DNA from: Trueperaceae bacterium
GTDB taxonomy: Bacteria; Deinococcota; Deinococci; Deinococcales; Trueperaceae
Assembly (NCBI GenBank): GCA_965213705.1
Contig: OZ243913.1
Coordinates: 3,840,001-3,904,000, forward strand
Direction of reading: 5' to 3'
DNA: 64,000 nucleotides
The translations under genes and the position numbers were made by a program. Below, one piece after another: positions 1-64,000 of this stretch; positions within the stretch are counted from its first letter, which is position 1, and the number at the start of each line of letters is the position of its first letter. The notes below the pieces were generated by a model. The model was given only the letters and a program-made list of their open reading frames with translations. It ran no database searches and was not told the origin of the DNA.

Positions 1-1085
1 GCACTTAACGAAAAAATACTCACGAGCAGCGTCGCCAATGTCACCAACACAAAAGTTCTTTGAGAAAACTTACCTACGAGGGCAGGAATAAAGATAGAAG
101 CAATAATAAGTAAGAATAGGCTCAACCCCACGACTCCAGTGTTAACCAAAACTGCCAGATAAGCATTGTGAGAACTAATTGCCCTACCATAAATTGGTCT
201 AATGGCTTCAGCATAACTGCCCTGACCGACACCTAAATAGGGATGTTCGGCAAATACCTGTAACCCCGCCGCCCAAATGGCTCTTCTACCTGTTAAACTA
301 CCCTGCGTTAGCTCGTATGAGGTCTCGGAGAGTCGGGCTGTGCTAGCTTGCAGTTCGGGGAAAACCTCAGGTGCGTAAACAAAGATAAACCACACACCCA
401 AAGCCAAAAACGTAAAAAGACCTATCTTTTTCAGGGGACCAAGCTTGTTAAATGTAAAAGGAACAATTGTCAAAGCGATAAGCGCCGCTATGAACCCTCC
501 CCTGGAAGCGGCCACGACTATACCTGCAACTGCCAGAGGCAAATACATAAGGTTAACGACATAAAGCCATCTGTTTTTAAAAGCAAAGGTCAGTCGCCAC
601 GCCATAGGTATGCCTAGAGCAAGGACTACAGCAAAATCGTTGGCATTGAGGCCTTCCCCAAACTGTCTGAAGTTTGCGTCGATACTAAAAAAATACCTCA
701 GCACAATGATCAAGCTTATATAAGCACCAACAATATACATTTGGAGTAAAATTTCCCTATCACGGCTTGTCCTACCGAACTCCCATATCAGCCAGGACAT
801 AATAAGAAGCTGAACAAACGTTACCGTTTTGCTTAAGGCAATCCCAGGAACGAGGCTCCAGTAGTACGTAAGCGAACCCCAAAAGATAAATACTGTTGTT
901 ATAATTAAGAAAAGCGAGGGGGGTTTGAAGGTCAGAGCGTTACGCCTGTAAAGTGCAGCGACACCTATGAAAACAGCCAACACACCTATAAGCTTGGTCA
1001 CACTACCGTTGGCTACTACAATGATGTTTTCAACAGGAATAGTTAAAACAAACAAACCAAGGATGACAAGTGCTACAACGCGCAT
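1..1085 (-). CDS. O-antigen ligase/Wzy-family polysaccharide polymerase (3' end runs off the window)
   Basis: Manual translation from ATG 1085: multi-TM protein with ...SRGG... and TGRRAIW...HPYLGVGQG...SHNAY motifs; directly downstream of GT2. Confidence 0.85.
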   Translation of the reverse strand, partial: MRVVALVILGLFVLTIPVENIIVVANGSVTKLIGVLAVFIGVAALYRRNALTFKPPSLFLIITTVFIFWGSLTYYWSLVPGIALSKTVTFVQLLIMSWLIWEFGRTSRDREILLQMYIVGAYISLIIVLRYFFSIDANFRQFGEGLNANDFAVVLALGIPMAWRLTFAFKNRWLYVVNLMYLPLAVAGIVVAASRGGFIAALIALTIVPFTFNKLGPLKKIGLFTFLALGVWFIFVYAPEVFPELQASTARLSETSYELTQGSLTGRRAIWAAGLQVFAEHPYLGVGQGSYAEAIRPIYGRAISSHNAYLAVLVNTGVVGLSLFLLIIASIFIPALVGKFSQRTFVLVTLATLLVSIFSLS

Positions 1086-1087
1086 AT

Positions 1088-2047
1088 CTATTTTCCAACT
1101 CCAAAATGCTTCTTGAACGAGCGAACCCTATCTCGCACATTTCGAACCCCCGCCAAGGCGGGAAGACCCCCCTTGGAAAGAGCGAAGTACGCCAAAAGTT
1201 CAATATCAAAAGGCCTTTTCTGTAACGCCTCAGCCAAGATATCCGCTGCCTTCGCCGGTTGGCCTACACTCAAAAAATACTTAGCGAAGAACTTTTGGTG
1301 GTACAAATAAGAGGCAGGATACCGTTCAAATAGATGTCGGTGTTTCGTAAGCAAAAGGTCGAAGGCGTCAAGCTTACTCTGAATGTCGTTGCTGATGTTG
1401 CCTTGCTGGTGACGGTGAAAAATGACCAGGGGCTCACTGACGTACTCGAACTTACAAATTCGAGCCAATCGTAAGTATAGGTCATAATCCTGACTGGCGG
1501 GAAAGCGTACGTCAAACATACCTACCTCAAGCAAGTCGGCACGTCTGCACAGCAAAGTGGACGTCGTACTGACGCTGTTGTGTTTAAGGAGGTTTTCTAA
1601 AATGTCCCCCCTAAGCACCGGTAAGCTCACAGTTGTCGGTCTACCGTCCGAATAGACGTTTTGATAGCCTGTGTAAGCAACCAAACAGGTTGAGTCAGCC
1701 TCAAAAAGCGCAAGCTGCTTCTCTAACTTTTGCGGCAACCACGCGTCGTCATCATCTAGAAAGGCAACGTACTCCCCCCGTGCAGCTTCAATGCCCGTGT
1801 TTCTGGCGGCACCCCCACCCTGGTTGAAGCTGTGTTTTAAATAGTTTATACGCACTTCGTCCTGGTACTGAGCCATAAACTGTTCAGTTTCTCGCCGATA
1901 GTCGCTGTCAGGGTTGTTGTCATCAACGACTATCACTTCCCAACTGCTGTGCGTCTGCTGCATAACACTGTCTAGCGCACGGTGTAAAAACAGCGGCCGC
2001 TTGTAAGTAGGTATGACGATGCTGACCAAACCTTTAAAGACATCCAC
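1088..2047 (-). CDS. Glycosyltransferase family 2
   Basis: VSIVIPTY, VVDD, GAARNTG, AFLDDDD, QDYDL motifs. Confidence 0.95.
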   Translation of the reverse strand: MDVFKGLVSIVIPTYKRPLFLHRALDSVMQQTHSSWEVIVVDDNNPDSDYRRETEQFMAQYQDEVRINYLKHSFNQGGGAARNTGIEAARGEYVAFLDDDDAWLPQKLEKQLALFEADSTCLVAYTGYQNVYSDGRPTTVSLPVLRGDILENLLKHNSVSTTSTLLCRRADLLEVGMFDVRFPASQDYDLYLRLARICKFEYVSEPLVIFHRHQQGNISNDIQSKLDAFDLLLTKHRHLFERYPASYLYHQKFFAKYFLSVGQPAKAADILAEALQKRPFDIELLAYFALSKGGLPALAGVRNVRDRVRSFKKHFGVGK

Positions 2048-2169
2048 AAAAGTATTCTACCGTTTCAACTCAGTGGCAGCAGTGATATTGCGTAAGTGGC
2101 TAGTGGTTGCGCAGGACAATCGACGTGACAGCTCTGCAGTTTGTAAAGCTGACAGTTTGCTAAGATAGG

Positions 2170-3330
2170 TTGACCATGAGCACTCACACAGGCCCAAAAA
2201 TCGCCCTCTTTTTACCTTCTTTAGAGGGGGGCGGAGCCGAACGAATTATGGCTAATCTGGCGAACGGCTTTGCCGAGCGGGGAATTGTAACCGACCTAGT
2301 TTTGGTACAGGCAAAAGGTCCTTATTTGTCACAAATTTCCTCGAAAGTAAACGTTGTCGACCTACAAGCTCCACGCACCCTTTTCAGTCTCAAGGCGCTG
2401 TTGCGCTACATTCATTCGAGCAAACCCACAGTCATCATCTCAGCTCTAAACTACACCAACCTGGTTGCTGTTTGGGCTAAACGCTTCGCTAGGACACCTG
2501 TCAAGGTTTTGATAACCATTCACAATCAGTTGACAGTGCCCAGAGTTGAAAAAGCTTCCAACAAAGAGAGGCTAGTAACAAGCCTTATGCGCCCCTTTTT
2601 CCCCTGGGCAGACAAAATTATCGCCGTCTCAGACGGAGTGGCAGACGACGCTGCAGACGCGATAGGTCTTAAAAGAAATACTATAACCACTGTCTACAAC
2701 CCTGTCGTGTCGGCAGAGATGCTGAGCAAGGGTAAGGAGAATCCTCGCCACCCTTGGTTGGCCGAGGGACAACCGCCCGTTGTGCTCGCCATCGGACGAT
2801 TCTATGAACAAAAAGATTTTCCTACACTTTTGCGCGCTTTTAGCCAGGCACGACGAACCCGAACCTGCCGCCTTATTATTCTGGGCGAAGGGCCTATGCG
2901 TTCAGACCTCGAGCACCTTGTCGACGAACTGGATATAAAAGATAGTGTAGACCTACCGGGGTTTGTCAACAACCCCTACGCATATCTCGCCAGGGCACAG
3001 GTTTTCGCCTTGTCCTCTAAGTGGGAAGGCTTGCCCACCGTACTTATAGAAGCTTTGGCTTTCGGTAAAAGCATCGTAGCGACAAACTGCAAAAGTGGAC
3101 CGGAAGAAATACTCATGGGGGGCAAGTACGGGCGACTGGTCCCCGTGAGCGATCCGGAAGCCTTTGCTCAGGCCCTCGACGACGCCCTATCACAATTGGA
3201 AAAGGCGGTTGATACAAAGGCAAAGGTTCATACAGAAGCTTATAGCAGATTCACTATGGAAAGTGCTGTCAATGCCTACCTCGAGGCAGCCGAGCTAAGT
3301 ACGTTAAAAAGTTCAGCCAACCCATCCTGA
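2170..3330 (+). CDS. Glycosyltransferase family 4 (GT-B)
   Basis: GGGAER N-terminus, GRF..QK, EGLPTVLIEALA motif. Confidence 0.95.
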   Translation: MTMSTHTGPKIALFLPSLEGGGAERIMANLANGFAERGIVTDLVLVQAKGPYLSQISSKVNVVDLQAPRTLFSLKALLRYIHSSKPTVIISALNYTNLVAVWAKRFARTPVKVLITIHNQLTVPRVEKASNKERLVTSLMRPFFPWADKIIAVSDGVADDAADAIGLKRNTITTVYNPVVSAEMLSKGKENPRHPWLAEGQPPVVLAIGRFYEQKDFPTLLRAFSQARRTRTCRLIILGEGPMRSDLEHLVDELDIKDSVDLPGFVNNPYAYLARAQVFALSSKWEGLPTVLIEALAFGKSIVATNCKSGPEEILMGGKYGRLVPVSDPEAFAQALDDALSQLEKAVDTKAKVHTEAYSRFTMESAVNAYLEAAELSTLKSSANPS

Positions 3331-3373
3331 AAACCGAAAAGAGCTGAGATGTATCTCAGCTCTTTTCGGTTTT
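3330..3373. terminator. Bidirectional intrinsic terminator
   Basis: Long perfect inverted repeat AAAACCGAAAAGAGCTGAGAT-gt-ATCTCAGCTCTTTTCGGTTTT between convergent genes. Confidence 0.85.
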
Positions 3374-3386
3374 GATTGAAACATAG

Positions 3387-5447
3387 CTACTTGATGGTCT
3401 CGGTGACGAGCATGGCTGTAGGGATGAACACTCTTTTTGGCTTTACGTTGTATTTCTGATTTTCTACCTCGTAGAAGACATTACGAACTGCTTTTTCAAT
3501 TCTACTACCTGAGTTCTTATCCCAGGCCGTTAGGAAAGGAAAGCTGCTCTCGGCGAAATTAGCCGGTGTCATTCTACTCCAAGAGGTGCTCGAAGCCGGG
3601 ATACCCGCCCGAGACCTACCTCCACCGATGTCGCGGGCAAAGGAATCTAAACTGCTATCGTCAATAACGAACGCCGAAACTGTGTTAGCTAACTTTGCCA
3701 TCGTAGAATCGCTGGCATACTTGTCAAATCCATCGAAATGAAGGTCAACAGCTTCTTGAATGACGTAGCGAGCGTAATGTTGTGGCATGAGAAAGTTTGA
3801 GCGATACTCCTCCTGTGAATCTATAAGGGAAAGAGCGCCTCTAGCCCACACCAGAGCCGAGCCATATTCCGAGGAGGTTGCTTTAAACTCGTCATCCCAA
3901 AGAATATCGGCCATGCGCTCGGCTTCTTTCGTATAGGCGCTGTTCCCAGTCAGCTTACCCATGTAGTAGTGCCACTTCATGAACGAGTGGTAGGTGTGGA
4001 AGGTGTAGTGCTTAGCAAAAGGGAAACCTGACCGCACACCATTACGCTTACGCCACTTCGCCTCGAAGTGGTTGACGAGGTAGTTTTCCCAGAAGTCGGC
4101 GTGGGCACCGTAATTGACACCGCTAGGGCTTTTCAAATCACGGTTGTTTTGGAGCGCCCAGGCAATCTCGGAAACTAAAGCGTTGGCTTTGAGATCGTAA
4201 GCAACCTGAACATCTTTACCTGCAAACTGAGAAGAGGTATCATGGCGGTCCACCCAGTTTAAAAAGCCGTCCTTCGTTCCATCTGTGCCATCACGCGTAC
4301 CACGCCACCCGTCGGCAAGTTCTTCGCGCATGAGTTGAGCGATGCGGTCCACTTGGTCTAGTAGGCGCAAATCGCCTGTCATACGGAAAGCAAGAAGAAG
4401 GCTGGTAGTGTAGTCCTGTAGGTCACCGCGGTACAAGTAGCTATTATCCGACTTTGCTAGCTTGATTGCATTGGGATACTGGTTGGGATTGTTGATAGCC
4501 TCCCACAGCGCGTTGTACCATTCGCGTTGAGAAGACGACAAATCGCTCCTCGAGAACCCAGGGTCACCGCGCAAGGCATATTTACCTTTTGCCTTCGGGC
4601 TGGGACTGGGGTCGTTGGGTTCGGGGCTTGCAGTCGTGCCGCTGTTGCTGACCTTGGCCGTTTTACTCACAACCGTTTTCTTGCCTGAGGTTGAGACGAT
4701 TTCAGCCGTGAACGTATGGTCGCCGTTCTTAAGGTCGCTGGTGTCGAAGCTTTGCGCTTTGCCGCCCTTAGCTGTACCCGCGAGGTCGTAGTAAGGAATC
4801 CGCTCGACCTGGTCCGGCGAACCCTTACGGCCCGAGTCGTCGACATAAAAGTTGACTTGTTCGACCTTTGAGCTGGGAACCACGAAAATGTGGGCGTCTC
4901 CCGTCAAACTGCCTTCTCCTAGCAACTTTGCGTCCGAGCGATCGGCACGCTTGCTCACCAGTAACCGGTCAGCCAGTTCACCGTGGTTGTCTACCAAAAA
5001 AGCTGCACTGGCGAGCTTTGCACTGCCGTCGGCGTAACGAATATCCGCCGTGGCCGTGTGCATACCGTCCGTCAGCACTTGGGTGTCGAGTTTGTTTACG
5101 GACTCAGTCGCCAAACCCGACGGAAAGAAGTTCGCGTAGGGTGCGCCCTGCCGCTCGGCGTCGTCGATGTACAAGCTTACCCGCTCGACACCTTCTTCGG
5201 CAAAGAACAAGTAGATGTCGCTCGTGACGACGCTCATGTCCAGAACTTTAGCGCTCGAGCGGTCAACTTCTGTGTTTACCAACAAACCCTTGTACAGTTC
5301 GTAGGGTTCTTCGACTTCGGTACTGGGTATGCGGGTTTCGGTCACACCGCAAGCCGTCAAGACCAAAATAAAACCGATAAAAATCAGAAGTACCGTGCCG
5401 AACTTGCGATTGTACTTGCCCCACTGTGCGTTTCTCAAAACCTTCAC
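3387..5447 (-). CDS. Lipoprotein of unknown function: two Ig-like repeats, P/S linker, ~390-aa helical C-terminal domain (paralog 1)
   Basis: Lipobox LTAC; internal ~105-aa repeats; C-terminal domain closely similar to 6400-8463 and 8536-9822. Confidence 0.85.
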   Translation of the reverse strand: MKVLRNAQWGKYNRKFGTVLLIFIGFILVLTACGVTETRIPSTEVEEPYELYKGLLVNTEVDRSSAKVLDMSVVTSDIYLFFAEEGVERVSLYIDDAERQGAPYANFFPSGLATESVNKLDTQVLTDGMHTATADIRYADGSAKLASAAFLVDNHGELADRLLVSKRADRSDAKLLGEGSLTGDAHIFVVPSSKVEQVNFYVDDSGRKGSPDQVERIPYYDLAGTAKGGKAQSFDTSDLKNGDHTFTAEIVSTSGKKTVVSKTAKVSNSGTTASPEPNDPSPSPKAKGKYALRGDPGFSRSDLSSSQREWYNALWEAINNPNQYPNAIKLAKSDNSYLYRGDLQDYTTSLLLAFRMTGDLRLLDQVDRIAQLMREELADGWRGTRDGTDGTKDGFLNWVDRHDTSSQFAGKDVQVAYDLKANALVSEIAWALQNNRDLKSPSGVNYGAHADFWENYLVNHFEAKWRKRNGVRSGFPFAKHYTFHTYHSFMKWHYYMGKLTGNSAYTKEAERMADILWDDEFKATSSEYGSALVWARGALSLIDSQEEYRSNFLMPQHYARYVIQEAVDLHFDGFDKYASDSTMAKLANTVSAFVIDDSSLDSFARDIGGGRSRAGIPASSTSWSRMTPANFAESSFPFLTAWDKNSGSRIEKAVRNVFYEVENQKYNVKPKRVFIPTAMLVTETIK

Positions 5448-5510
5448 CTCTCTGTTCCTTCATAGCGTTGTGTACCTTTGACAAAGAAGTAGCGACCCTA
5501 GTTGTCACTA

Positions 5511-5648
5511 CCCTCAGCCGGTTGCGCCACTTGCTCGGCCTATTCAAGGCGCCCATTAAGGCTCGAGGGTAAGACTCGGCAGTGGCTGTTTTGCCACCAG
5601 CAAGCCCGACACCTGAACCCCTAAAAATAGGCTTCATCGCATCTGGGG
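5511..5648 (-). promoter_or_regulatory. Cyclic di-GMP-II riboswitch, variant with ~65-70 nt hairpin insertion
   Basis: GA.GCGATGAA-P3(GCCTATT/AATAGGC)-TGGGCGCC...GAGCAAGTGGCGCAACCGG; compensatory changes versus the copy at 6221. Confidence 0.75.
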
Positions 5649-6220
5649 TGGTTGGTTTTTCAAACCTCGTCCCTCAGCAAGAGCCAAACTAACTTGGGTG
5701 TTTATGAAAACAATTAAGCTTTTAAGAGAGTTTTCTGAGAAAAAAATTCACTAATCCTGATATTCCACGTTCTATGAAGGATATTTTAACTTTCTCATAA
5801 TGACTAGCGTACTCATAATTCATGACGAATGAGCGCTTTCTTACGTCAAACGTGAGTACCGGAATGTTGAAAACAGTTTTATGAGAACAGTTTTTCATAC
5901 ACAGAGGGGGCGGATGCAACGGTCTGTTTTACATGCTTCAGTTTCAGCGGAGGTGGTTCGAGAACAAGTAAAAACGTCGGCACGGGAGCAGCACGTTTGT
6001 GCGGTCTGCATTTTTGTGTCAACCCATGTTCGTTTAGACTTCTACTTTGTAGCTTGCAGGGTCAGCAGTGACTCGAGCCTAACCCGCGTTTGCAAATAAT
6101 TCAAACCACAAAATGGACCCTCAACTGTTTGTGACCCATATCACCAGTCCTAGACATGGGAGATTTTTCATACACTGTACTTTCTGTATCGCGTACCATA
6201 CTTGGCAATGAGGGTTACCT

Positions 6221-6296
6221 CCCTCAGAGGCGATGAAACCCCTTCCGTATTTGGGCGCTTGGAACGGGTGGAGCCAGTAGCGCAACCGGCTGAGGG
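6221..6296 (+). promoter_or_regulatory. Cyclic di-GMP-II riboswitch
   Basis: P1 CCCTCAG/CTGAGGG, GCGATGAA kink-turn, P3 ACCCCTTCC/GGAACGGGT, pseudoknot GCGCT/AGCGC, conserved GCAACCG. Confidence 0.85.
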
Positions 6297-6399
6297 TAGG
6301 GTAACTCTGTTTTTTATCCTACCCGACAAGCAAGTGCTGTAAAGGGTCGAGCCGAGGTTCGACTGCTACTTCACTTACGTGAAGGGATAGGACTAGGTC

Positions 6400-8463
6400 A
6401 TGGTAAAAGCAAGTCAGGTAAAGCGTAGCAAACGGGCTACCCTACTCAAACTAAGTTGTTTAGGCGTGCTGCTCGCCCTGTTTACGGCTTGCAGCAGTGG
6501 ACCGGCTCCGGTCATAGAAACAGAAGCTCAGAGTATTGTTCAAGACTTTTTGGTCAGCAAGTCGGCGAACCGTTCCGGCGCAACGGTGCTGGACAGCAGC
6601 GCCGTTGCGGGCAGAATTTACGTTTTTACAGCCCAAACCTCGGGTATAAATCAAGTCGAGTTTTATCTCGACGACGTAAAGCGCTCAGGTAAGGTTTATC
6701 AACTCGATTCGCAGAGCCCCTACGACCTTCGCAGCGGCAGCACCAGCAGCGCCAACGCGCTCGACACCAGCAAACTGTCCGACGGTGTTCACACGGTCAC
6801 CGCTAGAATTCGTTACAAAAGTGGCAGCGAGAAAATCTCCACCGCCACCTTCTTGGTCGACAACGGCGGCAAACTGGGAAGCAACTTGCTGGTGAGCACC
6901 GCGGCCGACCGTAGTGGCTCAAAACTCTTGAACAACAGCAGCGTCAACGGCAAAATTCACGTTTTTGTCGTGCCCACCATGAGCGTCAAGCAGGTGAGCT
7001 TCTACCTCGACAACACGAGCCGCAGCGGCAACCCTACACAAAAAGAGCGCATCGCGTTTTACGATTTTGCGGGCACGGCCTCAGCGGGCGGTGCCAATTC
7101 GTTCGACACTTCCAAACTCAAAGACGGTCAGCACACTGTCACCGCCGCCATCCTCACCAGTTCGGGGCGGACGCAAGTTGTGAGCGCCACCTTTACGGTT
7201 GGAGCCAGCAACACTTCGGCACCTGCGCCTACCTCTCCTGCCGCCCCCAACGCACCTAAAGCAGCTACCGGAGTGTACGAACTTCGTGGCAACCCCAACT
7301 TTTCCGTGAACCAACTCAGCGCTGAACAGCGTAAGTGGTACGACACGCTTTGGAAGGTTATCAAAAACCCTGATCAATTTCCTAATTCGACAATTATAGC
7401 CAAATCAGGTAACAGCTACTGGTACCGCGGTGATTTACAAGACTACGTCATCAGCCTTCTGCTCGCTTTCCGCATGACGGGTGACCTGCGCCTGATCGAC
7501 GAGGTTGACCGTGTCGCTGAACTCATGCGTGGAAAGCTTGCCGACGGCTGGTACGGAACCTTAGATGGTAAAGACGGCACAAAAGATGGCTTTTTAAACT
7601 GGCTCGACCACTACGACACCTCAACAGCGTTCAGAGGCAAAGACACACAGATGGCTTATGACCTTAAAGCCAACGCGCTCGTAGCCGAAATAGCTTGGGC
7701 ACTGCAGAACAACCGTGATTTGAAAAGTCCGAGTGGTGTCGACTATGGTGCCCACGCCGATTTCTGGAAAGACTACCTTGTTAATCACTTCGAGGCAAAG
7801 TGGCGTAAACGCAACGCCAAACCTACCGGGTTTCCATTTCTGGAGCACTACACTTTCCATACCTACCATTCGTTTATGAAGTGGCATCACTACATGGGCA
7901 AGCTGACCGGCAACAGCGCTTACACCAAAGAGGCCGAACGTATGGCAACTAGATTGTGGGACCACGAATTCAAAGAAACACCTTCTAGTTACGGTACTGC
8001 CCTCGTCTGGACCAGAACTTTGACTTACAACACAGATACCAAGGCCGGTTATGGTTATCTCATGCCACAACACTACGCGCGGTACGTTGTTCAGGAAGCC
8101 ATTGACCTGCATTTTGAGGGGTTCAGTAAGTACGCCAGTGATAGCACAATGGAGAAGATTGCCCATAGTGTTGCTAGCTTTGTTATTGATGACAGTAGCT
8201 TTAGCTCCTTTGCTCGCGACATTGGTGGGGGTACATCTCGCGCTGGCCTTCCTGCCTCGAGCCCCACTGAGTGGAGCAGAATGAAGGGCTCTAGATTTGC
8301 CGAGAGTGCTTGGGCCTACCTGGCACCTTGGGACAACAGCGGAAAAATTAGCAAAGCAGCTATCGCAGCTTACAACGGTGTGGAGATGATAAAATACGGC
8401 AAAGATCCAAAAAGAGTATTCATACCTGCCAGTTCGTTCCTCAGCGAAATGTTGAAAAAATAA
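6400..8463 (+). CDS. Lipoprotein of unknown function: two Ig-like repeats, P/A linker, helical C-terminal domain (paralog 2)
   Basis: Lipobox FTAC; same architecture as paralog 1. Confidence 0.85.
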   Translation: MVKASQVKRSKRATLLKLSCLGVLLALFTACSSGPAPVIETEAQSIVQDFLVSKSANRSGATVLDSSAVAGRIYVFTAQTSGINQVEFYLDDVKRSGKVYQLDSQSPYDLRSGSTSSANALDTSKLSDGVHTVTARIRYKSGSEKISTATFLVDNGGKLGSNLLVSTAADRSGSKLLNNSSVNGKIHVFVVPTMSVKQVSFYLDNTSRSGNPTQKERIAFYDFAGTASAGGANSFDTSKLKDGQHTVTAAILTSSGRTQVVSATFTVGASNTSAPAPTSPAAPNAPKAATGVYELRGNPNFSVNQLSAEQRKWYDTLWKVIKNPDQFPNSTIIAKSGNSYWYRGDLQDYVISLLLAFRMTGDLRLIDEVDRVAELMRGKLADGWYGTLDGKDGTKDGFLNWLDHYDTSTAFRGKDTQMAYDLKANALVAEIAWALQNNRDLKSPSGVDYGAHADFWKDYLVNHFEAKWRKRNAKPTGFPFLEHYTFHTYHSFMKWHHYMGKLTGNSAYTKEAERMATRLWDHEFKETPSSYGTALVWTRTLTYNTDTKAGYGYLMPQHYARYVVQEAIDLHFEGFSKYASDSTMEKIAHSVASFVIDDSSFSSFARDIGGGTSRAGLPASSPTEWSRMKGSRFAESAWAYLAPWDNSGKISKAAIAAYNGVEMIKYGKDPKRVFIPASSFLSEMLKK

Positions 8464-8470
8464 GTGTTTG

Positions 8471-8508
8471 TGCCAAGGAGGCGGTTAAAGTCAACTTCCT
8501 CCTTGGCA
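8471..8508. terminator. Hairpin between convergent genes
   Basis: TGCCAAGGAGG...CCTCCTTGGCA inverted repeat. Confidence 0.65.
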
Positions 8509-8535
8509 TTTCACTGCAGGTTAAAACCTATAGTA

Positions 8536-9822
8536 TCAAGGTTTCTCCTCCAGCATTTTGGCTATTACCATTGCTGAAGGTATAAAAACCCTCCTGGGAT
8601 GAATTAAATCGTCTTCAACATCTTTGTAAACTTTCTCAGCTGCCTGTAAAAGCTTATCTGGACTTCTATCCCAGGGACTCAGAAACGACCAAGCGCTAAT
8701 TGCGAATCTGTCTTGGTCAATCCTGTTCCATTCTGAAGAACTGGAAGCTGAAAGCCCCCCTCGAGCCTTCCCGCCTCCGATATCTCTAGCAAACGAATTG
8801 AAGCTGCTAGTATCAATAACAAAATCCGCAACCGAATTTGCGAGCTTCTCTAGTGTCGAGTCTTTGGCATACTCTCCGAATTCTTCAAAATGCAGATCTA
8901 CGGCTTCCTGGATGACATAACGAGCGTAATGTTGCGGTATGAGGTAGTCAGCCCAAGTATCTCTATTATATGTTAACGCCCTAGGCCACACCAACGCCGC
9001 ACCATAGCTGGAAGGTGTTTCCTTAAAGTTTTTCCAAAGAACCTTAGCCATACGTTCAGCTTCTTTAGTGTAAGTGCTCTTGCCGGTCAGCTTGCCCATA
9101 TAATGGTGCCACTTCATAAACGAATGGTAAGTGTGGAAAGTAAAATGTTCGGCAAAAGGAAACCCCTTTTTCACACCATTGCGTTTGCGCCACTTTGCTT
9201 CAAAATCGTTGACAAGGTAGTCTTTCCAAAAATCAGCTTGTTCACCGTAGTTGTATCCGTTTGGACTCTGCAAATCTCGGTTGTTTTCAAAAGCCCATGC
9301 GAACAGAGCCACGTGGGCATTGGCTTTTAGGTCATAGGCCATCTGCGTATCTTTACCTCTGAACTTTTTGTCGTCATCGTAGAGGTTAACCCAGTTCAAG
9401 AAGCCATCTTTTTTGCCGTTCTTACCGTCACGCGTTCCGTGCCAAGCGTCTTTCAATTCTTTGCGCATAAGCTCGGATACACGACTGACTTCGTCTAACA
9501 AACGTAAATCCCCTGTAAGCCGAAAAACCGTCAGCAAACTGTTGTCGTAATCCTGCAAGTCACCCCGGTATAAATAAGAATCACCGGATTTTGCCAGTTT
9601 AGTCGCGTTCGGATACTGCTCGGGGTTTTCGATAGCCGCCCACAACCGGTCGTACCACTTGCGCTGTTCGTCAGTCAGGCTATCTTCTGAGAAGCCGGGG
9701 TCGCCCCGCATGGCGTACTGGGCGTCGTCGGGTTTGAAAGAGGCAGGCGTAGAAGCGGCGTTGGCCCCCTGGGGGAGGCTGCAAGCTAAGAAAACACACA
9801 TCATTCCGGGCAGTGAACTCAT
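8536..9822 (-). CDS. Probable lipoprotein with only the shared C-terminal domain (paralog 3)
   Basis: FLAC lipobox-like; YRGDLQDY, DGFLNW, FWKDYLVN.FEAKW, RVFIP motifs shared with paralogs 1 and 2. Confidence 0.8.
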   Translation of the reverse strand: MSSLPGMMCVFLACSLPQGANAASTPASFKPDDAQYAMRGDPGFSEDSLTDEQRKWYDRLWAAIENPEQYPNATKLAKSGDSYLYRGDLQDYDNSLLTVFRLTGDLRLLDEVSRVSELMRKELKDAWHGTRDGKNGKKDGFLNWVNLYDDDKKFRGKDTQMAYDLKANAHVALFAWAFENNRDLQSPNGYNYGEQADFWKDYLVNDFEAKWRKRNGVKKGFPFAEHFTFHTYHSFMKWHHYMGKLTGKSTYTKEAERMAKVLWKNFKETPSSYGAALVWPRALTYNRDTWADYLIPQHYARYVIQEAVDLHFEEFGEYAKDSTLEKLANSVADFVIDTSSFNSFARDIGGGKARGGLSASSSSEWNRIDQDRFAISAWSFLSPWDRSPDKLLQAAEKVYKDVEDDLIHPRRVFIPSAMVIAKMLEEKP

Positions 9823-9915
9823 GTTAGGCAGCTTAGCTTAAAGGCGGAGTTTTCCATGTGCCGACAACACAAAATGAAGAGCCCGTCACTTCACCGAGGT
9901 CTCACGCTGCGCAAA

Positions 9916-11007
9916 TCAGCCGCCCGGCGCATTGGGTAGAAAGAAAAAAGCCACGCCCAAAATCGCGTAAACGCCCAGCAGCATGAACCCTTCCAACCAG
10001 TTCGTCTCGCCGTCGCGCGCGACCGAGTTAGCTATCAGAACCGCGCCGATGAGGGCGATGAGTTCCAACGAGTTGTTCAGCACCAGGTCCATCGGTTTAC
10101 CTATCAAAAACGACACAATAACGAGAATCGGCGCGACGAGCAGGGCGACCTGCACGGTCGAGCCGAGCGCGATGGTGACAGCCAAGTCCATCTTGTTCTT
10201 CATCGCAAAAAAGACCGCGGCGGCGTGTTCGGCGGCGTTGCCGACGATGGGGATGATGATGAGGCCGACAAAAAACTCTGACAGACCGAAGGCTTCGATG
10301 AAACCTTCTAAAGAGCCCACCAAAAACTCTGACATAAAGCCGACCAGAACCGTTGCGCCGAGAAGCACGCCGAGCGCGAACAGTGGGCTCCAGGCGGCGG
10401 TGTGTTCCTCGCCATGCTCGTCGTCGGCGGTCGACAAGTAGTCTCTGTGGGTAAAAAGCGTAAAGACGATGTTGGCGACGTACAGCCCGATGAGGATGAA
10501 CGACACGCCGAGGGCCAAGCGGGCGTCGTCTACCCTAATTTCGCTCGCGGCGACCCCAAAGCTGCGCTCGGTAAAGTCGAACAGGGCGGGCACCAAAAAG
10601 GCGATGACCGAGATGATGAGCAGGCTTGCGGTCACTTGCGCGTTTTGGGCGTTGAAGCGCTGCTGCGGGTAGCGCAAACCGCCCAAAAAGATAGAGAGCC
10701 CAAGCACGAGCAGCAAGTTGCCGAGAATCGAACCCGTTATCGACGCTTTAACCACGTCGAACTTGCCCGCGTTCAGCGCGAAAAACGCGATGATGAGTTC
10801 GGTCGCGTTGCCGAAGGTCGCGTTCAAGAGCCCGCCGACGGTCGAGCCGGTGCGCACCGCCAACTCTTCGGTCGCGCGGCCCATCAGTCCGGCCAGCGGC
10901 AGAATCGCCAGCGCCGAAACCCCGAAAAGCCAGGTGTCGGCGACGTGGAGGGCCTCGAGCACGAACGCCACAGGCACGAAAACGAGCAGAAAATTCATAG
11001 CGTGCAA
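9916..11007 (-). CDS. cax: Calcium/proton exchanger (CaCA family)
   Basis: GNATE and GNAAE alpha-repeat motifs, 10-11 TM; ATG at 10998 is an alternative start. Confidence 0.93.
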   Translation of the reverse strand: MHAMNFLLVFVPVAFVLEALHVADTWLFGVSALAILPLAGLMGRATEELAVRTGSTVGGLLNATFGNATELIIAFFALNAGKFDVVKASITGSILGNLLLVLGLSIFLGGLRYPQQRFNAQNAQVTASLLIISVIAFLVPALFDFTERSFGVAASEIRVDDARLALGVSFILIGLYVANIVFTLFTHRDYLSTADDEHGEEHTAAWSPLFALGVLLGATVLVGFMSEFLVGSLEGFIEAFGLSEFFVGLIIIPIVGNAAEHAAAVFFAMKNKMDLAVTIALGSTVQVALLVAPILVIVSFLIGKPMDLVLNNSLELIALIGAVLIANSVARDGETNWLEGFMLLGVYAILGVAFFFLPNAPGG

Positions 11008-11073
11008 TCTAACGAAAAAACCTTTAGCGAGGCACTTTTAGCGTAAGGCTTGCAAAAGGGGAAACGGCCGTCT

Positions 11074-12303
11074 TCAAGCCGAGACGGGCAGCTCGAGCCT
11101 GCTTTCAATACGCACATCGGCCTCCAAGGTGCGATGAACCGGGCAGCGGTTGGCGATTTCTAAAAGGCGGGCGCGCTGCTCGTCGTCCAAACTACCGTTA
11201 AGCGCAATCACCCGCTCGAAGCGGTCGAGCTTGCGCGCCTTGCCTGCGGCGTCACCCTGGCTGTCCTCGGCATGGACTTTTTGGTGCCGTACCTTGACCG
11301 TGACGGCCTCGAGGGGCCACTTTTTGCGGTCGGCGTACATGCGCAGCGTCATCGAGGTGCAAGCGCCCAGCGCGGCGGCCAAGTAGTCGTAGGGCGTCGG
11401 CCCGCTGTTGGTGCCACCGACCGACAGGGGTTCGTCCGCGACCAGCCTAAAGCCGTTCGCCAGCATCTCGGTTCTGAGGCCTTGCTCGGTCTGCACCACC
11501 ACGCGGTTGTCGCGCGCGTCATCGTACCAACTCGGCTCCGCCTTAGCCTCGACGTACTTCTGCGCCCAGGCGGAAATAATGTGGCCGGCGTAGCGCGAGT
11601 CCGCCTCGTTTGTCAAGAGGTGGTCGGCGCTGTCGAGCGAGACGTAACTTTTCGGGTGCCGCGCCGCTAGAAAAATCTTCCGCGCGTTGTCGACACCCAC
11701 CACGTTGTCGACCGGCGAGTGAAAGATGAGGAGCGGGCGACGCAAACTGTGAATTACGTCGTGCATGTGCGTTTCGTTCAGGTCGTCCAGAAATTGCTTT
11801 TTTACCTTGAAGGTGCGACCGGCTAGGGTCACTTCCGCCTTGCCCGCGCTCTCGACTTCTTCCCGGTTGGAGAGCAGCTTCGCCACACCCTCCGGCTCCG
11901 CAGGTGCGCCAATGGTCGCCACCGCCTTTACCGACGGCAAGTCACGCGCCGCCATCAGCACCGCCGCCCCGCCGAGCGAGTGCCCGACCAAGATTTGCGG
12001 CGGGCCATGCGTTTCTTCTAAATAAGCCGCCGCGTCGAGCAAGTCCGCGACGCTCGAGGAGAAGTTGGTGTCGGCAAAGTCGCCCGCGCTCTCGCCCAAA
12101 CCCGTAAAGTCGAAGCGGAGCACGGCGATTCCCTCTTGGGTCAGCGCGTGGCTGATGGTGTGGGCCGCTTTTGAGTCTTTCGAGGGGGTGAAACAGTGCG
12201 CGAACAGGGCAAAAGCGACGGGCTCGCAGTTGGCGGGCAGGTCGAGGCGAGCGGCTATTCTGTCGCCGTGGCGGTTTTGGAAGGTGAGCTTGTTCGACGG
12301 CAT
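11074..12303 (-). CDS. Bifunctional alpha/beta hydrolase - OsmC family protein
   Basis: AHCFT, GHSLGG nucleophile elbow; C-terminal ALGAC...CPVH OsmC cysteines. Confidence 0.92.
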   Translation of the reverse strand: MPSNKLTFQNRHGDRIAARLDLPANCEPVAFALFAHCFTPSKDSKAAHTISHALTQEGIAVLRFDFTGLGESAGDFADTNFSSSVADLLDAAAYLEETHGPPQILVGHSLGGAAVLMAARDLPSVKAVATIGAPAEPEGVAKLLSNREEVESAGKAEVTLAGRTFKVKKQFLDDLNETHMHDVIHSLRRPLLIFHSPVDNVVGVDNARKIFLAARHPKSYVSLDSADHLLTNEADSRYAGHIISAWAQKYVEAKAEPSWYDDARDNRVVVQTEQGLRTEMLANGFRLVADEPLSVGGTNSGPTPYDYLAAALGACTSMTLRMYADRKKWPLEAVTVKVRHQKVHAEDSQGDAAGKARKLDRFERVIALNGSLDDEQRARLLEIANRCPVHRTLEADVRIESRLELPVSA

Positions 12304-12469
12304 GGAGTCTCCCTAGGGTCAAGCTTGGGATGAAGCTTAGGATGTCTGCGGCAACAGTGTTTGTAGCAGGTTTGACGCAATAGCCCAAAAAGACAGAGGC
12401 ACCAAACGGTTTACCCTTTGCCCAAATTCCTCTGCCTCAGCCAAAACTTTGCAGTGAGCTTGCCAAATT

Positions 12470-13624
12470 TCAGTCCAGCAACGTCTTAATCCGCTCCAAA
12501 GCTTTGTGGATGTTCTCGAGACTCGTCGCGTAGCTCATCCGCACCTGGCCCGGCGCTTCGAAGTCGGTGCCGGGCACCACGCCGACGTGGGCTTGCTCGA
12601 GCAGCCGCGTCGCCGCTTTCACCTCGTCCTCGTCAATGGGTGTGGTGTCGGTCATCACGTAAAACGCGCCCTTAGGTTTGGGGGTTTTCAGGCCCAGTTT
12701 GTTCAGCCCTTCGACCAGCACGTCGCGCCGCTCGACGTAGGCCCGTTTGGTCATGTCGACGAAAGCTTGGGTTTTCTCGACCTCGTTCAGCGCCGCCACG
12801 GTCGCGTGCTGCGCCACGGCGTTCGTCCCGCTCGTGACCTGGCCCTGCAGGCGGTTCATCGCTTTGATGAGGTCCAAGGGTCCCGCCCCGTAGCCGATGC
12901 GCCAACCCGTCAGCGCGTAGGCCTTGCTCGCGCCGTGAATAATGAGCGTCTTGTCCTGGGCGTACTGCGCCGCCGCGGTGAATTCGCCCTCGTAGACAAG
13001 GTGTTCGTAAAGGTCGTCGCTGAACAGCCAGATGTCGCGCTCGGCGGCGATGTCGGCGATGCCTTGGACGACCTCGCGCGGGTAGACCGCACCGGTCGGG
13101 TTGCAGGGGGAATTGATGAGGATAATCCGCGTTTTGTCGGTGACGGCGGCGCGCACGGCTTCGACGCTCGGCACGAAGCCGTCTTCGGGCCGGGTCATGA
13201 CCGGCACCGTGACGCCGCCCGCGAGTTGCACCTGCGCCGGGTACGAGACCCAATAGGGCGCGGGGATGACGACTTCGTCGCCAGGGTTTAAGACCGACAT
13301 AAAGGCGTTGTAGAGGACCTGCTTGCCGCCGGTCGAAACGCTGATTTGGGCGGGGGAATACTCGAGCCCGTTCTCCCGCGCGAACTTCGCGGCAACCGCC
13401 TCGCGCAGTTCTAAAGTTCCTTCCGCCGGGGTGTACTTCGTCATGCCCTTGTTAATGGCCTCGTGCGCCGCTTCTAAAACGTGCTCGGGCGGCTGAAAGT
13501 CCGGCTCGCCCGCCGTCATCGCCACCACGTCGACGCCGGTGCGCGCCAAGTCTTTGGCTTTGGTGTTGAAGGCGACGGTCGCCGACGCTTTTAGGGCTTG
13601 GATGGCGGTGGACAACTGGGGCAT
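12470..13624 (-). CDS. aspC: PLP-dependent aminotransferase class I/II (aspartate aminotransferase-like)
   Basis: GEPDF, NSPCNPTG, DDLY, SKAYALTGWRIG. Confidence 0.9.
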   Translation of the reverse strand: MPQLSTAIQALKASATVAFNTKAKDLARTGVDVVAMTAGEPDFQPPEHVLEAAHEAINKGMTKYTPAEGTLELREAVAAKFARENGLEYSPAQISVSTGGKQVLYNAFMSVLNPGDEVVIPAPYWVSYPAQVQLAGGVTVPVMTRPEDGFVPSVEAVRAAVTDKTRIILINSPCNPTGAVYPREVVQGIADIAAERDIWLFSDDLYEHLVYEGEFTAAAQYAQDKTLIIHGASKAYALTGWRIGYGAGPLDLIKAMNRLQGQVTSGTNAVAQHATVAALNEVEKTQAFVDMTKRAYVERRDVLVEGLNKLGLKTPKPKGAFYVMTDTTPIDEDEVKAATRLLEQAHVGVVPGTDFEAPGQVRMSYATSLENIHKALERIKTLLD

Positions 13625-13652
13625 GGCGAACCTCTCGAGGGGAAAAGTAAAG

Positions 13653-13687
13653 GACCGAGGACCGAGCGAAAAGTAGAAAGTGGAAAG
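13653..13687 (+). repeat. Heptamer tandem repeat (GACCGAG/TGGAAAG family)
   Basis: GACCGAG GACCGAG CGAAAAG TAGAAAG TGGAAAG. Confidence 0.7.
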
Positions 13688-13759
13688 AACGAAGCCAGAG
13701 GTACTCCTCGATGCCGACTTTCTACTTCTTAGTGTTTCCTGCTCGCATCCTACCGCCTT

Positions 13760-14050
13760 TTACGCTGCCTGACCAGCCCGACCGAGGAACGTCCCCATCC
13801 CGCCCAGCATCACCAAAAAACCGAGGGTCAAAAAGGGGACCGTGTTCGCCAGCGGGTGAGCGAGCGAAGTTTAAGGCGGCGGCACGAACAGCACGCCGCG
13901 CAACCTCTCCAAACTGCGCGGGCGGATACCGAGCGCGGTCAAGCGCTGCCCCAAAAACAGCGTGTCGAACAGCTCTAGCGCCCACAGCAAAGCGGTCACC
14001 GCGAGCACAACGCCGTCGTGTCGCAAAAGGCTCGAGGCACGCGCGCTCAT
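13760..14050 (-). pseudogene. Truncated rhomboid-family intramembrane protease remnant
   Basis: LGIRPRSLERLRGVLFVPPP*TSLAHPLANTVPFLTLGFLVML: rhomboid-like N-terminal half with in-frame TAA and no catalytic GxSG region. Confidence 0.65.
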
Positions 14051-14415
14051 GGCGGAGTATGGCACGCTTTCAAACTTTGCACTTTTGCCCAAAGTCGGGC
14101 GGTCTTTTTAAGAAGCGGCTTTGGGTGGGTGTGTCTTTTTTACGGATACCTTGTGCGATTGCGTACCCCCACTAGCGGTAGAATGGGCCAAGATACACTG
14201 AGACCGACAGGTGTCCAACGACGTTAAACGCAGCCTGACGCCGCGCGAAACCGCTTCTTTGTTTAAACGAGATGAAAAGAAGGTCAACGGTGAAAAACAA
14301 AAAACGTAACCAAAAACCTGTCACTCCAGCTTTCAAGCGGTAGACTGGACGTTATGAGGTACTTTCCCAGCATCCCGCAAGCTCGCCACGCAGGTTTCCT
14401 CCGGGAAGGGGCACC

Positions 14416-16620
14416 GTGAATAGGTACGACGACCGCGCAAGACTGGTTTTTCACTTCGCACGCGAAGAGGGTTCGAAGCTCGGCCACGCGATGATCGGCC
14501 CCGAGCACTTGTTGCTCGGGCTTATGCGCGAGGGCGGCACCGCCAGCAAAGTGCTGGGCGAGTTCGGCGCGACCCTAGAGGGTTTCCGTCGTCAAGTCGA
14601 AGAGATGGTAGGCCGCGGCGACGGTCTGCCACGTAACGAAACCGCTGCGATTACCCCGCGCGCACGACGAGTCATGGAACTCGCCGGCAGCGAGGCGCGC
14701 AGCCTGGGCAGCAACGTCATCGCGACCGAGCACATTTTGCTCGGCATCATCCGCGAGGGCGACGGCGTCGCTTACCGCATCTTGCAGCAACTTACCCGCG
14801 ACGTGGACACGGTGCGCTGGCGCATCTTGGCCGCCGCCGACCCCAAGGCGCAGAGCGAGGCGGTCAACACGCCCTTTTTGGACGAGTACGCGCGCGACCT
14901 CACCAAAGAGGCCCGTGACGGCAAGCTCGACCCGGTTATCGGGCGCACCGAAGAAATCCGGCGCGTCATCCAAATCCTGTCGCGCCGCACCAAGAACAAC
15001 CCCGTGCTTATCGGCGACCCCGGCGTGGGCAAAACGGCCATCGTCGAAGGTCTCGCGCAAGCCATCATCGAGGGCCGCGTGCCGCCGAACCTCTTAAGCG
15101 TGCGGGTGCTCTCCATTGACCTTTCCAACGTGGTCGCCGGGACGAAGTACCGCGGCGAGTTCGAGGAGCGCCTGCGCCAGATTATCGAAGAGTTGCGCAG
15201 CGCCAAAGTCGTCGCCTTTATCGACGAACTCCACACCCTCGTCGGCGCGGGCGGCGCGGAAGGCACGCTCGACGCGGCTAACATCTTGAAACCTCCCTTG
15301 AGCCGCGGCGAGGTGCAAGTCATCGGCGCGACGACGACGGGCGAGTATCACCGCTACATCGAAAAAGACGCTGCACTTGAGCGCCGCTTCCAGCCCGTGA
15401 TTGTGCTCGAGCCCTCGCCCGAAGAAGCCCTGGAAATCCTCCACGGTTTGCGCGAGCGCTACGAAACGCACCACGGCGTCGTCATCCCCGACCAGATCTT
15501 GGAACTCTCGGTGCGTTTCGGCGAACGCAGCTTGCCGGGCCGCAACTTTCCCGACAAGGCCATCGACCTCATCGACGAGGCTTCGTCGCGCACCCGGCTC
15601 AACAAGTCGCTCGGCTTTCCGGTGTTGGAAGAAGAAGACGGCACCCCGATAGTCAGCCGCGAGGACTTGGAAGCCGTTATCAACTCTTGGGGCGGCATTT
15701 ATATCGATGACCAGGACGACGAAAAGCTCGCCAACTTGGAGAGCAACCTCAAGATGCGTGTGGTCGGCCAAGACCGGGCGATTCACGCGCTCGGCGCGGC
15801 GTTGCGCCGGGCGCGGGTCGGCTTGGGCGGGCGCACGCGCGTGTCAGCCTCGTTCTTGTTTGTGGGGCCGTCGGGCAGCGGCAAGACCTTCTTAGCGAAG
15901 CAACTCGCGGTCGAACTGTTCGGCAGCGAGCGTGCCCTGGTGCGCTTAGACATGTCCGAGTACCAAGAAGCCCACTCGACCTCGAAACTTATCGGGGCAC
16001 CTCCGGGCTACGTCGGGCACGAACAGGGCGGCCGTTTAACCGAAGCGGTGCGCCGTCAACCCTTTACCGTGGTGCTTTTGGACGAAATCGAAAAAGCGCA
16101 CCCCGACATCTACAACACGTTTTTGCAAGTGCTCGACGACGGGCGCTTGACCGACGGCTTGGGCCGCACCGTGGACTTCCGGCGCACCATCATCATCATG
16201 ACGAGCAACACCGGCTTCAACATCGGGCCGTCGGTCGGTTTTCAGAAAGTCATTCAAGACATTCAACAGCCCCTGAAGGGCCTGTTCAGCCCAGAGTTTT
16301 TGGACCGCCTCGACGAGGTGATTCCCTTTGCGGCGCACGACGAGCGGGGCATCTTGCACATCGTCAACTTCATGCTGGACGACATCCGCGACGAACTCGC
16401 CAGCCGCGACGTGCTGGTGACGTTCAGCGAAGAGGTCGCGCCCTTTTTGTTCGCTCAGGTACCCGAAGGCGACAGCGCCCGCCCGCTGCGCACCGTGATG
16501 CGCGAGCACATCGAAGACCCGTTGTCGGTCAAACTGCTCAGCCGCGACAACGACGAGCCTATCCTCGTCACCGTGGAGAACGACCGCGTCGTGTTCGCCG
16601 ACCCGGTGCCGATGGTTTAG
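14416..16620 (+). CDS. clpC: ATP-dependent Clp protease ATP-binding subunit (ClpA/C type)
   Basis: Clp N repeats, two AAA modules ([16 protein letters not shown]), GYVG pore loop, VGF ClpP-docking loop. Confidence 0.92.
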
Positions 16621-16658
16621 CGGCAGCCCAGCCTCGAGTCGGAAAAACGTAAATTCTT

Positions 16659-16687
16659 ATAGCCTGTTCGGTGACCGAACAGGCTAT
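16659..16687 (+). terminator. Hairpin after clpC
   Basis: ATAGCCTGTTCGG-tga-CCGAACAGGCTAT. Confidence 0.6.
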
Positions 16688-16790
16688 GCTGTTGGGGTGC
16701 TAAGGCAAAACGGACAAGTTTGGCGGTGTACGGTTGGGCCTCGAGCCTTTGATATTCGAACACTTTTGAAAGAGGCCGCCAGGTTTCGCT

Positions 16791-18128
16791 GTGGCTAAGG
16801 TTGCGACGACTTACGTTTGTACCGAGTGCGGTACGCAGTCACCCGTGAAAATGGGTCGCTGCCCGCGCTGCGGCAGTTGGGGCAGCATGGAAGCCAAGCT
16901 AGAAGCCACCCCGTCCGCCCGTGGCACGCCGCCTAGCTTGCGCGGTCTCAGCGCGCAGGTGCAAACCCTGGCCGAGGTCGAAGACGCCGGTCTGGTCCGC
17001 TTTTCTGCGGGCGTGGACGAGGTCGACCGGGTGCTCGGCGGCGGCTGGGTGCCGGGCTCGGCGCTGCTGCTTGCCGGGGAGCCGGGCATAGGCAAGTCGA
17101 CGCTGCTGTTGCAACTCGCGCACCACGCCGCCAAGGCGGGACGCAGCCTTCTTTACGTGGCGGGCGAAGAGTCGTTGGCCCAGGTCAAGATGCGCGCCGA
17201 GCGCTTAAGCGTCGGCTCAACGATGAGCCTGACCCGCGAGACCGACGCGCGCGTCTTGGCCGAACACCTGCGCGGCGTTGCCCCCGACCTCGTCATCGTC
17301 GACTCGATTCAAACCTTGAACAGCGAGGACGGCGGCACGCCCGGCAGCCTCACGCAGGTGCGCGACGGGACCGCGCTCCTCACGCAGGCCGCCAAGGACT
17401 CGGGCAGCACCCTGGTCTTGATAGGACACGTGACCAAACAGGGCTCCATCGCCGGGCCGAAAGTGGTCGAGCACGTCGTCGACGCGACGCTGGCGCTGGA
17501 GTCGGCGGCGGGGTTTCGGGTGTTGCGCGCCATTAAAAACCGCTTCGGCCCGGCGGGCGAGATGGGCGTGTTCGAAATGGCGGGCGACGGGATGCGCGCG
17601 GTCGCCAACCCGTCCGAAGCGTTTTTGGCCGAGCGGCCCCAAGGCGTCGCAGGTTCGGTAGTGGTGGCGGCGTTGGAGGGGCAGCGGCCCCTGCTGTTGG
17701 AGGTACAAGCGCTGGCGGCAAAGTCGCCGTACTCTTCACCCAAACGTGTGGTGCAAGGCCTCGACACGCGCCGGGTCGACCTGGTGTTGGCGGTGCTCGA
17801 GCGCCGTTTGGAACTTCCTTTGGCCGCCCTCGACGTGTACGTCAACGTCGCCGGCGGTTTGCGGCTCACCGACCCCGGCACCGACCTGGCGGTGGCGGTG
17901 GCGGTCTACTCGGCCGTGACCAACCGCCCCGTGCCCGAGGCGACCGCCTTTGTGGGCGAGGTGGGTTTAGCCGGCGAGGTGCGCTCGGTCGCGCAGCTCG
18001 AGCGCCGCGCCGCGGAAGCCGCGCGGGCGGGCTATCCCCGGCTCATCTCGCCGCCCGCCGCGGGCGCGAAAACGGTGCAGGTAAAGTCGCTCGAGGCCGC
18101 CCTGCGCGCTGTATGGAGTACCGAATGA
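16791..18128 (+). CDS. radA: DNA repair protein RadA/Sms
   Basis: N-terminal C4 zinc finger, GEPGIGKST, KNRFG motif. Confidence 0.97.
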   Translation: MAKVATTYVCTECGTQSPVKMGRCPRCGSWGSMEAKLEATPSARGTPPSLRGLSAQVQTLAEVEDAGLVRFSAGVDEVDRVLGGGWVPGSALLLAGEPGIGKSTLLLQLAHHAAKAGRSLLYVAGEESLAQVKMRAERLSVGSTMSLTRETDARVLAEHLRGVAPDLVIVDSIQTLNSEDGGTPGSLTQVRDGTALLTQAAKDSGSTLVLIGHVTKQGSIAGPKVVEHVVDATLALESAAGFRVLRAIKNRFGPAGEMGVFEMAGDGMRAVANPSEAFLAERPQGVAGSVVVAALEGQRPLLLEVQALAAKSPYSSPKRVVQGLDTRRVDLVLAVLERRLELPLAALDVYVNVAGGLRLTDPGTDLAVAVAVYSAVTNRPVPEATAFVGEVGLAGEVRSVAQLERRAAEAARAGYPRLISPPAAGAKTVQVKSLEAALRAVWSTE

Positions 18129-19228
18129 AGGCGGCGACCGAGCACGAGCGACCGGCGCGCGACCCGGTCGAACGCGAACGCGCCTCGTCCGCGCAGACCG
18201 TCGCGCGGGGCACGCTGAGTTTGCTCGGGGGTATTTTGGGGTTCAACGCCGCGCTGCTGTTCCAGGACGGTTTGCTGCCGGGGACCTACAACCTCGTTTA
18301 CCTGACCGTGCTGGGCGTGCTGGTTGGGTTTCTGCTGAGCTTGCCGCTCGCCAAACGCTGGGAGCGGTTGTGGCTGCGCATAAGCGCCTACCTGCGGCGC
18401 ATCTCTCCCCAGACCATCCTCGCCGCCGGGGTGGGCACGACGGTCGCGCTCGTGATTACGGTGCTGCTGAACACGGTGCTCGAGGCGGTGCCCGGCTTTA
18501 CCTGGTACTGGTCGCTCCTCATCACGCTTTTTTTAGTCGCGGGCTCGTCGTGGTTTTTTGTCAAAAATAGTCAGCAACTCGCGCTGTTCGTGCCACGGGC
18601 GACGCCGCCGCAAGTGCCCAGCAGCGACGCGCGCCTCAAACTGCTGGACACCTCCGCGATTATCGACGGGCGCATCAACGACATCGTCGAGGCGAACTTT
18701 CTGGACGGCCAACTTCTCATTCCGCGCTTTGTGCTGGCCGAGTTGCAAAACATCGCCGACTCGTCCGACCCGCTGCGCCGCAACCGCGGCCGGCGCGGCT
18801 TAGAAGTGTTGGACAAGCTCGTCGCCCAGGGACGCGTCACGGTTAAAATCGTCAGCGACGACGTTCCCGAGGTCAAAGAGGTCGACGAAAAACTCGTCCG
18901 GCTGTGCCAGAGCCGCCAGGCCGCGCTCGTCACCACCGACTACAACTTAAACCGCGTAGCAGCCCTCCAAAACGTGCGCGTGCTGAACGTCCACAGCCTC
19001 GCCAACGTGATGCGGGCGACGTTTCTGCCCGGCGAGCGCCTGACGTTGCCCATCAGCAAAGAGGGTCGGGAACCCGGTCAAGGTCTTGCCTATTTGGACG
19101 ACGGCACGATGGTCGTGGTCGAAGACGGCTCCCGGTTCGTCGGCACGACCACCGACGTGCTGGTGACGAGCAACCTGCAAACCAACATGGGTCGGATGAT
19201 TTTTGCGCGACCGTACCGGGAGGATTGA
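18113..19228 (+). CDS. Membrane-anchored PIN/TRAM domain protein (YacL-like)
   Basis: TM N-terminus, LDTSAIIDGRI, RGRRGL, YLDDGTMVVVE; follows radA. Confidence 0.92.
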   Translation: MEYRMKAATEHERPARDPVERERASSAQTVARGTLSLLGGILGFNAALLFQDGLLPGTYNLVYLTVLGVLVGFLLSLPLAKRWERLWLRISAYLRRISPQTILAAGVGTTVALVITVLLNTVLEAVPGFTWYWSLLITLFLVAGSSWFFVKNSQQLALFVPRATPPQVPSSDARLKLLDTSAIIDGRINDIVEANFLDGQLLIPRFVLAELQNIADSSDPLRRNRGRRGLEVLDKLVAQGRVTVKIVSDDVPEVKEVDEKLVRLCQSRQAALVTTDYNLNRVAALQNVRVLNVHSLANVMRATFLPGERLTLPISKEGREPGQGLAYLDDGTMVVVEDGSRFVGTTTDVLVTSNLQTNMGRMIFARPYRED

Positions 19229-19234
19229 GAACAA

Positions 19235-19262
19235 TACCGAGGACCGAGTGAAAAGTGGAAAG
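19235..19262 (+). repeat. Heptamer tandem repeat
   Basis: TACCGAG GACCGAG TGAAAAG TGGAAAG. Confidence 0.7.
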
Positions 19263-19348
19263 TAGGGTCGGGAGTTTCGTTCCTACCGGCTTACTTGCCC
19301 AAACTCATGAAAAGTGCGGACAACAGAAGCCGGCCGGGGTTGAGCACG

Positions 19349-20803
19349 TCAGAAAGGTGCCAGCGGCGCGAAAGCCGCACCTGCCCGGTGTTCCAGCACG
19401 GCGGCCAGGCGCACCAGGCGCTCGTCTTGCAGGGCGGGGGCGACGAACTGGACGCCACAGGGAAGACCGTCTTCGGCGGTCCCGGCCGGAACGCTGATGG
19501 CGGGGAGGCCCGCCAAGCTGGCTAAGACCGTGTCGACGTCGTCTAAGTACATGGCGAGCGGGTCGGCACTTTTTTCGCCGAGCTTGTAGGCGACCGTGGG
19601 CGAGGTGGGCGTGAGCAAAAAGTCGTACTGTTCGAAGGCGCGTTCGAAGTCTTGGGCGATAAGTCGGCGCACCTTGAGCGCTTTGCCGTAGTAGGCGTCG
19701 TAGTAGCCCGCCGAAAGCGCGTAGGTACCCATGAGCACGCGGCGGCGCACTTCGGGGCCGAACGTGCTGCCACGCGTTTCACTCATCACGGCGGCTTGGC
19801 CGAGCGCGTCCGCGCCGACCCGAGCGCTGTACACCATCCCGTCGAAACGCGCCAAGTTGCTGCTCGCCTCGGCGGGCGCGACGAGGTAGTAGACCGCGAC
19901 GCCGTAGGGCGCGTGGGGTAGCGACACGTTGCCGACGGTGGCACCCAAGCCCTCGAGCCCCGCCCTCACCCGCTCCAACGCCGCACGTACGCCCGCGCTG
20001 TTGCCTGCGCCACTCAACTCCTCGACCACACCGACGCGCACCCCCGTCAGGTCGTCCAAACCGTCCAGCGCCGCCCCAAACTCGGGCGCGACCGCCACAC
20101 TCGTCGCGTCACAGGGGTCGTGCCCGCTCATGACGTCGAGGGCGAGGGCCACGTCTCGTGCGCTGCGCGCGAGCACGCCGACCTGGTCGAGCGAACTTGC
20201 AAAGGCGACGACCCCGTAGCGCGACAACCGGCCGTAGGTGGGTTTGAAACCGATGACGCCGCACAACGCCGCCGGTTGCCGCACCGAGCCGCCCGTGTCG
20301 GTGCCGAGCGCTAAGGGAGCGACCCCCGTCGCCACCGCCACCGCCGAGCCGCCCGACGAGCCGCCCGGCACGTACGCCGAGTCCCACGGGTTGCGCGCCG
20401 CGCCGAACGCCGAATTCTCGTTGCTGCTGCCCATCCCGAACTCGTCTAAGTTCGCCTTGGCGACGACGACTGCCCCGGCAGCCTCCAAGCGCTTGACCAC
20501 CGTCGCGCTGTAGGGCGGAACAAAGTGCTCCAAACTTTTGGACCCCGCCGTCGTGCGAACCCCGGCGGTGCAGATGTTGTCTTTTATGACGACCGGCACC
20601 CCGGCGAGCGGGCCGACCGGCTCTCCCCTGACAATCGAATCGTCCACGGCTCGAGCCCGCGCCAGCGCTTCTTCGTGAAGAACGGTGACAAAGGCGTTGA
20701 GGCCGCGTACCGCTTCGGCCCTCTCCAGCGACTCGCGCACCGACCTTTCGGCACTCTGTTCACCCGCGGCGGTGCGGCGCGCTGTCTCAAAAGCAAACTC
20801 CAT
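19349..20803 (-). CDS. gatA: Asp/Glu-tRNA amidotransferase subunit A
   Basis: KDNI, PGGSSGGS, GTDTGGSVRQPA, LSAGYYDAYY; start set at MEFAFE. Confidence 0.95.
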   Translation of the reverse strand: MEFAFETARRTAAGEQSAERSVRESLERAEAVRGLNAFVTVLHEEALARARAVDDSIVRGEPVGPLAGVPVVIKDNICTAGVRTTAGSKSLEHFVPPYSATVVKRLEAAGAVVVAKANLDEFGMGSSNENSAFGAARNPWDSAYVPGGSSGGSAVAVATGVAPLALGTDTGGSVRQPAALCGVIGFKPTYGRLSRYGVVAFASSLDQVGVLARSARDVALALDVMSGHDPCDATSVAVAPEFGAALDGLDDLTGVRVGVVEELSGAGNSAGVRAALERVRAGLEGLGATVGNVSLPHAPYGVAVYYLVAPAEASSNLARFDGMVYSARVGADALGQAAVMSETRGSTFGPEVRRRVLMGTYALSAGYYDAYYGKALKVRRLIAQDFERAFEQYDFLLTPTSPTVAYKLGEKSADPLAMYLDDVDTVLASLAGLPAISVPAGTAEDGLPCGVQFVAPALQDERLVRLAAVLEHRAGAAFAPLAPF

Positions 20804-20935
20804 GCCGGGAACTATATCAGAAGGGCCAAGTAAAAAGTGCCGAGAAAAAGACTCTCCACTTGGTCCTCCGAACTTGGTCCTTTTCTGTGGCTCCCGGTAA
20901 CCGCGTCCCGGCACTGGTGGGATAGAGTAAAGGCT

Positions 20936-21922
20936 ATGGCGGTCAAACTCGGCAAGGGGGCAAAGCGCTCGGGGACAAGCGTGGTCCACGCGGCGGCGAG
21001 CGAGGCCGGACCCGTGCGCCAGGTCAACCAAGACAGCTTTTTTGTGGGCGAACTGGGCGGCGGTTACCTGGCGGTCGTGGCCGACGGCATGGGCGGGCAC
21101 AGCACGGGCGAGGTCGCCAGCCAAAAGGCCGTCGAAATCATCCGCCGCGAACTTGCGCAAAGCCGCAGCTATCCGCCCGCCGCGCTCGCGCGGGCGGTGC
21201 AGAGCGCCAACCTAGAGATTTTCGACTACGCCGCCGACCACCCCGAGCACCACGGCATGGGCACCACGCTGACCGCGGTGTTTATCGACGACCAGGTGGG
21301 CTTGGTGGGTCACGTCGGGGACTCTCGACTTTACCTGGTGCGTGACGAGTCCATCCAGCAACTTACCTTCGACCACAGTTGGGTCGCCGAACGGGTCCGC
21401 CAGGGTACCCTGACAACGGAAGAAGCCAAGCATCACCGCCTGCGCAACATCATCACCAACGCGCTCGGCGCGCTGCCCGAGGTCAAACTCGACCTGTCCC
21501 ACTTCGAGGTCAAAAAGGGGGACCGCTTGCTGCTTTGCAGCGACGGCGTCAACACGCTGCTCAGCGACGACAAGCTGTTGGAAACCGTCCAAAGTCGCCC
21601 GCCCGGAGAAGCTGCGCGGTGCCTTGTCGACGCCGCCAACGCCCTCGGCAGCCCGGACAACGTCACGGCGGTCGTTTTGGAAGTCACCGGGGTCGAGACG
21701 CGCCAAAAGAAGTACGCCCTGCCGCCCGAAGTCCGGGACGAGGCGCGCTCGGTAACCATCGGCGGCACCATGAGCGGCATTCGCAAGGTCGAAGAAACGT
21801 TTCCCAAACGTGACGCCTGGTCCAACCTCAAACGCAAAACCTGGTTTCCCTACCGCTTTTGGATCCTGGGTTCGCTCTACATGATTTTGCTCATCGTCGC
21901 CTTCAGTTTGTGGCGGCCGTAG
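20936..21922 (+). CDS. PP2C-type Ser/Thr phosphatase (Stp1-like) with C-terminal TM
   Basis: NQD, VADGMGG, HVGDSR, LCSDG, DNVT. Confidence 0.93.
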   Translation: MAVKLGKGAKRSGTSVVHAAASEAGPVRQVNQDSFFVGELGGGYLAVVADGMGGHSTGEVASQKAVEIIRRELAQSRSYPPAALARAVQSANLEIFDYAADHPEHHGMGTTLTAVFIDDQVGLVGHVGDSRLYLVRDESIQQLTFDHSWVAERVRQGTLTTEEAKHHRLRNIITNALGALPEVKLDLSHFEVKKGDRLLLCSDGVNTLLSDDKLLETVQSRPPGEAARCLVDAANALGSPDNVTAVVLEVTGVETRQKKYALPPEVRDEARSVTIGGTMSGIRKVEETFPKRDAWSNLKRKTWFPYRFWILGSLYMILLIVAFSLWRP

Positions 21923-21987
21923 CTTTGCTTGCCTTTGAATCCCGCTGACGCGCTGTTTTTGGCGCGTTGAACCGGAGACGAGGTTTT

Positions 21988-22015
21988 GTCTCCACTTTTC
22001 ACCCGGTACTTTCCA
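21988..22015 (-). repeat. Heptamer tandem repeat
   Basis: Minus strand TGGAAAG TACCGGG TGAAAAG TGGAGAC. Confidence 0.6.
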
Positions 22016-22052
22016 GCCTTTACCGCTGTTACACTGAGGCCGGAGGCCAGTC

Positions 22053-22433
22053 ATGAAGACGATTGTTCACACCGACCGCGCGCCCGCCGCCATCGGCCCT
22101 TATTCGCAGGCCGTGCGCGCCGGAAGCTTTCTTTTCACCTCCGGGCAAATTCCCCTGAAACCCGACGGCAGTTTGGAAACGGGCGACGTAGCCGCGCAGA
22201 CCGAACAGGTACTCACCAACCTCAAAGCTGTTTTGGAGGCGGGCGGGGCGGGCCTCGAGCACGTCGTCAAGTGCACCTGCTTTTTGAGCGACATGAACCA
22301 CTTCAGCGCCATGAACGAGGTTTACGCCCGCTTTTTCGCCGACGAGCCGCCCGCCCGGAGCGCCGTCGAAGTGGCGCGGTTGCCGAGAGACGTGCTGGTC
22401 GAAATCGAAGCGGTCGCCCTGGTTTCCGAATAA
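22053..22433 (+). CDS. ridA: RidA family reactive intermediate deaminase
   Basis: APAAIGPYSQA, SGQIP, PARS, VEIEA. Confidence 0.95.
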   Translation: MKTIVHTDRAPAAIGPYSQAVRAGSFLFTSGQIPLKPDGSLETGDVAAQTEQVLTNLKAVLEAGGAGLEHVVKCTCFLSDMNHFSAMNEVYARFFADEPPARSAVEVARLPRDVLVEIEAVALVSE

Positions 22434-22559
22434 ACCACAGCCCCGAATAACTTACAGCGCGCAGGTCCCGCACAAGTGAGAAAGGTACCGCGCCGGGGTC
22501 GGCAGCTTTTTGTAGGCTCGAGCGGCGTTACCCGGCAAACCTCGAGCTAAGCTGAGAAC

Positions 22560-22633
22560 GTCACCAGGGGTGCCCGCCAAGGGCTGAGAACAAACCCTCG
22601 AACCTGAACCCGGTCACGCGGGCGTAGGAAGCG
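22560..22633 (+). promoter_or_regulatory. TPP riboswitch
   Basis: GGGGTGC...GCTGAGA...ACCC.CGAACCTGA...GCGTAGGAA upstream of a thiamine-binding protein; downstream CTGGTGAC near the RBS is complementary to 5' GTCACCAG. Confidence 0.9.
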
Positions 22634-22686
22634 TCGACAAAAAGCGCACAGGTCCAGTCCTTTCTGGTGACGGAAGGGATATTTTA

Positions 22687-23796
22687 ATGAACAGCAAAAA
22701 GAAAAATTTGCCGAGAAAAAAGACAGGGGCGGCTTTTCGTCTTCTCCTTTCTCCTTTCTCTCTCCTCTTAGCCGCCTTTTTCAGTGCTGCTTTGGGTCAA
22801 CTGACCGTCTTGACGCACGACTCGTTCGCGCTTTCCGAAGCGGTGGTGCAGCGGTTCACCGACGAGACGGGTATCGAGGTGGAATTTTTGCCCGCCGGGG
22901 ACGCGGGCGAGACCGTGAACCGGGCCATCCTCACCAAAGCGAGACCGCTGGGCGACGTACTTTACGGCGTCGACAACAGTTTGTTGGCTCGAGCCGTGGC
23001 CGAGGGCATCTTCGAGCCCTACCGGAGCCCGGCGCTTGCGAGCGTCGACCCGCGCTACCGCTTCGACCCGCAAGGCTACGTGACGCCGGTCGACGTCGGC
23101 TTTGTCAACTTCAACCTGGACAAGGCGTATTTTGAAGAGTCGGGTGTGGCGCTGCCGACCTCTTTGGAAGACCTGACCGACCCCGCTTATAAAAGTTTGA
23201 CCGTCGTTACGAACCCCACGACGAGCAGCCCCGGTTTGGCCTTTATGCTCACCACCGTTCGGCACTTCGGGACGACGGGAGACTATACCTGGCTCGAGTA
23301 TTGGGCGGACCTCCGTGACAACGGGGTGCAGGTCTCGAGCGGTTGGGGAAACGCCTACTATACTGTTTTCAGCCGCTACGGCGGCGAAACCCCCATCGTC
23401 CTGAGCTACGCCAGCAGCCCGGCGGCGGAGGTGATGTTCGCGGACACGCCGCTCAGCGACGCGCCGACCGCCAACCTCTTTTGCGAACGGTGCGTTTACC
23501 AACAAATCGAGGCGGTAGGGATTTTGAAGGGGACGAAAAACCGCGCGGCCGCCGAAAAGTTCGTCGACTTTATGCTGAGCGAGGCAGTGCAAGCCGACAT
23601 TCCGGCTAACATGTTCGTCTACCCGGTCGTCGCGAACACGCCCCTACCCGCCGAGTTCGTCAGTTACGGCCAGGTGCCGAGCCCGGCGGAGATAGCCGAG
23701 CTGCCTTCGGAAGAAATTGAGGCCAACCTACGAACCTGGCTCGAGCAGTGGACGGCCGTGGTTGAACAGGGCCGCGCGCCGGGGAGCGTGCGCTAG
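22687..23796 (+). CDS. thiB: Thiamine ABC transporter substrate-binding protein
   Basis: THDSF, GDAG, SSPGLAF, LSYASSP, QIEAVG, NMFVYPV; TPP riboswitch upstream. Confidence 0.9.
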   Translation: MNSKKKNLPRKKTGAAFRLLLSPFSLLLAAFFSAALGQLTVLTHDSFALSEAVVQRFTDETGIEVEFLPAGDAGETVNRAILTKARPLGDVLYGVDNSLLARAVAEGIFEPYRSPALASVDPRYRFDPQGYVTPVDVGFVNFNLDKAYFEESGVALPTSLEDLTDPAYKSLTVVTNPTTSSPGLAFMLTTVRHFGTTGDYTWLEYWADLRDNGVQVSSGWGNAYYTVFSRYGGETPIVLSYASSPAAEVMFADTPLSDAPTANLFCERCVYQQIEAVGILKGTKNRAAAEKFVDFMLSEAVQADIPANMFVYPVVANTPLPAEFVSYGQVPSPAEIAELPSEEIEANLRTWLEQWTAVVEQGRAPGSVR

Positions 23797-23864
23797 CGCG
23801 GGCTTGTAGTCAGTGGCTCGTAAGTTGGGGAGCAAAGCCTACTGGCTAGGAGCTACCGACCCGT

Positions 23865-26800
23865 TCAGGCGTAGTCCGGGCGCGACTCGAGCAGGTACTT
23901 GAACGAGGTGACCAAGTAACCGCTCGTCGCCTGCGGCGGCAACTCGTAAAAAGCGGCCCAGGCCTCGGCCTTGTCCGCGTCGTAGTGGGGTTCGCGTTCG
24001 GGGTGGTGGTTGAGGTAAGCGAGCCGCACCGCGTGGCCGATGATGACGTCCAGCACGAGGTAGTCGTCTATCTTGAAGGCGGCGTTTTGGGCCAACACGC
24101 GGGCCAAAATGGTGAGGGTTTCGATGTTGAGTTGCCGGTACTCGGGCGAGGGAATCTTGTTGAGCAAGTGGTCTACTTGCAGCGCGAACTTTTTCTCGCC
24201 CGGCGTCATTTCGGCCAGCAACGTGTGGCTGGCAAGTCGGTTGCGGCGCTCCAACTTGTCACCGATAATCAGCCCGCGGCAGTGCGTCATAAGTTGCCAC
24301 ACCCCCTCGTAAAAACCGCCCGGTATCCGGCTCAGGATGCCTTCGCGCCGCCGCCAGCGCCACCAACCGCCCTCGGGCTCGGCCGGGGGAACGGCGTCCA
24401 GGGTGTAGACGAGTTCGTCGCCCGAGCGCTCCACCTGGATGAGTTCTTGGTGTTTCAAAACTTGTTCTTTGTCGCCGTACTTCAACAGCACCTCGCGCAA
24501 CCGCTCTTGCACCTCGGCGGGGGGCAGCTGCATAAGGCATTCGTAACCCTCGTCCTGGGTGACGCCCAGCTCGAGCGCCAGGTCGCTCACCAGCAACAAC
24601 ACGAGGTAACCCACCCGCACCGACGACAAGCCGCGGAACAGCTCGGGCTCGGCGCGAATCAGTAGGCCCAAGTAGATGATGAGTTCCTGGGTGAGCACCC
24701 GGTCGCGGATGTCCTCGCGGCAAAACTCGGCGATTTTTTCCAGCAGCGCCGCCTGCGGCAAGGGTTTGGTGATGAGCGAACGCTCGCTATACGCCTTGCC
24801 GATGAGCAGCGACTTTTGGCGCACCAGAATGTCGGTGACGCTGTCGCTCAGCGCCACGTCGACCTTGTTGAGCAGCCCCGCCGCCCGCCGCACCACCGCC
24901 CACAAGCGCAACTCACCGGTGACCTCGTAGACCTCTTCTAAGAGCACGCGCACCGTGTCGCGCCCGGACACTGAGGTAGGGGGGTCGTCGGCTGCGTCGG
25001 CTGCGTCAGGGTTCGCGCCGGACGCGCCGAGTTCCAGGTCGAGGTCGAAGTCCAGCCCGAAGTGTTTCGCGCACAGGGTCAACACTTCGACGTGTTCGAA
25101 CAGGTTTTGGGACACAGCCAAGCGGTGGCGAAAAAGCCCCAGACCGCCGCCCAGCTCGAGCGCCAGCTCCTCGTCGGGCGTGAGCAGCCGGGTCGCTTCG
25201 AGAGCGAACCTCAACCGGCGCTGAGCGGGTTGAGCAGCGGCCGCCGCGGCGTCACTGAAGGCGAAGTCGTGGAGGTTGTCGATGCGCTCAACGTTGGCGG
25301 TTTGCAGCAGCAAGTTCAGCGGCGCAAGCTTGACCGGCACGCCCGCGCAAGTGCCGCCGCGCAGCTCGCTCATCAGTTCGTAGAGCGCGCCTTCGCCGTT
25401 CTCCAGCAGGGTACGGCTCAACACGAGCGTCATGGTCGGGCGGCCCACGTAAGACCAGGTGCGGTGCAAGTAAGCGAGTTCGGCCTTGAAGCGGGTGACT
25501 AAAAAAGCCGGGTCGAGCGACAGGTAGAACTCGCGCTGGTCGAAAAACGCCGGGGGGCAGACCGCCCACTCGCCCGCCAAACGGAACACCCGCGAACTCG
25601 ACAGGGTCAGCAGTCTGCGCACCGGCCGCCCGGTCAGCCCGAGCTTGTCGTTGCGCCCGATTTGGTAGTACGCCTCGGCGAGTTCGGTGGCGCTGTAGAG
25701 TTCGACCGGCTGGATTTGTTCAGGCGTTTGGGCGCGCACCCCTTGCGCGGCAAGCTCCTCTTGCACCGCAACGTCTTCGGCCAGGAGCGCGATTTGCACG
25801 ACCGGCCGCGCAGTTTTGTCGAGCCGGTTGTGACGGCCCAGCGGGTCGACGTCGTAGACGCTGATAAGCTTGTCGTTCAGCAGCTCGCCCAACCAGTACA
25901 AGCTCTGCGCCCACACCAAGGGCACGTTGGCGTTGGGCAGCCGCGCTTGCGAACCCGGCGCGGCGCGCTCGGCGGAAATCGCCTCGGCGGGAACGTAGTA
26001 GAGTTCGGGCAGCAGCGCGTAGCCGTCCCGCTTCACGGCGACTTCTTCGAGCTTGGCCCGGTACTCCTGAACTTGCTCGGGCCGGTCGAAGAAAATGCCG
26101 TCCAGCACGAGGTAGCTGAAAAACAGCGGCCACTCGCTCTCGACGTGTTCGAACTTTTGCAGTTCTTGGGGTTCGTAGTGGAGGCGTTCGGTCGTTTCCA
26201 GGGCGGTTTGGTGGCCGTCGCGCAGGAAGCGCTTCAGGCCGTAACGCCCGCCGAGTTTGGACAGGATCGCGGCTCGAGTGCGCTCGATAAGCGCTTTGTC
26301 CTCGACCGCAAAGGCCGGAAAGCTGATAGCCGACAGCAGCGCCGCGTCGGTTTCTTTCGAACTCGACTCGCGCGGCAAAAACGCTTCCAGGGTCACGCGC
26401 GCCCGCGCCACCTCGTCGGGCAGCACGTGGATGACCGAGGCTTGCGAGCCGCGCACCCCGAACAAGTCGAAACCCGACAGCGCTTCCAAAGCCGCCTTGG
26501 CGAGCGCGACTGAGCTGGCGTTGAGTTCGGGCTGGCCGTGGTTGGTCTTGTCGCCGCGCTCCCAAATGCCGTAGTCGGGCGTGCGGTAGGCGCGGCCGAT
26601 ATAAAAAACGAGGTTCTGGACGAAGTTCACCTCGTCGAGCGCGTAGATGATGGTGAGGCCCGACGCCGTCATCTGCGCGAGCATCAGCAAATAAAGCGAG
26701 GTTGCGTCGAGCTGCAAGTGGCCCCAGGCGTGGTCGGCGATGACCGTGTCGCCGGTAGCGGTGTCGTACTTGGCGTGAAGCGAGGCAAGCGGGTCCTGGG

Positions 26801-27122
26801 TCATCTTGAACGCCTCGACCTTATGTGCTTGGCGCATCATGGCGAACAACAGCCCGCGCATGAGTTTGACGACGGCCTGCTCTAGTTCAAACCCCCGCCC
26901 GCCGTCGTCGTCGAGCTTGCGGTAGGCGAGCGCCAATCCCCAAACGGCCAAAATGCTGTACACGTTGTCGCGCACCCAGGCGTCGCGGTAGTCGCCGTGG
27001 GCGTTCACGGCCGTACTCGCGGGCAACAACCCCGTCACCGGGTGCTGGCGCGCCAGGATGACGTCGCTGACTTGCCGGTAGTAGGCGTCCAGTTTCGTGG
27101 TCAGTTGAGGGGTATCGTTCAC
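23865..27122 (-). CDS. GH15-like / phosphorylase kinase alpha-beta family protein
   Basis: DAWVRDNVY, WGHLQLDA, PDYGIWERGDK, RFLRDGHQT, ESEWPLF, PLVWAQSL. Confidence 0.88.
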   Translation of the reverse strand: MNDTPQLTTKLDAYYRQVSDVILARQHPVTGLLPASTAVNAHGDYRDAWVRDNVYSILAVWGLALAYRKLDDDGGRGFELEQAVVKLMRGLLFAMMRQAHKVEAFKMTQDPLASLHAKYDTATGDTVIADHAWGHLQLDATSLYLLMLAQMTASGLTIIYALDEVNFVQNLVFYIGRAYRTPDYGIWERGDKTNHGQPELNASSVALAKAALEALSGFDLFGVRGSQASVIHVLPDEVARARVTLEAFLPRESSSKETDAALLSAISFPAFAVEDKALIERTRAAILSKLGGRYGLKRFLRDGHQTALETTERLHYEPQELQKFEHVESEWPLFFSYLVLDGIFFDRPEQVQEYRAKLEEVAVKRDGYALLPELYYVPAEAISAERAAPGSQARLPNANVPLVWAQSLYWLGELLNDKLISVYDVDPLGRHNRLDKTARPVVQIALLAEDVAVQEELAAQGVRAQTPEQIQPVELYSATELAEAYYQIGRNDKLGLTGRPVRRLLTLSSSRVFRLAGEWAVCPPAFFDQREFYLSLDPAFLVTRFKAELAYLHRTWSYVGRPTMTLVLSRTLLENGEGALYELMSELRGGTCAGVPVKLAPLNLLLQTANVERIDNLHDFAFSDAAAAAAQPAQRRLRFALEATRLLTPDEELALELGGGLGLFRHRLAVSQNLFEHVEVLTLCAKHFGLDFDLDLELGASGANPDAADAADDPPTSVSGRDTVRVLLEEVYEVTGELRLWAVVRRAAGLLNKVDVALSDSVTDILVRQKSLLIGKAYSERSLITKPLPQAALLEKIAEFCREDIRDRVLTQELIIYLGLLIRAEPELFRGLSSVRVGYLVLLLVSDLALELGVTQDEGYECLMQLPPAEVQERLREVLLKYGDKEQVLKHQELIQVERSGDELVYTLDAVPPAEPEGGWWRWRRREGILSRIPGGFYEGVWQLMTHCRGLIIGDKLERRNRLASHTLLAEMTPGEKKFALQVDHLLNKIPSPEYRQLNIETLTILARVLAQNAAFKIDDYLVLDVIIGHAVRLAYLNHHPEREPHYDADKAEAWAAFYELPPQATSGYLVTSFKYLLESRPDYA

Positions 27123-27215
27123 AAGCTCCTCTGTCCAGTGTGACTTACTTTTGCGAACAACGGCGTGGCATCGGTTACCTGTCGACCGACTCTTGAGCGA
27201 CGCTTCGAAAACATG

Positions 27216-27240
27216 AAAAACCCCGCGGTGCGGCGGGGTC
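27216..27240 (-). terminator. Intrinsic terminator
   Basis: Minus strand CCCCGC...GCGGGG followed by TTTTT. Confidence 0.7.
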
Positions 27241-27277
27241 GTTGCGCTATTTCCACAGCGTCAAACTCACTTTGGTT

Positions 27278-27388
27278 TTATTTGGCTGTTGTTCTCTCCG
27301 ACCAGCGGCGGAGCGTGTCACACTCGGCCTTGAGCGCCTTGGAGGCTCTGCGGTCGCGGGAGAAAAGATTTCTGATCCACGTCATCAT
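27278..27388 (-). CDS. 36-aa small protein MMTWIRNLFSRDRRASKALKAECDTLRRWSERTTAK
   Basis: AGGAGG RBS 8 nt upstream, -10-like TATAAC, own terminator; not in ORF track. Confidence 0.6.
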   Translation of the reverse strand: MMTWIRNLFSRDRRASKALKAECDTLRRWSERTTAK

Positions 27389-27415
27389 AACTGTGACCTC
27401 CTCACAGCAGCCCTA

Positions 27416-27457
27416 GTTATACCGCTTCGAGCGCAAAAATGTGTGACCCATGTGACG
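27416..27457 (-). promoter_or_regulatory. Putative promoter with CRP/FNR-family-like site
   Basis: CGTCA-N6-TCACA ending 20 bp upstream of TATAAC. Confidence 0.45.
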
Positions 27458-27795
27458 TTCTCGAGCTCGAAAATGTGCCTAAAAAGGACTCGGGAGACGA
27501 GAGCGAGCCGGCCGGGAAGGGGTTTCGGTCAGCGACGAAGCCCCCATCTTTTCCTGCCCATCTTTTCAGTAAAATACCGTCCGCGTCCGGTCCCGCATCA
27601 AGACCTCGAGCCGCCGCGCGCTGACCGTTTCGCCCTGCCGCCTCAAAGCTCGATGATTTGGACGGGTCGGCTCGAGCGCTAAGTTCAGGCGAGGTGTTGC
27701 CGCCCGGCTCGCCTTGGGCGGCCGAACTGCCGGCAGAGTGGTTGTCGACGAAGCGCGTGCGGACAGCTGCGTGAGCACAGCTTACGCGGCGCGGG

Positions 27796-28404
27796 TCAGC
27801 TCGGCAAGACGACGACCCGGCGGTCACGTCCCTCACCGGAAGACTCGCTTTTAACCGAAGGGTCGTCGGCAATCTCCATGTGGACGATGCGGCGCTCGGC
27901 GGCGCTCATGGGTCTTAGGGGCTGCGGTTTGCCGGTCGCACGCACCTCCTCGGCAGCTTTGCGAGCGAGGTCGCGCAGACGGTCGTCTTGGCGGCGTTTG
28001 TAACCGCCCACGTCGATGGTTACGCGCACACCGTCGCCCTCGTGGCGGTTCAGTACGGCGTTGGTCACGTACTCTAAGGCCTGCAAGGTGCGCCCGTTCC
28101 GCCCGATGATCTTGCCCGGGTCGCCGCCGAAAACGTCGGCGTAAATTTCCGCCTCGGCGGCGGAATCGTCACCGGCGGTAACTTCAACCGCGTAGGCGGG
28201 GTCGAAGTTCAGCAGCAGGTTGACCAAAAACGACTCGGCCCGCTCGGTGGGCGTGCCGTCGTCCGGTAAACCGGCGAGCGGCGCTGAAGTTTGCGGGAGA
28301 GTCGCCGGCTCGGCGGCGACGGGCGGCACTAAGGCCGCCTCGTCTTCGCCCATGTTGATGCCCAAGTCCTCTAAGTATTTGTCTAGGTCGTCAGCCATCG
28401 TCAT
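27796..28404 (-). CDS. jag: Jag/KhpB RNA-binding protein (KH + R3H)
   Basis: IIGRNGRTLQAL, ERRIVH, SSGEGRDRRVV; after yidC. Confidence 0.92.
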   Translation of the reverse strand: MTMADDLDKYLEDLGINMGEDEAALVPPVAAEPATLPQTSAPLAGLPDDGTPTERAESFLVNLLLNFDPAYAVEVTAGDDSAAEAEIYADVFGGDPGKIIGRNGRTLQALEYVTNAVLNRHEGDGVRVTIDVGGYKRRQDDRLRDLARKAAEEVRATGKPQPLRPMSAAERRIVHMEIADDPSVKSESSGEGRDRRVVVLPS

Positions 28405-28455
28405 CCTCGTCTGTTAGTCCCGTTTGGTGCTCGCTGTCAGGTCGTTGGTGAGGCC

Positions 28456-30012
28456 TCAAGCCGCTTTCGCGGGCACGGCCGGTTTGTCGCGCTGGATAAG
28501 GTAGTACTGAAACACCTGTACGAGCATCGACACCACATAGTACAAAATAACACCCGCCGGAAAGCTGAGAAACAAAAACACGAACACGACGTTCATGACG
28601 AGTTGCTGCTTGAACTGCTGCGGGTTGCCCCGCGACATAAAGTAGGACTGCGCGACCATCACCCCGACGTAGAGCAGCGGCAAGATGTAGTAGGGGTCGG
28701 CCTGGCCCAGGTCGGGCAGCCACAAAAAGCCGGCGTTGAACTCGAAGTTGGCGAAAATGCGCCACAGGATGATAAAGAGCGGCATCTGAACAAGGATGGG
28801 CAGACAACCCATCGCCGGGTTCACGCCCTCCTCTTTGTAGATTTTCATGGTTTCTTGGGTGAGCTTTTCGCGGTCGTCTTTATACTTTTTCTGCAGCGCC
28901 TGAATTTTGGGCTGGATCGCCTGCATCCCGTACATCGACTTTGTTTGGGTGGTGATGAGCGGCCAGATGAGGGCGCGGAAGACGAGGGTCAGGACGATGA
29001 TGGCTAAACCCCAGTTGCCCACGACCGTGTAGATTTGCTGCAACACCCAAAGCACGCCGAGCGAGAGTTGGCCTAGGATGTTGGGTTTGAACAGGCCGGG
29101 TAAGTCCAAAAACCCCTCTTGCTCGTAACGCACGAGTTCGTTGGGGCCGCCGTACTCTTCCAGCACGAGCGTGGTCTCGGCACCTACCTCGGGCGCAAGC
29201 GGCTTCTGCATGGCGATGCCGCCGCCGGGCAAGGTTTGGGCGCTCAGTTCGGTGTCGGTCACGTCGCCGGGCACCAAGACGACGGCGTTGCCCGTGTTGC
29301 GGTTGTTGTTTTGCAAGGAAACGTACGACGGGTCGCCTACCGCTTGAGCTACGGGGTTGAGGGTGAACGAGTCGCCCTGACCCACCTTGGTGACTTGCGA
29401 GTCGCCCTGACCGATACCGGGCACCGCGTACTGGAGAAGCGTCGCGCCGTCCGCCTCGTCCAGGCGCGTCGCCTTGAGGGTAACGTTCGCGGTGTGGTCC
29501 GTGTTTCTGACGATGACCGTTTTATCGATTTGGACGCCGTTCAGCACGTAGCTGAACGTGCCTTCATAGTAGGGGCCGTCGTCGGTATTGACCTTGCGCC
29601 AGTCGCTCGTCGCGCCCTCCGGCCGGATATACTCGCCGTCCAGCAAAACCGCACCCGCCGGAAAAGGCGCGTCTGCCGGGACGAGGTTGCCGTTGCGTCC
29701 GCCGGTCAAGCTCGAGCGGTAGGTGCCCTCTTTGGTGACGAAGTTTTGGCCCTTTTGTTGCTTTGGGAAAAGCGCCACGATTTCGCCCGCCTCGTCGAAC
29801 ACGTAGTCCAGGCCCTTGTTCGTGATGAGGGTGAGGGGTTCGTCCAGGCGTTGACACCAGAACGACGCGGCCGCGGGCGCGTCGCAACTCGTTTGCAGAC
29901 TGTCAAAGCCCGCAAACTTGTCGGCGCTGAAGGGTACGGCTTCGAAGTCGACTCGAGCCCAAGCGACGCTCAAGAGCAACAAGACAGCGGTTGAAAAATA
30001 CTTGAGCCTCAA
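28456..30012 (-). CDS. yidC: Membrane protein insertase YidC
   Basis: [29 protein letters not shown]...DPYY; TTG start overlapping yidD stop with GAGGA RBS. Confidence 0.93.
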
Positions 30013-30257
30013 GATTCCTCCGGGTGTTGGGGGGGCACCGGGTCGAAACCGCCCGGGTGGAAAGGATGACACTTCAGCAGTCGCCGCGTCGTCAGGTAGC
30101 CGCCCTTGAAGACACCGTACGTGCTTATCGCCTCTACCGCGTAGGCGCTGCAAGTCGGGTGGAAGCGGCAACTCGGGCTCGCTTTGAGAGGGGACAAAAA
30201 GCGCCGGTAAAAGTGGATGGGCGCGAGCGCGGTACGCTGAAGCAAAGAAACTTTCAT
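30009..30257 (-). CDS. yidD: Membrane protein insertion efficiency factor YidD
   Basis: [11 protein letters not shown]...[17 protein letters not shown]. Confidence 0.95.
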
Positions 30258-30601
30258 ACCAGCAAACCGCTCTTACCCAGGGCGCGAGCCAAGGCGTCTT
30301 TGAGCTGCTGATAGCTCGCTTCGGCCGCCTCCGGGCGGGTGATAACGATAAGGTCGCAAGAAACTCGTCCCGCAAACGTGACGGGTGACTTTTTTTCGTT
30401 CAGCAGCGCTTTCAACGCCTCGCGCAAACGGCGGCGGACCCGGTTGCGGGTCACGGCGCTGCCGACCTTTTTGCTCACGACGATGCCGACGCGCACCTGC
30501 GCGTGGCGCGTCGGTAGGTAGCGAGTGCTGAGAAACTTGGCATGGCCGGAGCGTCCTTTGCGTAAGCGCTGAAAAGCGCGGTCGCCTTTGAGAGAAACCA
30601 G
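30254..30601 (-). CDS. rnpA: Ribonuclease P protein component (probable CTG start)
   Basis: [27 protein letters not shown] motif; conserved N-terminus [14 protein letters not shown] lies upstream of the ORF-track start. Confidence 0.9.
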
Positions 30602-30605
30602 CGTT

Positions 30606-30749
30606 TTACTCGTCGGAGACGGTAAGTTGCTTGCGGCCCTTGGCGCGGCGACGCTTTAGGACGTTGCGGCCGGCCGAGGTCTTCATGCGGGCGCGAAAAC
30701 CGTGCGTCTTGGCACGCTTGCGCTTGTTGGGTTGGTAGGTGCGTTTCAT
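30606..30749 (-). CDS. rpmH: 50S ribosomal protein L34
   Basis: [55 protein letters not shown]. Confidence 0.98.
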
Positions 30750-30959
30750 TCCGAACTCCTTTTAGCTCTGCTTAGCTTTGTCTCGTTACCAAACCCGCTA
30801 TACCTTGCAAGGTCGAGCGGGGCCTGCGGGCTTACAGCGAAACAAACGGGTGCCGGTAAGCCGAAAAAGCATACCACATCCGCGCGAGCCTCGCCAAACT
30901 CGGAGCTACACGTCCAAAACCTGCGAGGCTCGGGGGTAAGCTCGAGCGCTCTTTAGCTT

Positions 30960-31574
30960 CTACAGCTCTTTTAAGAACAGGGCGACGTCTTGGGGCGTCA
31001 GGTGTTCGGCCCTCGACCGCTCGGCCAAAATCACGCTGCGAAACGTGTCCGCCGCCCGCGAGAGCAGGTCGTTTACGACCACGTAGTCGAATTCGGTGAC
31101 CGCCTTGATTTCCTCCCGCGCTCGAGCCAGACGTTTTTGGACTTTTTCTTCGGAGTCCGTGCCGCGGCCCCGCAGACGGCGCTCCAACTCGACCAAGGTC
31201 GGCGGGGCGATAAAAATCATCACGGCGTCTGTCAGGCGTTCTTTGACCTTGCGCGCGCCGACGAGTTCGACCTCCAAGAGTACGTCGCGGCCTTGCTCGA
31301 GCGCGTCCAGCACAGGCTGCGCCGGGGTGCCGTAGTAGTCGCCCACGTAGTCGGCGTGTTCCAGCAACCCCTCGCTCGCCAACAAACCTTCGAAGTGCGC
31401 GCGGTCGTAGAAAAAATACTGTTTGCCGTGCGTCTCGCCGGGCCGTTTGGCGCGGGTCGTCGCCGAGATGGAGAAAAACAAGTTGTCGACGTCGGCCAGG
31501 GCCGCCTGCCGCAAGGTGTCCTTGCCGACGCCGGACGCGCCGGTCATTACGAACAAAATCCCTTTTCGGTTCAT
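30960..31574 (-). CDS. gmk: Guanylate kinase
   Basis: GASGVGKDT, SATTR..RPGE, YYGT. Confidence 0.96.
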   Translation of the reverse strand: MNRKGILFVMTGASGVGKDTLRQAALADVDNLFFSISATTRAKRPGETHGKQYFFYDRAHFEGLLASEGLLEHADYVGDYYGTPAQPVLDALEQGRDVLLEVELVGARKVKERLTDAVMIFIAPPTLVELERRLRGRGTDSEEKVQKRLARAREEIKAVTEFDYVVVNDLLSRAADTFRSVILAERSRAEHLTPQDVALFLKEL

Positions 31575-32006
31575 AACACTCGGTTCATAGGTGCAAAGCC
31601 TGTTCGGTTCATACACCCACTCGACGCCGGTTGTGCGCTGCCTCGGTACTCAAAACACAGTCCTTTCGCGCGGCTGCACCGCACTAGGAAACCATAACGG
31701 TAAGGGTGAGGGTTTGGCAAGCCCAACGGCAAGCAATGCAAACCCTTCACAAAGCCGCCAAACTTAGGGCCGCCACGAAAACGACGCCAATCTCGCTGAA
31801 GGATTGTCAAGTCGGCGGCCGAAGTCAAAAACAGCAGCAACCCCGCTGTTGAAAAGTTCTGTACCAAAATCCTCGAGCCCGAAACGGATTTTACGGTAAG
31901 CGCCCGCCTCCGCCAACCGGAGGGACGCTCGGCGCGGACCATCACCTACTGCCGAACGTGCCGAAAGCGAAGCGTGCTAGACTTAAACCCCGTAAAGGAA
32001 GTGGCT

Positions 32007-33692
32007 ATGGACACAAAGTACATCTTCGTTACGGGGGGGGTCGTGAGCAGCCTCGGCAAGGGCATCGCCACGTCGTCCGTGGGGGCGCTGCTCCGCGCTC
32101 GAGGCTACTCGGTCACCGCCGTCAAAATCGACCCTTACATCAACGTCGACGCGGGCACGATGCGCCCTTACGAACACGGCGAGGTCTTCGTCACCCAGGA
32201 CGGGGCCGAAACCGACCTCGACGTCGGCACCTACGAGCGCTTTTTGGACACCGACTTATCTCGCGAGAACAACGTCACCACCGGGCAAGTTTACTTATCC
32301 GTCATCGAAAAAGAGCGGCGCGGCGGATACCTGTCGCAGACCGTCCAGGTCATCCCGCACGTCACCGACGAAATCAAGCGGCGCATCTACGAAGCGGGCA
32401 GCCGCGTTCACGCCGAAATCGTGCTGGTCGAGGTCGGTGGCACGGTCGGCGACATCGAATCGTTACCGTTTTTGGAGGCCATCCGCCAAATCCGCTTCGA
32501 GGTCGGGCGGGACAACACGCTTTATATCCACATCACACTGCTGCCCTACCTGGGCACGTCCGAGGAGTTCAAGACGAAGCCGACCCAGCACTCGGTCGCC
32601 ACGCTGCGCGGCGTGGGCATCCAGCCCGACGGCATCGTCCTCCGTTCCAAAAGCCCGGTGCCCGACGAGGTGCGGCGCAAAATCGCGCTCTTCACCAACG
32701 TCGAGGCGGACGACGTGTTCAGCTCTTTTGATGCCGACTTCGTCTACGCCGTGCCCGAAATTTTGGAACAGCAGGGCATCGGGCGGTTTATCGAGCGCAG
32801 ACTAGGCTTAGAGAAAGTCACCCCCGAACTGCGCGCCTGGCAAGAGGCGGTGCGCGTGCTGCGGCAACCGGCCTTTACGGTGAGCATCGGCGTGGTCGGC
32901 AAGTACGTCGCCATGCCGGACGCTTATTTAAGTTTGATGGAGGCCCTGAAACACGCGGGCATCGCCAACGACGCGGCGGTGGTGCTCGAGTGGGTCAACG
33001 CCGAAGACATCGTTGCCAACGGCGAGGACGGCCTGGGCCTGCTGAACACCTTCGACGGTATTTTGGTGCCGGGTGGCTTCGGGGTGCGCGGCATCGAGGG
33101 CAAGGTCAGCGCCGCCCGCTACGCTCGAGAAGGCAACATTCCCTACCTCGGAATTTGTCTGGGGATGCAAGTCGCGGTCATCGAGTACGCGCGTAATGTA
33201 GCGGGCCTGGACGGATCCAACTCGACCGAGTTCGACCCCTACACGCCCCACCCGGTCATCGGCCTCATGCCCGAGCAGTTGGAAGTCGCGGGCTTGGGCG
33301 GCACCATGCGTTTGGGCGACTGGCCCATGCAGGTGCTGGAAGGCACGCTGCTCGAGCACATCTACGGCCTCAGCGCCAACGGCGACCACACCGTGCAGGA
33401 GCGACACCGTCACCGCTTCGAAGTCAACCCGGAGTACGTCGACGCGCTCAAAACGGCGGGCCTGGTCGTCTCCGGCGTCACGCCGGGCATGGCGGGGCGG
33501 GGCGAGGGTTTGGTCGAGGCCATCGAGTTGCCCCATCACCGCTTTTTCCTAGGCGTCCAGTCGCACCCCGAATTCAGCTCACGGCTCATGCGCCCGAGCC
33601 CGCCCTTCAAAGGTTTCATCGCGGCGGCGGTTGAGTACGCTCGAGCGCGAGCCGAACGCGTAGAACAGCCGAGTCTCGTTGTCAAGGATTGA
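32007..33692 (+). CDS. pyrG: CTP synthase
   Basis: TGGVVSSLGKG, KTKPTQHSV, GICLGMQ, HPEF. Confidence 0.98.
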   Translation: MDTKYIFVTGGVVSSLGKGIATSSVGALLRARGYSVTAVKIDPYINVDAGTMRPYEHGEVFVTQDGAETDLDVGTYERFLDTDLSRENNVTTGQVYLSVIEKERRGGYLSQTVQVIPHVTDEIKRRIYEAGSRVHAEIVLVEVGGTVGDIESLPFLEAIRQIRFEVGRDNTLYIHITLLPYLGTSEEFKTKPTQHSVATLRGVGIQPDGIVLRSKSPVPDEVRRKIALFTNVEADDVFSSFDADFVYAVPEILEQQGIGRFIERRLGLEKVTPELRAWQEAVRVLRQPAFTVSIGVVGKYVAMPDAYLSLMEALKHAGIANDAAVVLEWVNAEDIVANGEDGLGLLNTFDGILVPGGFGVRGIEGKVSAARYAREGNIPYLGICLGMQVAVIEYARNVAGLDGSNSTEFDPYTPHPVIGLMPEQLEVAGLGGTMRLGDWPMQVLEGTLLEHIYGLSANGDHTVQERHRHRFEVNPEYVDALKTAGLVVSGVTPGMAGRGEGLVEAIELPHHRFFLGVQSHPEFSSRLMRPSPPFKGFIAAAVEYARARAERVEQPSLVVKD

Positions 33693-34509
33693 GTTCGACA
33701 ATGTCGGCCACGGGTGTGTATACCCAGAGCCTAGTCCGCCCAACGTTCGGCCAAGGCCTGGACTGGGGCAACAACCGAGCCTCGGCCCCGTCCTTGTCCG
33801 TGACAAAAAGCTCATTGTCCACAAAGGTGTATTGGGGCGCACCGAAACCTGAGCTTTTATACCTGCAGGATGCCAGTTCAACCACGGCGTCTCTACTTTT
33901 GTCGCCGTCTTTCGGCAGGAGCGCGTACAGCGCAAGGTATTGGTCATTCACAGTTGAAGTGCCAAAACCATTGGATTCAACCAGAAATTTGTTGCCGTCC
34001 ACGAGCACGGTCGGGTAAGAACTGAAACCTCCCCCCTCTAAGGAGAGCAGGGCTTCGCCCGTATTTACGTCGAAGACAGCCGTTCCGTGGTCGCCGTTGA
34101 ACACCTCTACAAGATAAATACCTCGACGCAACGACTGAGCGTGCAGCGGCAATCCCATAAGTTTTGCCTCAACCGACGTCTGCGCCCGCAGGTTATAGAT
34201 GCGTAGTCCGAAGGGGTCGTTGACAAACACAAACAGGTAATCATCCGTACAAACAACGACCGTGTGTTCGTCGGGGTTGTAGCGGGCGGGTGGGTCGGCG
34301 AACATGAGCGTGGCGGGGACGGTACCGGGGTCGAGCGCGATGAGCACTGTGACGAGGTCGGCCAGGGTGACTTCTCGAGCCTGAGGAGAGTCCGCCACCT
34401 CTATGCCCCCAACGTCTGCAAAAAACGCTGCGCACGTCGTCGGGCCGGGCTGCGCCAGACTGACGAAAAAGGTCAGGAAAACAGCCAAAATCCAAACCCG
34501 TCGGGTCAT
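33682..34509 (-). CDS. Hypothetical secreted protein
   Basis: Signal-peptide-like MTRRVWILAVFLTFFVSLA; no family recognised. Confidence 0.65.
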   Translation of the reverse strand: MTRRVWILAVFLTFFVSLAQPGPTTCAAFFADVGGIEVADSPQAREVTLADLVTVLIALDPGTVPATLMFADPPARYNPDEHTVVVCTDDYLFVFVNDPFGLRIYNLRAQTSVEAKLMGLPLHAQSLRRGIYLVEVFNGDHGTAVFDVNTGEALLSLEGGGFSSYPTVLVDGNKFLVESNGFGTSTVNDQYLALYALLPKDGDKSRDAVVELASCRYKSSGFGAPQYTFVDNELFVTDKDGAEARLLPQSRPWPNVGRTRLWVYTPVADIVELNP

Positions 34510-34573
34510 GCCGACAGTAGAGCACAATCATAGGCCCCACTGCTTTACCTCGCCGGACGAACTCGGTTAGCCT

Positions 34574-35209
34574 GTGAACATGAACCGTAAACCGCTCGTC
34601 ATCGGGCTGGCCGGGGGCACGGGCTCGGGCAAGACGACGGTCGCCGAGGCCGTCATAAGTGCGGCCGGGGCCGACCAGGTCGTCATTCTGCCCCAAGACG
34701 CCTACTACCGCGCCCAGCACGACCTCCCCGCCGAGGTGCGCGCGCTGACGAACTACGACGAGCCGAGCGCCTTTGACACGGACTTGCTGGTCGAACACGT
34801 CGACGCGCTGGTGCGCGGCGAAGGCGTGGCGCGGCCCGTCTACGACTTTACCCGGGACGACCGCGCCGAAGCCACCGTGCCGCTGGACCCGGCCCCGGTG
34901 CTCGTAGTCGAGGGCATTTTGGTCCTGCACGAACCCGAACTGCGCAGCCGCATGACGCTCAAAGTGTTCGTGGACGCGCCGCCCGACGAGCGCTTTATCC
35001 GGCGCTTAGAGCGCGACGTGAAAGAACGCGGCCGCAGCGCCGAGAGCGTCATCAACCAGTACCGCCGCACGGTCAAACCCATGCACGACCTGTTCGTCGA
35101 ACCCACCAAGGCCCACGCCAACCTCATCTTCCCCGAAGGCGGCGAGAACCGCGTTGCGCTGGACGTGTTGAGCGCTTACATTGTCAACTTTGTCAAAAGC
35201 TATTCGTGA
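34574..35209 (+). CDS. udk: Uridine kinase
   Basis: GLAGGTGSGKTT, QDAYY, VEGIL, RRLERD..ERGR. Confidence 0.96.
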   Translation: MNMNRKPLVIGLAGGTGSGKTTVAEAVISAAGADQVVILPQDAYYRAQHDLPAEVRALTNYDEPSAFDTDLLVEHVDALVRGEGVARPVYDFTRDDRAEATVPLDPAPVLVVEGILVLHEPELRSRMTLKVFVDAPPDERFIRRLERDVKERGRSAESVINQYRRTVKPMHDLFVEPTKAHANLIFPEGGENRVALDVLSAYIVNFVKSYS

Positions 35210-35229
35210 CCTTGTGCAAAGCTTGGAAG

Positions 35230-35277
35230 AGGAAAGTACCGAGTACCTAGTGAAAAGTGGAAAGTAAAAGTCAAAAG
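35230..35277 (+). repeat. Heptamer tandem repeat
   Basis: TACCGAG TACCTAG TGAAAAG TGGAAAG ... TCAAAAG. Confidence 0.7.
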
Positions 35278-35398
35278 CTTTGACTTCCCTACTCAGACAG
35301 CCCCTAGCCCCACGCCCCGACCAAGGGTTAGACTACGAACTTATGTCCGCGGCCGACTCTTCGCAGCGGCTCAAACTGGAACGGTACGGGACAAAGCT

Positions 35399-37228
35399 AT
35401 GCGCTTAAAAACGGTTCTCTGGTTGCTCATCCTGCTGAGCCTCATCCCTGCCAGCGTCCTCGTCGTACGCCGCGTGCAGGCCGAAGGCGGGCGGCGCACG
35501 GTGACGATTTTGATGGACGAGGCCGCCTTGGACATTCAAGCGCAGTACCTGGGCGTGAGCAGTTTGGAGTTGGGGCGGCACTACCAGAGTTTGGGCCTGA
35601 ACGGCATCGCGCTTTACGAAGACACTTTGGAAAGCGCCGAGGCCAAGGGTAAACTTGCCGTGCTGCTCGCGTCCGAGGCGGAGGAGCTGGCGCTGGCTCG
35701 AGCCGAACCCCTGCCCGACCTGCCGCCCGACAGTTTGCTGGTGAGCGAGTTGGAGCCGGGGGCGCTTCGTGGGACCCTCGCCAAAAACGCACCCAACCCC
35801 GAACAGATGGTGTTTTTGGGCCGTCCCTGGTTCGTCTACCCCGGCCGCGCCGTCGAGGTGCGCCCCGCCGGGCCGGATAGGGTGTCTATAGAGGCTTGGG
35901 CGGCGGCAGGTTTCGACATCGCCTACCGCCCGCGCAACTTTCCGGGTCTACGCGGCGTCGGCGCGGACTTTCCGCCCGAGGCGCACTACCTTATCCACGC
36001 CGGTTTACAGGTGGCGGGCTACCCGAACAGCTTGACGGAACTCGTCGCCGCCTCGCAACCCTACCTCACCGGCGTCATCGAAGGCACCGAGCAGGACGGG
36101 ATGCCCCAAATCGTCCGCAAAGTTCCCACCGCGCGGCTGCTGAGCTTCAACCAAGACTACGTCAACCAGCGCCTGACGCCGCAAAGCCTGATTGACAAAT
36201 ACCTGCTCGCCGCCAACGAGCGCGGCGTGCGCATCTTTTACCTGCGGCCCTACACCGAAGAACAGCTCGGCGACATGTTCGCGAACACCGACCGGCTCGT
36301 TGAGGGTTTGGCGGCGCGGCTCGAGCAAGAGGGTTACACGATTGGCCCGCTCGAGACGCTCGACCTCAACTATCAAACCAACGCCCTGTTCCGAGGCTTG
36401 AGCGCGCTCGGCGTGCTGGCCGGACTTGTTTTGCTGGCCCTGCTCTACCCCGGCGTGTGGGGACTGCTCGTCGCGCTCGGCGTGCTCGGTTTGGGCGTCT
36501 TCGCCAACGGCTTCGACTGGGGCGCGCTGGCGCTCGCCGCCGCACTCACCTTTCCGGTCATCGGCTACGGTCACCTGAAAGAACGTTTGACGAGTCTGGG
36601 GCTGGCGACGCTCGTCAGCTTAGCGGGCGCGATACTGTTGTCGGCAGTCGGCAGCGACCGCGAGGCGATGCTGGCGATAAACCCGTTTGCAGGCGTCGCG
36701 GCGACGCTTGTCGTGCCACCCGTTTTGTTCTTGTTTCACTACGCGCTGCGCTACCGCCGTCCGGCGAGTTGGGTGCGGGACTTTTGGAACTACCCCATCC
36801 GCGTCGGCAACGTGGCGGTGGTGCTGCTCGGGCTGTTCGCGCTGGCGCTGGTCTTTTTGCGGCGTGGCAACTTTCCGCTCATCGGGGCGAGCGGCGGCGA
36901 GTTGGCGCTGCGCAGTTTGCTCTCGGACCTGTTCGTACGGCCTCGCTTCAAAGAGTTGTTGGGACATCCGCTGGCGGTGCTGGGGTTGACCGAGCGCGGT
37001 TTGCCGGCTTGGGTCACGGCGGCGCTGCTGACCGGCGGGGTGGTGGCGCAGGCGAGCATCTTAAACAGCTTCAGCCACTACCACACGCCGCTGCTCGTCT
37101 CCTTGCAGCGCACCGTCGTGGCGCTCGTGCTGGGCCTCGTCATCGGGCTGCTGCTCGTGCCGGTCGTCAAACTCACGCTTCGTCTGGGGCGGCGCTGGCT
37201 GGCGAGCGCGGACGTGACGAGTGGGTAG
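35399..37228 (+). CDS. DUF5693-like membrane protein (csaB-associated)
   Basis: ERGVRIFYLRP, RPRFKELLGHP, SILNSFSHYHTP; adjacent to csaB. Confidence 0.8.
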   Translation: MRLKTVLWLLILLSLIPASVLVVRRVQAEGGRRTVTILMDEAALDIQAQYLGVSSLELGRHYQSLGLNGIALYEDTLESAEAKGKLAVLLASEAEELALARAEPLPDLPPDSLLVSELEPGALRGTLAKNAPNPEQMVFLGRPWFVYPGRAVEVRPAGPDRVSIEAWAAAGFDIAYRPRNFPGLRGVGADFPPEAHYLIHAGLQVAGYPNSLTELVAASQPYLTGVIEGTEQDGMPQIVRKVPTARLLSFNQDYVNQRLTPQSLIDKYLLAANERGVRIFYLRPYTEEQLGDMFANTDRLVEGLAARLEQEGYTIGPLETLDLNYQTNALFRGLSALGVLAGLVLLALLYPGVWGLLVALGVLGLGVFANGFDWGALALAAALTFPVIGYGHLKERLTSLGLATLVSLAGAILLSAVGSDREAMLAINPFAGVAATLVVPPVLFLFHYALRYRRPASWVRDFWNYPIRVGNVAVVLLGLFALALVFLRRGNFPLIGASGGELALRSLLSDLFVRPRFKELLGHPLAVLGLTERGLPAWVTAALLTGGVVAQASILNSFSHYHTPLLVSLQRTVVALVLGLVIGLLLVPVVKLTLRLGRRWLASADVTSG

Positions 37229-37339
37229 GAGAAAGGAAGAAGGGGAAAGGAGAAAGGAGAAAGTAAAATCAGAAGCTTTCTCTCCTCTGCTCAAGTCTTC
37301 TGCTATTGAAGAAACGCACCTCGAGCCGCCCGCCCACTC

Positions 37340-38335
37340 ATGAAAGTCCTTGTCAGCGGCTACTACGGCTTCGGCAACCTGGGCGACGAGGCGCTGCTGA
37401 GCGGGCTGCTGGATATCCTGCGCTCGGCCGGGCACGAGGTCACCGTTTTGTCCCAAATCCCCGAGGCGACCGAACGGTTGCACGGGGTCAGGGCCGTGTC
37501 CCGACTGGCGGGCGCACCCGGCGCGCTGCTGCGCTGCGAGGCGTTCGTCTCCGGCGGCGGCGGGTTGCTGCAGGACAAAACGAGTTTCCGCAGCTTGCAG
37601 TATTACCTGGGACTTATAAGTTCGGCGAAACGGCTCGGCAAGCGCGTGGTGGTTTACGGCCAGTCGGTCGGCCCCCTGAGCGAACGGGGGCGGCGGGCCG
37701 TCGCTTCTACACTTCGCGGCGTCTCGGTCGCAGTGCGTGACAAGCCTTCGCAAAGGTTGCTCGAGTCCCTGAACCTCCCCTCCTACCTCTGCGCCGACGC
37801 GGCCCTGCTTCTCAAAGCGCCGCTCGAGCCGCCCACCTCTCGAAATGAAGCCGACACCGTCCTCCTCATCCCCCGCGCGGGCTACCCCGAAATCACCGAA
37901 GCGCTTGTCGAAACCGGGCGAGACCTCGGCGCTCGAGGCGTCAAGGTGGCGGCGGCGGCCGTGCAACCGAGTGAAGATGCGCCGGCTCTACAAGTTTTAC
38001 AAGAGGCTGTTCCAGGGCTTAAGCTGCTGCAAGCGGCGACGCCCGAGGGGTTGCTCGAGCACGTTGCCGACGCGAGCTACGTCGTCTCGGGGCGGCTGCA
38101 CGGCCTCGTGTTGGCGGCGGTGGCGGGGCGGGACTTTTGCGGAATAGTCTACGACCCCAAGGTAGCGGCCTTTTTGGACGAGGCGGGCGCGCCCGCTTTC
38201 ACGCTGCCGGTTGACAGGGCCGAACTGTTGCGCTGCGCCCTGGAAAAGCCAGCCCTACCCGCAGCACGTGTCGCCGACCTCAAAGCCAGGGCCGAGGCGG
38301 GCGCGGTTTATCTGTTGAATCAGCTCGGCCCCTGA
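37340..38335 (+). CDS. csaB: Polysaccharide pyruvyl transferase CsaB
   Basis: GYYGFGNLGDEA, GGGGLLQDKTS, QSVGPL, RLHG, YDPKV. Confidence 0.93.
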   Translation: MKVLVSGYYGFGNLGDEALLSGLLDILRSAGHEVTVLSQIPEATERLHGVRAVSRLAGAPGALLRCEAFVSGGGGLLQDKTSFRSLQYYLGLISSAKRLGKRVVVYGQSVGPLSERGRRAVASTLRGVSVAVRDKPSQRLLESLNLPSYLCADAALLLKAPLEPPTSRNEADTVLLIPRAGYPEITEALVETGRDLGARGVKVAAAAVQPSEDAPALQVLQEAVPGLKLLQAATPEGLLEHVADASYVVSGRLHGLVLAAVAGRDFCGIVYDPKVAAFLDEAGAPAFTLPVDRAELLRCALEKPALPAARVADLKARAEAGAVYLLNQLGP

Positions 38336-38429
38336 AGACTGCCCCCAAAGACTGGCCGTAAGAACCACCTATAAAAATTACCTGTAAAAACCACGCAGCG
38401 GGTTGGGACACGGTAAGCTGAGGCCGCCC

Positions 38430-39185
38430 ATGCCGCGCGTCGTCATCCTCCTCTGCTTGCTCTTGTCTTTCGGTTCGGCGCAGTCGACGTTGGACCGAAT
38501 GCTCAGCAACCTGAACGAAGGTTTCTATTCGGTCGCGGCGCAAGTGGACGGCCCCGCGCTCGTTCGGGAACGTCCCGCCGACCCCGAAGCCCACTACCTC
38601 TACAGCAACGCGCTCTACCTGACCGGCAACGTCGCAGCGGCCCGCACCGAACTGGACGCCGCGCTGGCCCTGGACCCGCCCGCCGACGACTACCGCTATA
38701 GCCTGCTGAACGGCCTGCTCCGCGCCGCGGAAGGCGACAGCGAAGGTGCCAGGCGCTTGCTCCGCAACACCTTTCTACGCGCCCAAACCTACGAGGTCGC
38801 GAGTGCCTGGGGCCGCGTCGCTTGGCAGAGAGGTGACTACGAAGAGGCACTGGAGGCGTACACCGCCGCCGCCGCTACCCCGGAGGGCCGGCGTGAAGTC
38901 TGGGCGCAACTCAATCGGGGCCGAATGCTCAAGGCGCTGGGCCGTTTTGAAGAAGCTGTTCAAGCCTTTAACCAGGCCATCCAAATTTTTGTCGACAACG
39001 ACCCCGGCGGCAACCGACTGCCCAACCCCGGCTACGTCGAGGCTTTTTTCCGGCTGGGTGAAATCTACGAAACCCAGGGCGACTTCAAACAGGCCGAAGC
39101 CCAGTACCGAGCCGCCCAAGGAGCCGACCCCAACTACGCCCCCGCCATCGCCGCGCTCGACCGTTTGGCCCGGAGCAGTCCCTGA
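38430..39185 (+). CDS. Secreted tetratricopeptide repeat protein
   Basis: Signal peptide followed by TPR-like helical repeats. Confidence 0.85.
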   Translation: MPRVVILLCLLLSFGSAQSTLDRMLSNLNEGFYSVAAQVDGPALVRERPADPEAHYLYSNALYLTGNVAAARTELDAALALDPPADDYRYSLLNGLLRAAEGDSEGARRLLRNTFLRAQTYEVASAWGRVAWQRGDYEEALEAYTAAAATPEGRREVWAQLNRGRMLKALGRFEEAVQAFNQAIQIFVDNDPGGNRLPNPGYVEAFFRLGEIYETQGDFKQAEAQYRAAQGADPNYAPAIAALDRLARSSP

Positions 39186-39266
39186 AGCACCGAGACAAAG
39201 TCGAAAGTGAAAAGTAGAGGTTTTTCCCGCTCGAGAAGGGTACCCAAGCCAAGTTACCAAAACGCA

Positions 39267-39296
39267 TTGACCCGCCCGGCTTGTGCCTGGTAAGCT
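39267..39296 (+). promoter_or_regulatory. Sigma70-type promoter of tRNA-Ser
   Basis: TTGACC-N18-TAAGCT with extended TG. Confidence 0.6.
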
Positions 39297-39315
39297 ACGC
39301 TCTCGCTCGAATCCC

Positions 39316-39407
39316 GGAGAGGTGTCCGAGCGGTTGAAGGAGCGCGCCTGGAAAGCGCGTATGTCGGGTAACCGGCATCAGGGGTTCGAATCCCCTTCTC
39401 TCCGCCA
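39316..39407 (+). tRNA. tRNA-Ser(GGA)
   Basis: GGAGAGG/TCTCTCC acceptor stem, CT-GGA-AA anticodon loop, long variable arm, GTTCGAATCC, encoded CCA. Confidence 0.96.
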
Positions 39408-39559
39408 GAAACGTAAAAAGTGGACTTCGGCTCTAAACCGGGGTCCATTTGATTTGTGCAGATACACCCACAGGCTTATTTCGGTTTCTGGAAGGAATAC
39501 TCGGGTCGGACTCCGAAGATGAAGGGCTCGAGCCTCAAAGTCCGTTCCACTCTTCGAGG

Positions 39560-39673
39560 CTAAGCTGGCGCTCGAGGGTTCCTACGATTTCCTCTGCCAC
39601 CCTCGAGCTTGTCATACACCGCCAGCGCCAAGGCTTGTTCGACGTAATCGCTCAAAATAAAACGAACTGCCAT
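39560..39673 (-). pseudogene. Truncated HicB-like antitoxin fragment
   Basis: MAVRFILSDYVEQALALAVYDKLEGG resembles HicB-family N-termini, then similarity is lost and a stop follows. Confidence 0.55.
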
Positions 39674-39847
39674 AGGTTGATTATAGACGATGAGGTGCCT
39701 TCTCGAGCCTTTCTTCAAAAAAGTTGTCTCTAAAATTCTGAGGGCTTTGGTAGACTCGAGTTCATTACAAAGTTAGAGACTTGAGGGCTGAGGTTCCTAA
39801 TCCGGTTTAAGGCATATTAGTAACCACCTCATGCTCGGAGAGTATAT

Positions 39848-40243
39848 CTAGATTTCACTAGACCAATAATTGGCAATTTCATCTGCTAGTTTTCGTGTCT
39901 CTGGCCCCATATACTTATGTGCAACTTTCAGTGCTTTTTCGTCGCCATCAATTCGCTCGCATACGGTAACAGTAACAACATTACGAATCTCTTTTTCGTC
40001 GCTAGACGCCAACTTTTCCAGAAAACTAAATATGCGAGCAAGCAGTTCAGGGTTGTCTTCATTTTGCAACCACACTATTAGCGACGGATTAAGGACTGTC
40101 CCGTAAATCAAGTGGTCTTTAAATGCCTCATTGGAATAAAAGCTTTTATTTTCGTCGTACTCGGCACGGAGTTCTGGAACCGCTTCTACTAACGCTTCCC
40201 CTAAGGTATCTGGCGTCATTTTCATCTTAAGCCTCCTCTCCAT
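39848..40243 (-). CDS. Hypothetical low-GC acidic helical protein
   Basis: GGAGAGGAGG RBS before the second ATG; AT-rich codon usage. Confidence 0.75.
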   Translation of the reverse strand: MERRLKMKMTPDTLGEALVEAVPELRAEYDENKSFYSNEAFKDHLIYGTVLNPSLIVWLQNEDNPELLARIFSFLEKLASSDEKEIRNVVTVTVCERIDGDEKALKVAHKYMGPETRKLADEIANYWSSEI

Positions 40244-40312
40244 ACATCTTAAGTGTCTCCACGAACGGCTCCAGCAAGAATTTCGACTCGCCGTCTGAAG
40301 TGGAGCCTGCCC

Positions 40313-40867
40313 TCACCCCTCACCAAGCTCGGCAAACGCCTCTTCCAACGCCGCGACCTCGATGAGCGCGTCGTCCAGGTCTTTCGCCAGGTAGGTGTCG
40401 GTGCTTAGGCGCGTGGCGTCGGTGAGGACCTGGTAGACCTTGCCGCGCAGGGTTTTCAGGGTGCCAACGAACTCGGTCAGTTCCGCCTCGACCTTGTTCG
40501 CCGCTGCGAGCGTTTGGGCGTGCTGCGCCTCACGCGGGGACAGCTCGAGCAAGTAAGCTGCCAGACTCGTCCCGTGACGGGCGCGCGGCAGGGCGCGCTC
40601 GACGAGCAGGTCGACCCGCTGCGCGAGGTCGCCAAGTTCCCGCTGCAAGGCGGCGGGTGCGCTGTCGGCCTGCCTGTGAACGTCTTGGGCGATGGCGACG
40701 GCCTCGCCCATCAGTTGCCGGTACGGTTGCGCCAACGCGCCTAAAGCCTGCGCGCTGACGGTCGTTTTGGACTGGCGGCGGCTCAGCCGAACGCCGCTGA
40801 CGATGCCCCACACGCCCAGCCCCAAAACGAGGAGCAGGACGAGGACGAGTTCGAGGGTCAGCGCCAC
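40313..40867 (-). CDS. Hypothetical membrane-anchored coiled-coil protein
   Basis: N-terminal TM, helical body; directly downstream of pspA. Confidence 0.8.
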   Translation of the reverse strand: MALTLELVLVLLLVLGLGVWGIVSGVRLSRRQSKTTVSAQALGALAQPYRQLMGEAVAIAQDVHRQADSAPAALQRELGDLAQRVDLLVERALPRARHGTSLAAYLLELSPREAQHAQTLAAANKVEAELTEFVGTLKTLRGKVYQVLTDATRLSTDTYLAKDLDDALIEVAALEEAFAELGEG

Positions 40868-40899
40868 GGGTTACTCACGGTAGGTTTAGGTAGCGACGT

Positions 40900-41568
40900 T
40901 CAAGCGCCGTCGGAGAGTTTGGCTTTGAGCGCGGCCAACTCGTCTTCGACGGCGCTGTCTTGCTCGAGCGCCGCGAACTCGTCGTCCAGGCTCAAACTTT
41001 GAGCCAACTCTTCTTCGGCGTTGACGCGGTCTTCCATCCCTTCGATTTTTTGCTCCATCCTGTCAAAGGCCTCGAACGCCTTGCGGGTGTCGGTTTTGGA
41101 CAGCGCGCCGCTCAGGGTTTGCTGCGCCTCGACGCGCTTTTGCCGGGCGATGAGGAGTTGGCGCTTGCGCTCGGCCTCGCCGATTTTGGCGTCTAAGGCG
41201 CGGAGTTGGGTCTTGAGCTTGTCGACCATCGCGGTGTGCGCGTCGAACTGACCTTTGAGACCTTCGGCAAGGTCGGCGCTGCCCTGCTTGCGTTTTAGGG
41301 CTTCGCGGGCGAGGTCGTCGCGGTCTTGTTTGAGGGCGGTTTCGGCCTTGACCAGCCAGTTTTCGGACTCACGCACGTTGCTTTGGTAGTCGCGCTCGAG
41401 CTTTTTACCCTCGGCGATGGCCTGCGCGACTTCCATGCGCGCTTCGTACTGCGCCTGACGCATGTCCATCAGCGTCTGGTTGATGATTTTTTCGGGGTCT
41501 TCGGCGCGGCTGAGCAGGTCATTCAGGTTCGCGCGTAAAATCGTGCCGATGCGGTCGATGATGCTCAT
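40900..41568 (-). CDS. pspA: PspA/IM30 family protein
   Basis: AEDPEK motif, long coiled coil, EDELAALKAK end. Confidence 0.93.
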   Translation of the reverse strand: MSIIDRIGTILRANLNDLLSRAEDPEKIINQTLMDMRQAQYEARMEVAQAIAEGKKLERDYQSNVRESENWLVKAETALKQDRDDLAREALKRKQGSADLAEGLKGQFDAHTAMVDKLKTQLRALDAKIGEAERKRQLLIARQKRVEAQQTLSGALSKTDTRKAFEAFDRMEQKIEGMEDRVNAEEELAQSLSLDDEFAALEQDSAVEDELAALKAKLSDGA

Positions 41569-41585
41569 GGGGGGCTCCTTAAAGT

Positions 41586-41623
41586 AAGTACCGAGGACCG
41601 AGTGGAAAGTACCGAGTGAAAAG
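41586..41623 (+). repeat. Heptamer tandem repeat, 32 bp identical to the copy at 42724
   Basis: AAG TACCGAG GACCGAG TGGAAAG TACCGAG T. Confidence 0.8.
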
Positions 41624-41705
41624 GAAAGTCAGAAGTTTTTTCTTCCTTGCTCCTTCTCTTACTTGCTGTCTCCTTTGCCGAAACAAAGTGCCTGTGCTGA
41701 GGGTT

Positions 41706-42668
41706 TCAGACGGCCTCTTCGGAGTCAGTGTACACGTCTTCGTAGGTGTCGGCCTCCGACTTTTGGGGGGCGGCGACGCGGAGCGCGTTGTAGATGTCCG
41801 TGTCGGCGGGCTCGAGCCCGTGGAGCAGCGCCAAGTACGCCGCGACCCACTGGCCTGCGTACCACAGCACCAGGGCCTGCGTGCCCGCGTCTTTCGGCGC
41901 GGTGCCCACGCCGCCGAAGGGCAGCGCGAGGCGTTCGATTTGCGCGACGCGCGTCCCCAACAGTTCGACGGCGAGCGCGGTTTCCTCGTCTTCATCACCC
42001 AGTACCAGCCCGACCACGTCGTCACCTAGCGAATGACGGCTTTCAAAAGCCCCGGCGAGGGTCTCGAGCGGGTGCTCGCCGACGGTGATAGCGAGGGACT
42101 TGCCCGTGCGTGCAAAGACCCGCTGAAGTAAGTCGGTCAGTCCCGCTTGAGGCTTGCTCGCCACCAGCAACGGCACCCGGTTCCACAAGCTCCAAGCGAG
42201 GGTTTTGGCCGGGTTGCGGGCCGTTTCGACCTCGGGGCGCATGACGGCGGCAAGCTCGAGCATCGTTCGGTTCGCCGCGGCGAGGTCGTCGCCGTGTCCG
42301 GTCGCGTAGGCCAAGTAACTCGCGTAGGTGTAAAAGCTGAGGCTGTCGGGGCCGACGAACAAGCTCGGTTCGTGAAGGCCGTGCCCCAAAGTCACCACTT
42401 CCGCCCCGGCAAGTTCGGTACTTACCTTGAGCGGTGCGGCGTCGCCGTAGTCGAAACCGCCGCTTAAAATGAACTGCGTGCCGGAGAGCACCAGCGGCGC
42501 GTCTACCCAACTGCGAAACACGCCCGGCAAGCTCGAGGCCTCCCCGAAGGCCATCAGGCCATACGGTTCATCGCGCAGCCCGTCCGGCCCGTCGTAAGAG
42601 CCGGGCAGCGCGGCGAGGGCGGTCAGAAATTCGTGGTTTACGGATAAGGTGTCTGTCGTGTCCATCAT
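41706..42668 (-). CDS. SIS-domain / phosphoglucose-phosphomannose isomerase C-terminal-like protein
   Basis: NPAKTLAWSL motif, YLALLHGLEP end typical of PGI/PMI C-terminal domain. Confidence 0.7.
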   Translation of the reverse strand: MMDTTDTLSVNHEFLTALAALPGSYDGPDGLRDEPYGLMAFGEASSLPGVFRSWVDAPLVLSGTQFILSGGFDYGDAAPLKVSTELAGAEVVTLGHGLHEPSLFVGPDSLSFYTYASYLAYATGHGDDLAAANRTMLELAAVMRPEVETARNPAKTLAWSLWNRVPLLVASKPQAGLTDLLQRVFARTGKSLAITVGEHPLETLAGAFESRHSLGDDVVGLVLGDEDEETALAVELLGTRVAQIERLALPFGGVGTAPKDAGTQALVLWYAGQWVAAYLALLHGLEPADTDIYNALRVAAPQKSEADTYEDVYTDSEEAV

Positions 42669-42723
42669 GGCTCAAGTTTAGCCCGCGTGATACGGGATAA
42701 CTTTTGATTGGAGTACAGGAAAA

Positions 42724-42755
42724 AAGTACCGAGGACCGAGTGGAAAGTACCGAGT
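42724..42755 (+). repeat. Heptamer tandem repeat
   Basis: AAG TACCGAG GACCGAG TGGAAAG TACCGAG T. Confidence 0.8.
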
Positions 42756-42771
42756 AAAGACCGGGGGGTTC

Positions 42772-44022
42772 TCAGGCCTTTGCCAGCCGAAAGCCGATGT
42801 CGTGGCGGTAGTGCGCGCCTACGAAGTCGATTTTTTCAACCGTTTCGTAAGCCGCTTCGACGGCCTCGAGCAGTGTGTCGGCCACAGCCGTAACACCGAG
42901 GACGCGGCCGCCGCTCGAGACAAGCGCTCCGTCTTTCAGGGCCGTGCCCGCGTGGAGAATGTTCACGCCGTCTAGCAAATGCGCGGGTAGAACGATGGGG
43001 ATGTTTTTTTCGTAGTCCCCCGGATAACCCGGAGCCGCCAGCACGACGCAAGCCGCCGACTTTTCGGACCATTCAAGCTCGAGCCCGTCCAGCCGCTCCT
43101 CGACCACCGCCAGCAGCACGTCCACAAGGTCGGTCTCCAGCAACGGCAACACCACCTGCGTCTCCGGGTCGCCGAAGCGGGCGTTGTATTCCAGCACTTT
43201 GACGTCGTCGCCCTCAACCATCAACCCGATGTAAAGCACGCCCTTGTAGACGATGTTTTCGGCCCTCAAACCGGCAAGCGTCCGTTCGACGATGTTTTTT
43301 GTAACGTGCTCGAGCTGCGCGCTACTCAGCAAAGCGACCGGGGCGACCGTGCCCATGCCACCGGTCATCGGGCCGGCGTCGCCGTCGAAAGCTTGTTTGT
43401 AGTCCTGCGCGAGCGGCATCATTCGGTAGGTCTCGCCGTCGGTGAACATCAGCAGACTCACCTCTTGGCCGTTCAAGAAGTCCTCGAGGACGATTTCGCC
43501 GCCCTCGGGGGCTTCCAGGATATTTTCTATGGCGGCTCGGGCCGCCTCTTTCGTCTCCGCAATCGTTACACCCTTGCCCGCCGCTAAGTTCGAGTCTTTG
43601 ACGACGATGGGAAGCGTCGCGTTCGCGAGGTACGCCAGAGCTTGCACTACATCTGTAAAGCTCGCGTGTTCAGCGGTAGAAATCTCGTGCCGTTTCATAA
43701 ACGCTTTGGAAAAACTTTTTGAGCCCTCGAGCTGCGCCGCCATCCGGTTCGGCCCGAACGCGCGCAGGCCCGCCGCCGCGAACGCGTCCACCACGCCTGC
43801 CACGAGCGCCTTTTCCGGCCCGACGACGGTGAGGTCGACGGCGTGTGCCTGGGCAAGCTCGAGCAGTGAAGCGTTTGACAAGTCGGTGTCCAAACAGGTT
43901 GCAACTTCAGCAATCCCGGCGTTGCCCGGCGCGCAGTAAACCTCGGTCACCTGCGGCGAGCGCGCCAGCGCCTTGACGAGCGCGTGCTCGCGGCCGCCCC
44001 CGCCGACGACGAGGATGTTCAC
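42772..44022 (-). CDS. purD: Phosphoribosylamine--glycine ligase
   Basis: [30 protein letters not shown]. Confidence 0.97.
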
Positions 44023-44648
44023 GCTGCCACCTCTCTATAAACAATTTCTCCTGTTAAAACTCGCCTCGCAGCCTCGGGGTAGGCGCGGTGTTCCTCGGTC
44101 AGAATGCGCGCTGACAAGGTCTCTTCGGTGTCGCCTGGCAAAACGGGCACGCGCCGCTGCAAAATGACCGGGCCGCTGTCCACGCCCGCGTCGACGAAAT
44201 GCACCGTGCAGCCCGACTCGCTCACGCCCGCACACAACGCCTGCCGCTGCGGGTGCAAACCCGGAAACGCGGGCAGCAGCGACGGGTGGATATTGAGAAT
44301 GTGCCCACGCCAGCGCGCGTTGAAGTCACTCGAGAGCAAACGCATAAAACCAGCCAAACAGACGAGGTCGATGTGTTGGTGCTCGAGCCTCTTCCCCACC
44401 GCCGCCTCGAATAGCGCGCGGCCCCGGCTATCGGCGTCGTGTTTTCTGGCCGGAAAAGGATGGTGAAAGGTGGCGACGCCGCAGGCTGAGGCTTTCTCTA
44501 AAGCCAGCGCATGAACGACATCACTCACGACCAGCGCGACCTCGGCAAGTTCGTCACCCGCCGGAAACGCCCGCAACAGCGCGTCCAGGTTCGAGCCACG
44601 GCCCGAGGCGAAAACGGCCAGTCGGGCGGGGCGGTTTAAAGGGAACAC
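44019..44648 (-). CDS. purN: Phosphoribosylglycinamide formyltransferase
   Basis: [31 protein letters not shown]. Confidence 0.97.
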
Positions 44649-44786
44649 AGTAGGAGTTTAACGCGATTTCTCAAGTGTGGAGCGGAGCCGGGGCGGCTCG
44701 CCCCTCGCCTGTTCTCGCCAACTCATACCGAATCAGCCTGTACACTTTCGCAAGCTGGCCGCCTTGACTTTTGCTCGCTCCGCGCA

Positions 44787-44814
44787 GGTTAAACCGTTAG
44801 GTGACGGTTTAACC
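44787..44814 (-). terminator. Hairpin ending the lipoprotein cluster
   Basis: GGTTAAACCGT-N6-ACGGTTTAACC. Confidence 0.55.
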
Positions 44815-44822
44815 AAGCGGTA

Positions 44823-45363
44823 TCAGAACAACTTGTTTACACTAAAAAAGTAGCGTTCACCGACCGAACTCTGGAGCAGTTCACCCCTGAAAAAATCTGT
44901 GTCCAGCCAAGCGTCTCCGAACTTGCCTCCCGCTTCAAGTAACCACCCTACTTCACCCCGGTGTTCGGCGGCCGCCAACAGTCCCTGCGCGGGCGGGGCT
45001 TGCCTTTGGGGCTCTACCTCGGCCTGGGGCCGGTAGTTGTAGGTGCAGCTCCCCGTCACCTGCCCCTGCAAGCTCAGCGGCGTCTCTTCCGCCAGCTGAT
45101 AAGGTGCCCGAGACGCTGTACTCGTTTTTGTCAATGTAGCTCGACTCGAGTTCAAAACGCAGCGGCGTTCTCTCCTCTTTAGCGGGATAGTCGTCCACCC
45201 AACCTTCGAACGTGCCGCTGAGCGCGACCTTGCTAAAAGGTACCCCTTGTGGATGGCAGTCGTCGAGCAAGCGGCCGATAACCAGTGCTCCGAAGAGGCC
45301 GCAAGACGAGAGGACGAAAGGGAAAAGCAAACAGGCGGTCACGATACGAATCCGTGTAAGCAT
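44823..45363 (-). pseudogene. Frameshifted lipoprotein
   Basis: Lipobox LSSC in 44953-45363 frame; beta-rich sequence continues in the 44823-45155 frame after ~45100. Confidence 0.6.
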
Positions 45364-45411
45364 CAGGGTCTCCTTACGGGGGGCCGCGCGGCCCCTTTTT
45401 CAAACTGGTTT

Positions 45412-46652
45412 TCAGTTGCACTGCCCAGACGCGTTGGGGTCGGACCTGAAAATGGGCGTCATAGCGGAGCAGCCGGGGCCGGAAGCTTTCACGTCACCGC
45501 CGCCGTCAAACAAAAGTCCGTACTGCGCCCCCGAGTGTGCGAGCCCGTCGCCTAAAAACACGGTCGCGGCGGGCGGCTGGTTGCCGAAAAACGTCATCAA
45601 GGTGATGCTCGCCGTTTTGTCCGAGTTGTTCGAGCTTGCCATCGTGCTGCTGCCGGTACCCAAGAATGACGTGTGCGTGAACGAGGCCGCGCCGTCGTAG
45701 ACCAACACGCCTTGCCACGCCGTGCCCGCTTCGTTCTTCAGAGCGACGGGTTTTTCTTCGGTGCCTGCGGTCGTCAAGGCGCCACCCTCAAGAACGGACA
45801 GGCCGACGTCGTTTTGGAATTCGACCTGTACCCCCGCCTCGAGCGTCAGCTTGTTCTCGTTTTCGACGGTCAAGTCGGGTCGGCTCGACGTCTCCAAGAC
45901 GAGCCAAGGCGTACCGCCAAGGGCCTGCCAGCTCACATCCCCGACGACCTGACTGTACCGGGGGTTTATATAAACCCTGTCGTCGCCGTTGCCCGTGTAG
46001 CTGTTAGTGGCGAGCAGGTAGTGGGCCGCTTGTGTGTCGGTGTAGACCGGGGCGAGGGCGTTCGCGCTCAAGGTGTTGCCGCTAAAGTTGGGGAGGGTCG
46101 CATTATAGTAAACGAACAAACCGTAGCCCGCGCTCTCCCGCAGCGTGCTGTTGCGCATCGTAAGCGTGTTGTCGCCCTCAACAGCGAGGTTTGCGGGCGC
46201 GGTGTAGTTGGACGAGGTCAGGTCGCGACTTCCGCCGTACTCAACGGTCACGTGTTCCAGCGCGGCGGTCGCGGTGCCGCCCAGCGAAAGGCCCGCCCAG
46301 TACCCTCTGGACGCATTCGTGCCGGTCAGGATAATGGGCTTCTCGGCGGTGCCCACGGCGACTAGCTTGCCCGACTCGCGTACAAGGAGCGCGCGCCCCT
46401 CCTCGAACGCCACCACGACGCCCGGCTCTATTGTCAGGGTTCCGGCCCGCACCTCGATGTTGTAGGTAAACGCGAACACGTCTTTAGCAACGTAAAGGTT
46501 TCGCCCACCGCCAAGGTGCTCTGCGCGGGCGGCGCGATGGTGACCGAGCGCACGCCGCCCTCTTCCAGGCCCCCACAGGAGGCGGCGGTCAGGAGCAAGA
46601 CGAGAAAGTTGAGGGTAACGAAGCTGATGAGCTTTGTTGCTTTTGAAAACAT
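45412..46652 (-). pseudogene. Disrupted lipoprotein with right-handed beta-helix domain
   Basis: Signal/lipobox AASC in 46434-46652 is out of frame with the beta-helix ORF 45412-46479 (LTIEPGVVV, GTAEKPIILTG, WAGL). Confidence 0.65.
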
Positions 46653-46700
46653 GGCGGTTCCTTTCGGGGTGAGGCGGGAAGGTTCCCGCCTCTGAGGGAT

Positions 46701-49172
46701 TTAGAACTCGGCGCAGACGCCGTCTTGAATATTGAGAAAAGCCAAAACTTCTCCGGTTTGGGCGTTTTTATAGCGGTAGCCCGGACCGCAGACGCGGCCT
46801 TCGCCGCTCGGTTTAGTCTCCGAACCGGTTGTGGTAACGAAGGTGTTGCCGTGCAAGTAGAGAACAGGAGAGCCGGGGCCTCCAGAACGGACGTCCCTGA
46901 TAGCCCAGTCGGTCCCGCTCGCGTTGCGAAAGGTGTTACCGCCGGGCTCCGACACCGTTCCCAAATCCAGACCTGTCGGGGTGCCAGAGAGATAGAGGTT
47001 GTTCCCCCCGCTGTTTTCCAATATCACATCTCTAAGCCTGAGCGACTTACCCGCAAACCAGACGCCGCTGGCGTCGTTGGCGGAACTGTTCATCCCGTCC
47101 GAAGCGATAAGCGTGGTGCCACCCTGAACGTTAATACCTACTGCGCTCTGGGTGTAACTACCTCCCTCGAGGATGACCGTTTTCGAAGTTTCTGCGTACA
47201 GCGCGTGACTCGTCGCTTTACTCGACGTTACCCTGCGAAGAAGCGCATCGGCGTCACCCAGCACAACGACACCGTTTGAGTTCGAGCCGAAGGTACTGTC
47301 TTCAGCAGTCGCGCGAAGATTGCCGCTCAGATACAAACCAGCGTTGTCCAGGGTACTTCCAGAAGAACGACGTCCTGCATCTTCCGACGTAACGCCTCGC
47401 ATTGTCAGAACGCCCGAAACAACCTTGATGTTGCTAAGGCCGCTACTTTCTACAACGACATTTTTCAGTTCGCTACCGGGGCGCACGCTCTTCATGTCGA
47501 AGCCGTGGGTAGCGCTGTAGGTAACGCTCGAGTCCTGCACCTCGAACAAGCTGCGGTAGGTTTTTATGCCGGTGCCGTTGTTGCTAAAGGTGCTCCCGGA
47601 AACAAAAGCCGACCTGGGGTCTTGGACGATGGACAGGTTCAGCCCCGTCACGTTGTCGTTTATGACCGATTTCACCAAGTTGAGTTTGGCACCAAGTATA
47701 GAAACGCCGTACTCGAAGCCGCTGATGTCGCAGCCCGTTAGGTTGACGTCACCGCCGACCTGCTCACCAAAGGCCACGTTCACACCGCGCCCCGCCCCCT
47801 TGCCGACGAAGACCGAGTCTTGCGCCGTCACGCGGCCACCCAAAGAGGCCACGCAAATGTCGCTCTTCGCGCAACTTACGTATCGCATGACGAGTTCGCT
47901 GTCAACATCGAGGTCGAGCACCGTCGCGCCGCCTGTAACGCTCAAGTCGAGCAGGGTCAGTTTGGCTCCGTCGAGTTTTAAGAAGGCTTGACCGTCAAGC
48001 TCGAGCACCGTATCCGTTTGCGACGCGCCGACAATTTGCAGGTCTTGTTCGAGCGTGTAGCCGAAGGGTTCGTCCCCACCCTGCGCGTAGGTTCCGGCCC
48101 CGAGCGAAACGCGCGTGACGCTGCCGCCCGCGGCCAGCTCGAGCGCCCGCTTGAGGGTGCGCAGCGGTCTGGCCTCGGCCCCAGTGTTGCCGTCGTCACC
48201 GTCGGGGCTGACAAACAGCGTGCCGGTGGGCTGGAGGCTCGTAACCTCGACGCTGACGCGGTCTTGCGAGCTTAAAGACCCGTCCGAGACGGTCAGTTCG
48301 GCGGTGTAGCCGCCCGGAGCGTCCGCCGTAAATGTGGGGCTCGCCGTGTCCGCGCCGGTCAGTGCGGGCGCGTCGGCGCTGTTCTGCTCGGGCCAGGTCA
48401 GCCACGTCCAGGTGTAGGTCAAGGTGTTGCCATCGAGGTCTGAAGAACCGCTTCCGTCCAAAGTCACGGTCGCACCCTCTTGCACGACTTGGCTCGAGCC
48501 CGCCTCGGCGACGGGGGGTCGGTTGGTCGCGTTCGGGGCTCGAGCCGTCACCGTGACGGTGTCGCTGGCGCTGTTTACGCCGTCCGAAACGGTAAGGTTC
48601 GCCGTGTAGACGCCTTCGAGGTCGGCGGTGAAGCTCGGCGTGACGCGCGAGGCGTCTGAAAGGGCCGCTGCGCTGCCCGAAGGTGCTTGAAGCGTCCAAG
48701 CATAGGTCAGGGTTTCTTTTTCGGGGTCCGAAGAGGCCGAAGCGTCGAGGGTGACGGTCGCGCCTGTTTCTACGGTTTGCTCTAAACCTGCGTCGGCGCG
48801 GGGGGCGCGGTTTTGCGGTCCGCTCACGTTGACCAAGAGGCTGTCGCTGGCGGACAGTTCTCCGTCGGAAACGGTCACCGTAATTTCAAAGGTACCGACC
48901 ATGTCCGGGGTGAAGGTCGCCCTCACCGTGTCGCCGCTCAGACTCACGCCGCTGCCGTCCGGCTTTTTGGCGAGTTTCCAGGCGTAGCTCAGGGCGTCGC
49001 CGTCGGGGTCGGAGGAAGCGCTGGCGTCGAGTTGGACGGTCGTGTTCAGAGCGACGCTTTGGTCCGCACCGGCGACGGCCTGCGGTGCGACGTTGGGGGA
49101 GGGCACGGCGGGGCAGGCGACGAGGAGGAAGAGGAGGGGGAGGATGAATCCTATAGCTTTCAGCTGTTTCAT
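46701..49172 (-). CDS. Lipoprotein with three PKD/Ig-like repeats and a beta-helix (pectin-lyase-like) domain
   Basis: Lipobox LVAC; N.AP.A.AG..Q.V...V.LD.S.SSDP repeats; LFVSPDGDDGNTG...PLRTL..AL motif. Confidence 0.85.
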   Translation of the reverse strand: MKQLKAIGFILPLLFLLVACPAVPSPNVAPQAVAGADQSVALNTTVQLDASASSDPDGDALSYAWKLAKKPDGSGVSLSGDTVRATFTPDMVGTFEITVTVSDGELSASDSLLVNVSGPQNRAPRADAGLEQTVETGATVTLDASASSDPEKETLTYAWTLQAPSGSAAALSDASRVTPSFTADLEGVYTANLTVSDGVNSASDTVTVTARAPNATNRPPVAEAGSSQVVQEGATVTLDGSGSSDLDGNTLTYTWTWLTWPEQNSADAPALTGADTASPTFTADAPGGYTAELTVSDGSLSSQDRVSVEVTSLQPTGTLFVSPDGDDGNTGAEARPLRTLKRALELAAGGSVTRVSLGAGTYAQGGDEPFGYTLEQDLQIVGASQTDTVLELDGQAFLKLDGAKLTLLDLSVTGGATVLDLDVDSELVMRYVSCAKSDICVASLGGRVTAQDSVFVGKGAGRGVNVAFGEQVGGDVNLTGCDISGFEYGVSILGAKLNLVKSVINDNVTGLNLSIVQDPRSAFVSGSTFSNNGTGIKTYRSLFEVQDSSVTYSATHGFDMKSVRPGSELKNVVVESSGLSNIKVVSGVLTMRGVTSEDAGRRSSGSTLDNAGLYLSGNLRATAEDSTFGSNSNGVVVLGDADALLRRVTSSKATSHALYAETSKTVILEGGSYTQSAVGINVQGGTTLIASDGMNSSANDASGVWFAGKSLRLRDVILENSGGNNLYLSGTPTGLDLGTVSEPGGNTFRNASGTDWAIRDVRSGGPGSPVLYLHGNTFVTTTGSETKPSGEGRVCGPGYRYKNAQTGEVLAFLNIQDGVCAEF

Positions 49173-49185
49173 GGTGCCCGCCCTC

Positions 49186-51564
49186 CTATCCATAGATAAT
49201 GGAGACAAAGAAAGAGACGATACTTTCTTTGCTGCGCCCTTGGTCGTCAGTGACTCGTACGCGAAGTTTGACTTCGTGGCCTTTTCCGTCGACAAAGGTT
49301 GCCGCAACAATGTCATCTGTGTCGAACACCGCGTCCAGCGTCCGGCCGCTGCCGAGGGGTTGCCAGGTGGACTTGCCCGCCAACTGGAAAGACCAGACAA
49401 TGTCGCTGTCCGCCACACTGCTTGAGTCAACAAAAGCGGCCATACTGAGTGTTTGCTCACCATCAGACCATATAAACTCTTGGTTAGACACAGGATCAGT
49501 GATGACGACGCCCGGCGGATAACCACCTGGGGCGGGCGCTGTGACGGTGACTGTCACCGTCTTGGTCGCAGTGATTGGCGCTGCGCCGCTGTCCGTGTAG
49601 CTAGCGGTAATCGCTTTTTGCCCCTGCGCAAGGATTTTTGACAGGATGCCTGCGCCTACGCCGCTTGTACCGTCCTCGACAGACCACTCGATAAGGCGAC
49701 TGTTCGCATTTTTTCCCGTAAAGTCTTTGCAGGTTGGGTCGCTGACGCTGGCGCGCAGCTCAAACGGCTGACCCTCGCCGACGCTCGTGGTGGGTACCTC
49801 TTCAAGGGTCAACTCCGGCGCACGGTTTGTAACGTTCACCGTCACCTTGTCTTCGGTCGTTTGCCCTCTATTGTCCGTCGCGCGTACCGTGAGCGTGCGG
49901 TTACCGGGGCAAAGCGCACGGTAGCCGCTAGCCCCGCCGTCTACAGGTATTGGGTTGATGAGGTCACCCAACCGCTGTCCAGCTTCGTCGAACCACGCGA
50001 CCTCGAGGGGAAGTCCTTCCGGGTCGAGCGCATCAATCGTAAAGTCGATAGCCTCGGCCTCAAGAAAGCTCGCTCCGTCTTTAGGCGAGGTGATGTCGAC
50101 GCTGGGCGGCAGGTTCTCGGCGCACTTGATAAGTTCGCGCTTTTCGGTGAACACCTTGTCGTACTCGGACAACTCACCGATAACCGGCAGTTGCACGCGG
50201 TAGCCGTAAGAGGCGTTGTAACCGCCGTAAACGCACCAGGTGGGGTCGCGCGGGAAGGCGGCGTCGCCCTCGACGAAGAGCCGCGCAGTGAGGGTGCCCG
50301 CTGCTGTCGGCGCGCTGTAAAGACCGACGGCTAAGCGCGCGCCCGTGTAGGCCCTGGCCGACGCGCTTCCTTCCAAACCCGGCCTGGGCACGTCGCTCGT
50401 GGCGCTCGGCGTCCAGATGTCTTGCCAACCCTTCGCTTTGGTGTAGCGCGCGCCCACGTCGAGCGAGGCGTTCTGGGTCGCGGTAGCCAACATCCTGCCG
50501 CCCACCTCGCCGTAAGCCCCAACAAAAATTTCTATGTCTACGTCGATGACGACCGGCACGGGACCGATAAAGAAGGTGTGAGTCGCCACGTCGATAACGG
50601 CGAGCGTGGTCTCGTCTTTGAAACTGTAGTCGCCCACGGCGCTCAGGGTGGTGTCGACCTGCTCCTCTAGCAGCACGCTCACCTCGAACACGTCTACAAA
50701 CGGCTCGGGCGGCAAAATGCCGTCCCAATCTATGTTCACCACGAGGTCCAGCGTCGCGTTGAAGCTGAAGGTGCCGCTCAGGGTGATGTCCAGCGGGTCG
50801 GCGTCCAGCAAGACTTCGTTGAAGTTGTAGGAAAAGTCGAAACCCGCCGCCTGCGTCGCCACCACGCCCGGCAGGGCGTTCTGCGGCGCTGCGCCGTCAG
50901 GCTTGAGCCGCGCGCTGAAGCTCCCTTGCGCTCGCGTCACGGCGTCGGTGAGTTGGGCTTGCTCGGCCTCGAGCACCACCCCGCCACCCTCGTTGCGCTT
51001 AGAAACGACCTTGCGCAGAAAGCCGCTCGGGGCCGCGCCCGCTATGGGTTCGCTCACCAGCACGTCGCCGGGCTCCAACTGGGCCAGCAGCGGCGTCTCG
51101 GCGCTGAAGCGCAGCGTGCCGTCGCTCTCAAAAGCGCTCAAGCTCCGTTTGGTCGCCTCGTCGGTGACGTGGGTGGTGTCGGGGATGACGGCGGCTGTCG
51201 GCGTGGCGCTCTGGGCAGCGGTCTGGGCCGACTCGTTGCCGGCCACGTCTTTCGCGGTCAGGGCGAAAAAGTAGGTGCGACCGTTTTGCAGCCCCGATAC
51301 TGTATAGCTCGTAGCATCTTTGTCGGTAGTGGCAATGGCCGTAAGGGCCGCCACAGCCTCGCCTTGATAGACGCTGTAACCTGCCAAGTCCTCTTCGGCG
51401 TTGGCGTCCCACGACAGCAGCACCTGGCCGTCCGCAGCGCGGGCGCTGAAGTTTTGGGGCGTTTCGGGCGCTTGCGTGTCGCCGGGCTGTCCACCCCCGT
51501 TGCAGGCGACGACGAACAAAAGTAAGGTCGAAGCGATGATGCTTTTTACAACACTCAATCTCAT
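49186..51564 (-). CDS. Lipoprotein with fibronectin type III and Ig-like domains
   Basis: Lipobox VVAC; Fn3 LSW...Y.V.GL.NG..Y.F...A.D.AGNES. Confidence 0.85.
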   Translation of the reverse strand: MRLSVVKSIIASTLLLFVVACNGGGQPGDTQAPETPQNFSARAADGQVLLSWDANAEEDLAGYSVYQGEAVAALTAIATTDKDATSYTVSGLQNGRTYFFALTAKDVAGNESAQTAAQSATPTAAVIPDTTHVTDEATKRSLSAFESDGTLRFSAETPLLAQLEPGDVLVSEPIAGAAPSGFLRKVVSKRNEGGGVVLEAEQAQLTDAVTRAQGSFSARLKPDGAAPQNALPGVVATQAAGFDFSYNFNEVLLDADPLDITLSGTFSFNATLDLVVNIDWDGILPPEPFVDVFEVSVLLEEQVDTTLSAVGDYSFKDETTLAVIDVATHTFFIGPVPVVIDVDIEIFVGAYGEVGGRMLATATQNASLDVGARYTKAKGWQDIWTPSATSDVPRPGLEGSASARAYTGARLAVGLYSAPTAAGTLTARLFVEGDAAFPRDPTWCVYGGYNASYGYRVQLPVIGELSEYDKVFTEKRELIKCAENLPPSVDITSPKDGASFLEAEAIDFTIDALDPEGLPLEVAWFDEAGQRLGDLINPIPVDGGASGYRALCPGNRTLTVRATDNRGQTTEDKVTVNVTNRAPELTLEEVPTTSVGEGQPFELRASVSDPTCKDFTGKNANSRLIEWSVEDGTSGVGAGILSKILAQGQKAITASYTDSGAAPITATKTVTVTVTAPAPGGYPPGVVITDPVSNQEFIWSDGEQTLSMAAFVDSSSVADSDIVWSFQLAGKSTWQPLGSGRTLDAVFDTDDIVAATFVDGKGHEVKLRVRVTDDQGRSKESIVSFFVSIIYG

Positions 51565-52069
51565 CGGGTAGCTCCTAAACTGTGGTTTGAAGTGAATCAA
51601 AGTCGGTTGTTAGTCGGGTGGATAGTCCTGTCGGCAAAACCGTCAGTGAACCGAAGCGCGGTGAAAAAGCGTTTGAGAATTGAAAGTCGAAATCGACCAG
51701 CGTGAAGCTGGCGCTCTACCGCAAAAAGTTACCTGGCGCTGAACGCTCGACCCTGCGCACGGAACGCCGTTGTGCCTAGCAGCAGGTTGTGCTCGGCTGT
51801 CGTCAAACTAACGAGATGCTGATTGGGTGACGTCTGAGCTGTGCGACCGGCTCATGACCGTCCGCCGTTTTTAGCTCACGACACACGTGTGCGGCCTGCC
51901 GTCTTCGTTACGGCCATCGGTACATCGACCCCTCCTCCCACAACCCCTCTTGCACACTTTTCTCATCGACCAGGTAGGCCCAAGTTACTTCGGGTAAGGA
52001 TTGACGTGCCATAGGGCATTCGCCCTATACTTGAAGGGGGGGCTGCTCATAGCGGAGGAGGGATGGGGC

Positions 52070-53134
52070 ATGCCTTACTTCAGCGAGGCGGAGTTGAGGA
52101 GGGTTGCGAGGGCGCAGCGCACCTTTCTCTCGAGGCCGGACTTTGTCTCGCCGCCGGCCTACCGCCGCGCCTGCAACCGCGCGGTGAAAGAGCTGCTGGG
52201 GGCCGACCACGCCGTTTTTTTCGAGGTGAGCCGCGACGAGGTGGTGCTCGAGTCCGAGGACACCTACCCGGAAACCCTCGCCTTTCTTGCCAAGACCTAC
52301 CGGGCCAAGCAAGTCCGCGACGACTCCTCGTGGGACGACAACTTGGAGAGGTTCGTCGACCAGCGTCTCCGCCGCGGGGCCGGGGTTTACATCGACCTAA
52401 ACGACCGCACGCTGTTGGAAAACTCGCCCGTCTACCACAAGCACTTCAAACCGACGGGACTCGGCTACCTCGTCGGCCCGTCCGTGCCTGTGCCGGGCGG
52501 CGAAGTCTCTATCTGTGCGGCTTTCGAGACAAAAAACGCGGCCCTCTACGGGGAGCAAGGCTTGGGGCTGCTCGAGCTTACCCTGACGGCTTTTACGGCG
52601 GGCGCTCAAGTCCACCTGCACTCAGCGCCCGCGCCCCTTTTCTCAGCCGCGCATTTCGGGCTGCCGCTCGTCGCCTTCGACGAGGCGGCGCGTGAAACCT
52701 ACCGTAACCCGGCCTTTGACGACCTGGTCGAAACGCCCTCGGGCCATGAACTCGTCGCCTGCGCTGCCGACTTGGCGAAAGCCTTTTTGGCGGCTCGTGA
52801 CCGGGTCGTAGGCCGCAGACAGCTCACCAGCACCGATGGGCACTACGAGCTGACGGCGCTACCGACCGTCGGGACGGGTTTCGAACGGGGAACGCTGGTG
52901 CTCGTCACGCGCCGGAACCTTGCGTTGCCCGCGCTGGCTGTTATCGTGGAGCGCTTCAAGCTCACAGCGCGCCAGGCTGAGGTCGCGCAGTTGCTGGCGC
53001 AAGGTTTGACCGACCGGCAAGTCGCCGAGCACCTCACCATCAGCGTGAACACCGCCCGGCGGCACGCGGAGCAGGTCCTTATAAAACTCGGCGTCAAGAC
53101 CCGCGCGGCGGTCGCGCTCGCGCTGCTCGGGTGA
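52070..53134 (+). CDS. LuxR-family HTH transcriptional regulator with GAF-like N-terminus
   Basis: LTARQAEVAQLLAQGLTDRQVAEHLTISVNTARRH...KLGVKTR. Confidence 0.88.
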   Translation: MPYFSEAELRRVARAQRTFLSRPDFVSPPAYRRACNRAVKELLGADHAVFFEVSRDEVVLESEDTYPETLAFLAKTYRAKQVRDDSSWDDNLERFVDQRLRRGAGVYIDLNDRTLLENSPVYHKHFKPTGLGYLVGPSVPVPGGEVSICAAFETKNAALYGEQGLGLLELTLTAFTAGAQVHLHSAPAPLFSAAHFGLPLVAFDEAARETYRNPAFDDLVETPSGHELVACAADLAKAFLAARDRVVGRRQLTSTDGHYELTALPTVGTGFERGTLVLVTRRNLALPALAVIVERFKLTARQAEVAQLLAQGLTDRQVAEHLTISVNTARRHAEQVLIKLGVKTRAAVALALLG

Positions 53135-53381
53135 GGTGGCTCTGACGGGTGTAAAAAATCTGATGGGTGTAAACAAACTGTCTGCAGCGGCGCTCGCTCG
53201 GGTTTCGTAAAGGCTTCGCAGTCGTCGCTCGAGACCTCCCGAGTTTGCCGACAAAGCTCTTCTCACCTTCATGACCGAACCCGGCGAGGAAGGTGAAAGA
53301 ACGGCTATTTACGGCGACGGTCTCCCGTTCGTTCAGCGGTTGCGACAGCGACAGGGATGACGGAAAGGCTCGAGCCGCACC

Positions 53382-54341
53382 TCACCCTAAACTACCCTCG
53401 AGCTTTCCCGGGTGATGCTTGCGCCAGTAGCGCGTCACGCCCAGCACGGTCATAGCGTAGTTGCTGGTGAGTTGGTGGCGCGCGACCACTTCCGGCTGAG
53501 CGTCGTCGGCTTTCAGTTCGGCGTTGCCGTAGTCGGCGATGCGTTTCGTCAGCGCCGCGTCGTCTTCGCCCGCCCGCATCCCCTCCAAAATCACCTCGGC
53601 CCAGGCCCCGTTGCGCTCCGGCACGCGGCGCAGGTGGGTCTCAGGGTCGGTAACCTCGCCGAAGTGGGTCAACAGGAGGCGCTTGGGTTTGGCCTCGAGC
53701 ATGGTTTGCGCAGTCTCCCGCCAGGTTTCCAGGTTAATTTCGGGCGGCGGCAGGGCGGGGCGGACGACTGACGAGCCCCCCAGGTGAATAGCGGCGGCGT
53801 CGCCGGTAAAAAGGGCGTCCTCGTTCAGCAAGTAAGCCACGTGGTGCGAGGCGTGGCCCGGCGTGTAGATGACCTCGAACACGTGCCCGCCGAGTTTCAG
53901 GGTCTCGCCACCTTGCAAGGGTTTGATTTGCGCCTCGGGTATGGGCGTCATCGGCCCCCAGAGGGTGTCCATCATGTCGCCGTAAATGCGCGTGGCGCTC
54001 GCCATAAGTCGACTCGGGTCGATGAGGTGGGGTGCGCCGATTTCATGCACGTAAACCGTTGCGCCGGTTTCTGCAGCAAGTGCGCCCGCCGCGCCCGCGT
54101 GGTCTAAGTGGATGTGGGTGAGGAGGATGTTTTCTAAGTTTTCCAACTCGAAGCCCGCCTCGGCGACACCCGCCTTGACGGCCCCCAAGGTCGAAGCCGG
54201 CCCCGTCTCGACGAGCGAGAACTTACGGCCCTCGCCCGGCACCAGGAACACCGCCACCGTGCCTTCGTTGCCCATGTGCCGGGAGTCGATGACGTACACG
54301 CCGTTCAAATCCTCAACGCTCGGGATACTCACATAGGCCAT
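53382..54341 (-). CDS. MBL-fold metallo-hydrolase
   Basis: THIHLDHAG, PGHASHH, TGD, THFG. Confidence 0.93.
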   Translation of the reverse strand: MAYVSIPSVEDLNGVYVIDSRHMGNEGTVAVFLVPGEGRKFSLVETGPASTLGAVKAGVAEAGFELENLENILLTHIHLDHAGAAGALAAETGATVYVHEIGAPHLIDPSRLMASATRIYGDMMDTLWGPMTPIPEAQIKPLQGGETLKLGGHVFEVIYTPGHASHHVAYLLNEDALFTGDAAAIHLGGSSVVRPALPPPEINLETWRETAQTMLEAKPKRLLLTHFGEVTDPETHLRRVPERNGAWAEVILEGMRAGEDDAALTKRIADYGNAELKADDAQPEVVARHQLTSNYAMTVLGVTRYWRKHHPGKLEGSLG

Positions 54342-55102
54342 CAGTCCGCAGCTTCAACCGTATTGGTAAGCGTGCCGATGCCCTCGACCGTCACCTCGAC
54401 CGTATCACCGATTTGCAGCGGGCCGACGCCCTCCGGCGTGCCGGTCAGCACCACGTCGCCGGGGTGCAGGGTCATAAAGGCGCTGATGTAGCTCAGCACT
54501 TTTGGTAAATCGAAGATAAAGTCCTTGGTGTTGCCGTCTTGCTTCACCTCGCCGTTGACGCGCGTCTGCACGCTCAGGGCGCTCGGGTCCAGGTCGGTCT
54601 CGAGCCACGGACCCACCGGCGCAAAACCGTCTGCCGACTTGCCGCGCGTCCACTGGAGGTCGGCTTTTTGCTTGTCGCGCGCGGTCACGTCGAGGGCGCA
54701 GGTGTAGCCGAGGACGTAGCTCAGGGCCTCGCCTTCGGAGACGTTTTTCAATTTGCGCCCGATGACGGCGGCAAGTTCGCCCTCGTAGTGGAGGTTGCTC
54801 GTCCAGGACGGGTAAAAAATTGGGTCGCCGGGGTTGGCGAGGGTGTTGAGGCCTTTTAAGAACAGGCCCGGCTCGGTCGGCAGGTCGGAGCCACCCATCT
54901 CGCGCACGTGGTCGGCGTAGTTTTTGCCGACGCAGATAATGACCCGAGGCTCGCAGGGCGCGAGGAGGGTCACCTCGGAAAGTTCTACGGTCTCCCCCGT
55001 TCGCTCGCCCATCATCCCGCTCAGTTCGTGAATTTTGCCGCCCTCGAGTTCACCCCAAGACGCCGTTCCGGCGTCGTCCTGCTGGTACTTCACACGTTGC
55101 AT
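54341..55102 (-). CDS. Fumarylacetoacetate hydrolase family protein
   Basis: [31 protein letters not shown]. Confidence 0.93.
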
Positions 55103-55156
55103 GGTCAGCCTCCTAAGTCCAAGGCATTTTATCCGGTTGGACTCGCCCGGAGGCAA

Positions 55157-56035
55157 CTAAAACGCGTAGCGCACCGTGCAGTAAGGCACGACCTCGGCCA
55201 TCAAATCTTTGAGCGCGCGCACCTGCCGACCCTTAAACCCACTTCGGTAGCGCACGTTGTCGCCGCCCATCTGCGAGGTCTTCGCCTCCTGGTTGTGCGG
55301 CGTCCAGAGGAGTTCTTCGGCTTTCGGGTGCCAGCCCAGATTGACCTCGTGCAGTTGCTCGTTGTGAGTTAAAAAGATAACCTCGGCTTTGAGTTGGGCC
55401 TTGGCCGCCTCTGAAAGTGTGTCGTCGACCTCGGTCAGCAGCGCGCGGTAGTCTTCCAGCCAGCCGTCGTAAAGGACGACCGGGCTCAGGTTGAGGTGAA
55501 CTTCGTACCCTGCCGCGACGAAGTCGCTGACGGCGCTGATGCGCTCACTCATCGGCGAGGTGCGCACGTCGACGGTTTTGGCGACTTTCTGGGGCATGAG
55601 CGAGAAGCGGACGCGCGTTTTGCTTTGGGGGTCGTAGCTTAGCAAGTCCCGGTTGACATACTTCGTCGCGAACGAGGCTTTGGCGTTCGGCAGCGTCTTA
55701 AAGAGGGTGACGAGGTCGCGCACGTTGTCGCTTATGAGTGCGTCCACCGAACAGTCGCCGTTCTCACCGATGTCGTAGACCCAGAACGTGGGGTCGGTCT
55801 GGGCCGGGATTTTGGGCTCGAGGGCGGAAGCGTGTTTGCTGATGACTTTTTGGATGCCTTCGATGTTCACGAAAGTCGTGACGGGGTTGGCGTAGCCCTT
55901 GCGGCGGGGCACATAGCAGTTGTGCGTCACGACCCCGTTTGCCAAGTAGCTTTCGGGGCCGGGTACGTGAAAGTTGTAGACTTTGGCAGGGCCTTTGACA
56001 CGCTTTATGCGCTTGACAGGTTGATAGTTGAGCAC
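55157..56035 (-). CDS. Split spore-photoproduct-lyase-family protein, C-terminal part: 39-aa C-intein fused to 253-aa C-extein
   Basis: GAGGAGG RBS + GTG; VYNFHV...YLANGVVTHN|CYVPRRKGYANP; SPL-family YDIGENGD, FATKYVN, RVRFSL, EVIFLTH. Confidence 0.92.
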   Translation of the reverse strand: MLNYQPVKRIKRVKGPAKVYNFHVPGPESYLANGVVTHNCYVPRRKGYANPVTTFVNIEGIQKVISKHASALEPKIPAQTDPTFWVYDIGENGDCSVDALISDNVRDLVTLFKTLPNAKASFATKYVNRDLLSYDPQSKTRVRFSLMPQKVAKTVDVRTSPMSERISAVSDFVAAGYEVHLNLSPVVLYDGWLEDYRALLTEVDDTLSEAAKAQLKAEVIFLTHNEQLHEVNLGWHPKAEELLWTPHNQEAKTSQMGGDNVRYRSGFKGRQVRALKDLMAEVVPYCTVRYAF

Positions 56036-56899
56036 AGTCCTCCTCGAGGTGACAAGTGGTTAAACAAAACTGTCTGTGGTGTGGCAAAAACGTCACAAGT
56101 GGTGACTTCTGTAACAAAGTTTGCGAGAGCCGCCACACGAACATGATGGGCAAGCCGTGTAAAGCCTTTTATTCTTATGCTCAAGCCGCAGCTTACTTGG
56201 GTAAAGACAGCCGTACCATACGCAAGTACGAACACGTTCTTTTTGTCATCGACAAATCTCTGACCAACAAGCACGCTAGGTTGAGAAGCTGTAAGGTTTG
56301 CGGCGGACTGTTCAAGTCGTTCGAGAACAGGAACGGCTATTGCCCGCCTTGCTCGCAAAGGGGCGAAGGGCGCAAAAATCAAGCGAGAGTGTTGTCGCAG
56401 CAACACCAGGGTGAGGGTAACCCCAACTACGTTGACGGCAGCGCCAAGCAAACGTTCAGACACCTTGGCACAGGTAAGGCTTGGGCCAGAGCGGTTCTCG
56501 CACGTGACGGCGTGTGCCGTTGTTGCGGGAGCGACAGCGACCTTCAGGCGCACCATGTTCTCCCCAACGCCCTCTTCCCGGAGCACGCCACCGACGTTAG
56601 CAACGGCGTTACTCTGTGCGGCCATCATCACACAGAACTTCATCTTGCTCGTTTAGATCTCCTGCTTTTACCCAACCTCTACGCGTCCACAGAGGGTGGT
56701 CCGCCGTTACACGAAGCGTTGTGTCGCCAAGCTCAATTTCAAGAACTTCGTCAACGTCCCTATAAGCCGTTCCGGAAACGACGGCTGTTACGAGCCGTTC
56801 CGAAGAACTATCGAAGGCAACTACTTCGGATCCATCCTGAATTTGCTCGACAGGTACTGGGCCTTGCGGCGTCGTGACGAGGGTGCCTTCGGCCACACA
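55919..56899 (-). mobile_element. Split intein plus antisense HNH endonuclease cassette (981 bp)
   Basis: Runs from intein Cys1 (56897-56899) to terminal Asn (55919-55921); excision restores CAMACAYC. Confidence 0.9.
56056..56877 (+). CDS. HNH endonuclease with N-terminal zinc-finger/HTH-like modules (putative homing endonuclease)
   Basis: RDGVCRCCG...LQAHHV...DVSNGVTLCGHHHTELH; two extra CxxC..CxxC clusters; GEGNPNYVDG; GAGGTGA RBS. Confidence 0.88.
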   Translation: MVKQNCLWCGKNVTSGDFCNKVCESRHTNMMGKPCKAFYSYAQAAAYLGKDSRTIRKYEHVLFVIDKSLTNKHARLRSCKVCGGLFKSFENRNGYCPPCSQRGEGRKNQARVLSQQHQGEGNPNYVDGSAKQTFRHLGTGKAWARAVLARDGVCRCCGSDSDLQAHHVLPNALFPEHATDVSNGVTLCGHHHTELHLARLDLLLLPNLYASTEGGPPLHEALCRQAQFQELRQRPYKPFRKRRLLRAVPKNYRRQLLRIHPEFARQVLGLAAS

Positions 56900-57199
56900 G
56901 TAGGCGCAGGCCATCGCGCAGCCGTTGCTGGCCCCCGGCGCTATAAAGTCGGCGCTGCGCCCGTTGACGCGCACCGGCAGCGACTTGCGCACGCCTAAGA
57001 CGAGGGTGTCGCGTTTGATGCGCACCCAGTCCTCTACCGAGCCCTCGTTGCCGTGGAGGCTTGGGATATTCCAGTGTGACGGTACTTCAATCCGCTCGGC
57101 GTCGGGAAAGCGGGCCAGGATGTCCTGGCCGCGCGGGTAGCCGGGGACGCTAGGCTCGAGATAAATCTTCCCGACCTTGAGCATCGAGTCCGTGAGCAT
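56609..57199 (-). CDS. Split spore-photoproduct-lyase-family protein, N-terminal part: 100-aa N-extein fused to 96-aa N-intein
   Basis: NGCAMACAY|CVAEGTLV (block A), TADHPLW (block B), GWVKAGDL, then TAA; ATG overlaps upstream stop (TGATG). Confidence 0.92.
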   Translation of the reverse strand: MLTDSMLKVGKIYLEPSVPGYPRGQDILARFPDAERIEVPSHWNIPSLHGNEGSVEDWVRIKRDTLVLGVRKSLPVRVNGRSADFIAPGASNGCAMACAYCVAEGTLVTTPQGPVPVEQIQDGSEVVAFDSSSERLVTAVVSGTAYRDVDEVLEIELGDTTLRVTADHPLWTRRGWVKAGDLNEQDEVLCDDGRTE

Positions 57200-58287
57200 C
57201 AAGTCCAGTACAGCACGCGCGCCTGCGGAAAACGCCGGGCGATTTCAGCCTCGAAGAAGGCTTTCAGCTCGAGCATCACGTCTTTGGTGTACACGTACTT
57301 CGTGCCGCCGAACTTGTTGCGCTTGACGCTGCGGCTCGACTCGTCCAAGTCGAGCGAGGTGTTCGGGTACCAACTCAGCAACACCTCCTTCGAACCCGGC
57401 GTAAAGCGGTGCGTGATGAGTTCGAAGGTGAGGTCGCAAGGAAAGTCGAGCGCGGCCTCTATCTTGTCGAACAGGTCCGTGTAGTGCGCGCGCCAGTCCT
57501 CGCCGGGCATAATCGGCGCGACGACGAGCCCGACGGGATAGTCGGCCAGCGCGAGCTTGCGTAAAGCTTGCAAGCGCTTCTCGACCGAGGCGGTGCCGCC
57601 TTCCAAGCGCTCGACCGGCGCGGCGTTGACCGAGGCCCTGGCCCGCGTGTGACCGTGGTGGGGCACGTCCAGCAAGGGCTCGACCGCGTCGAACTTGCTC
57701 ACATAGCGCAACCGTGCGTTCTCCAAACCTCCGAAGTGCCGAACGCACTCGCTCAGGGAGTGGGTGAGGTGCTCTAAACCCAGCGGGTCGGTGTAGCAGC
57801 TCACCTCGAAACTCGTCTCGCGGTCCGGCTGCAAGTAGTTGGTGAGGTTGTCCAAAATCTCGTGCAAGTTCGCGTACACCTTTGTCACCGGCGGCCCCGA
57901 CAGCGACCCCGCGAGGTAACAATATTGGCAGTGCGCCGGGCAACCCTGGGCTAGGTGAAACTGGTAGTCGGCCGACGGCGGGATGGGCTGAAGTTTGAAC
58001 TGCGACGGCGGCGCGGTCACGACCGCGAGCGTGCGCTTGGCGAGCCGGTAGGTCTCGCGCTCGGTCTCGCCGCGCAAACCGGTGATGCGGTTACTGCTGA
58101 GTTCCACGGTGGGCACGCCCAGTTCGGTGACGCGCTCGAGAATCCGCCGCCCGTGCTCGTGCTTCAGGGCGTCGGGCGTAAACAGCGCCCGCTCGGGCAG
58201 CCACAGTTTGGGGCGGCCGGTCTTGGTTTTGACGGAAGGTGCGACGAAAGGGGCGGAAGTGCCGACGGTCGGCAGGGCGATAGCCAT
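57199..58287 (-). CDS. splB: Spore photoproduct lyase-like radical SAM protein (intact)
   Basis: GCPAHCQYCYL, FEVSCYTDPL, APIM, ITHRFT, NKFGGTKYVY. Confidence 0.88.
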   Translation of the reverse strand: MAIALPTVGTSAPFVAPSVKTKTGRPKLWLPERALFTPDALKHEHGRRILERVTELGVPTVELSSNRITGLRGETERETYRLAKRTLAVVTAPPSQFKLQPIPPSADYQFHLAQGCPAHCQYCYLAGSLSGPPVTKVYANLHEILDNLTNYLQPDRETSFEVSCYTDPLGLEHLTHSLSECVRHFGGLENARLRYVSKFDAVEPLLDVPHHGHTRARASVNAAPVERLEGGTASVEKRLQALRKLALADYPVGLVVAPIMPGEDWRAHYTDLFDKIEAALDFPCDLTFELITHRFTPGSKEVLLSWYPNTSLDLDESSRSVKRNKFGGTKYVYTKDVMLELKAFFEAEIARRFPQARVLYWT

Positions 58288-58341
58288 AGTGCTCCTTTGT
58301 GGGGGTTGAGAGACGTGAAAAGAGGGGGCGAAAAACCCTGA

Positions 58342-58364
58342 TTTGCTATACAAATTATAGCAAA
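58342..58364 (-). promoter_or_regulatory. Extended -10 promoter overlapped by a palindromic operator candidate
   Basis: TTTGCTATA-N5-TATAGCAAA; minus strand reads TG-C-TATAAT. Confidence 0.6.
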
Positions 58365-58434
58365 CGGGCGGGCTCGAGTTGGAGCCCAACTCACAGTTCA
58401 GCTAGTTGAGTTTCATCGTCCAGCACGCATTTTC

Positions 58435-60336
58435 TCAAACCTTTTCAGCGAGGCTTTCGGACGCTTTTTCCCACGCCGCCATCGCGCTCAGCAGGTCTTT
58501 TTCAAGCTCGGTGTGACGGGTGCCAAGCTCGGTGATTTGCTCCGCCGTGAGTGCCGCCGTGTCGGTGAGGTGTTGCGTCACTTCTGCCAGGTCGACCTCG
58601 AGCCCCGCAATTTTGTCTTCAAGGTCGGCCAGGTCGCGCTCGAGCTGCCACTTTGACGGCCCCTTCGTCGCCCTGTTCTGAGGTCGGGTCTCGGCACGTT
58701 CTAGATTGGCACGCTCAACGTCGGCCTCGGCTTCCATGCGCTTAAACTGGTAGTAGTCCCAGTCGCCGTCGTAGGTTGTCAGCGCGCCGCCGCCAAGTTC
58801 CCAAACGAGGTTCGTGGTTTCTCTGATAAACCTGCGGTCGTGCGAGACGACGAGCAGCGTGCCTTCAAACGCGGCCAGGGCCGCCTCCAACGCCTCGATC
58901 ATCTCGACGTCTAAGTGGTTTGTCGGCTCGTCCAACACTAGGAAGTTGTGCTCGCCCAGGGTGAGTTTTAAGAGCGCCAACCGCGCCCGCTCGCCGCCGG
59001 AGAGGTTTTTGACGAGCTTGAACTGCGCTTCATACGGGAACATGAAGCGACCCAACAGGTTGTGCGCCTCGGTGTCGCCGACCATGCGAATCATTTCCTC
59101 GAGCAGCGTGTTCTCCGGGTCGACGCCGCGCAACTCCTGGTCGTAGTAGCCAACGCGCACCCGCGCGCCGTAGCGCAGCAGCGCGCGCGGGTCGTCGCTC
59201 GTTAGGTTGCCCAAGAGCAACTTCAAAAATGTCGACTTGCCCGCCCCGTTCGGCCCGACCAGCGCGACGCGTTCGCCCTGGCGCAACGTAAAACCGACGT
59301 CGCTAAAGAGGCACTTGGTCCCGAACGCCTTACCGAGGTGCTGGGCTTGCAGCACGACGTCGCCGCTCTCGTGACTTTGAAAACGAAAGCGCGTGCTGCC
59401 CTGTTCGCGCTCGGCCTCGCCCAACATCGTGTCTTCATAGCGCTCGAGCCTTTTAAACATCGCGCGTGCGCGGCGGTGCAGTTTTTCGTTTTGCCCGGCC
59501 CAACTTTTCATGCGCTCGGCAGCGGTTTCCAGGCGTTCTTGCTCGCGCGCCTGGTTTTTGCGGGTCAGCGCTTCGACGGCGAGTTGTTCGGCGCGGTAGG
59601 CGCGGTATTCGCTCGGCGTGCCCTCGTAAGAGCGCAGGTTGCCAAAGGCGATTTCGGCGGTGCTCGAGCAGGCCCGGTCGAGCATGTCGCGGTCGTGCGA
59701 GACGATTAAGACCGCGCCCGGATAGCGGCCCAGGTAACCCTCCAACCAGGTGCGCATCGCCATGTCCAGGTGGTTCGTCGGCTCGTCGAGCAGCAGCACG
59801 TCGGGCTGCGCCATCAACAACTGCGCCAAACCGAGCCGCGTTTTCTCGCCGCCGGAGAGGCTTTTGGCAAGTTGCCCCTCCCGCCCCCGGAAGCCGAGCG
59901 CGTGCAGCACCATGTCGCGCCGCGCCCTGCGTTCGTAGCCGCCGCGCCGCTCGAAAGTTTCGTGCAAGCGTTCCCAAGCTTCGTAGACCTCGGGTTGGTC
60001 GAGGCCCCGGTGCTCGAGCTTCTCGAGCCGTTTCTCGAGCGCGTCCAGGTCGGCGAAGGCTTGTTCGGAGACCACTAAAATACTCGCGTCCGGCTCGAAC
60101 TGCGGGTCTTGCTCGAGCTTCGCCAGGGTTACGCCGTCGCGCACAAAGACCGCGCCGCCGTCGGGTTCGACCCGGTGGGACAACAGGTTTAAGACCGTGC
60201 TCTTGCCCGCCCCGTTGCGCCCGACGAGCGCGGTGCGCGAGGCGGCGCGCAGCTCGAGGTTCGCCCCTTCCAGCACGGTTTGTTCGCCGAAATACTTGTC
60301 GACTTTTTGGAGACCGGCTAAAAGCATAGCCTCCAT
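58435..60336 (-). CDS. ABC-F family ATP-binding protein
   Basis: Two NBDs (GRNGAGKS, LSGGE, DEPTNHLD twice), no TM, C-terminal coiled coil. Confidence 0.93.
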   Translation of the reverse strand: MEAMLLAGLQKVDKYFGEQTVLEGANLELRAASRTALVGRNGAGKSTVLNLLSHRVEPDGGAVFVRDGVTLAKLEQDPQFEPDASILVVSEQAFADLDALEKRLEKLEHRGLDQPEVYEAWERLHETFERRGGYERRARRDMVLHALGFRGREGQLAKSLSGGEKTRLGLAQLLMAQPDVLLLDEPTNHLDMAMRTWLEGYLGRYPGAVLIVSHDRDMLDRACSSTAEIAFGNLRSYEGTPSEYRAYRAEQLAVEALTRKNQAREQERLETAAERMKSWAGQNEKLHRRARAMFKRLERYEDTMLGEAEREQGSTRFRFQSHESGDVVLQAQHLGKAFGTKCLFSDVGFTLRQGERVALVGPNGAGKSTFLKLLLGNLTSDDPRALLRYGARVRVGYYDQELRGVDPENTLLEEMIRMVGDTEAHNLLGRFMFPYEAQFKLVKNLSGGERARLALLKLTLGEHNFLVLDEPTNHLDVEMIEALEAALAAFEGTLLVVSHDRRFIRETTNLVWELGGGALTTYDGDWDYYQFKRMEAEADVERANLERAETRPQNRATKGPSKWQLERDLADLEDKIAGLEVDLAEVTQHLTDTAALTAEQITELGTRHTELEKDLLSAMAAWEKASESLAEKV

Positions 60337-60370
60337 CTTAAAGGGTGGCGGGCAGTTGGCAAGAAAGGTG

Positions 60371-60444
60371 GGGAGCAGGGGCGCGGAGGAACCGAGGAGA
60401 AAAGGCTCATAGCTCCCCTGCTCCCTAGCTCCCCGTCTCCTCAG
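60371..60444. repeat. Octamer repeats in inverted arrangement
   Basis: GGAGCAGG GGCGCGGA GGAACCGA ... CTCCCCTG CTCCCTAG CTCCCCGT CTCCTCAG. Confidence 0.5.
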
Positions 60445-60512
60445 TTCTAAAAACGAGCGGTCAGGCCGTGGTCAGGGTGCGGGGCGGATACTGACAAACA
60501 AGGAGGCAAACG

Positions 60513-60701
60513 ATGTTTTTATCAGGCAAACCGACTGAGCTGTGGCGGCAACTCCCCAGTGAACCCGACCTGTGGGAAGGTGAGCACGGCGTCCTCATCA
60601 ACACGGCAGCGTTGCGGGCGCGTGAAGCTTTTTTCGAGGTCGCGCGGGTTGCGGCTACGGACCTCAGCTCGAGCGAGATACCTGCTGTGCAAGTTCGGTA
60701 G
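60513..60701 (+). CDS. Small hypothetical protein (LINTAAL motif)
   Basis: AAGGAGG RBS; motif shared with next ORF. Confidence 0.7.
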   Translation: MFLSGKPTELWRQLPSEPDLWEGEHGVLINTAALRAREAFFEVARVAATDLSSSEIPAVQVR

Positions 60702-60762
60702 CGCGGGTCCGGTAGCGCGGCTCCGGTAGCGCGGCGCAGCGTAAGACTGCAGCGTAAGACTT

Positions 60763-61086
60763 TTGTCAGAGGCCGCGCCGCATACTGGCTTCAAACGATT
60801 GGAGAAAGTCACCGTGATAGTTCCCCAGAGCGAGCCCAGCCCGGAAACCCACAAGCCCGACACCTCGGCCACGCTGCAGCAGCAGCAGATTTGGTATCAG
60901 GACACCGGCCGGCCGTCGTTGTGGCACCGCGGGGGCGAACTTATCAACACGGCGGCGCTCGCCCAGGAGGACGAAACCTTTCAAAGCAAGGACTTTTACA
61001 GCGACGTGCTCAGGGTGGTGCAAATTGTTTTTCCGCTCGAGACGGACGACTACCCGCTCAGGGTGAGAAGGGGTTCGCACTCCTGA
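60763..61086 (+). CDS. Small hypothetical protein (LINTAAL motif), start uncertain
   Basis: W.Q....P.LW...LINTAAL shared with 60513-60701. Confidence 0.6.
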   Translation: MSEAAPHTGFKRLEKVTVIVPQSEPSPETHKPDTSATLQQQQIWYQDTGRPSLWHRGGELINTAALAQEDETFQSKDFYSDVLRVVQIVFPLETDDYPLRVRRGSHS

Positions 61087-61215
61087 GCCGCTTTTCGCCA
61101 GACAGCAAAACAATCCTAATTCGGTAACCCTGAAAAACGGCTCGAGACGGTAGGATAGAAAGACAAGCGGTCGGGGTCGAACCCCGCCGCGTCCACCCAG
61201 TCTTTCAGGAGTCCT

Positions 61216-63522
61216 ATGAGCAACTTAAAAGAAGCCCCGCCCGCTCCCGACGAGCGCGCCGTGAGCCCCAACTTCATCACCGACATCGTCGACGAGGACG
61301 TGGCTACGGGCAAGGTCAAAAAGGTCGTCACGCGCTTTCCGCCCGAGCCGAACGGCTACGCACACATCGGCCACGCCTTTGCCAGCCTCATCAACTACGG
61401 CGTCGCGACGGACTACCGCGGCCAGTTCAACCTGCGGCTTGACGACACCAACCCCGAAACCGAAAAAGAGGAGTTCGCCGCGGCGCAAATAGCGGACCTC
61501 GCCTGGCTGGGTTTGCAGTGGGACGGCCACCTCTACTACGCCTCGGACTATTTCGAGCAGCTTTACAACCTGGCGGTGCGGCTGATAAAAGAGGGCAAGG
61601 CCTACGTCGACAGCTCGTCCGAAGAGGAGATTCAGGACTACCGCGGCACCGTGACCGAGCCGGGCCGGGCGAGTCCCTACCGTGAGCGCACGGTTGAAGA
61701 AAACTTGGACTTGTTCGAACGCATGAACGCGGGCGAGTTTCCCAAGGGCGCGCACGTGCTGCGGGCCAAAATCGACATGGCGAACCCCAACATGAAACTG
61801 CGTGACCCGCTGCTCTACCGCATCTCGCACGCGCCGCATTACCGCACCGGCCATAAGTGGCACGTTTACCCGATGTACGACTTCGCGCACCCGCTCTCAG
61901 ACGCGATTGAGGGCGTGACCCACTCGCTCTGCTCTTTGGAGTTTATCGAGAACCGCGCGGTTTACGACTGGCTGGTCGAGAACCTGTTCGGCGAGCAGCG
62001 GCCTTACCAGTACGAGTTCGGGCGGCGCAGCTTGGAGTACACGGTCGTGAGCAAGCGCAAGCTCGCGGCGCTTATCAGCGGCGGCTACGTGACGGGTTGG
62101 GACGACCCGCGGATGCCGACGCTGGCCGGGTTGCGGCGGCGCGGCGTGACGAAAGAAGCGGTTCGGGACTTTGTGGGCCGCATCGGCGTGTCGCGCACCA
62201 ACCGCACCGTGGACATGGCGCTGTTGGAATACAGCCTCCGCGACGACTTGAACGCCAAAGCCAAACGGGTGATGGCGGTGCTCGAGCCCCTCAAAGTTAC
62301 CCTGACGAACTACGACGGTGAGGAAACGCTTCAAGCGCCCTACTGGCCGCCCGACGTGCCCAAAGAGGGTTCACGCACGGTGCCTTTTTCGGGCGAACTC
62401 TACATCGAGCGCGAGGACTTCGAGGAGAAGCCAGCTCGAGGCTTTCGGCGCTTGTCGCCGGGCGAGTCTGTGCGGTTGCGCCACGCCTACATCATCCACT
62501 GCGACAAGGTGGTCAAAAGCGACGCGGGTGAGGTTGTCGAGTTGCGCTGCACCTACTTAAAAGACTCCCTCGGCGAGACGCCCGCGGGCGTCAAGGTCAA
62601 GGGGGCAATTCACTGGGTTGCGGCCGAGGACGCCGTCAAAGCCGAGTTTCGCCTGTACGACCGACTGTTCACCGTACCCGACCCGGAGAACGGGGAGCGG
62701 GACTTGCTCGAGTACGTCAACCCGGCCTCGCTCCAAACCAAACGCGGCTTCGTCGAACCGAGCGTCCTCAGCGACCCGCCCGACACGCGTTACCAGTTCG
62801 AGCGGCAGGGCTACTTTTGGCAAGACCCCGAGGACTCAGGGCCGGACGCCCTCGTGTTCAACCGCATCGTCAGCCTAAAAGATTCCTGGTCCAAAACTGA
62901 ACCGGAACCCGTCGCGAGCGCGCCCAAAGTCGCTGCCAAACCGGGCGAGGTGCGCGACCCGGTGTTGGACTTTTCGCTTGAACAAAAGGCCAAGCTCGAG
63001 CAACTCACCACCTTAGGCGTCGCCCACGACGACGCGGTGCTCATCGCCGAAAATCCCAAGCTCACGCCGTTTTTCGAAGAGGCCGTGCGACACCACGACC
63101 ACCCGCAGGCGCTCGCCAACTGGACGGTGAACGACCTTCGCCGTGAACTGAGCGGTGACGACCCGAGCGAACTTGAGTTCGGCCCCGCGGACTTGGCCGA
63201 ACTCGTCGCCCTGGTCGACGACGGCACCATCAACACCCGCATCGCCAAAGAGGTGTTCGCCGAGATGGTCGTGAGCGGCCAACACCCGCGCAACATCGTT
63301 ACGGCGCGGGGTTTAGAGCAAGTGACCGATGCGGGCGCGCTCGAGCCCGTCATTGACAAGCTATTGCGGGACAACCCGGACAAGTTGGCAGCTTACCGCG
63401 GCGGCAAAACCGGCTTGATGGGCTTTTTTGTGGGCGCTGCCATGCGGGAGACCGGCGGCAGGGCGAACCCGCAACTGGTCAAAGACATGCTTGCGGAGAA
63501 GTTGGCGGGCTCGAGCGGGTAA
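61216..63522 (+). CDS. glnS: Glutamine--tRNA ligase with C-terminal YqeY/GatB-like domain
   Basis: RFPPEPNGYAHIGH, VSKR, FERQGYF; C-terminal GFFVG..MRETGGRANP. Confidence 0.96.
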   Translation: MSNLKEAPPAPDERAVSPNFITDIVDEDVATGKVKKVVTRFPPEPNGYAHIGHAFASLINYGVATDYRGQFNLRLDDTNPETEKEEFAAAQIADLAWLGLQWDGHLYYASDYFEQLYNLAVRLIKEGKAYVDSSSEEEIQDYRGTVTEPGRASPYRERTVEENLDLFERMNAGEFPKGAHVLRAKIDMANPNMKLRDPLLYRISHAPHYRTGHKWHVYPMYDFAHPLSDAIEGVTHSLCSLEFIENRAVYDWLVENLFGEQRPYQYEFGRRSLEYTVVSKRKLAALISGGYVTGWDDPRMPTLAGLRRRGVTKEAVRDFVGRIGVSRTNRTVDMALLEYSLRDDLNAKAKRVMAVLEPLKVTLTNYDGEETLQAPYWPPDVPKEGSRTVPFSGELYIEREDFEEKPARGFRRLSPGESVRLRHAYIIHCDKVVKSDAGEVVELRCTYLKDSLGETPAGVKVKGAIHWVAAEDAVKAEFRLYDRLFTVPDPENGERDLLEYVNPASLQTKRGFVEPSVLSDPPDTRYQFERQGYFWQDPEDSGPDALVFNRIVSLKDSWSKTEPEPVASAPKVAAKPGEVRDPVLDFSLEQKAKLEQLTTLGVAHDDAVLIAENPKLTPFFEEAVRHHDHPQALANWTVNDLRRELSGDDPSELEFGPADLAELVALVDDGTINTRIAKEVFAEMVVSGQHPRNIVTARGLEQVTDAGALEPVIDKLLRDNPDKLAAYRGGKTGLMGFFVGAAMRETGGRANPQLVKDMLAEKLAGSSG

Positions 63523-63557
63523 TCAAAACGTCGCAACGGTGCCGGTTTGGATTACGT

Positions 63558-63842
63558 TCACCGGTAAATCTTTTTACTACCGGAGTGGCCGCCAATTCGT
63601 AACAGGTCGATGACATCAGGCTCACCGTAATCCCAAGCGATGCGGATGTCGCGGGTAACTTCAACGCTGAAAACTGGGTTGCCATCGCTGTCAAAAGCTT
63701 TGTGGCTTTTCAACTTCGGGTCGCGCGGATTGGTTTGCAACAGGACAAGGACCGAACGAACTTGCTCAGCAAGTTCAGGTTGTCTTTTGAGAAGCTTCTT
63801 GAGTTCGCGGGCAAAGCGTGGTTTGCGATTTAAAGTAAACAT
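63558..63842 (-). CDS. RelE/YafQ-superfamily type II toxin
   Basis: Basic 94-aa protein: F.RELKKL, LKSHK, DIRI, LLRIGGH; GAGGT RBS. Confidence 0.85.
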   Translation of the reverse strand: MFTLNRKPRFARELKKLLKRQPELAEQVRSVLVLLQTNPRDPKLKSHKAFDSDGNPVFSVEVTRDIRIAWDYGEPDVIDLLRIGGHSGSKKIYR

Positions 63843-63891
63843 ACCTCAAGCTTACAAGGGAGATAGGTCAGGCTTCACCGTAATTTTGAAA

Positions 63892-64000
63892 TCACTCGCC
63901 CAACGCTTCCGCCATAATCTCGTCCACGCTCATGATGCGCCCTTTCTCTTTACGGGCCTCAGTTATTTCTTGTGCCTCTTCTTTGGAGATGTCGAGCGTC
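63892..64000 (-). CDS. Probable antitoxin, C-terminal part (runs off the window)
   Basis: TLDISKEEAQEITEARKEKGRIMSVDEIMAEALGE* upstream of toxin. Confidence 0.6.
   Translation of the reverse strand, partial: TLDISKEEAQEITEARKEKGRIMSVDEIMAEALGE

Follow-up and report, generated by a model that had tools for sequence, protein, structure and literature searches.

A split intein in a radical SAM gene overlapped by an antisense HNH endonuclease gene: a probable mobile homing element in a Trueperaceae bacterium

In the fractured genes described by Dassa et al. (2009), all three open reading frames (ORFs) lie on the same strand, with a non-coding gap of 27–51 nt after the N-intein and overlaps of 6–69 bp with the C-half (PMC2677866). 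According to the passages of that paper concerned with these loci, the nucleases are of the GIY-YIG or Vsr-like type and the hosts, for the most part from phages, are enzymes of DNA synthesis and repair (PMC2677866). A different group of inteins, reported by Gosselin et al., is accompanied by antisense homing endonucleases (LAGLIDADG, Vsr-like) and is apparently still homing (bioRxiv 10.1101/2025.01.02.630785). These inteins are contiguous and, in the parts of the preprint that describe them, their second ORFs are typically located beyond the splicing domain (bioRxiv 10.1101/2025.01.02.630785). Inteins have also been described in radical SAM proteins, with 48 SplB/COG1533 inteins in Actinobacteria given in passages of PMC4760082, and NCBIfam NF038136 already covers an intein in a radical SAM / spore photoproduct lyase (SPL)-like protein.

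The locus described here lies in a 64,000-nt stretch of Trueperaceae DNA, which is referred to as the window. It probably holds a 981-nt mobile homing element, consisting of a split intein and an antisense HNH endonuclease gene that share 269 nt, which is predicted from its sequence to trans-splice and to home into intein-free alleles. A literature search, with most subscription journals outside its scope, turned up no account of an antisense HNH gene overlapping a split intein.

The interrupted host gene and the split intein

A CxxxCxxC radical SAM gene (TIGR03886) is interrupted immediately ahead of its third cysteine by the 981-nt insert, and matching contigs from another study show a gap of exactly 981 nt, where the element is absent. 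The features of the locus, in window coordinates, are as follows.

55919..56899, no strand assigned: whole inserted element, 981 nt; blastn against L082 and L001 breaks at both ends
56900..57199, minus strand: N-extein, 100 aa, TIGR03886, ending with CxxxCxxC cysteines 1 and 2; 91/100 identical to empty allele L082
56609..56899, minus strand: N-intein, 96 aa and stop, with Cys1, block B TxxH and net charge -13; PT-HINT E 6.8e-9
56056..56877, plus strand: antisense HNH endonuclease gene, 273 aa; HNH_2 21.5 bits, cut-off 21
56609..56877, both strands: dual-coded overlap, 269 nt, N-intein codons 8-96 (minus) and HNH residues 185-273 (plus)
56036..56055, no strand assigned: head-to-head spacer, 20 nt, with ribosome-binding-like motifs back-to-back, read from sequence
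55919..56035, minus strand: C-intein, 39 aa, GTG start, His-Asn end, net charge +5; TIGR01443 E 1.2e-7
55157..55918, minus strand: C-extein, 253 aa and stop, first residue Cys+1 being the third CxxxCxxC cysteine; TIGR03886 434 bits
57199..58389, minus strand: uninterrupted upstream SPL-like radical SAM gene, probable start ATG 58287; TIGR04070 321 bits, cut-off 400

The N-half ORF (57199->56609, minus strand) encodes the N-extein ending CAMACAY, followed by the N-intein with Cys1 and block B TADH, and a stop. The C-half ORF (56035->55157, minus strand) begins 573 nt past that stop, in the same frame as the N-half in the window, and the gap between them contains seven further in-frame stops, not the one counted in the earlier note. 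The gap is no mere spacer; it holds the intact antisense HNH gene (56056-56877, plus strand), which that note had left unmentioned. In the 20-nt spacer, GAGGAGG (minus strand, 56045-56039) would face the C-half, just 3 nt from its GTG start, and GAGGTG (plus strand, 56046-56051) would face the HNH gene. The upstream SPL-like gene shares the sequence TGATG, in which its stop overlaps, with the start of the N-half, and translational coupling of the two genes is therefore likely. A scan for sigma-70-like promoters of the HNH gene returned no sites, and terminators were at chance level. Among the listed data sets that hold the element none is of RNA, which speaks neither for nor against expression. 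Third-position GC content is 0.46-0.69 in the element vs 0.81-0.85 in the exteins.

The extein halves cover TIGR03886 profile positions 2-94 (152 bits) and 83-346 (434 bits), and empty alleles score 581-599 bits against a cut-off of 437.55. When joined, the exteins make 353 aa and align co-linearly, at 91/100 and 232/253 identical residues, with the empty allele from a genome of the same genus, which also has 353 aa. Against TIGR04070, the spore photoproduct lyase equivalog, the halves reach 36 and 84 bits, below the cut-off of 400. Judged by these profiles, the host belongs to TIGR03886, a paralog family that is uncharacterised, so that the DNA-repair role named in the earlier note is at most putative. 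The SPL-like gene is the host's upstream neighbour, which matches the solved SPL 4fhc in the PDB at E 1e-73; for the C-extein, the match to solved SPL has E 2e-6. Candidate equivalents of the SPL H-donor C140 are C-extein Glu52 (72/79) and Cys56 (62/79), at a point where the alignments gap, and the idea of a host without this donor cysteine was dropped on that account. No paper mentioning TIGR03886 was found in the literature search, and passages of PMC7090010 contain neither "radical" nor "lyase". The host gene is full-length in only 4 of the 36 same-family genomes searched and is thus probably dispensable, and all four full-length copies lack the element.

Both intein halves are recognised by intein and Hint profiles (PT-HINT, Hint_2, TIGR01445, TIGR01443), and the N-intein matches inteins and Hint proteins in the PDB, including NrdJ-1. 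The class 1 residues are complete, comprising Cys1, the block B TxxH, the terminal His-Asn, and Cys+1. The break is at the canonical split site, giving 96+39 aa vs 134-135 aa in contiguous relatives. Charged residues are distributed as the earlier note had described, with an acidic N-intein (7 K+R vs 20 D+E) and a basic C-intein (6 vs 1). Of the loci where both halves are present, 15 of 19 related ones and 35 of 35 viral ones have them in different frames, which indicates that the split is genuine. The predicted N/C-intein complex scores 0.86 vs 0.01 for the best control, with a partner pLDDT of at least 88 and runs that agree in 100% of contacts; 51 of 78 solved complexes reach the mark, as do 2 of 108 mismatched pairs, and the pass may reflect resemblance to solved inteins. 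Trans-splicing of the two halves is the most likely route to the enzyme, as had been proposed. The ORFs and intein profiles confirm the proposed natural split intein within CxxxCxxC at the third cluster cysteine, and its chromosomal location is supported.

The antisense nuclease and the dual-coding overlap

The HNH protein consists of an N-terminal zinc-finger-like and NUMOD1-like part, an HNH core, and a helical tail of ~75 aa. The CxxC..HH..N..CxxH..H motif is present (C154, C157, H166, H167, N183, C188, H191, H192, H196), with a Pfam HNH_2 score barely over the cut-off. HNH_2 matches 15 of 29 family members, while H166, N183, H192, and H196 are invariant across the 29 sequences. Fifteen relatives share 40-64% identity; annotated GenBank phages gave no match at E 1e-8. 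The AlphaFold model has a pLDDT of 89 and its top fold matches are HNH nucleases, although of middling quality (best GVE2 HNH, Z 6.3, rmsd 4.8, 83 aligned), with a best Foldseek match of E 0.039. Pfam and profile class the nuclease as HNH-type, and the predicted fold points the same way.

The tail sets this nuclease apart from tail-less HNH relatives, which stop a median of 12 aa beyond the last His (66 motif-bearing proteins). Modelled alone it reaches a pLDDT of 76, the five models spanning 54-76. Comparison with 48,161 chains gave no match at Z >= 5 (best Z 2.6), and none was found in BFVD at E 0.001; a new fold does not follow from this.

Selection acting on both strands of a long antisense overlap is rare in bacteria, and such cases are disputed. 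In the window, the overlap covers 89 of the 96 N-intein codons and on the plus strand includes HNH C188, H191, H192, and H196. The overlap is conserved down to ~30% nuclease identity. The antisense frame is free of stops in 27 of 28 split loci vs 5-7 stops in each of five contiguous mini-inteins. Under synonymous recoding, the chance of an open antisense frame is 0.000-0.18 per locus (22 loci).

Substitution patterns are consistent with this. In the six closest loci, fourfold-site identity is 0.62 (296/478) in the overlap vs 0.26 in both the C-intein (38/149) and the non-overlapping HNH region (121/473); this analysis omitted duplicates (L146, L149, L109, L114), loci with a broken HNH (L152, L118), and one at a contig end (L108). 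On a tree of 23 of 53 loci, kept after 90% dereplication with L152 and L191 omitted, the median of wobble changes is 0.22 in the overlap (39 sites) vs 0.41 elsewhere (47 sites), with p = 1e-5 from site tests that overstate independence because the loci are related. Intein codons 1-7, outside the overlap, give 0.53. The non-overlapping part of HNH retains 51% amino-acid identity with synonymous sites saturated. In the closest loci, no synonymous constraint marking an HNH promoter was seen in the C-intein. These comparisons show selection on both strands of the overlap.

Distribution, origin, and alternative readings

Among 58 loci found with the HNH profile, 28 have an antisense N-intein and 26 match in the HNH core only. 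One further locus shows a C-half only before its contig ends, and three (L102, L106, L113) have the tail and no antisense intein, so that the tail also occurs outside the overlap. An N-intein profile found 37 viral loci, all of which have an antisense HNH without antisense stops; these represent 29 distinct inteins, and some of the contigs overlap with the HNH-profile set. The layout occurs in phages, metagenomes, and two radical SAM families, the second being TIGR04337 (AmmeMemoRadiSam), and the insertion point is the third cysteine in every case observed. Two tail-bearing sequences, P0061 and P0062, had no match in viral contigs. L194 was rejected as a family member, being an unrelated Hint protein.

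Within the phylum the HNH is found in 1 of 364 genomes. The intein profile, run against 401 genomes from the phylum to which G364 belongs, matches G364 alone. Related host genes are empty in 74 of 80 cases. The host C-extein groups with the same-genus empty allele (92%, support 100) and the flanking genes are syntenic; unlike the C-extein, the intein groups with L099 and P0026 (support 95/90) in a tree of 34 rows without an outgroup. By these groupings the element looks recently acquired, and its patchy distribution fits a homing element better than a redox or stress switch. The antisense HNH is likely to have split the intein and to be spreading it.

In the proposed mechanism, an operon transcript would yield the N-extein with N-intein and, from its own ribosome-binding site, the C-intein with C-extein. 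The intein halves would pair with the assistance of charge and undergo class 1 splicing, after which Cys+1 would serve as the third [4Fe-4S] ligand, so that the insert would be tolerated by the host. The HNH would be expressed from a separate antisense transcript beginning within the C-half gene, and would nick or cut the CxxxCxxC-coding DNA of empty alleles, into which the element would be copied. As to its origin, a free-standing HNH gene may have entered in reverse orientation where inteins canonically break, which would have placed its last motif residues over the end of the N-intein. Read-through would then have created the ~75-aa tail from the antisense of older intein sequence, to be selected later. 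Homology of the intein side to ordinary Hint domains allows the direction in which the overlap arose to be read. The partners are likely to separate occasionally, giving either contiguous mini-inteins or tail-bearing free HNH genes. An invertible segment restoring a contiguous intein was considered and rejected, since the HNH motif itself sits in the overlap and the border inverted repeat is unconvincing (best 27 nt at 70%).

The wider form of this account is about evenly balanced, namely that the nuclease gained a folded, selected domain of ~75 aa from the antisense of a splicing domain, and that the interlocked pair moves between the two radical SAM families, and between phages and several bacterial phyla, and repeatedly separates into re-fused mini-inteins and free nucleases with the antisense-born domain. 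Both partners are found alone, as contiguous mini-inteins and as free HNH genes retaining the tail. Mini-inteins show a wobble memory of 0.44 vs 0.28 expected, which weakens to p 0.04-0.30 per mini under a stricter permutation, and a single intein origin is not rejected (p-AU 0.079). Intein signal in the antisense of the free HNH genes L102, L106, and L113 is not above the null, being reached by 76-153 of 300 shuffles, and we infer the escape of such genes only from nested tree positions. HNH invasion of a Chloroflexota mini-intein was dropped as an explanation; those minis nest within the split clade.

Other readings of the locus have been weighed against the homing element. An assembly error or chimera of a contiguous intein is hardly credible and is refuted by the recurrence of the layout in dozens of unrelated contigs. 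Single contigs of two public runs cross the element without differences (1881 nt, 55446-57326; 1269 nt, 55659-56927), but both exact-match runs come from one sample which may be the source of the window itself. Pieces ~90% identical to the element are present in another study, and runs X4, X6, and X7 contain fragments of it at most, or nothing. Joining at the RNA level, by a self-splicing intron, read-through or frameshifting, would produce one contiguous intein and is favoured by the shared frame of the window halves across 573 nt. It is nonetheless very improbable given the seven stops in the gap, the C-half's own start, the out-of-frame halves of relatives (15/19 and 35/35), and a lack of Rfam families at threshold in 54000-59000.

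It is also quite unlikely that the locus is dead or dying, with a dispensable gene knocked out, its halves not spliced in the cell and/or HNH silent, and the SPL-like gene sufficing. The few full-length host genes in the family, the close spacing of the C-half ribosome-binding motif to GTG, and the broken HNH copies in two split loci (L118, stop; L152, frameshift) would fit such decay. Against it, none of the three frames is broken and no intein or HNH motif residue is missing, the exteins show no lesion and 91-92% identity to the empty allele, and purifying selection acts on both strands across the family. A domesticated switch, in which the host retains the split intein because redox state or Fe-S supply gates its splicing, is unlikely as well. 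All insertions seen sit at the third cysteine, but inteins also require this conserved cysteine codon as +1 nucleophile and homing site. In the N-half alone, CxxxCxxC is completed by Cys1 and could form a disulfide or bind metal, which would block splicing, and the N-precursor resembles the Radical_SAM profile (residues 92-158, E 0.055). Oxidation is described to block splicing of Pyrococcus abyssi MoaA through a disulfide between Cys1 and an N-extein cysteine; however, in the passages of that review it is not the +1 cysteine that is joined (PMC10663303). The element also appears newly acquired and is absent from all four full-length host genes of the family. Redox sensitivity could be a side effect of a homing element, in which case the two readings are compatible.

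Comparison with known systems

The overlap is a direct test case for a new protein domain arising by overprinting. If the proposed origin is true, the de novo birth of a domain through antisense overprinting could be traced here, since its ancestral, overlapped, and released states would all be extant, and split inteins would be shown to revert to the contiguous form. The system also bears on how split inteins arise and revert, and on a possible gating of enzyme maturation by an intein placed at an Fe-S motif. As predicted from sequence, candidates for trans-splicing tool screens number at least 23 distinct natural pairs of split-intein halves with Cys+1 (90% dereplication).

Spore photoproduct lyase shares the CxxxCxxC radical SAM fold, as passages of PMC3467042 describe it, but the host is the paralog TIGR03886, and the gene upstream of it stands much nearer to SPL (E 1e-73). 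Like this locus, the MoaA and SplB inteins occur in radical SAM / SPL-like proteins; in the relevant passages neither a split state nor an antisense nuclease is described for them (PMC10663303, PMC4760082). The ShiLan hidden HNH in phage methylases shares homing insertion, an HNH in another frame, and doubly open DNA, although passages on it place the HNH on the same strand (frame 3), without a splicing domain and with the host gene unsplit (PMC11855218). The inteins of Gosselin et al. share an endonuclease on the strand opposite the intein, whereas here, relative to what the preprint's passages describe, the intein is split and the nuclease covers most of the N-intein codons (89/96). With the fractured genes of Dassa et al. 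the locus shares a host enzyme gene split by an intein, with the halves in original order and locus, and a free-standing endonuclease gene between them. In contrast to the accounts given in passages of that paper, the nuclease here is an HNH, antisense, with a 269-nt overlap of the N-intein, the hosts are radical SAM enzymes, and the copy in the window is chromosomal. As read from its sequence, the element is a variant of these fractured genes which differs in strand, overlap, nuclease type, and host.

Structure of the split gene and its surroundings

A radical SAM gene of the TIGR03886 family is interrupted by a 981-nt element (55919–56899), with two intein halves on the minus strand and an HNH gene on the plus strand. 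Re-reading the sequence places both halves where the earlier note had put them. The split it described stands, but a 273-aa HNH ORF in the gap had been overlooked.

Features of the split gene and its element (window positions)
57199 to 56609, minus strand: N-half, a 100-aa extein with the first two CxxxCxxC cysteines at its end, then a 96-aa N-intein
56035 to 55157, minus strand: C-half, a 39-aa C-intein with a His-Asn end, then Cys+1 and a 253-aa extein
56056 to 56877, plus strand: HNH ORF of 273 aa with NUMOD1 and HNH matches

Against TIGR03886, the exteins align to profile positions 2–94 and 83–346. Joined, as the earlier note proposed, they are co-linear with the 353-aa empty (intein-free) allele of a same-genus genome, with 91/100 and 232/253 residues identical. 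The gap contains seven further in-frame stops rather than the one first reported. The assembly across the locus agrees with contigs of two sequencing runs, both made from a single sample that may be the window's own source; they cover the whole element without a difference. In a separate study, contigs lack precisely these 981 nt at the insertion site, and ~90%-identical pieces of the element are also present there at low depth.

The HNH and C-half starts lie head to head, 20 nt apart, and the last 269 nt of the HNH gene overlap N-intein codons 8–96. The intein stop thus lies within the HNH motif, and intein DNA encodes C188, H191, H192, and H196. A word-indexed search found 15 HNH relatives at 40–64% identity, 13 of which cover 84–99% of the protein, and a full search found 36 clusters (50% identity) at E 1e-30 or better. 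The AlphaFold model has a mean pLDDT of 89 and a pTM of 0.55, and its core gives a middling match to HNH nucleases (best Z 6.3, rmsd 4.8, 83 aligned). The ~75-aa helical C-terminal tail, encoded antisense to the N-intein, reaches pLDDT 76 when folded alone.

The flanks are ordinary chromosomal genes (FAA hydrolase, metallo-beta-lactamase fold, SPL-like, ABC-F, and GlnRS), the first four of which are syntenic in the same-genus relative with the empty allele. The DNA-repair label originally given to the split gene appears better placed on the upstream SPL-like gene, which matches a solved spore photoproduct lyase (SPL) structure at E 1e-73. The split gene is a paralog in which alignments give no firm position for the SPL donor cysteine. 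The SPL-like gene (57199–58389) and the paralog (55157–57199) are adjacent here and in three of the four same-family genomes with both, which suggests a two-enzyme system; an SPL-like neighbour at E 1e-20 occurs in only 2/80 genome loci.

Elsewhere in the window, GlnRS (61216–63522, plus strand) is fused to a GatB/Yqey domain, a feature of Deinococcota. Large lipoprotein-like genes that contain PKD, fn3, and beta-helix domains follow one another over 45412–51600 (minus strand). Positions 1–10000 have a GC content of 0.45–0.54 vs. ~0.62 elsewhere and are likely an acquired island. A 94-aa ORF (63558–63842, minus strand) has no Pfam match and resembles a RelE/ParE-type toxin of a bacterial toxin-antitoxin system.

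Related loci and selection on the overlap

The HNH profile retrieved 58 loci. An antisense N-intein is present in 28 of them, three possess the HNH tail but lack an intein, 26 match the HNH core only, and one shows just a C-half up to the contig end. A search with the N-intein profile found 37 viral loci, every one of them with an antisense HNH; these represent 29 distinct inteins and share some contigs with the HNH retrieval. Where both halves are present, they are out of frame with each other in 15/19 related and 35/35 viral loci. Host proteins are TIGR03886-like or TIGR04337 AmmeMemoRadiSam, and insertion is always at the third cysteine. A single CATG serves both start codons in 8 of the 17 loci with both starts resolved.

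Two AmmeMemoRadiSam loci have other ORFs between the halves. At L110:2132–2946 and L152:1105–2606 unrelated ORFs separate them, leaving gaps of 1468 and 2512 nt; the HNH of L152 carries a frameshift. This may be a step towards uncoupling of the halves. Other inteins and Hint domains were also seen. A GyrB-like gene outside the window (G000:C1 ~784217, minus strand) is interrupted at the DSAGG|C site by an intein with an HNH-like stretch in frame; the reading frame apparently ends soon past a His-Asn-containing segment. P0028 (631 aa), presumably a phage head-morphogenesis-like protein, contains a long intein insert that shows a weak relationship to the window's C-intein. L194:1507–2172, unrelated to the element, encodes a stand-alone Hint domain and, after it, a short C-terminal domain, resembling a fragment of a bacterial polymorphic toxin.

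Judged from these alignments, both strands of the overlap are under selection. The second codon base of the HNH is the wobble base of the intein. The antisense frame is stop-free in 27/28 split loci vs. 5–7 stops in each of five contiguous mini-inteins (5/5), and synonymous recoding leaves it open with a probability of 0.000–0.18 per locus. Fourfold-site identity among the six closest loci is 0.62 in the overlap, and 0.26 in both the C-intein and the non-overlapping HNH. A tree of the 23 loci left after dereplication at 90% gives a median of 0.22 wobble changes for 39 overlap sites vs. 0.41 for 47 others, with a p of 1e-5 that overstates independence because the loci are related. The constraint runs along the entire tail (0.21–0.31 by segment) and is absent from intein codons 1–7 outside the overlap (0.53). 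Ordinary Hint domains are homologues of the intein side, and HNH relatives without a tail stop at a median of 12 aa past the last His (66 proteins), so the tail is most likely the younger, overprinted reading.

Probable mobility and possible derived forms

Empty alleles predominate among 80 related host genes (74 empty, five with a 134–135-aa mini-intein, one cut by a contig end) and in same-family genomes with a full-length host gene (4/4). The HNH occurs in 1/364 genomes of the phylum, and the window's genome has a single copy. The host extein clusters with the empty allele from the same genus (support 100), whereas the intein clusters with locus L099 and protein P0026 (95/90). GC3 is 0.46–0.69 in the element vs. 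0.81–0.85 in the exteins. Homing would be expected to leave such a pattern, with cleavage a predicted step. Position 55913 is the wobble base of the codon that follows Cys+1; this codon is TAT in the window vs. TAC in 8/8 empty alleles shown, with TAT in 4/5 other split loci shown; one-base co-conversion is possible, confounded by GC content.

It was also proposed that the host keeps the split intein as a switch, with splicing gated by redox state. The MoaA intein, as reviewed in PMC10663303, offers a precedent, but the cysteine described there is Cys1, bonded to an N-extein cysteine. Domestication also sits poorly with the empty alleles of relatives, making a switch improbable compared with a mobile element.

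Three loci (L102, L106, and L113) carry HNH plus tail with no intein opposite. In a tree including eight tail-less relatives, these loci take three separate positions among overlapped copies, and the L102 tail has a deletion absent from overlapped copies in the same alignment. Escape of HNH copies fits this pattern, which also suggests a function of the tail itself, but no intein signal was kept in their antisense strands. The L106 gene (1–485) is 59% identical to the window's and broken on its 5' side, beside what resembles an IS transposase start.

Ten contiguous mini-inteins nest within the split clade of an intein tree lacking an outgroup, which does not allow a single origin to be rejected (p-AU 0.079). 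At their wobble bases the mini-inteins are similar to the overlap (0.44 vs. 0.28 expected; p 0.04–0.30 under a stricter permutation), and their antisense score is attained by 0–9 of 300 recodings. Given the rootless tree, this p-AU, and the weak stricter permutation, re-fusion of split inteins is likely only.

Proposed mechanism and known systems

Beside the anatomy, conservation, two-strand selection, and empty site observed here, a cycle can be proposed. The two halves would be translated separately, associate, helped by net charges of -13 and +5, and undergo class 1 trans-splicing. The HNH would be made from an antisense transcript, for which a promoter scan found no promoter, and would cut empty alleles. 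Trans-splicing, as the earlier note suggested, is likely. The predicted N/C complex scores 0.86 vs. 0.01 for the best control, with 100% contact agreement and partner pLDDT of at least 88. The score mark was reached by 51/78 solved complexes and 2/108 mismatches, and the pass may stem from likeness to solved inteins.

Literature searches of incomplete coverage found no description of a split intein overlapped by an antisense HNH. An out-of-frame hidden HNH is known in a phage methylase (PMC11855218). Contiguous inteins with antisense endonucleases, which typically sit beyond the splicing domain, are described in 10.1101/2025.01.02.630785; here the intein is split and the HNH lies over the N-intein. 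The fractured genes of Dassa 2009 (PMC2677866) appear to work in the same way as this element. The published description of them does not fit it in strand or in nuclease type. From its sequence, the element is real and differs from fractured genes in both.

Follow-up and report, generated by a model that had tools for sequence, protein, structure and literature searches.

The described systems closest to the locus analysed here are the fractured genes of Dassa, London, Stoddard, Schueler-Furman and Pietrokovski (2009; PMC2677866). In the accessible portion of that article, the nucleases are of the GIY-YIG or Vsr-like families, and HNH nucleases appear only as enzymes that 'could' fracture genes. 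The hosts given there include gp41, NrdA/J, IMPDH and others, and the reported overlaps, in which the 3′ end of the nuclease gene reaches 6–69 bp into the beginning of the next gene downstream, are read as a constraint. A second set comprises actinobacteriophage inteins (bioRxiv 10.1101/2025.01.02.630785), which, according to the available sections of the preprint, are contiguous and encode LAGLIDADG or Vsr-like nucleases in antisense or endonuclease VII-like nucleases in frame 3. The preprint states that the splicing domain is typically free of the second ORFs, and it proposes that a free-standing nuclease originally invaded an intein. Earlier cases that the same sections credit to Gorbalenya (1998) and Gogarten (2002) comprise an uninterrupted intein ORF with an antisense nuclease between the splicing blocks. 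ShiLan-type phage methylase insertions, as described in the accessible text of PMC11855218, conceal an HNH gene on the same strand in frame 3, contain no intein, and form a passive loop when read in the host frame. Finally, the part of Novikova et al. (2016; PMC4760082) that was available lists 48 cases of SplB (COG1533) inteins in Actinobacteria.

The window analysed here is a stretch of 64,000 nucleotides from a Trueperaceae bacterium (assembly GCA_965213705.1, contig OZ243913.1, positions 3,840,001 to 3,904,000). The reading of it that we consider quite probable is that a 981-bp split-intein cassette breaks an SPL radical SAM gene, carries an HNH gene that overlaps the N-intein from the opposite strand, and is predicted to spread as a unit by cutting intein-free alleles (Table 1).

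Table 1. Features of the interrupted radical SAM gene and its insert, in window coordinates; a slash within a sequence marks a splice junction.
Feature	Position	Strand	Length	Details
Whole cassette	55919..56899		981 bp	C-intein, 20-bp spacer, HNH gene, N-intein
HNH endonuclease ORF	56056..56877	+	273 aa plus stop	GTG start, GAGG motif 6 nt upstream
HNH beta-beta-alpha-metal core	56515..56643	+		Residues 154-196: C154, C157, H166, H167, N183, H192, H196
HNH C-terminal tail	56644..56874	+		Residues 197-273, helical, encoded wholly on the N-intein antisense strand
Dual-coding overlap	56609..56877	+ and -	269 bp	HNH codons 185-273 plus stop (+) against N-intein codons 9-96 plus stop (-)
N-half ORF	56609..57202	-	197 aa	...CAMACAY/CVAEGTLV...DDGRTE, then stop
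N-intein	56612..56899	-	96 aa	Cys1 56897-56899, block B TADH, stop 56609-56611
N-extein, SPL-family radical SAM	56900..57202	-		Ends ...GCAMACAY; Pfam SPL PF20903 E 1.4e-11
C-half ORF	55157..56035	-	292 aa	VLNY...VVTHN/CYVPRRKG...
C-intein	55919..56035	-	39 aa	GTG start after GAGGAGG, ends ...VVTHN before +1 Cys
C-extein	55157..55918	-		Pfam SPL E 8.2e-24; opens with +1 Cys, the third Cys of CxxxCxxC
Spacer between two divergent start codons	56036..56055		20 bp	Shine-Dalgarno-like motifs for both genes, read from sequence

The host protein is a spore-photoproduct-lyase-like radical SAM enzyme whose CxxxCxxC motif is whole only once the two halves are joined, as in the orthologue from a genome of the same genus (G001). 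Both halves lie on the minus strand in their original order and orientation, and the contiguous G001 orthologue spans the junction, which is the layout of a fractured gene. The true start of the N-extein is probably the ATG at 57184. The intein ORF itself is interrupted, with the stop at 56609-56611 and the restart at 56035, at the position where contiguous mini-intein relatives run on without a break. The N-intein matched Pfam PT-HINT (E 6.8e-9) and Hint_2 (E 1.5e-6), and in the PDB its sequence matched 2lwy, an intein-like domain of bacterial origin (E 3.8e-9), and 8ubs, which is the NrdJ-1 intein (E 3.2e-5). The C-intein gave a sub-threshold match to Pfam Intein_splicing (profile positions 120-155, E 7.1e-4) and can be aligned with the C-inteins of 18 other loci. 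All class 1 intein residues, as read from the sequence, are present: Cys1, the block B TxxH (TADH), the terminal HN (...THN) and the +1 Cys.

A previous inspection of the letters alone (the sequence-only reading) had proposed a mobile unit of 981 bp that is less GC-rich than its flanks. The insert has exactly that extent, and its GC content (0.542) is lower than that of the C-extein (0.600) and N-extein (0.647), although it is not extreme, with 90 of 631 windows of 981 bp equally low or lower. GC at third codon positions is 0.44-0.69 within the cassette vs. 0.81-0.85 in the exteins.

The locus resembles the fractured genes of PMC2677866, as far as the accessible text describes them, in having two ordered ORFs at one locus, split-intein halves with a nuclease gene between them, a break at a conserved active-site motif and overlapping coding regions. 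It differs from them in that the nuclease is of the HNH type and on the opposite strand, the overlap extends for 269 bp over the N-intein splicing domain, and the host is a radical SAM enzyme. As in the actinobacteriophage inteins (bioRxiv 10.1101/2025.01.02.630785, available sections), nuclease and intein do not use the same strand and frame, but the intein of this locus is a split one whose splicing blocks A-B are crossed by the ORF. The contiguous inteins with antisense nucleases that those sections credit to Gorbalenya (1998) and Gogarten (2002) differ in the same way, since here the intein ORF is interrupted and the HNH gene lies over blocks A-B. As in ShiLan-type insertions (PMC11855218, accessible text), an insert in a conserved gene hides, in an alternative reading, an HNH nuclease of the homing type that is flanked by zinc fingers and has a GTG start near the edge of the insert, whereas here the HNH gene is on the strand opposite to the host and accompanies a split intein. 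With SplB hosts (PMC4760082, available part), compared by host listing alone, the locus shares a repair-type radical SAM enzyme as the intein host. Our literature search, which covered papers other than those available by subscription only, found no description of an antisense HNH gene that overlaps an N-intein.

The sequence-only reading had placed in the gap between the intein halves a plus-strand ORF of 273 residues with a complete HNH signature, and that ORF is an HNH nuclease gene by several lines of evidence. Residues 154-194 matched Pfam HNH_2 (PF13391; E 2.2e-4) at 21.5 bits, a margin of only 0.5 bit over the cut-off of 21, while the match to Pfam HNH (PF01844) fell below its cut-off. 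Among PHROG families, phrog_144 ('HNH endonuclease') matched with E 3.1e-12, and nine of the 12 PHROG matches carry the label HNH endonuclease. The AF2 model (mean pLDDT 89.2) contains a beta-beta-alpha core (E163-167, E184-188, H189-197), in which H166, H167, N183, H192 and H196 are invariant across 25 sequences. Foldseek returned nothing from the PDB at E <= 0.001, and the best structural match was the GVE2 HNH nuclease (5h0o; VIA Z 6.4, rmsd 5.3, 84 residues aligned). The beta-beta-alpha-metal core thus has the likeness of phage free-standing HNH nucleases, T5 SciA (9qgx, VIA Z 4.7) and I-HmuI (1u3e, VIA Z 2.5) among them, whereas sequence identity to the three is just 12-26%. None of these three nucleases is known to be encoded opposite an intein. 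Database searches returned 15 homologues with 40-64% identity.

Outside the core, the additional CxxC clusters that had been noticed are present (C6/C9, C19/C23, C79/C82/C96/C99 and, at the core, C154/C157), and the C79/C82/C96/C99 set is invariant in 25 sequences. The AAAYLG segment that had been called HTH-like is also there; its HTH-like character, in contrast, comes down to a sub-threshold NUMOD1 match (residues 38-58, E 0.0035, 18 bits vs. 22.8). The putative domain order is zinc ribbon, HTH-like segment, second zinc ribbon, beta-beta-alpha-metal core and helical tail. Within the full-length model the tail has a pLDDT of 90-97, but when folded alone it reaches only 61, so that its confident prediction in the whole protein may rely on the core's contacts to it. 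HNH relatives conserve the tail, and a tail-only profile searched against 1.84 billion representatives retrieved 27 proteins, of which 19, of 228-316 aa, have the match at or near the C-terminus. Assignment of the tail to a known HNH extension was rejected, as the VIA rows that reach residues 197-264 have Z values of only 3.1-5.7, which is too weak.

The geometry of the overlap agrees with the earlier description: 269 bp of the HNH gene are antisense to the N-intein, the HNH stop lies 19 nt from the Cys1 codon, and the final metal ligands, in TLCGHHHTELH (56611-56643), are opposite the last N-intein codons. In total, 88 of the 96 N-intein codons are overlapped, splicing blocks A-B included, with HNH codon position 1 opposite intein position 1, position 2 opposite 3, and position 3 opposite 2. 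The antisense of GC-rich genes is often open, and on those grounds the plus-strand ORF could be taken for a chance frame behind a GC-rich gene. We modeled this expectation by holding the intein protein fixed and randomizing its synonymous codons, either weighted by GC or permuted within the intein. For the window, the antisense was open for at least 88 codons in 3.7% (GC-weighted) or 1.05% (permutation) of 2000 randomizations. Across loci, the null mean was 17-34 open codons vs. 78-107 observed, with per-locus probabilities of a frame at least as long of 0.001-0.073 (GC-weighted) and 0-0.10 (permutation within the intein); these values, like the pair counts given below, are not independent because the loci share ancestry. 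The shuffle P of 0.01-0.04 in the window, which is as low or lower in AT-rich relatives, rules out a chance open frame, as do the Pfam, PHROG and structural HNH matches and the 15 full-length homologues, and we assign that explanation practically no weight.

Related cassettes were identified in other genomes, in assemblies (MAGs among them) of Rubrobacter, Rubrobacteraceae, Abditibacteriota (two) and Dictyobacter, along with 49 further loci from metagenomes and nine on viral contigs. They thus range across bacteria and phage contigs and two radical SAM host families, which have the exact insertion site in common: SPL (PF20903) and a generic Radical_SAM family (PF04055) with the motif ...CxxxCxx/C(Q/E)N. 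The overlap was compared in 38 sources, 37 loci in addition to the window. In 31 of these the plus strand has an open frame along 239-338 bp of N-intein antisense, and the frame relation is identical throughout. The remainder include one locus that has the layout and was missed by the search pattern (L027) and two that are cut by contig ends (L015, L020). The 31 sources have GC contents of 0.29-0.65 and comprise bacteria of several phyla and phage contigs, again with both host families. The HNH frame stops 1-28 nt short of Cys1 in 26 of them and 55 nt short of it in one, and in four it continues past Cys1. Architecture, frame and stop position are common to loci whose HNH proteins are only 28-65% identical.

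Prokaryotes offer few examples of a long antisense overlap in which both proteins are under selection, and such claims are often disputed. The overlap described here has unusually clean controls, namely the parts of the element that are not overlapped, loci with GC contents of 0.29-0.65, and escape copies that maintain only one of the frames. In 15 loci, the fraction of identical codons at positions encoding the same residue was 0.657 in the overlapped N-intein, whereas the first eight intein codons gave 0.335, the C-intein 0.415, the N-extein 0.383 and the C-extein 0.401. The difference was significant in a Mann-Whitney test over columns, treated as independent (p = 1.3e-16; against the C-intein alone, p = 3.2e-6). 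In 13 loci, third-position divergence of the intein was 0.424 in the overlap vs. 0.62-0.69 elsewhere, and that of the HNH gene was 0.317 in the tail vs. 0.651 in the body, while second-position divergence of the HNH gene was nearly the same in the tail (0.407) and body (0.412). Purifying selection acts on both reading frames. Dual coding, as first proposed from the window's letters, is borne out by the overlap shared among the 31 sources, the synonymous shuffles, the constraint at synonymous sites and an escaped copy (L004).

Synonymous constraint by itself names no cause, and the antisense frame might instead be kept for a non-coding reason, such as RNA structure, a site bound by the nuclease itself or a promoter of the C-half, with the tail being translated junk. 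The poor folding of the tail alone would agree with this. We regard it as very improbable given that the frame is open in all 31 intein-linked loci across the full GC range, that HNH second positions evolve as slowly in the tail as in the body, that the tail has a pLDDT of 90-97 in its full-length context, and that the tail ORF persists in four loci with no intein or host gene opposite (L004, L018, L014 and L025).

One of these four, L004 from a Dictyobacter MAG, amounts to a natural experiment, in which the HNH gene lies outside and immediately upstream of an SPL gene with a contiguous mini-intein. Its tail is 0.53-0.61 identical to those of nine relatives, whereas the antisense intein frame has an identity of only 0.23-0.33, contains an in-frame stop and has lost the block B Thr and His. 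The ratio of intein to HNH identity never falls below 0.97 in the 36 other pairs. In L018, L014 and L025, the tail is likewise open and the antisense frame opposite is closed. Copies of this kind, outside inteins, would also be expected if the HNH protein were a selfish free-standing nuclease that has lodged in the intein gap and has another target, such that mobility of the intein is independent of it. We consider this improbable, since nuclease and split intein occur together in 31 loci and two radical SAM families, without exception at one and the same codon of the motif, and since L004 itself sits directly upstream of the gene family that bears the intein.

Phylogenetic reconstruction of the HNH body places tail-less and tail-bearing genes on either side of a branch with 100/99 support. 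L004 is nested among the intein-linked genes (support 96/89), while L014 branches at the base without a resolved position. In distant HNH relatives the ORF ends 4-10 residues past the last histidine (eight free-standing genes, being those in which the search pattern located that histidine), which suggests that the tail was probably born by overprinting of the intein. An ancestral HNH ORF that ended shortly past its last histidine would have read on into the N-intein antisense, and the extension would then have become needed. The fuller proposition, that the C-terminal 77-100 residues of the family arose by antisense overprinting of the intein, turned into a folded segment that the enzyme needs and remained under selection even after escape, strikes us as evenly poised between true and false; the free-standing ancestor may already have carried a tail. 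If true, this would be a rare bacterial or phage case of antisense gene birth with a known direction, in which both the 'before' state (tail-less relatives) and the 'after' state (escaped copies) survive.

An intein-free allele was identified in the same-genus genome G001 (locus L068), where the protein reads ...CAMACAY/CYVPRRKG... without interruption and the empty site is GCGATGGCCTGCGCCTAC/TGCTACGTGCCCCGC. This sequence matches the empty target that had been predicted from the window at 32 of 33 bases, the single difference being a synonymous one (TAT/TAC). The intact G001 gene has the same neighbors, with an SPL paralogue on its upstream side and a hydrolase-like gene on its downstream side, and intein-free alleles were also identified in G004 and G024. 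In the window, an intact SPL paralogue occupies 57199-58389. The cassette is therefore present or absent as a block, as would be expected of the single unit that had been proposed. Extein DNA is identical to that of G001 at 266 of 297 positions (N-extein) and 679 of 759 positions (C-extein). Extein identity to G001 is 0.95-0.97 near the site and 0.82-0.90 further out, with no sign of a foreign co-conversion tract.

The cassette is present in one copy in its own genome and was not detected in the 40 other relatives searched. Of the 41 genomes in this set of relatives, two gave an HNH protein match, G000 and, weakly and in the core only, G018. In a phylum-level sample of 364 genomes, the tail profile matched two (G000 and a weak match, E 1.2e-4), and the cassette was not found in the other 362. 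The sequence-only reading had inferred that an HNH gene invaded the intein, but nothing indicates that this took place in this genome: the architecture is old, being common to loci with 28-65% HNH identity, and the cassette arrived here ready-made. For the layout as such, invasion of the endonuclease loop of an intein by an HNH gene is a plausible origin as judged from sequence comparison.

We propose that the two halves of the host gene are likely made as separate polypeptides and then trans-spliced, which would restore C-AMA-C-AY-C and therefore the 4Fe-4S site. The HNH protein likely recognizes the conserved DNA that encodes this cluster motif. It is predicted to nick or cut empty alleles, with repair copying the cassette in, and the occupied allele is proposed to escape cutting, since 981 bp separate the two parts of its site. 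The overlap would make the element compact, and deletion of the 3′ third of the nuclease gene would be expected to destroy the intein and the host gene too. The genetic lock between nuclease and intein that had been suggested thus holds against deletions only. It fails in loci where damaged nuclease frames lie beside intact inteins, with damage in the 5′ part of the gene in L006 and L010 and truncation about 35 residues after the motif in P0013 and P0014. Such damage suggests that a fixed cassette can do without its nuclease, and the HNH copy in this window could be inactive despite its intact frame.

Those same four loci lend some credit to the view that the cassette is a fixed relic, in which the split intein works because the host gene needs it, the HNH gene is unexpressed or inactive, and the intact frame reflects recent arrival. 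A single copy in its own genome would be consistent with this, as would a scan of 55600-57400 that found no sigma-70-type promoter site; terminator-like sites in the same scan numbered three, no more than shuffles yield. Against it, the ORF is complete and agrees with its family at each of the 23 columns found invariant across 25 sequences, Shine-Dalgarno-like motifs precede both divergent genes, and selection on the HNH frame is strong across the family. We consider a relic unlikely, although it is the alternative to which we give the most weight.

With the putatively mobile split-intein cassette that we favor, the fractured-gene model of 2009 comes to include HNH nucleases, nuclease genes on the opposite strand and radical SAM hosts. 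One cassette family lands on the DNA of the universal CxxxCxxC motif in two enzyme families, in bacterial chromosomes and phages, and provides a testable case of how a selfish nuclease and an intein may become physically inseparable. In practical terms, it offers a natural split-intein family (about 96 + 39 residues, Cys1, +1 Cys) and, as a candidate site-specific nuclease, an HNH protein whose empty target is known. A minor observation concerns the junction between the two divergent genes: their start codons share 2 bases in seven of the 12 loci compared, the window being one of the 12.

The split gene of the window (genome G000, a single 4.25-Mb contig; G000:C1:3840001-3904000) is an SPL-family radical SAM gene (Pfam PF20903) that lies in two pieces on the minus strand. 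Joined, the exteins read C-AMA-C-AY-C, and the C-extein +1 cysteine is therefore the third ligand of CxxxCxxC. The N-intein matches other Hint domains (PT-HINT, E 6.8e-9; also 2lwy and NrdJ-1), to which, on sequence grounds, it is clearly homologous. Eight protein clusters represent contiguous mini-intein versions of this intein; seven are 487-504 aa long and the eighth is a partial of 340 aa. The intact SPL-family paralogue next to the fractured gene shares 4 bp with the N-half as counted from its listed TTG start and has no intein despite carrying the same motif; the same paralogue pair is present in the same-genus genome G001.

The ORF on the opposite strand matched Pfam HNH_2 (21.5 bits, cut-off 21) and phrog_144 (E 3.1e-12), and its AF2 model has a beta-beta-alpha core (mean pLDDT 89.2). 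The closest structural match of the model was the GVE2 HNH nuclease (Z 6.4), and a Foldseek search with the model returned no match at E <= 0.001. Judged from domain matches and modelled fold, the predicted product is an HNH nuclease. Over its final 269 bp the ORF reads the complementary strand of the N-intein ORF, and its stop falls 19 nt short of the Cys1 codon; the sequence-only reading had reported this ORF, overlap and stop, and every number holds. Shine-Dalgarno-like motifs are present at the starts of both the HNH gene and the C-half, which are separated by a 20-bp spacer. In this the window differs from seven of the 12 loci compared (the window among them), where the HNH and C-intein starts share 2 bases of a CATG palindrome, such that neither gene has private upstream sequence.

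Coordinates of the split gene, the nuclease gene and related loci (positions in the window unless preceded by an L-handle, which denotes a compared locus from a genome, metagenome or viral contig)
Feature	Coordinates or loci	Strand	Description
N-half	56609..57202	-	Extein end ...NGCAMACAY, then 96-residue N-intein CVAEGTLV...TADHPLWT...DEVLCDDGRTE, stop
C-half	55157..56035	-	Begins with 39-residue C-intein (...VYNFHVPGPESYLANGVVTHN), then CYVPRRKG...
HNH nuclease ORF	56056..56877	+	273 codons, between the intein halves
Intact SPL-family paralogue	57199-58389	-	396 aa, CPAHCQYC; directly upstream of the fractured gene
Shared CATG start bases	L003, L005, L011, L057, L059, L060, L062
Tail-bearing HNH, no functional intein opposite	L004:201-2645; L018:129-485; L014:251-961; L025:227-970
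Decaying nuclease frames beside intact split inteins	L006:2669-3241; L010:402-1268		Also proteins P0013, P0014
Related cassettes breaking PF04055 genes	L029:1699-4102, L031:218-2686, L032, L023, L016, L017, L022, L024, L028, L030, L064
Large open frame with in-frame HNH	L049:61-4617		1519 aa

The same layout was identified in 31 loci when the window and 37 others were compared (near-duplicates being L002/L009/L021, L057/L058, L060/L061 and L019/L026): a radical SAM N-half ends CxxxCxx, intein Cys1 comes next, and the HNH frame is open across 239-338 bp of the strand opposite the N-intein. The frame relation is constant in the 31 (HNH codon position 1 against intein 1, 2 against 3, 3 against 2), and the HNH stop falls 1-28 nt before the Cys1 codon in 26, 17-41 nt beyond it in four and 55 nt before it in one. 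The other seven comprised L027 (layout present, missed by the pattern), L015 and L020 (contig ends), and four loci (L004, L018, L014 and L025) with no intein opposite the tail (HNH residues 197-273 in the window). Two kinds of host gene were found, namely SPL-family genes in bacteria and phage contigs (L057-L062) and generic Radical_SAM genes (PF04055; site ...CxxxCxx|C(Q/E)N), and the break in both is always immediately ahead of the third cysteine. The architecture is old. The N-terminal zinc ribbon is missing from several nucleases of the PF04055 group, and the inner one is duplicated in some; in L029 and L031 the stretch separating the HNH start from the C-half holds an extra MerR/HTH_17 gene, on the host strand.

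The 269-bp overlap is truly dual-coding, as had been proposed from the sequence, and five lines of evidence bear this out. First, the antisense frame is open in all 31 layout-bearing loci, those with GC of 0.29-0.36 included. When the intein protein was held fixed and synonymous codons were redrawn (2000 draws per locus), a frame as long as that observed was open in 0.1-7.3% of GC-weighted draws per locus, and in 0-10% when the intein's own codons were permuted; open length averaged 17-34 codons under the null versus 78-107 observed. Second, among 15 SPL-group loci, the fraction of identical codons among codons for the same residue was 0.657 in the overlapped N-intein versus 0.383 in the N-extein, 0.415 in the C-intein, 0.401 in the C-extein and 0.335 in the first eight intein codons, which the HNH ORF does not reach. 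The overlapped N-intein differed from the rest (p = 1.3e-16 over columns) and from the C-intein alone (p = 3.2e-6), the fairest control because it shares the history of the cassette. As the loci are related by descent, the P values here and in the first line do not come from independent trials. Third, across 13 loci, third-position divergence was 0.424 in the overlapped intein versus 0.62-0.69 elsewhere, and 0.317 in the HNH tail versus 0.651 in the body; at HNH second positions, the tail (0.407), where they coincide with the intein wobble positions, diverges as slowly as the body (0.412).

The fourth line is L004, a Dictyobacter MAG locus where a contiguous mini-intein of 134 residues occupies the same site of the SPL gene and the HNH gene lies upstream, outside the gene and in divergent orientation. 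Its tail is 0.53-0.61 identical to nine relatives, versus 0.23-0.33 for the antisense 'intein' frame, which is interrupted by a stop codon and no longer encodes the Thr and His of block B. Across the 36 pairs that exclude L004, intein and HNH identities track one another, with a ratio never below 0.97. Tails are likewise open at L018, L014 and L025, with opposite frames full of stops. Fifth, the tail is helical in the full-length model (pLDDT 90-97) and reaches only pLDDT 61 when folded alone; it probably depends on the core for support, and no known fold is assigned to it. At 56609-56643 the conserved N-intein end 'DEVLCD' faces the nuclease's catalytic HHxELH helix, and pressure from the nuclease frame may be why the C-terminal linker of this intein is so unusually conserved. 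A DinB-like gene follows the HNH gene of L018, and the HNH gene of L025 lies among repeated paralogous ORFs on a 24% GC contig.

A tail-only profile found 27 proteins among 1.84 billion representatives, 19 of them 228-316 aa long and matched at or close to their C-terminal end, seven of 89-175 aa and one of 570 aa. Because the matches are these 27, mostly C-terminal, the tail segment appears from its sequence to be confined to this tail-bearing HNH family. Twenty distant HNH relatives share the zinc ribbon and core; the final histidine was located by pattern in nine, and the ORF ends 4-10 residues past it in eight, the ninth being an in-frame HNH within a 1519-aa ORF. In a tree of HNH bodies (29 rows, omitting the redundant or 5'-damaged L006, L009, L010, L021, L024, L026, L028, L030, L058, L061 and L064), a 100/99 branch parts tail-less from tail-bearing genes. 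The tree nests L004 within the intein-linked genes (96/89) and makes L025, on a long branch, the sister of the phage clade; L014 has no settled position. The N-intein is the older reading since it is homologous to other Hint domains, and the likeliest origin of the tail is extension of the HNH ORF over the N-intein.

The C-extein, used as a query against 40 relatives, had clear orthologues in three, G001 (92% protein identity) and the further relatives G004 and G024 (74-75%), all uninterrupted (...CAMACAYCYVPRRKG...). The same neighbours flank the G001 locus to either side, and its junction DNA reads GCGATGGCCTGCGCCTAC|TGCTACGTGCCCCGC, so the insert is exactly 55919..56899, 981 bp. The empty target predicted from the sequence agrees with this allele at 32 of 33 bases, and the uninterrupted orthologues support the suggestion that the 981 bp form a mobile block. 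Among 41 related genomes the nuclease matched G000 only, bar one weak core-only match, and the tail profile, run on a 364-genome sample of the phylum, recovered G000 and a single weak match (E 1.2e-4). Searches further afield, as the sequence-only reading had envisaged, recovered close nuclease relatives (52-65% identity) in other places, in Rubrobacter, Abditibacteriota and Dictyobacter assemblies, and further relatives at 49 metagenome and 9 viral-contig loci. The cassette had been described as less GC-rich than its flanks; this holds against the exteins (GC 0.542 and GC3 0.44-0.69 versus 0.60-0.65 and 0.81-0.85), although the whole cassette is no GC outlier within the window. Taken together, the empty alleles, patchy distribution, nuclease relatives elsewhere and GC contrast argue that the cassette arrived horizontally and as one block, a past arrival that does not imply ongoing movement.

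We propose that the two host-gene halves would be translated separately and trans-spliced, rebuilding the Fe-S site. The HNH enzyme would recognise empty-allele DNA encoding the conserved cluster motif and nick or cut it, and repair would copy in the whole 981 bp; occupied alleles would be safe because their target site is split. Translation of the C-half may rely on an operon transcript that runs across the antisense strand of the HNH gene, in which case HNH expression would face convergent transcription. The overlap and head-to-head starts make for a very compact element. The overlap presumably ties the 3' third of the nuclease to the intein against deletions; it is no shield from point damage, because nuclease frames decay at L006 and L010, where the readable 5' part is lost, and in the homologous proteins P0013 and P0014, which stop about 35 residues past the HNH motif. 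Of the sequence-only interpretation, the architecture, the dual coding and the mobility of the unit as a block are supported; in-situ invasion of the intein by an HNH gene, present-day nuclease activity and the genetic lock between nuclease and intein remain putative.

The closest published system is that of Dassa et al. 2009 (PMC2677866), whose 'fractured genes' follow the same logic. In that paper the nucleases are GIY-YIG or Vsr-like, overlaps of 6-69 bp extend onto the downstream gene's start, and HNH 'could' do likewise; the cassette differs in its HNH nuclease and in the 269-bp antisense overlap with the N-intein. A 2025 preprint (10.1101/2025.01.02.630785) reports contiguous phage inteins that carry LAGLIDADG or Vsr-like nucleases on the antisense strand, or an endonuclease VII-like one in frame 3, with second ORFs typically outside the splicing domain. 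SplB proteins are among the intein hosts listed in Novikova et al. 2016. In our literature search, no paper described an HNH gene that runs antisense to an N-intein and overlaps it. The window contributes a copy on a bacterial chromosome, together with an empty site in a genome of the same genus, and the comparison contributes escaped nuclease copies that separate the two frames. At L049, a large replication-type protein has apparently two in-frame HNH-containing insertions ending ...VHNS, which appear to be inteins with in-frame HNH domains.
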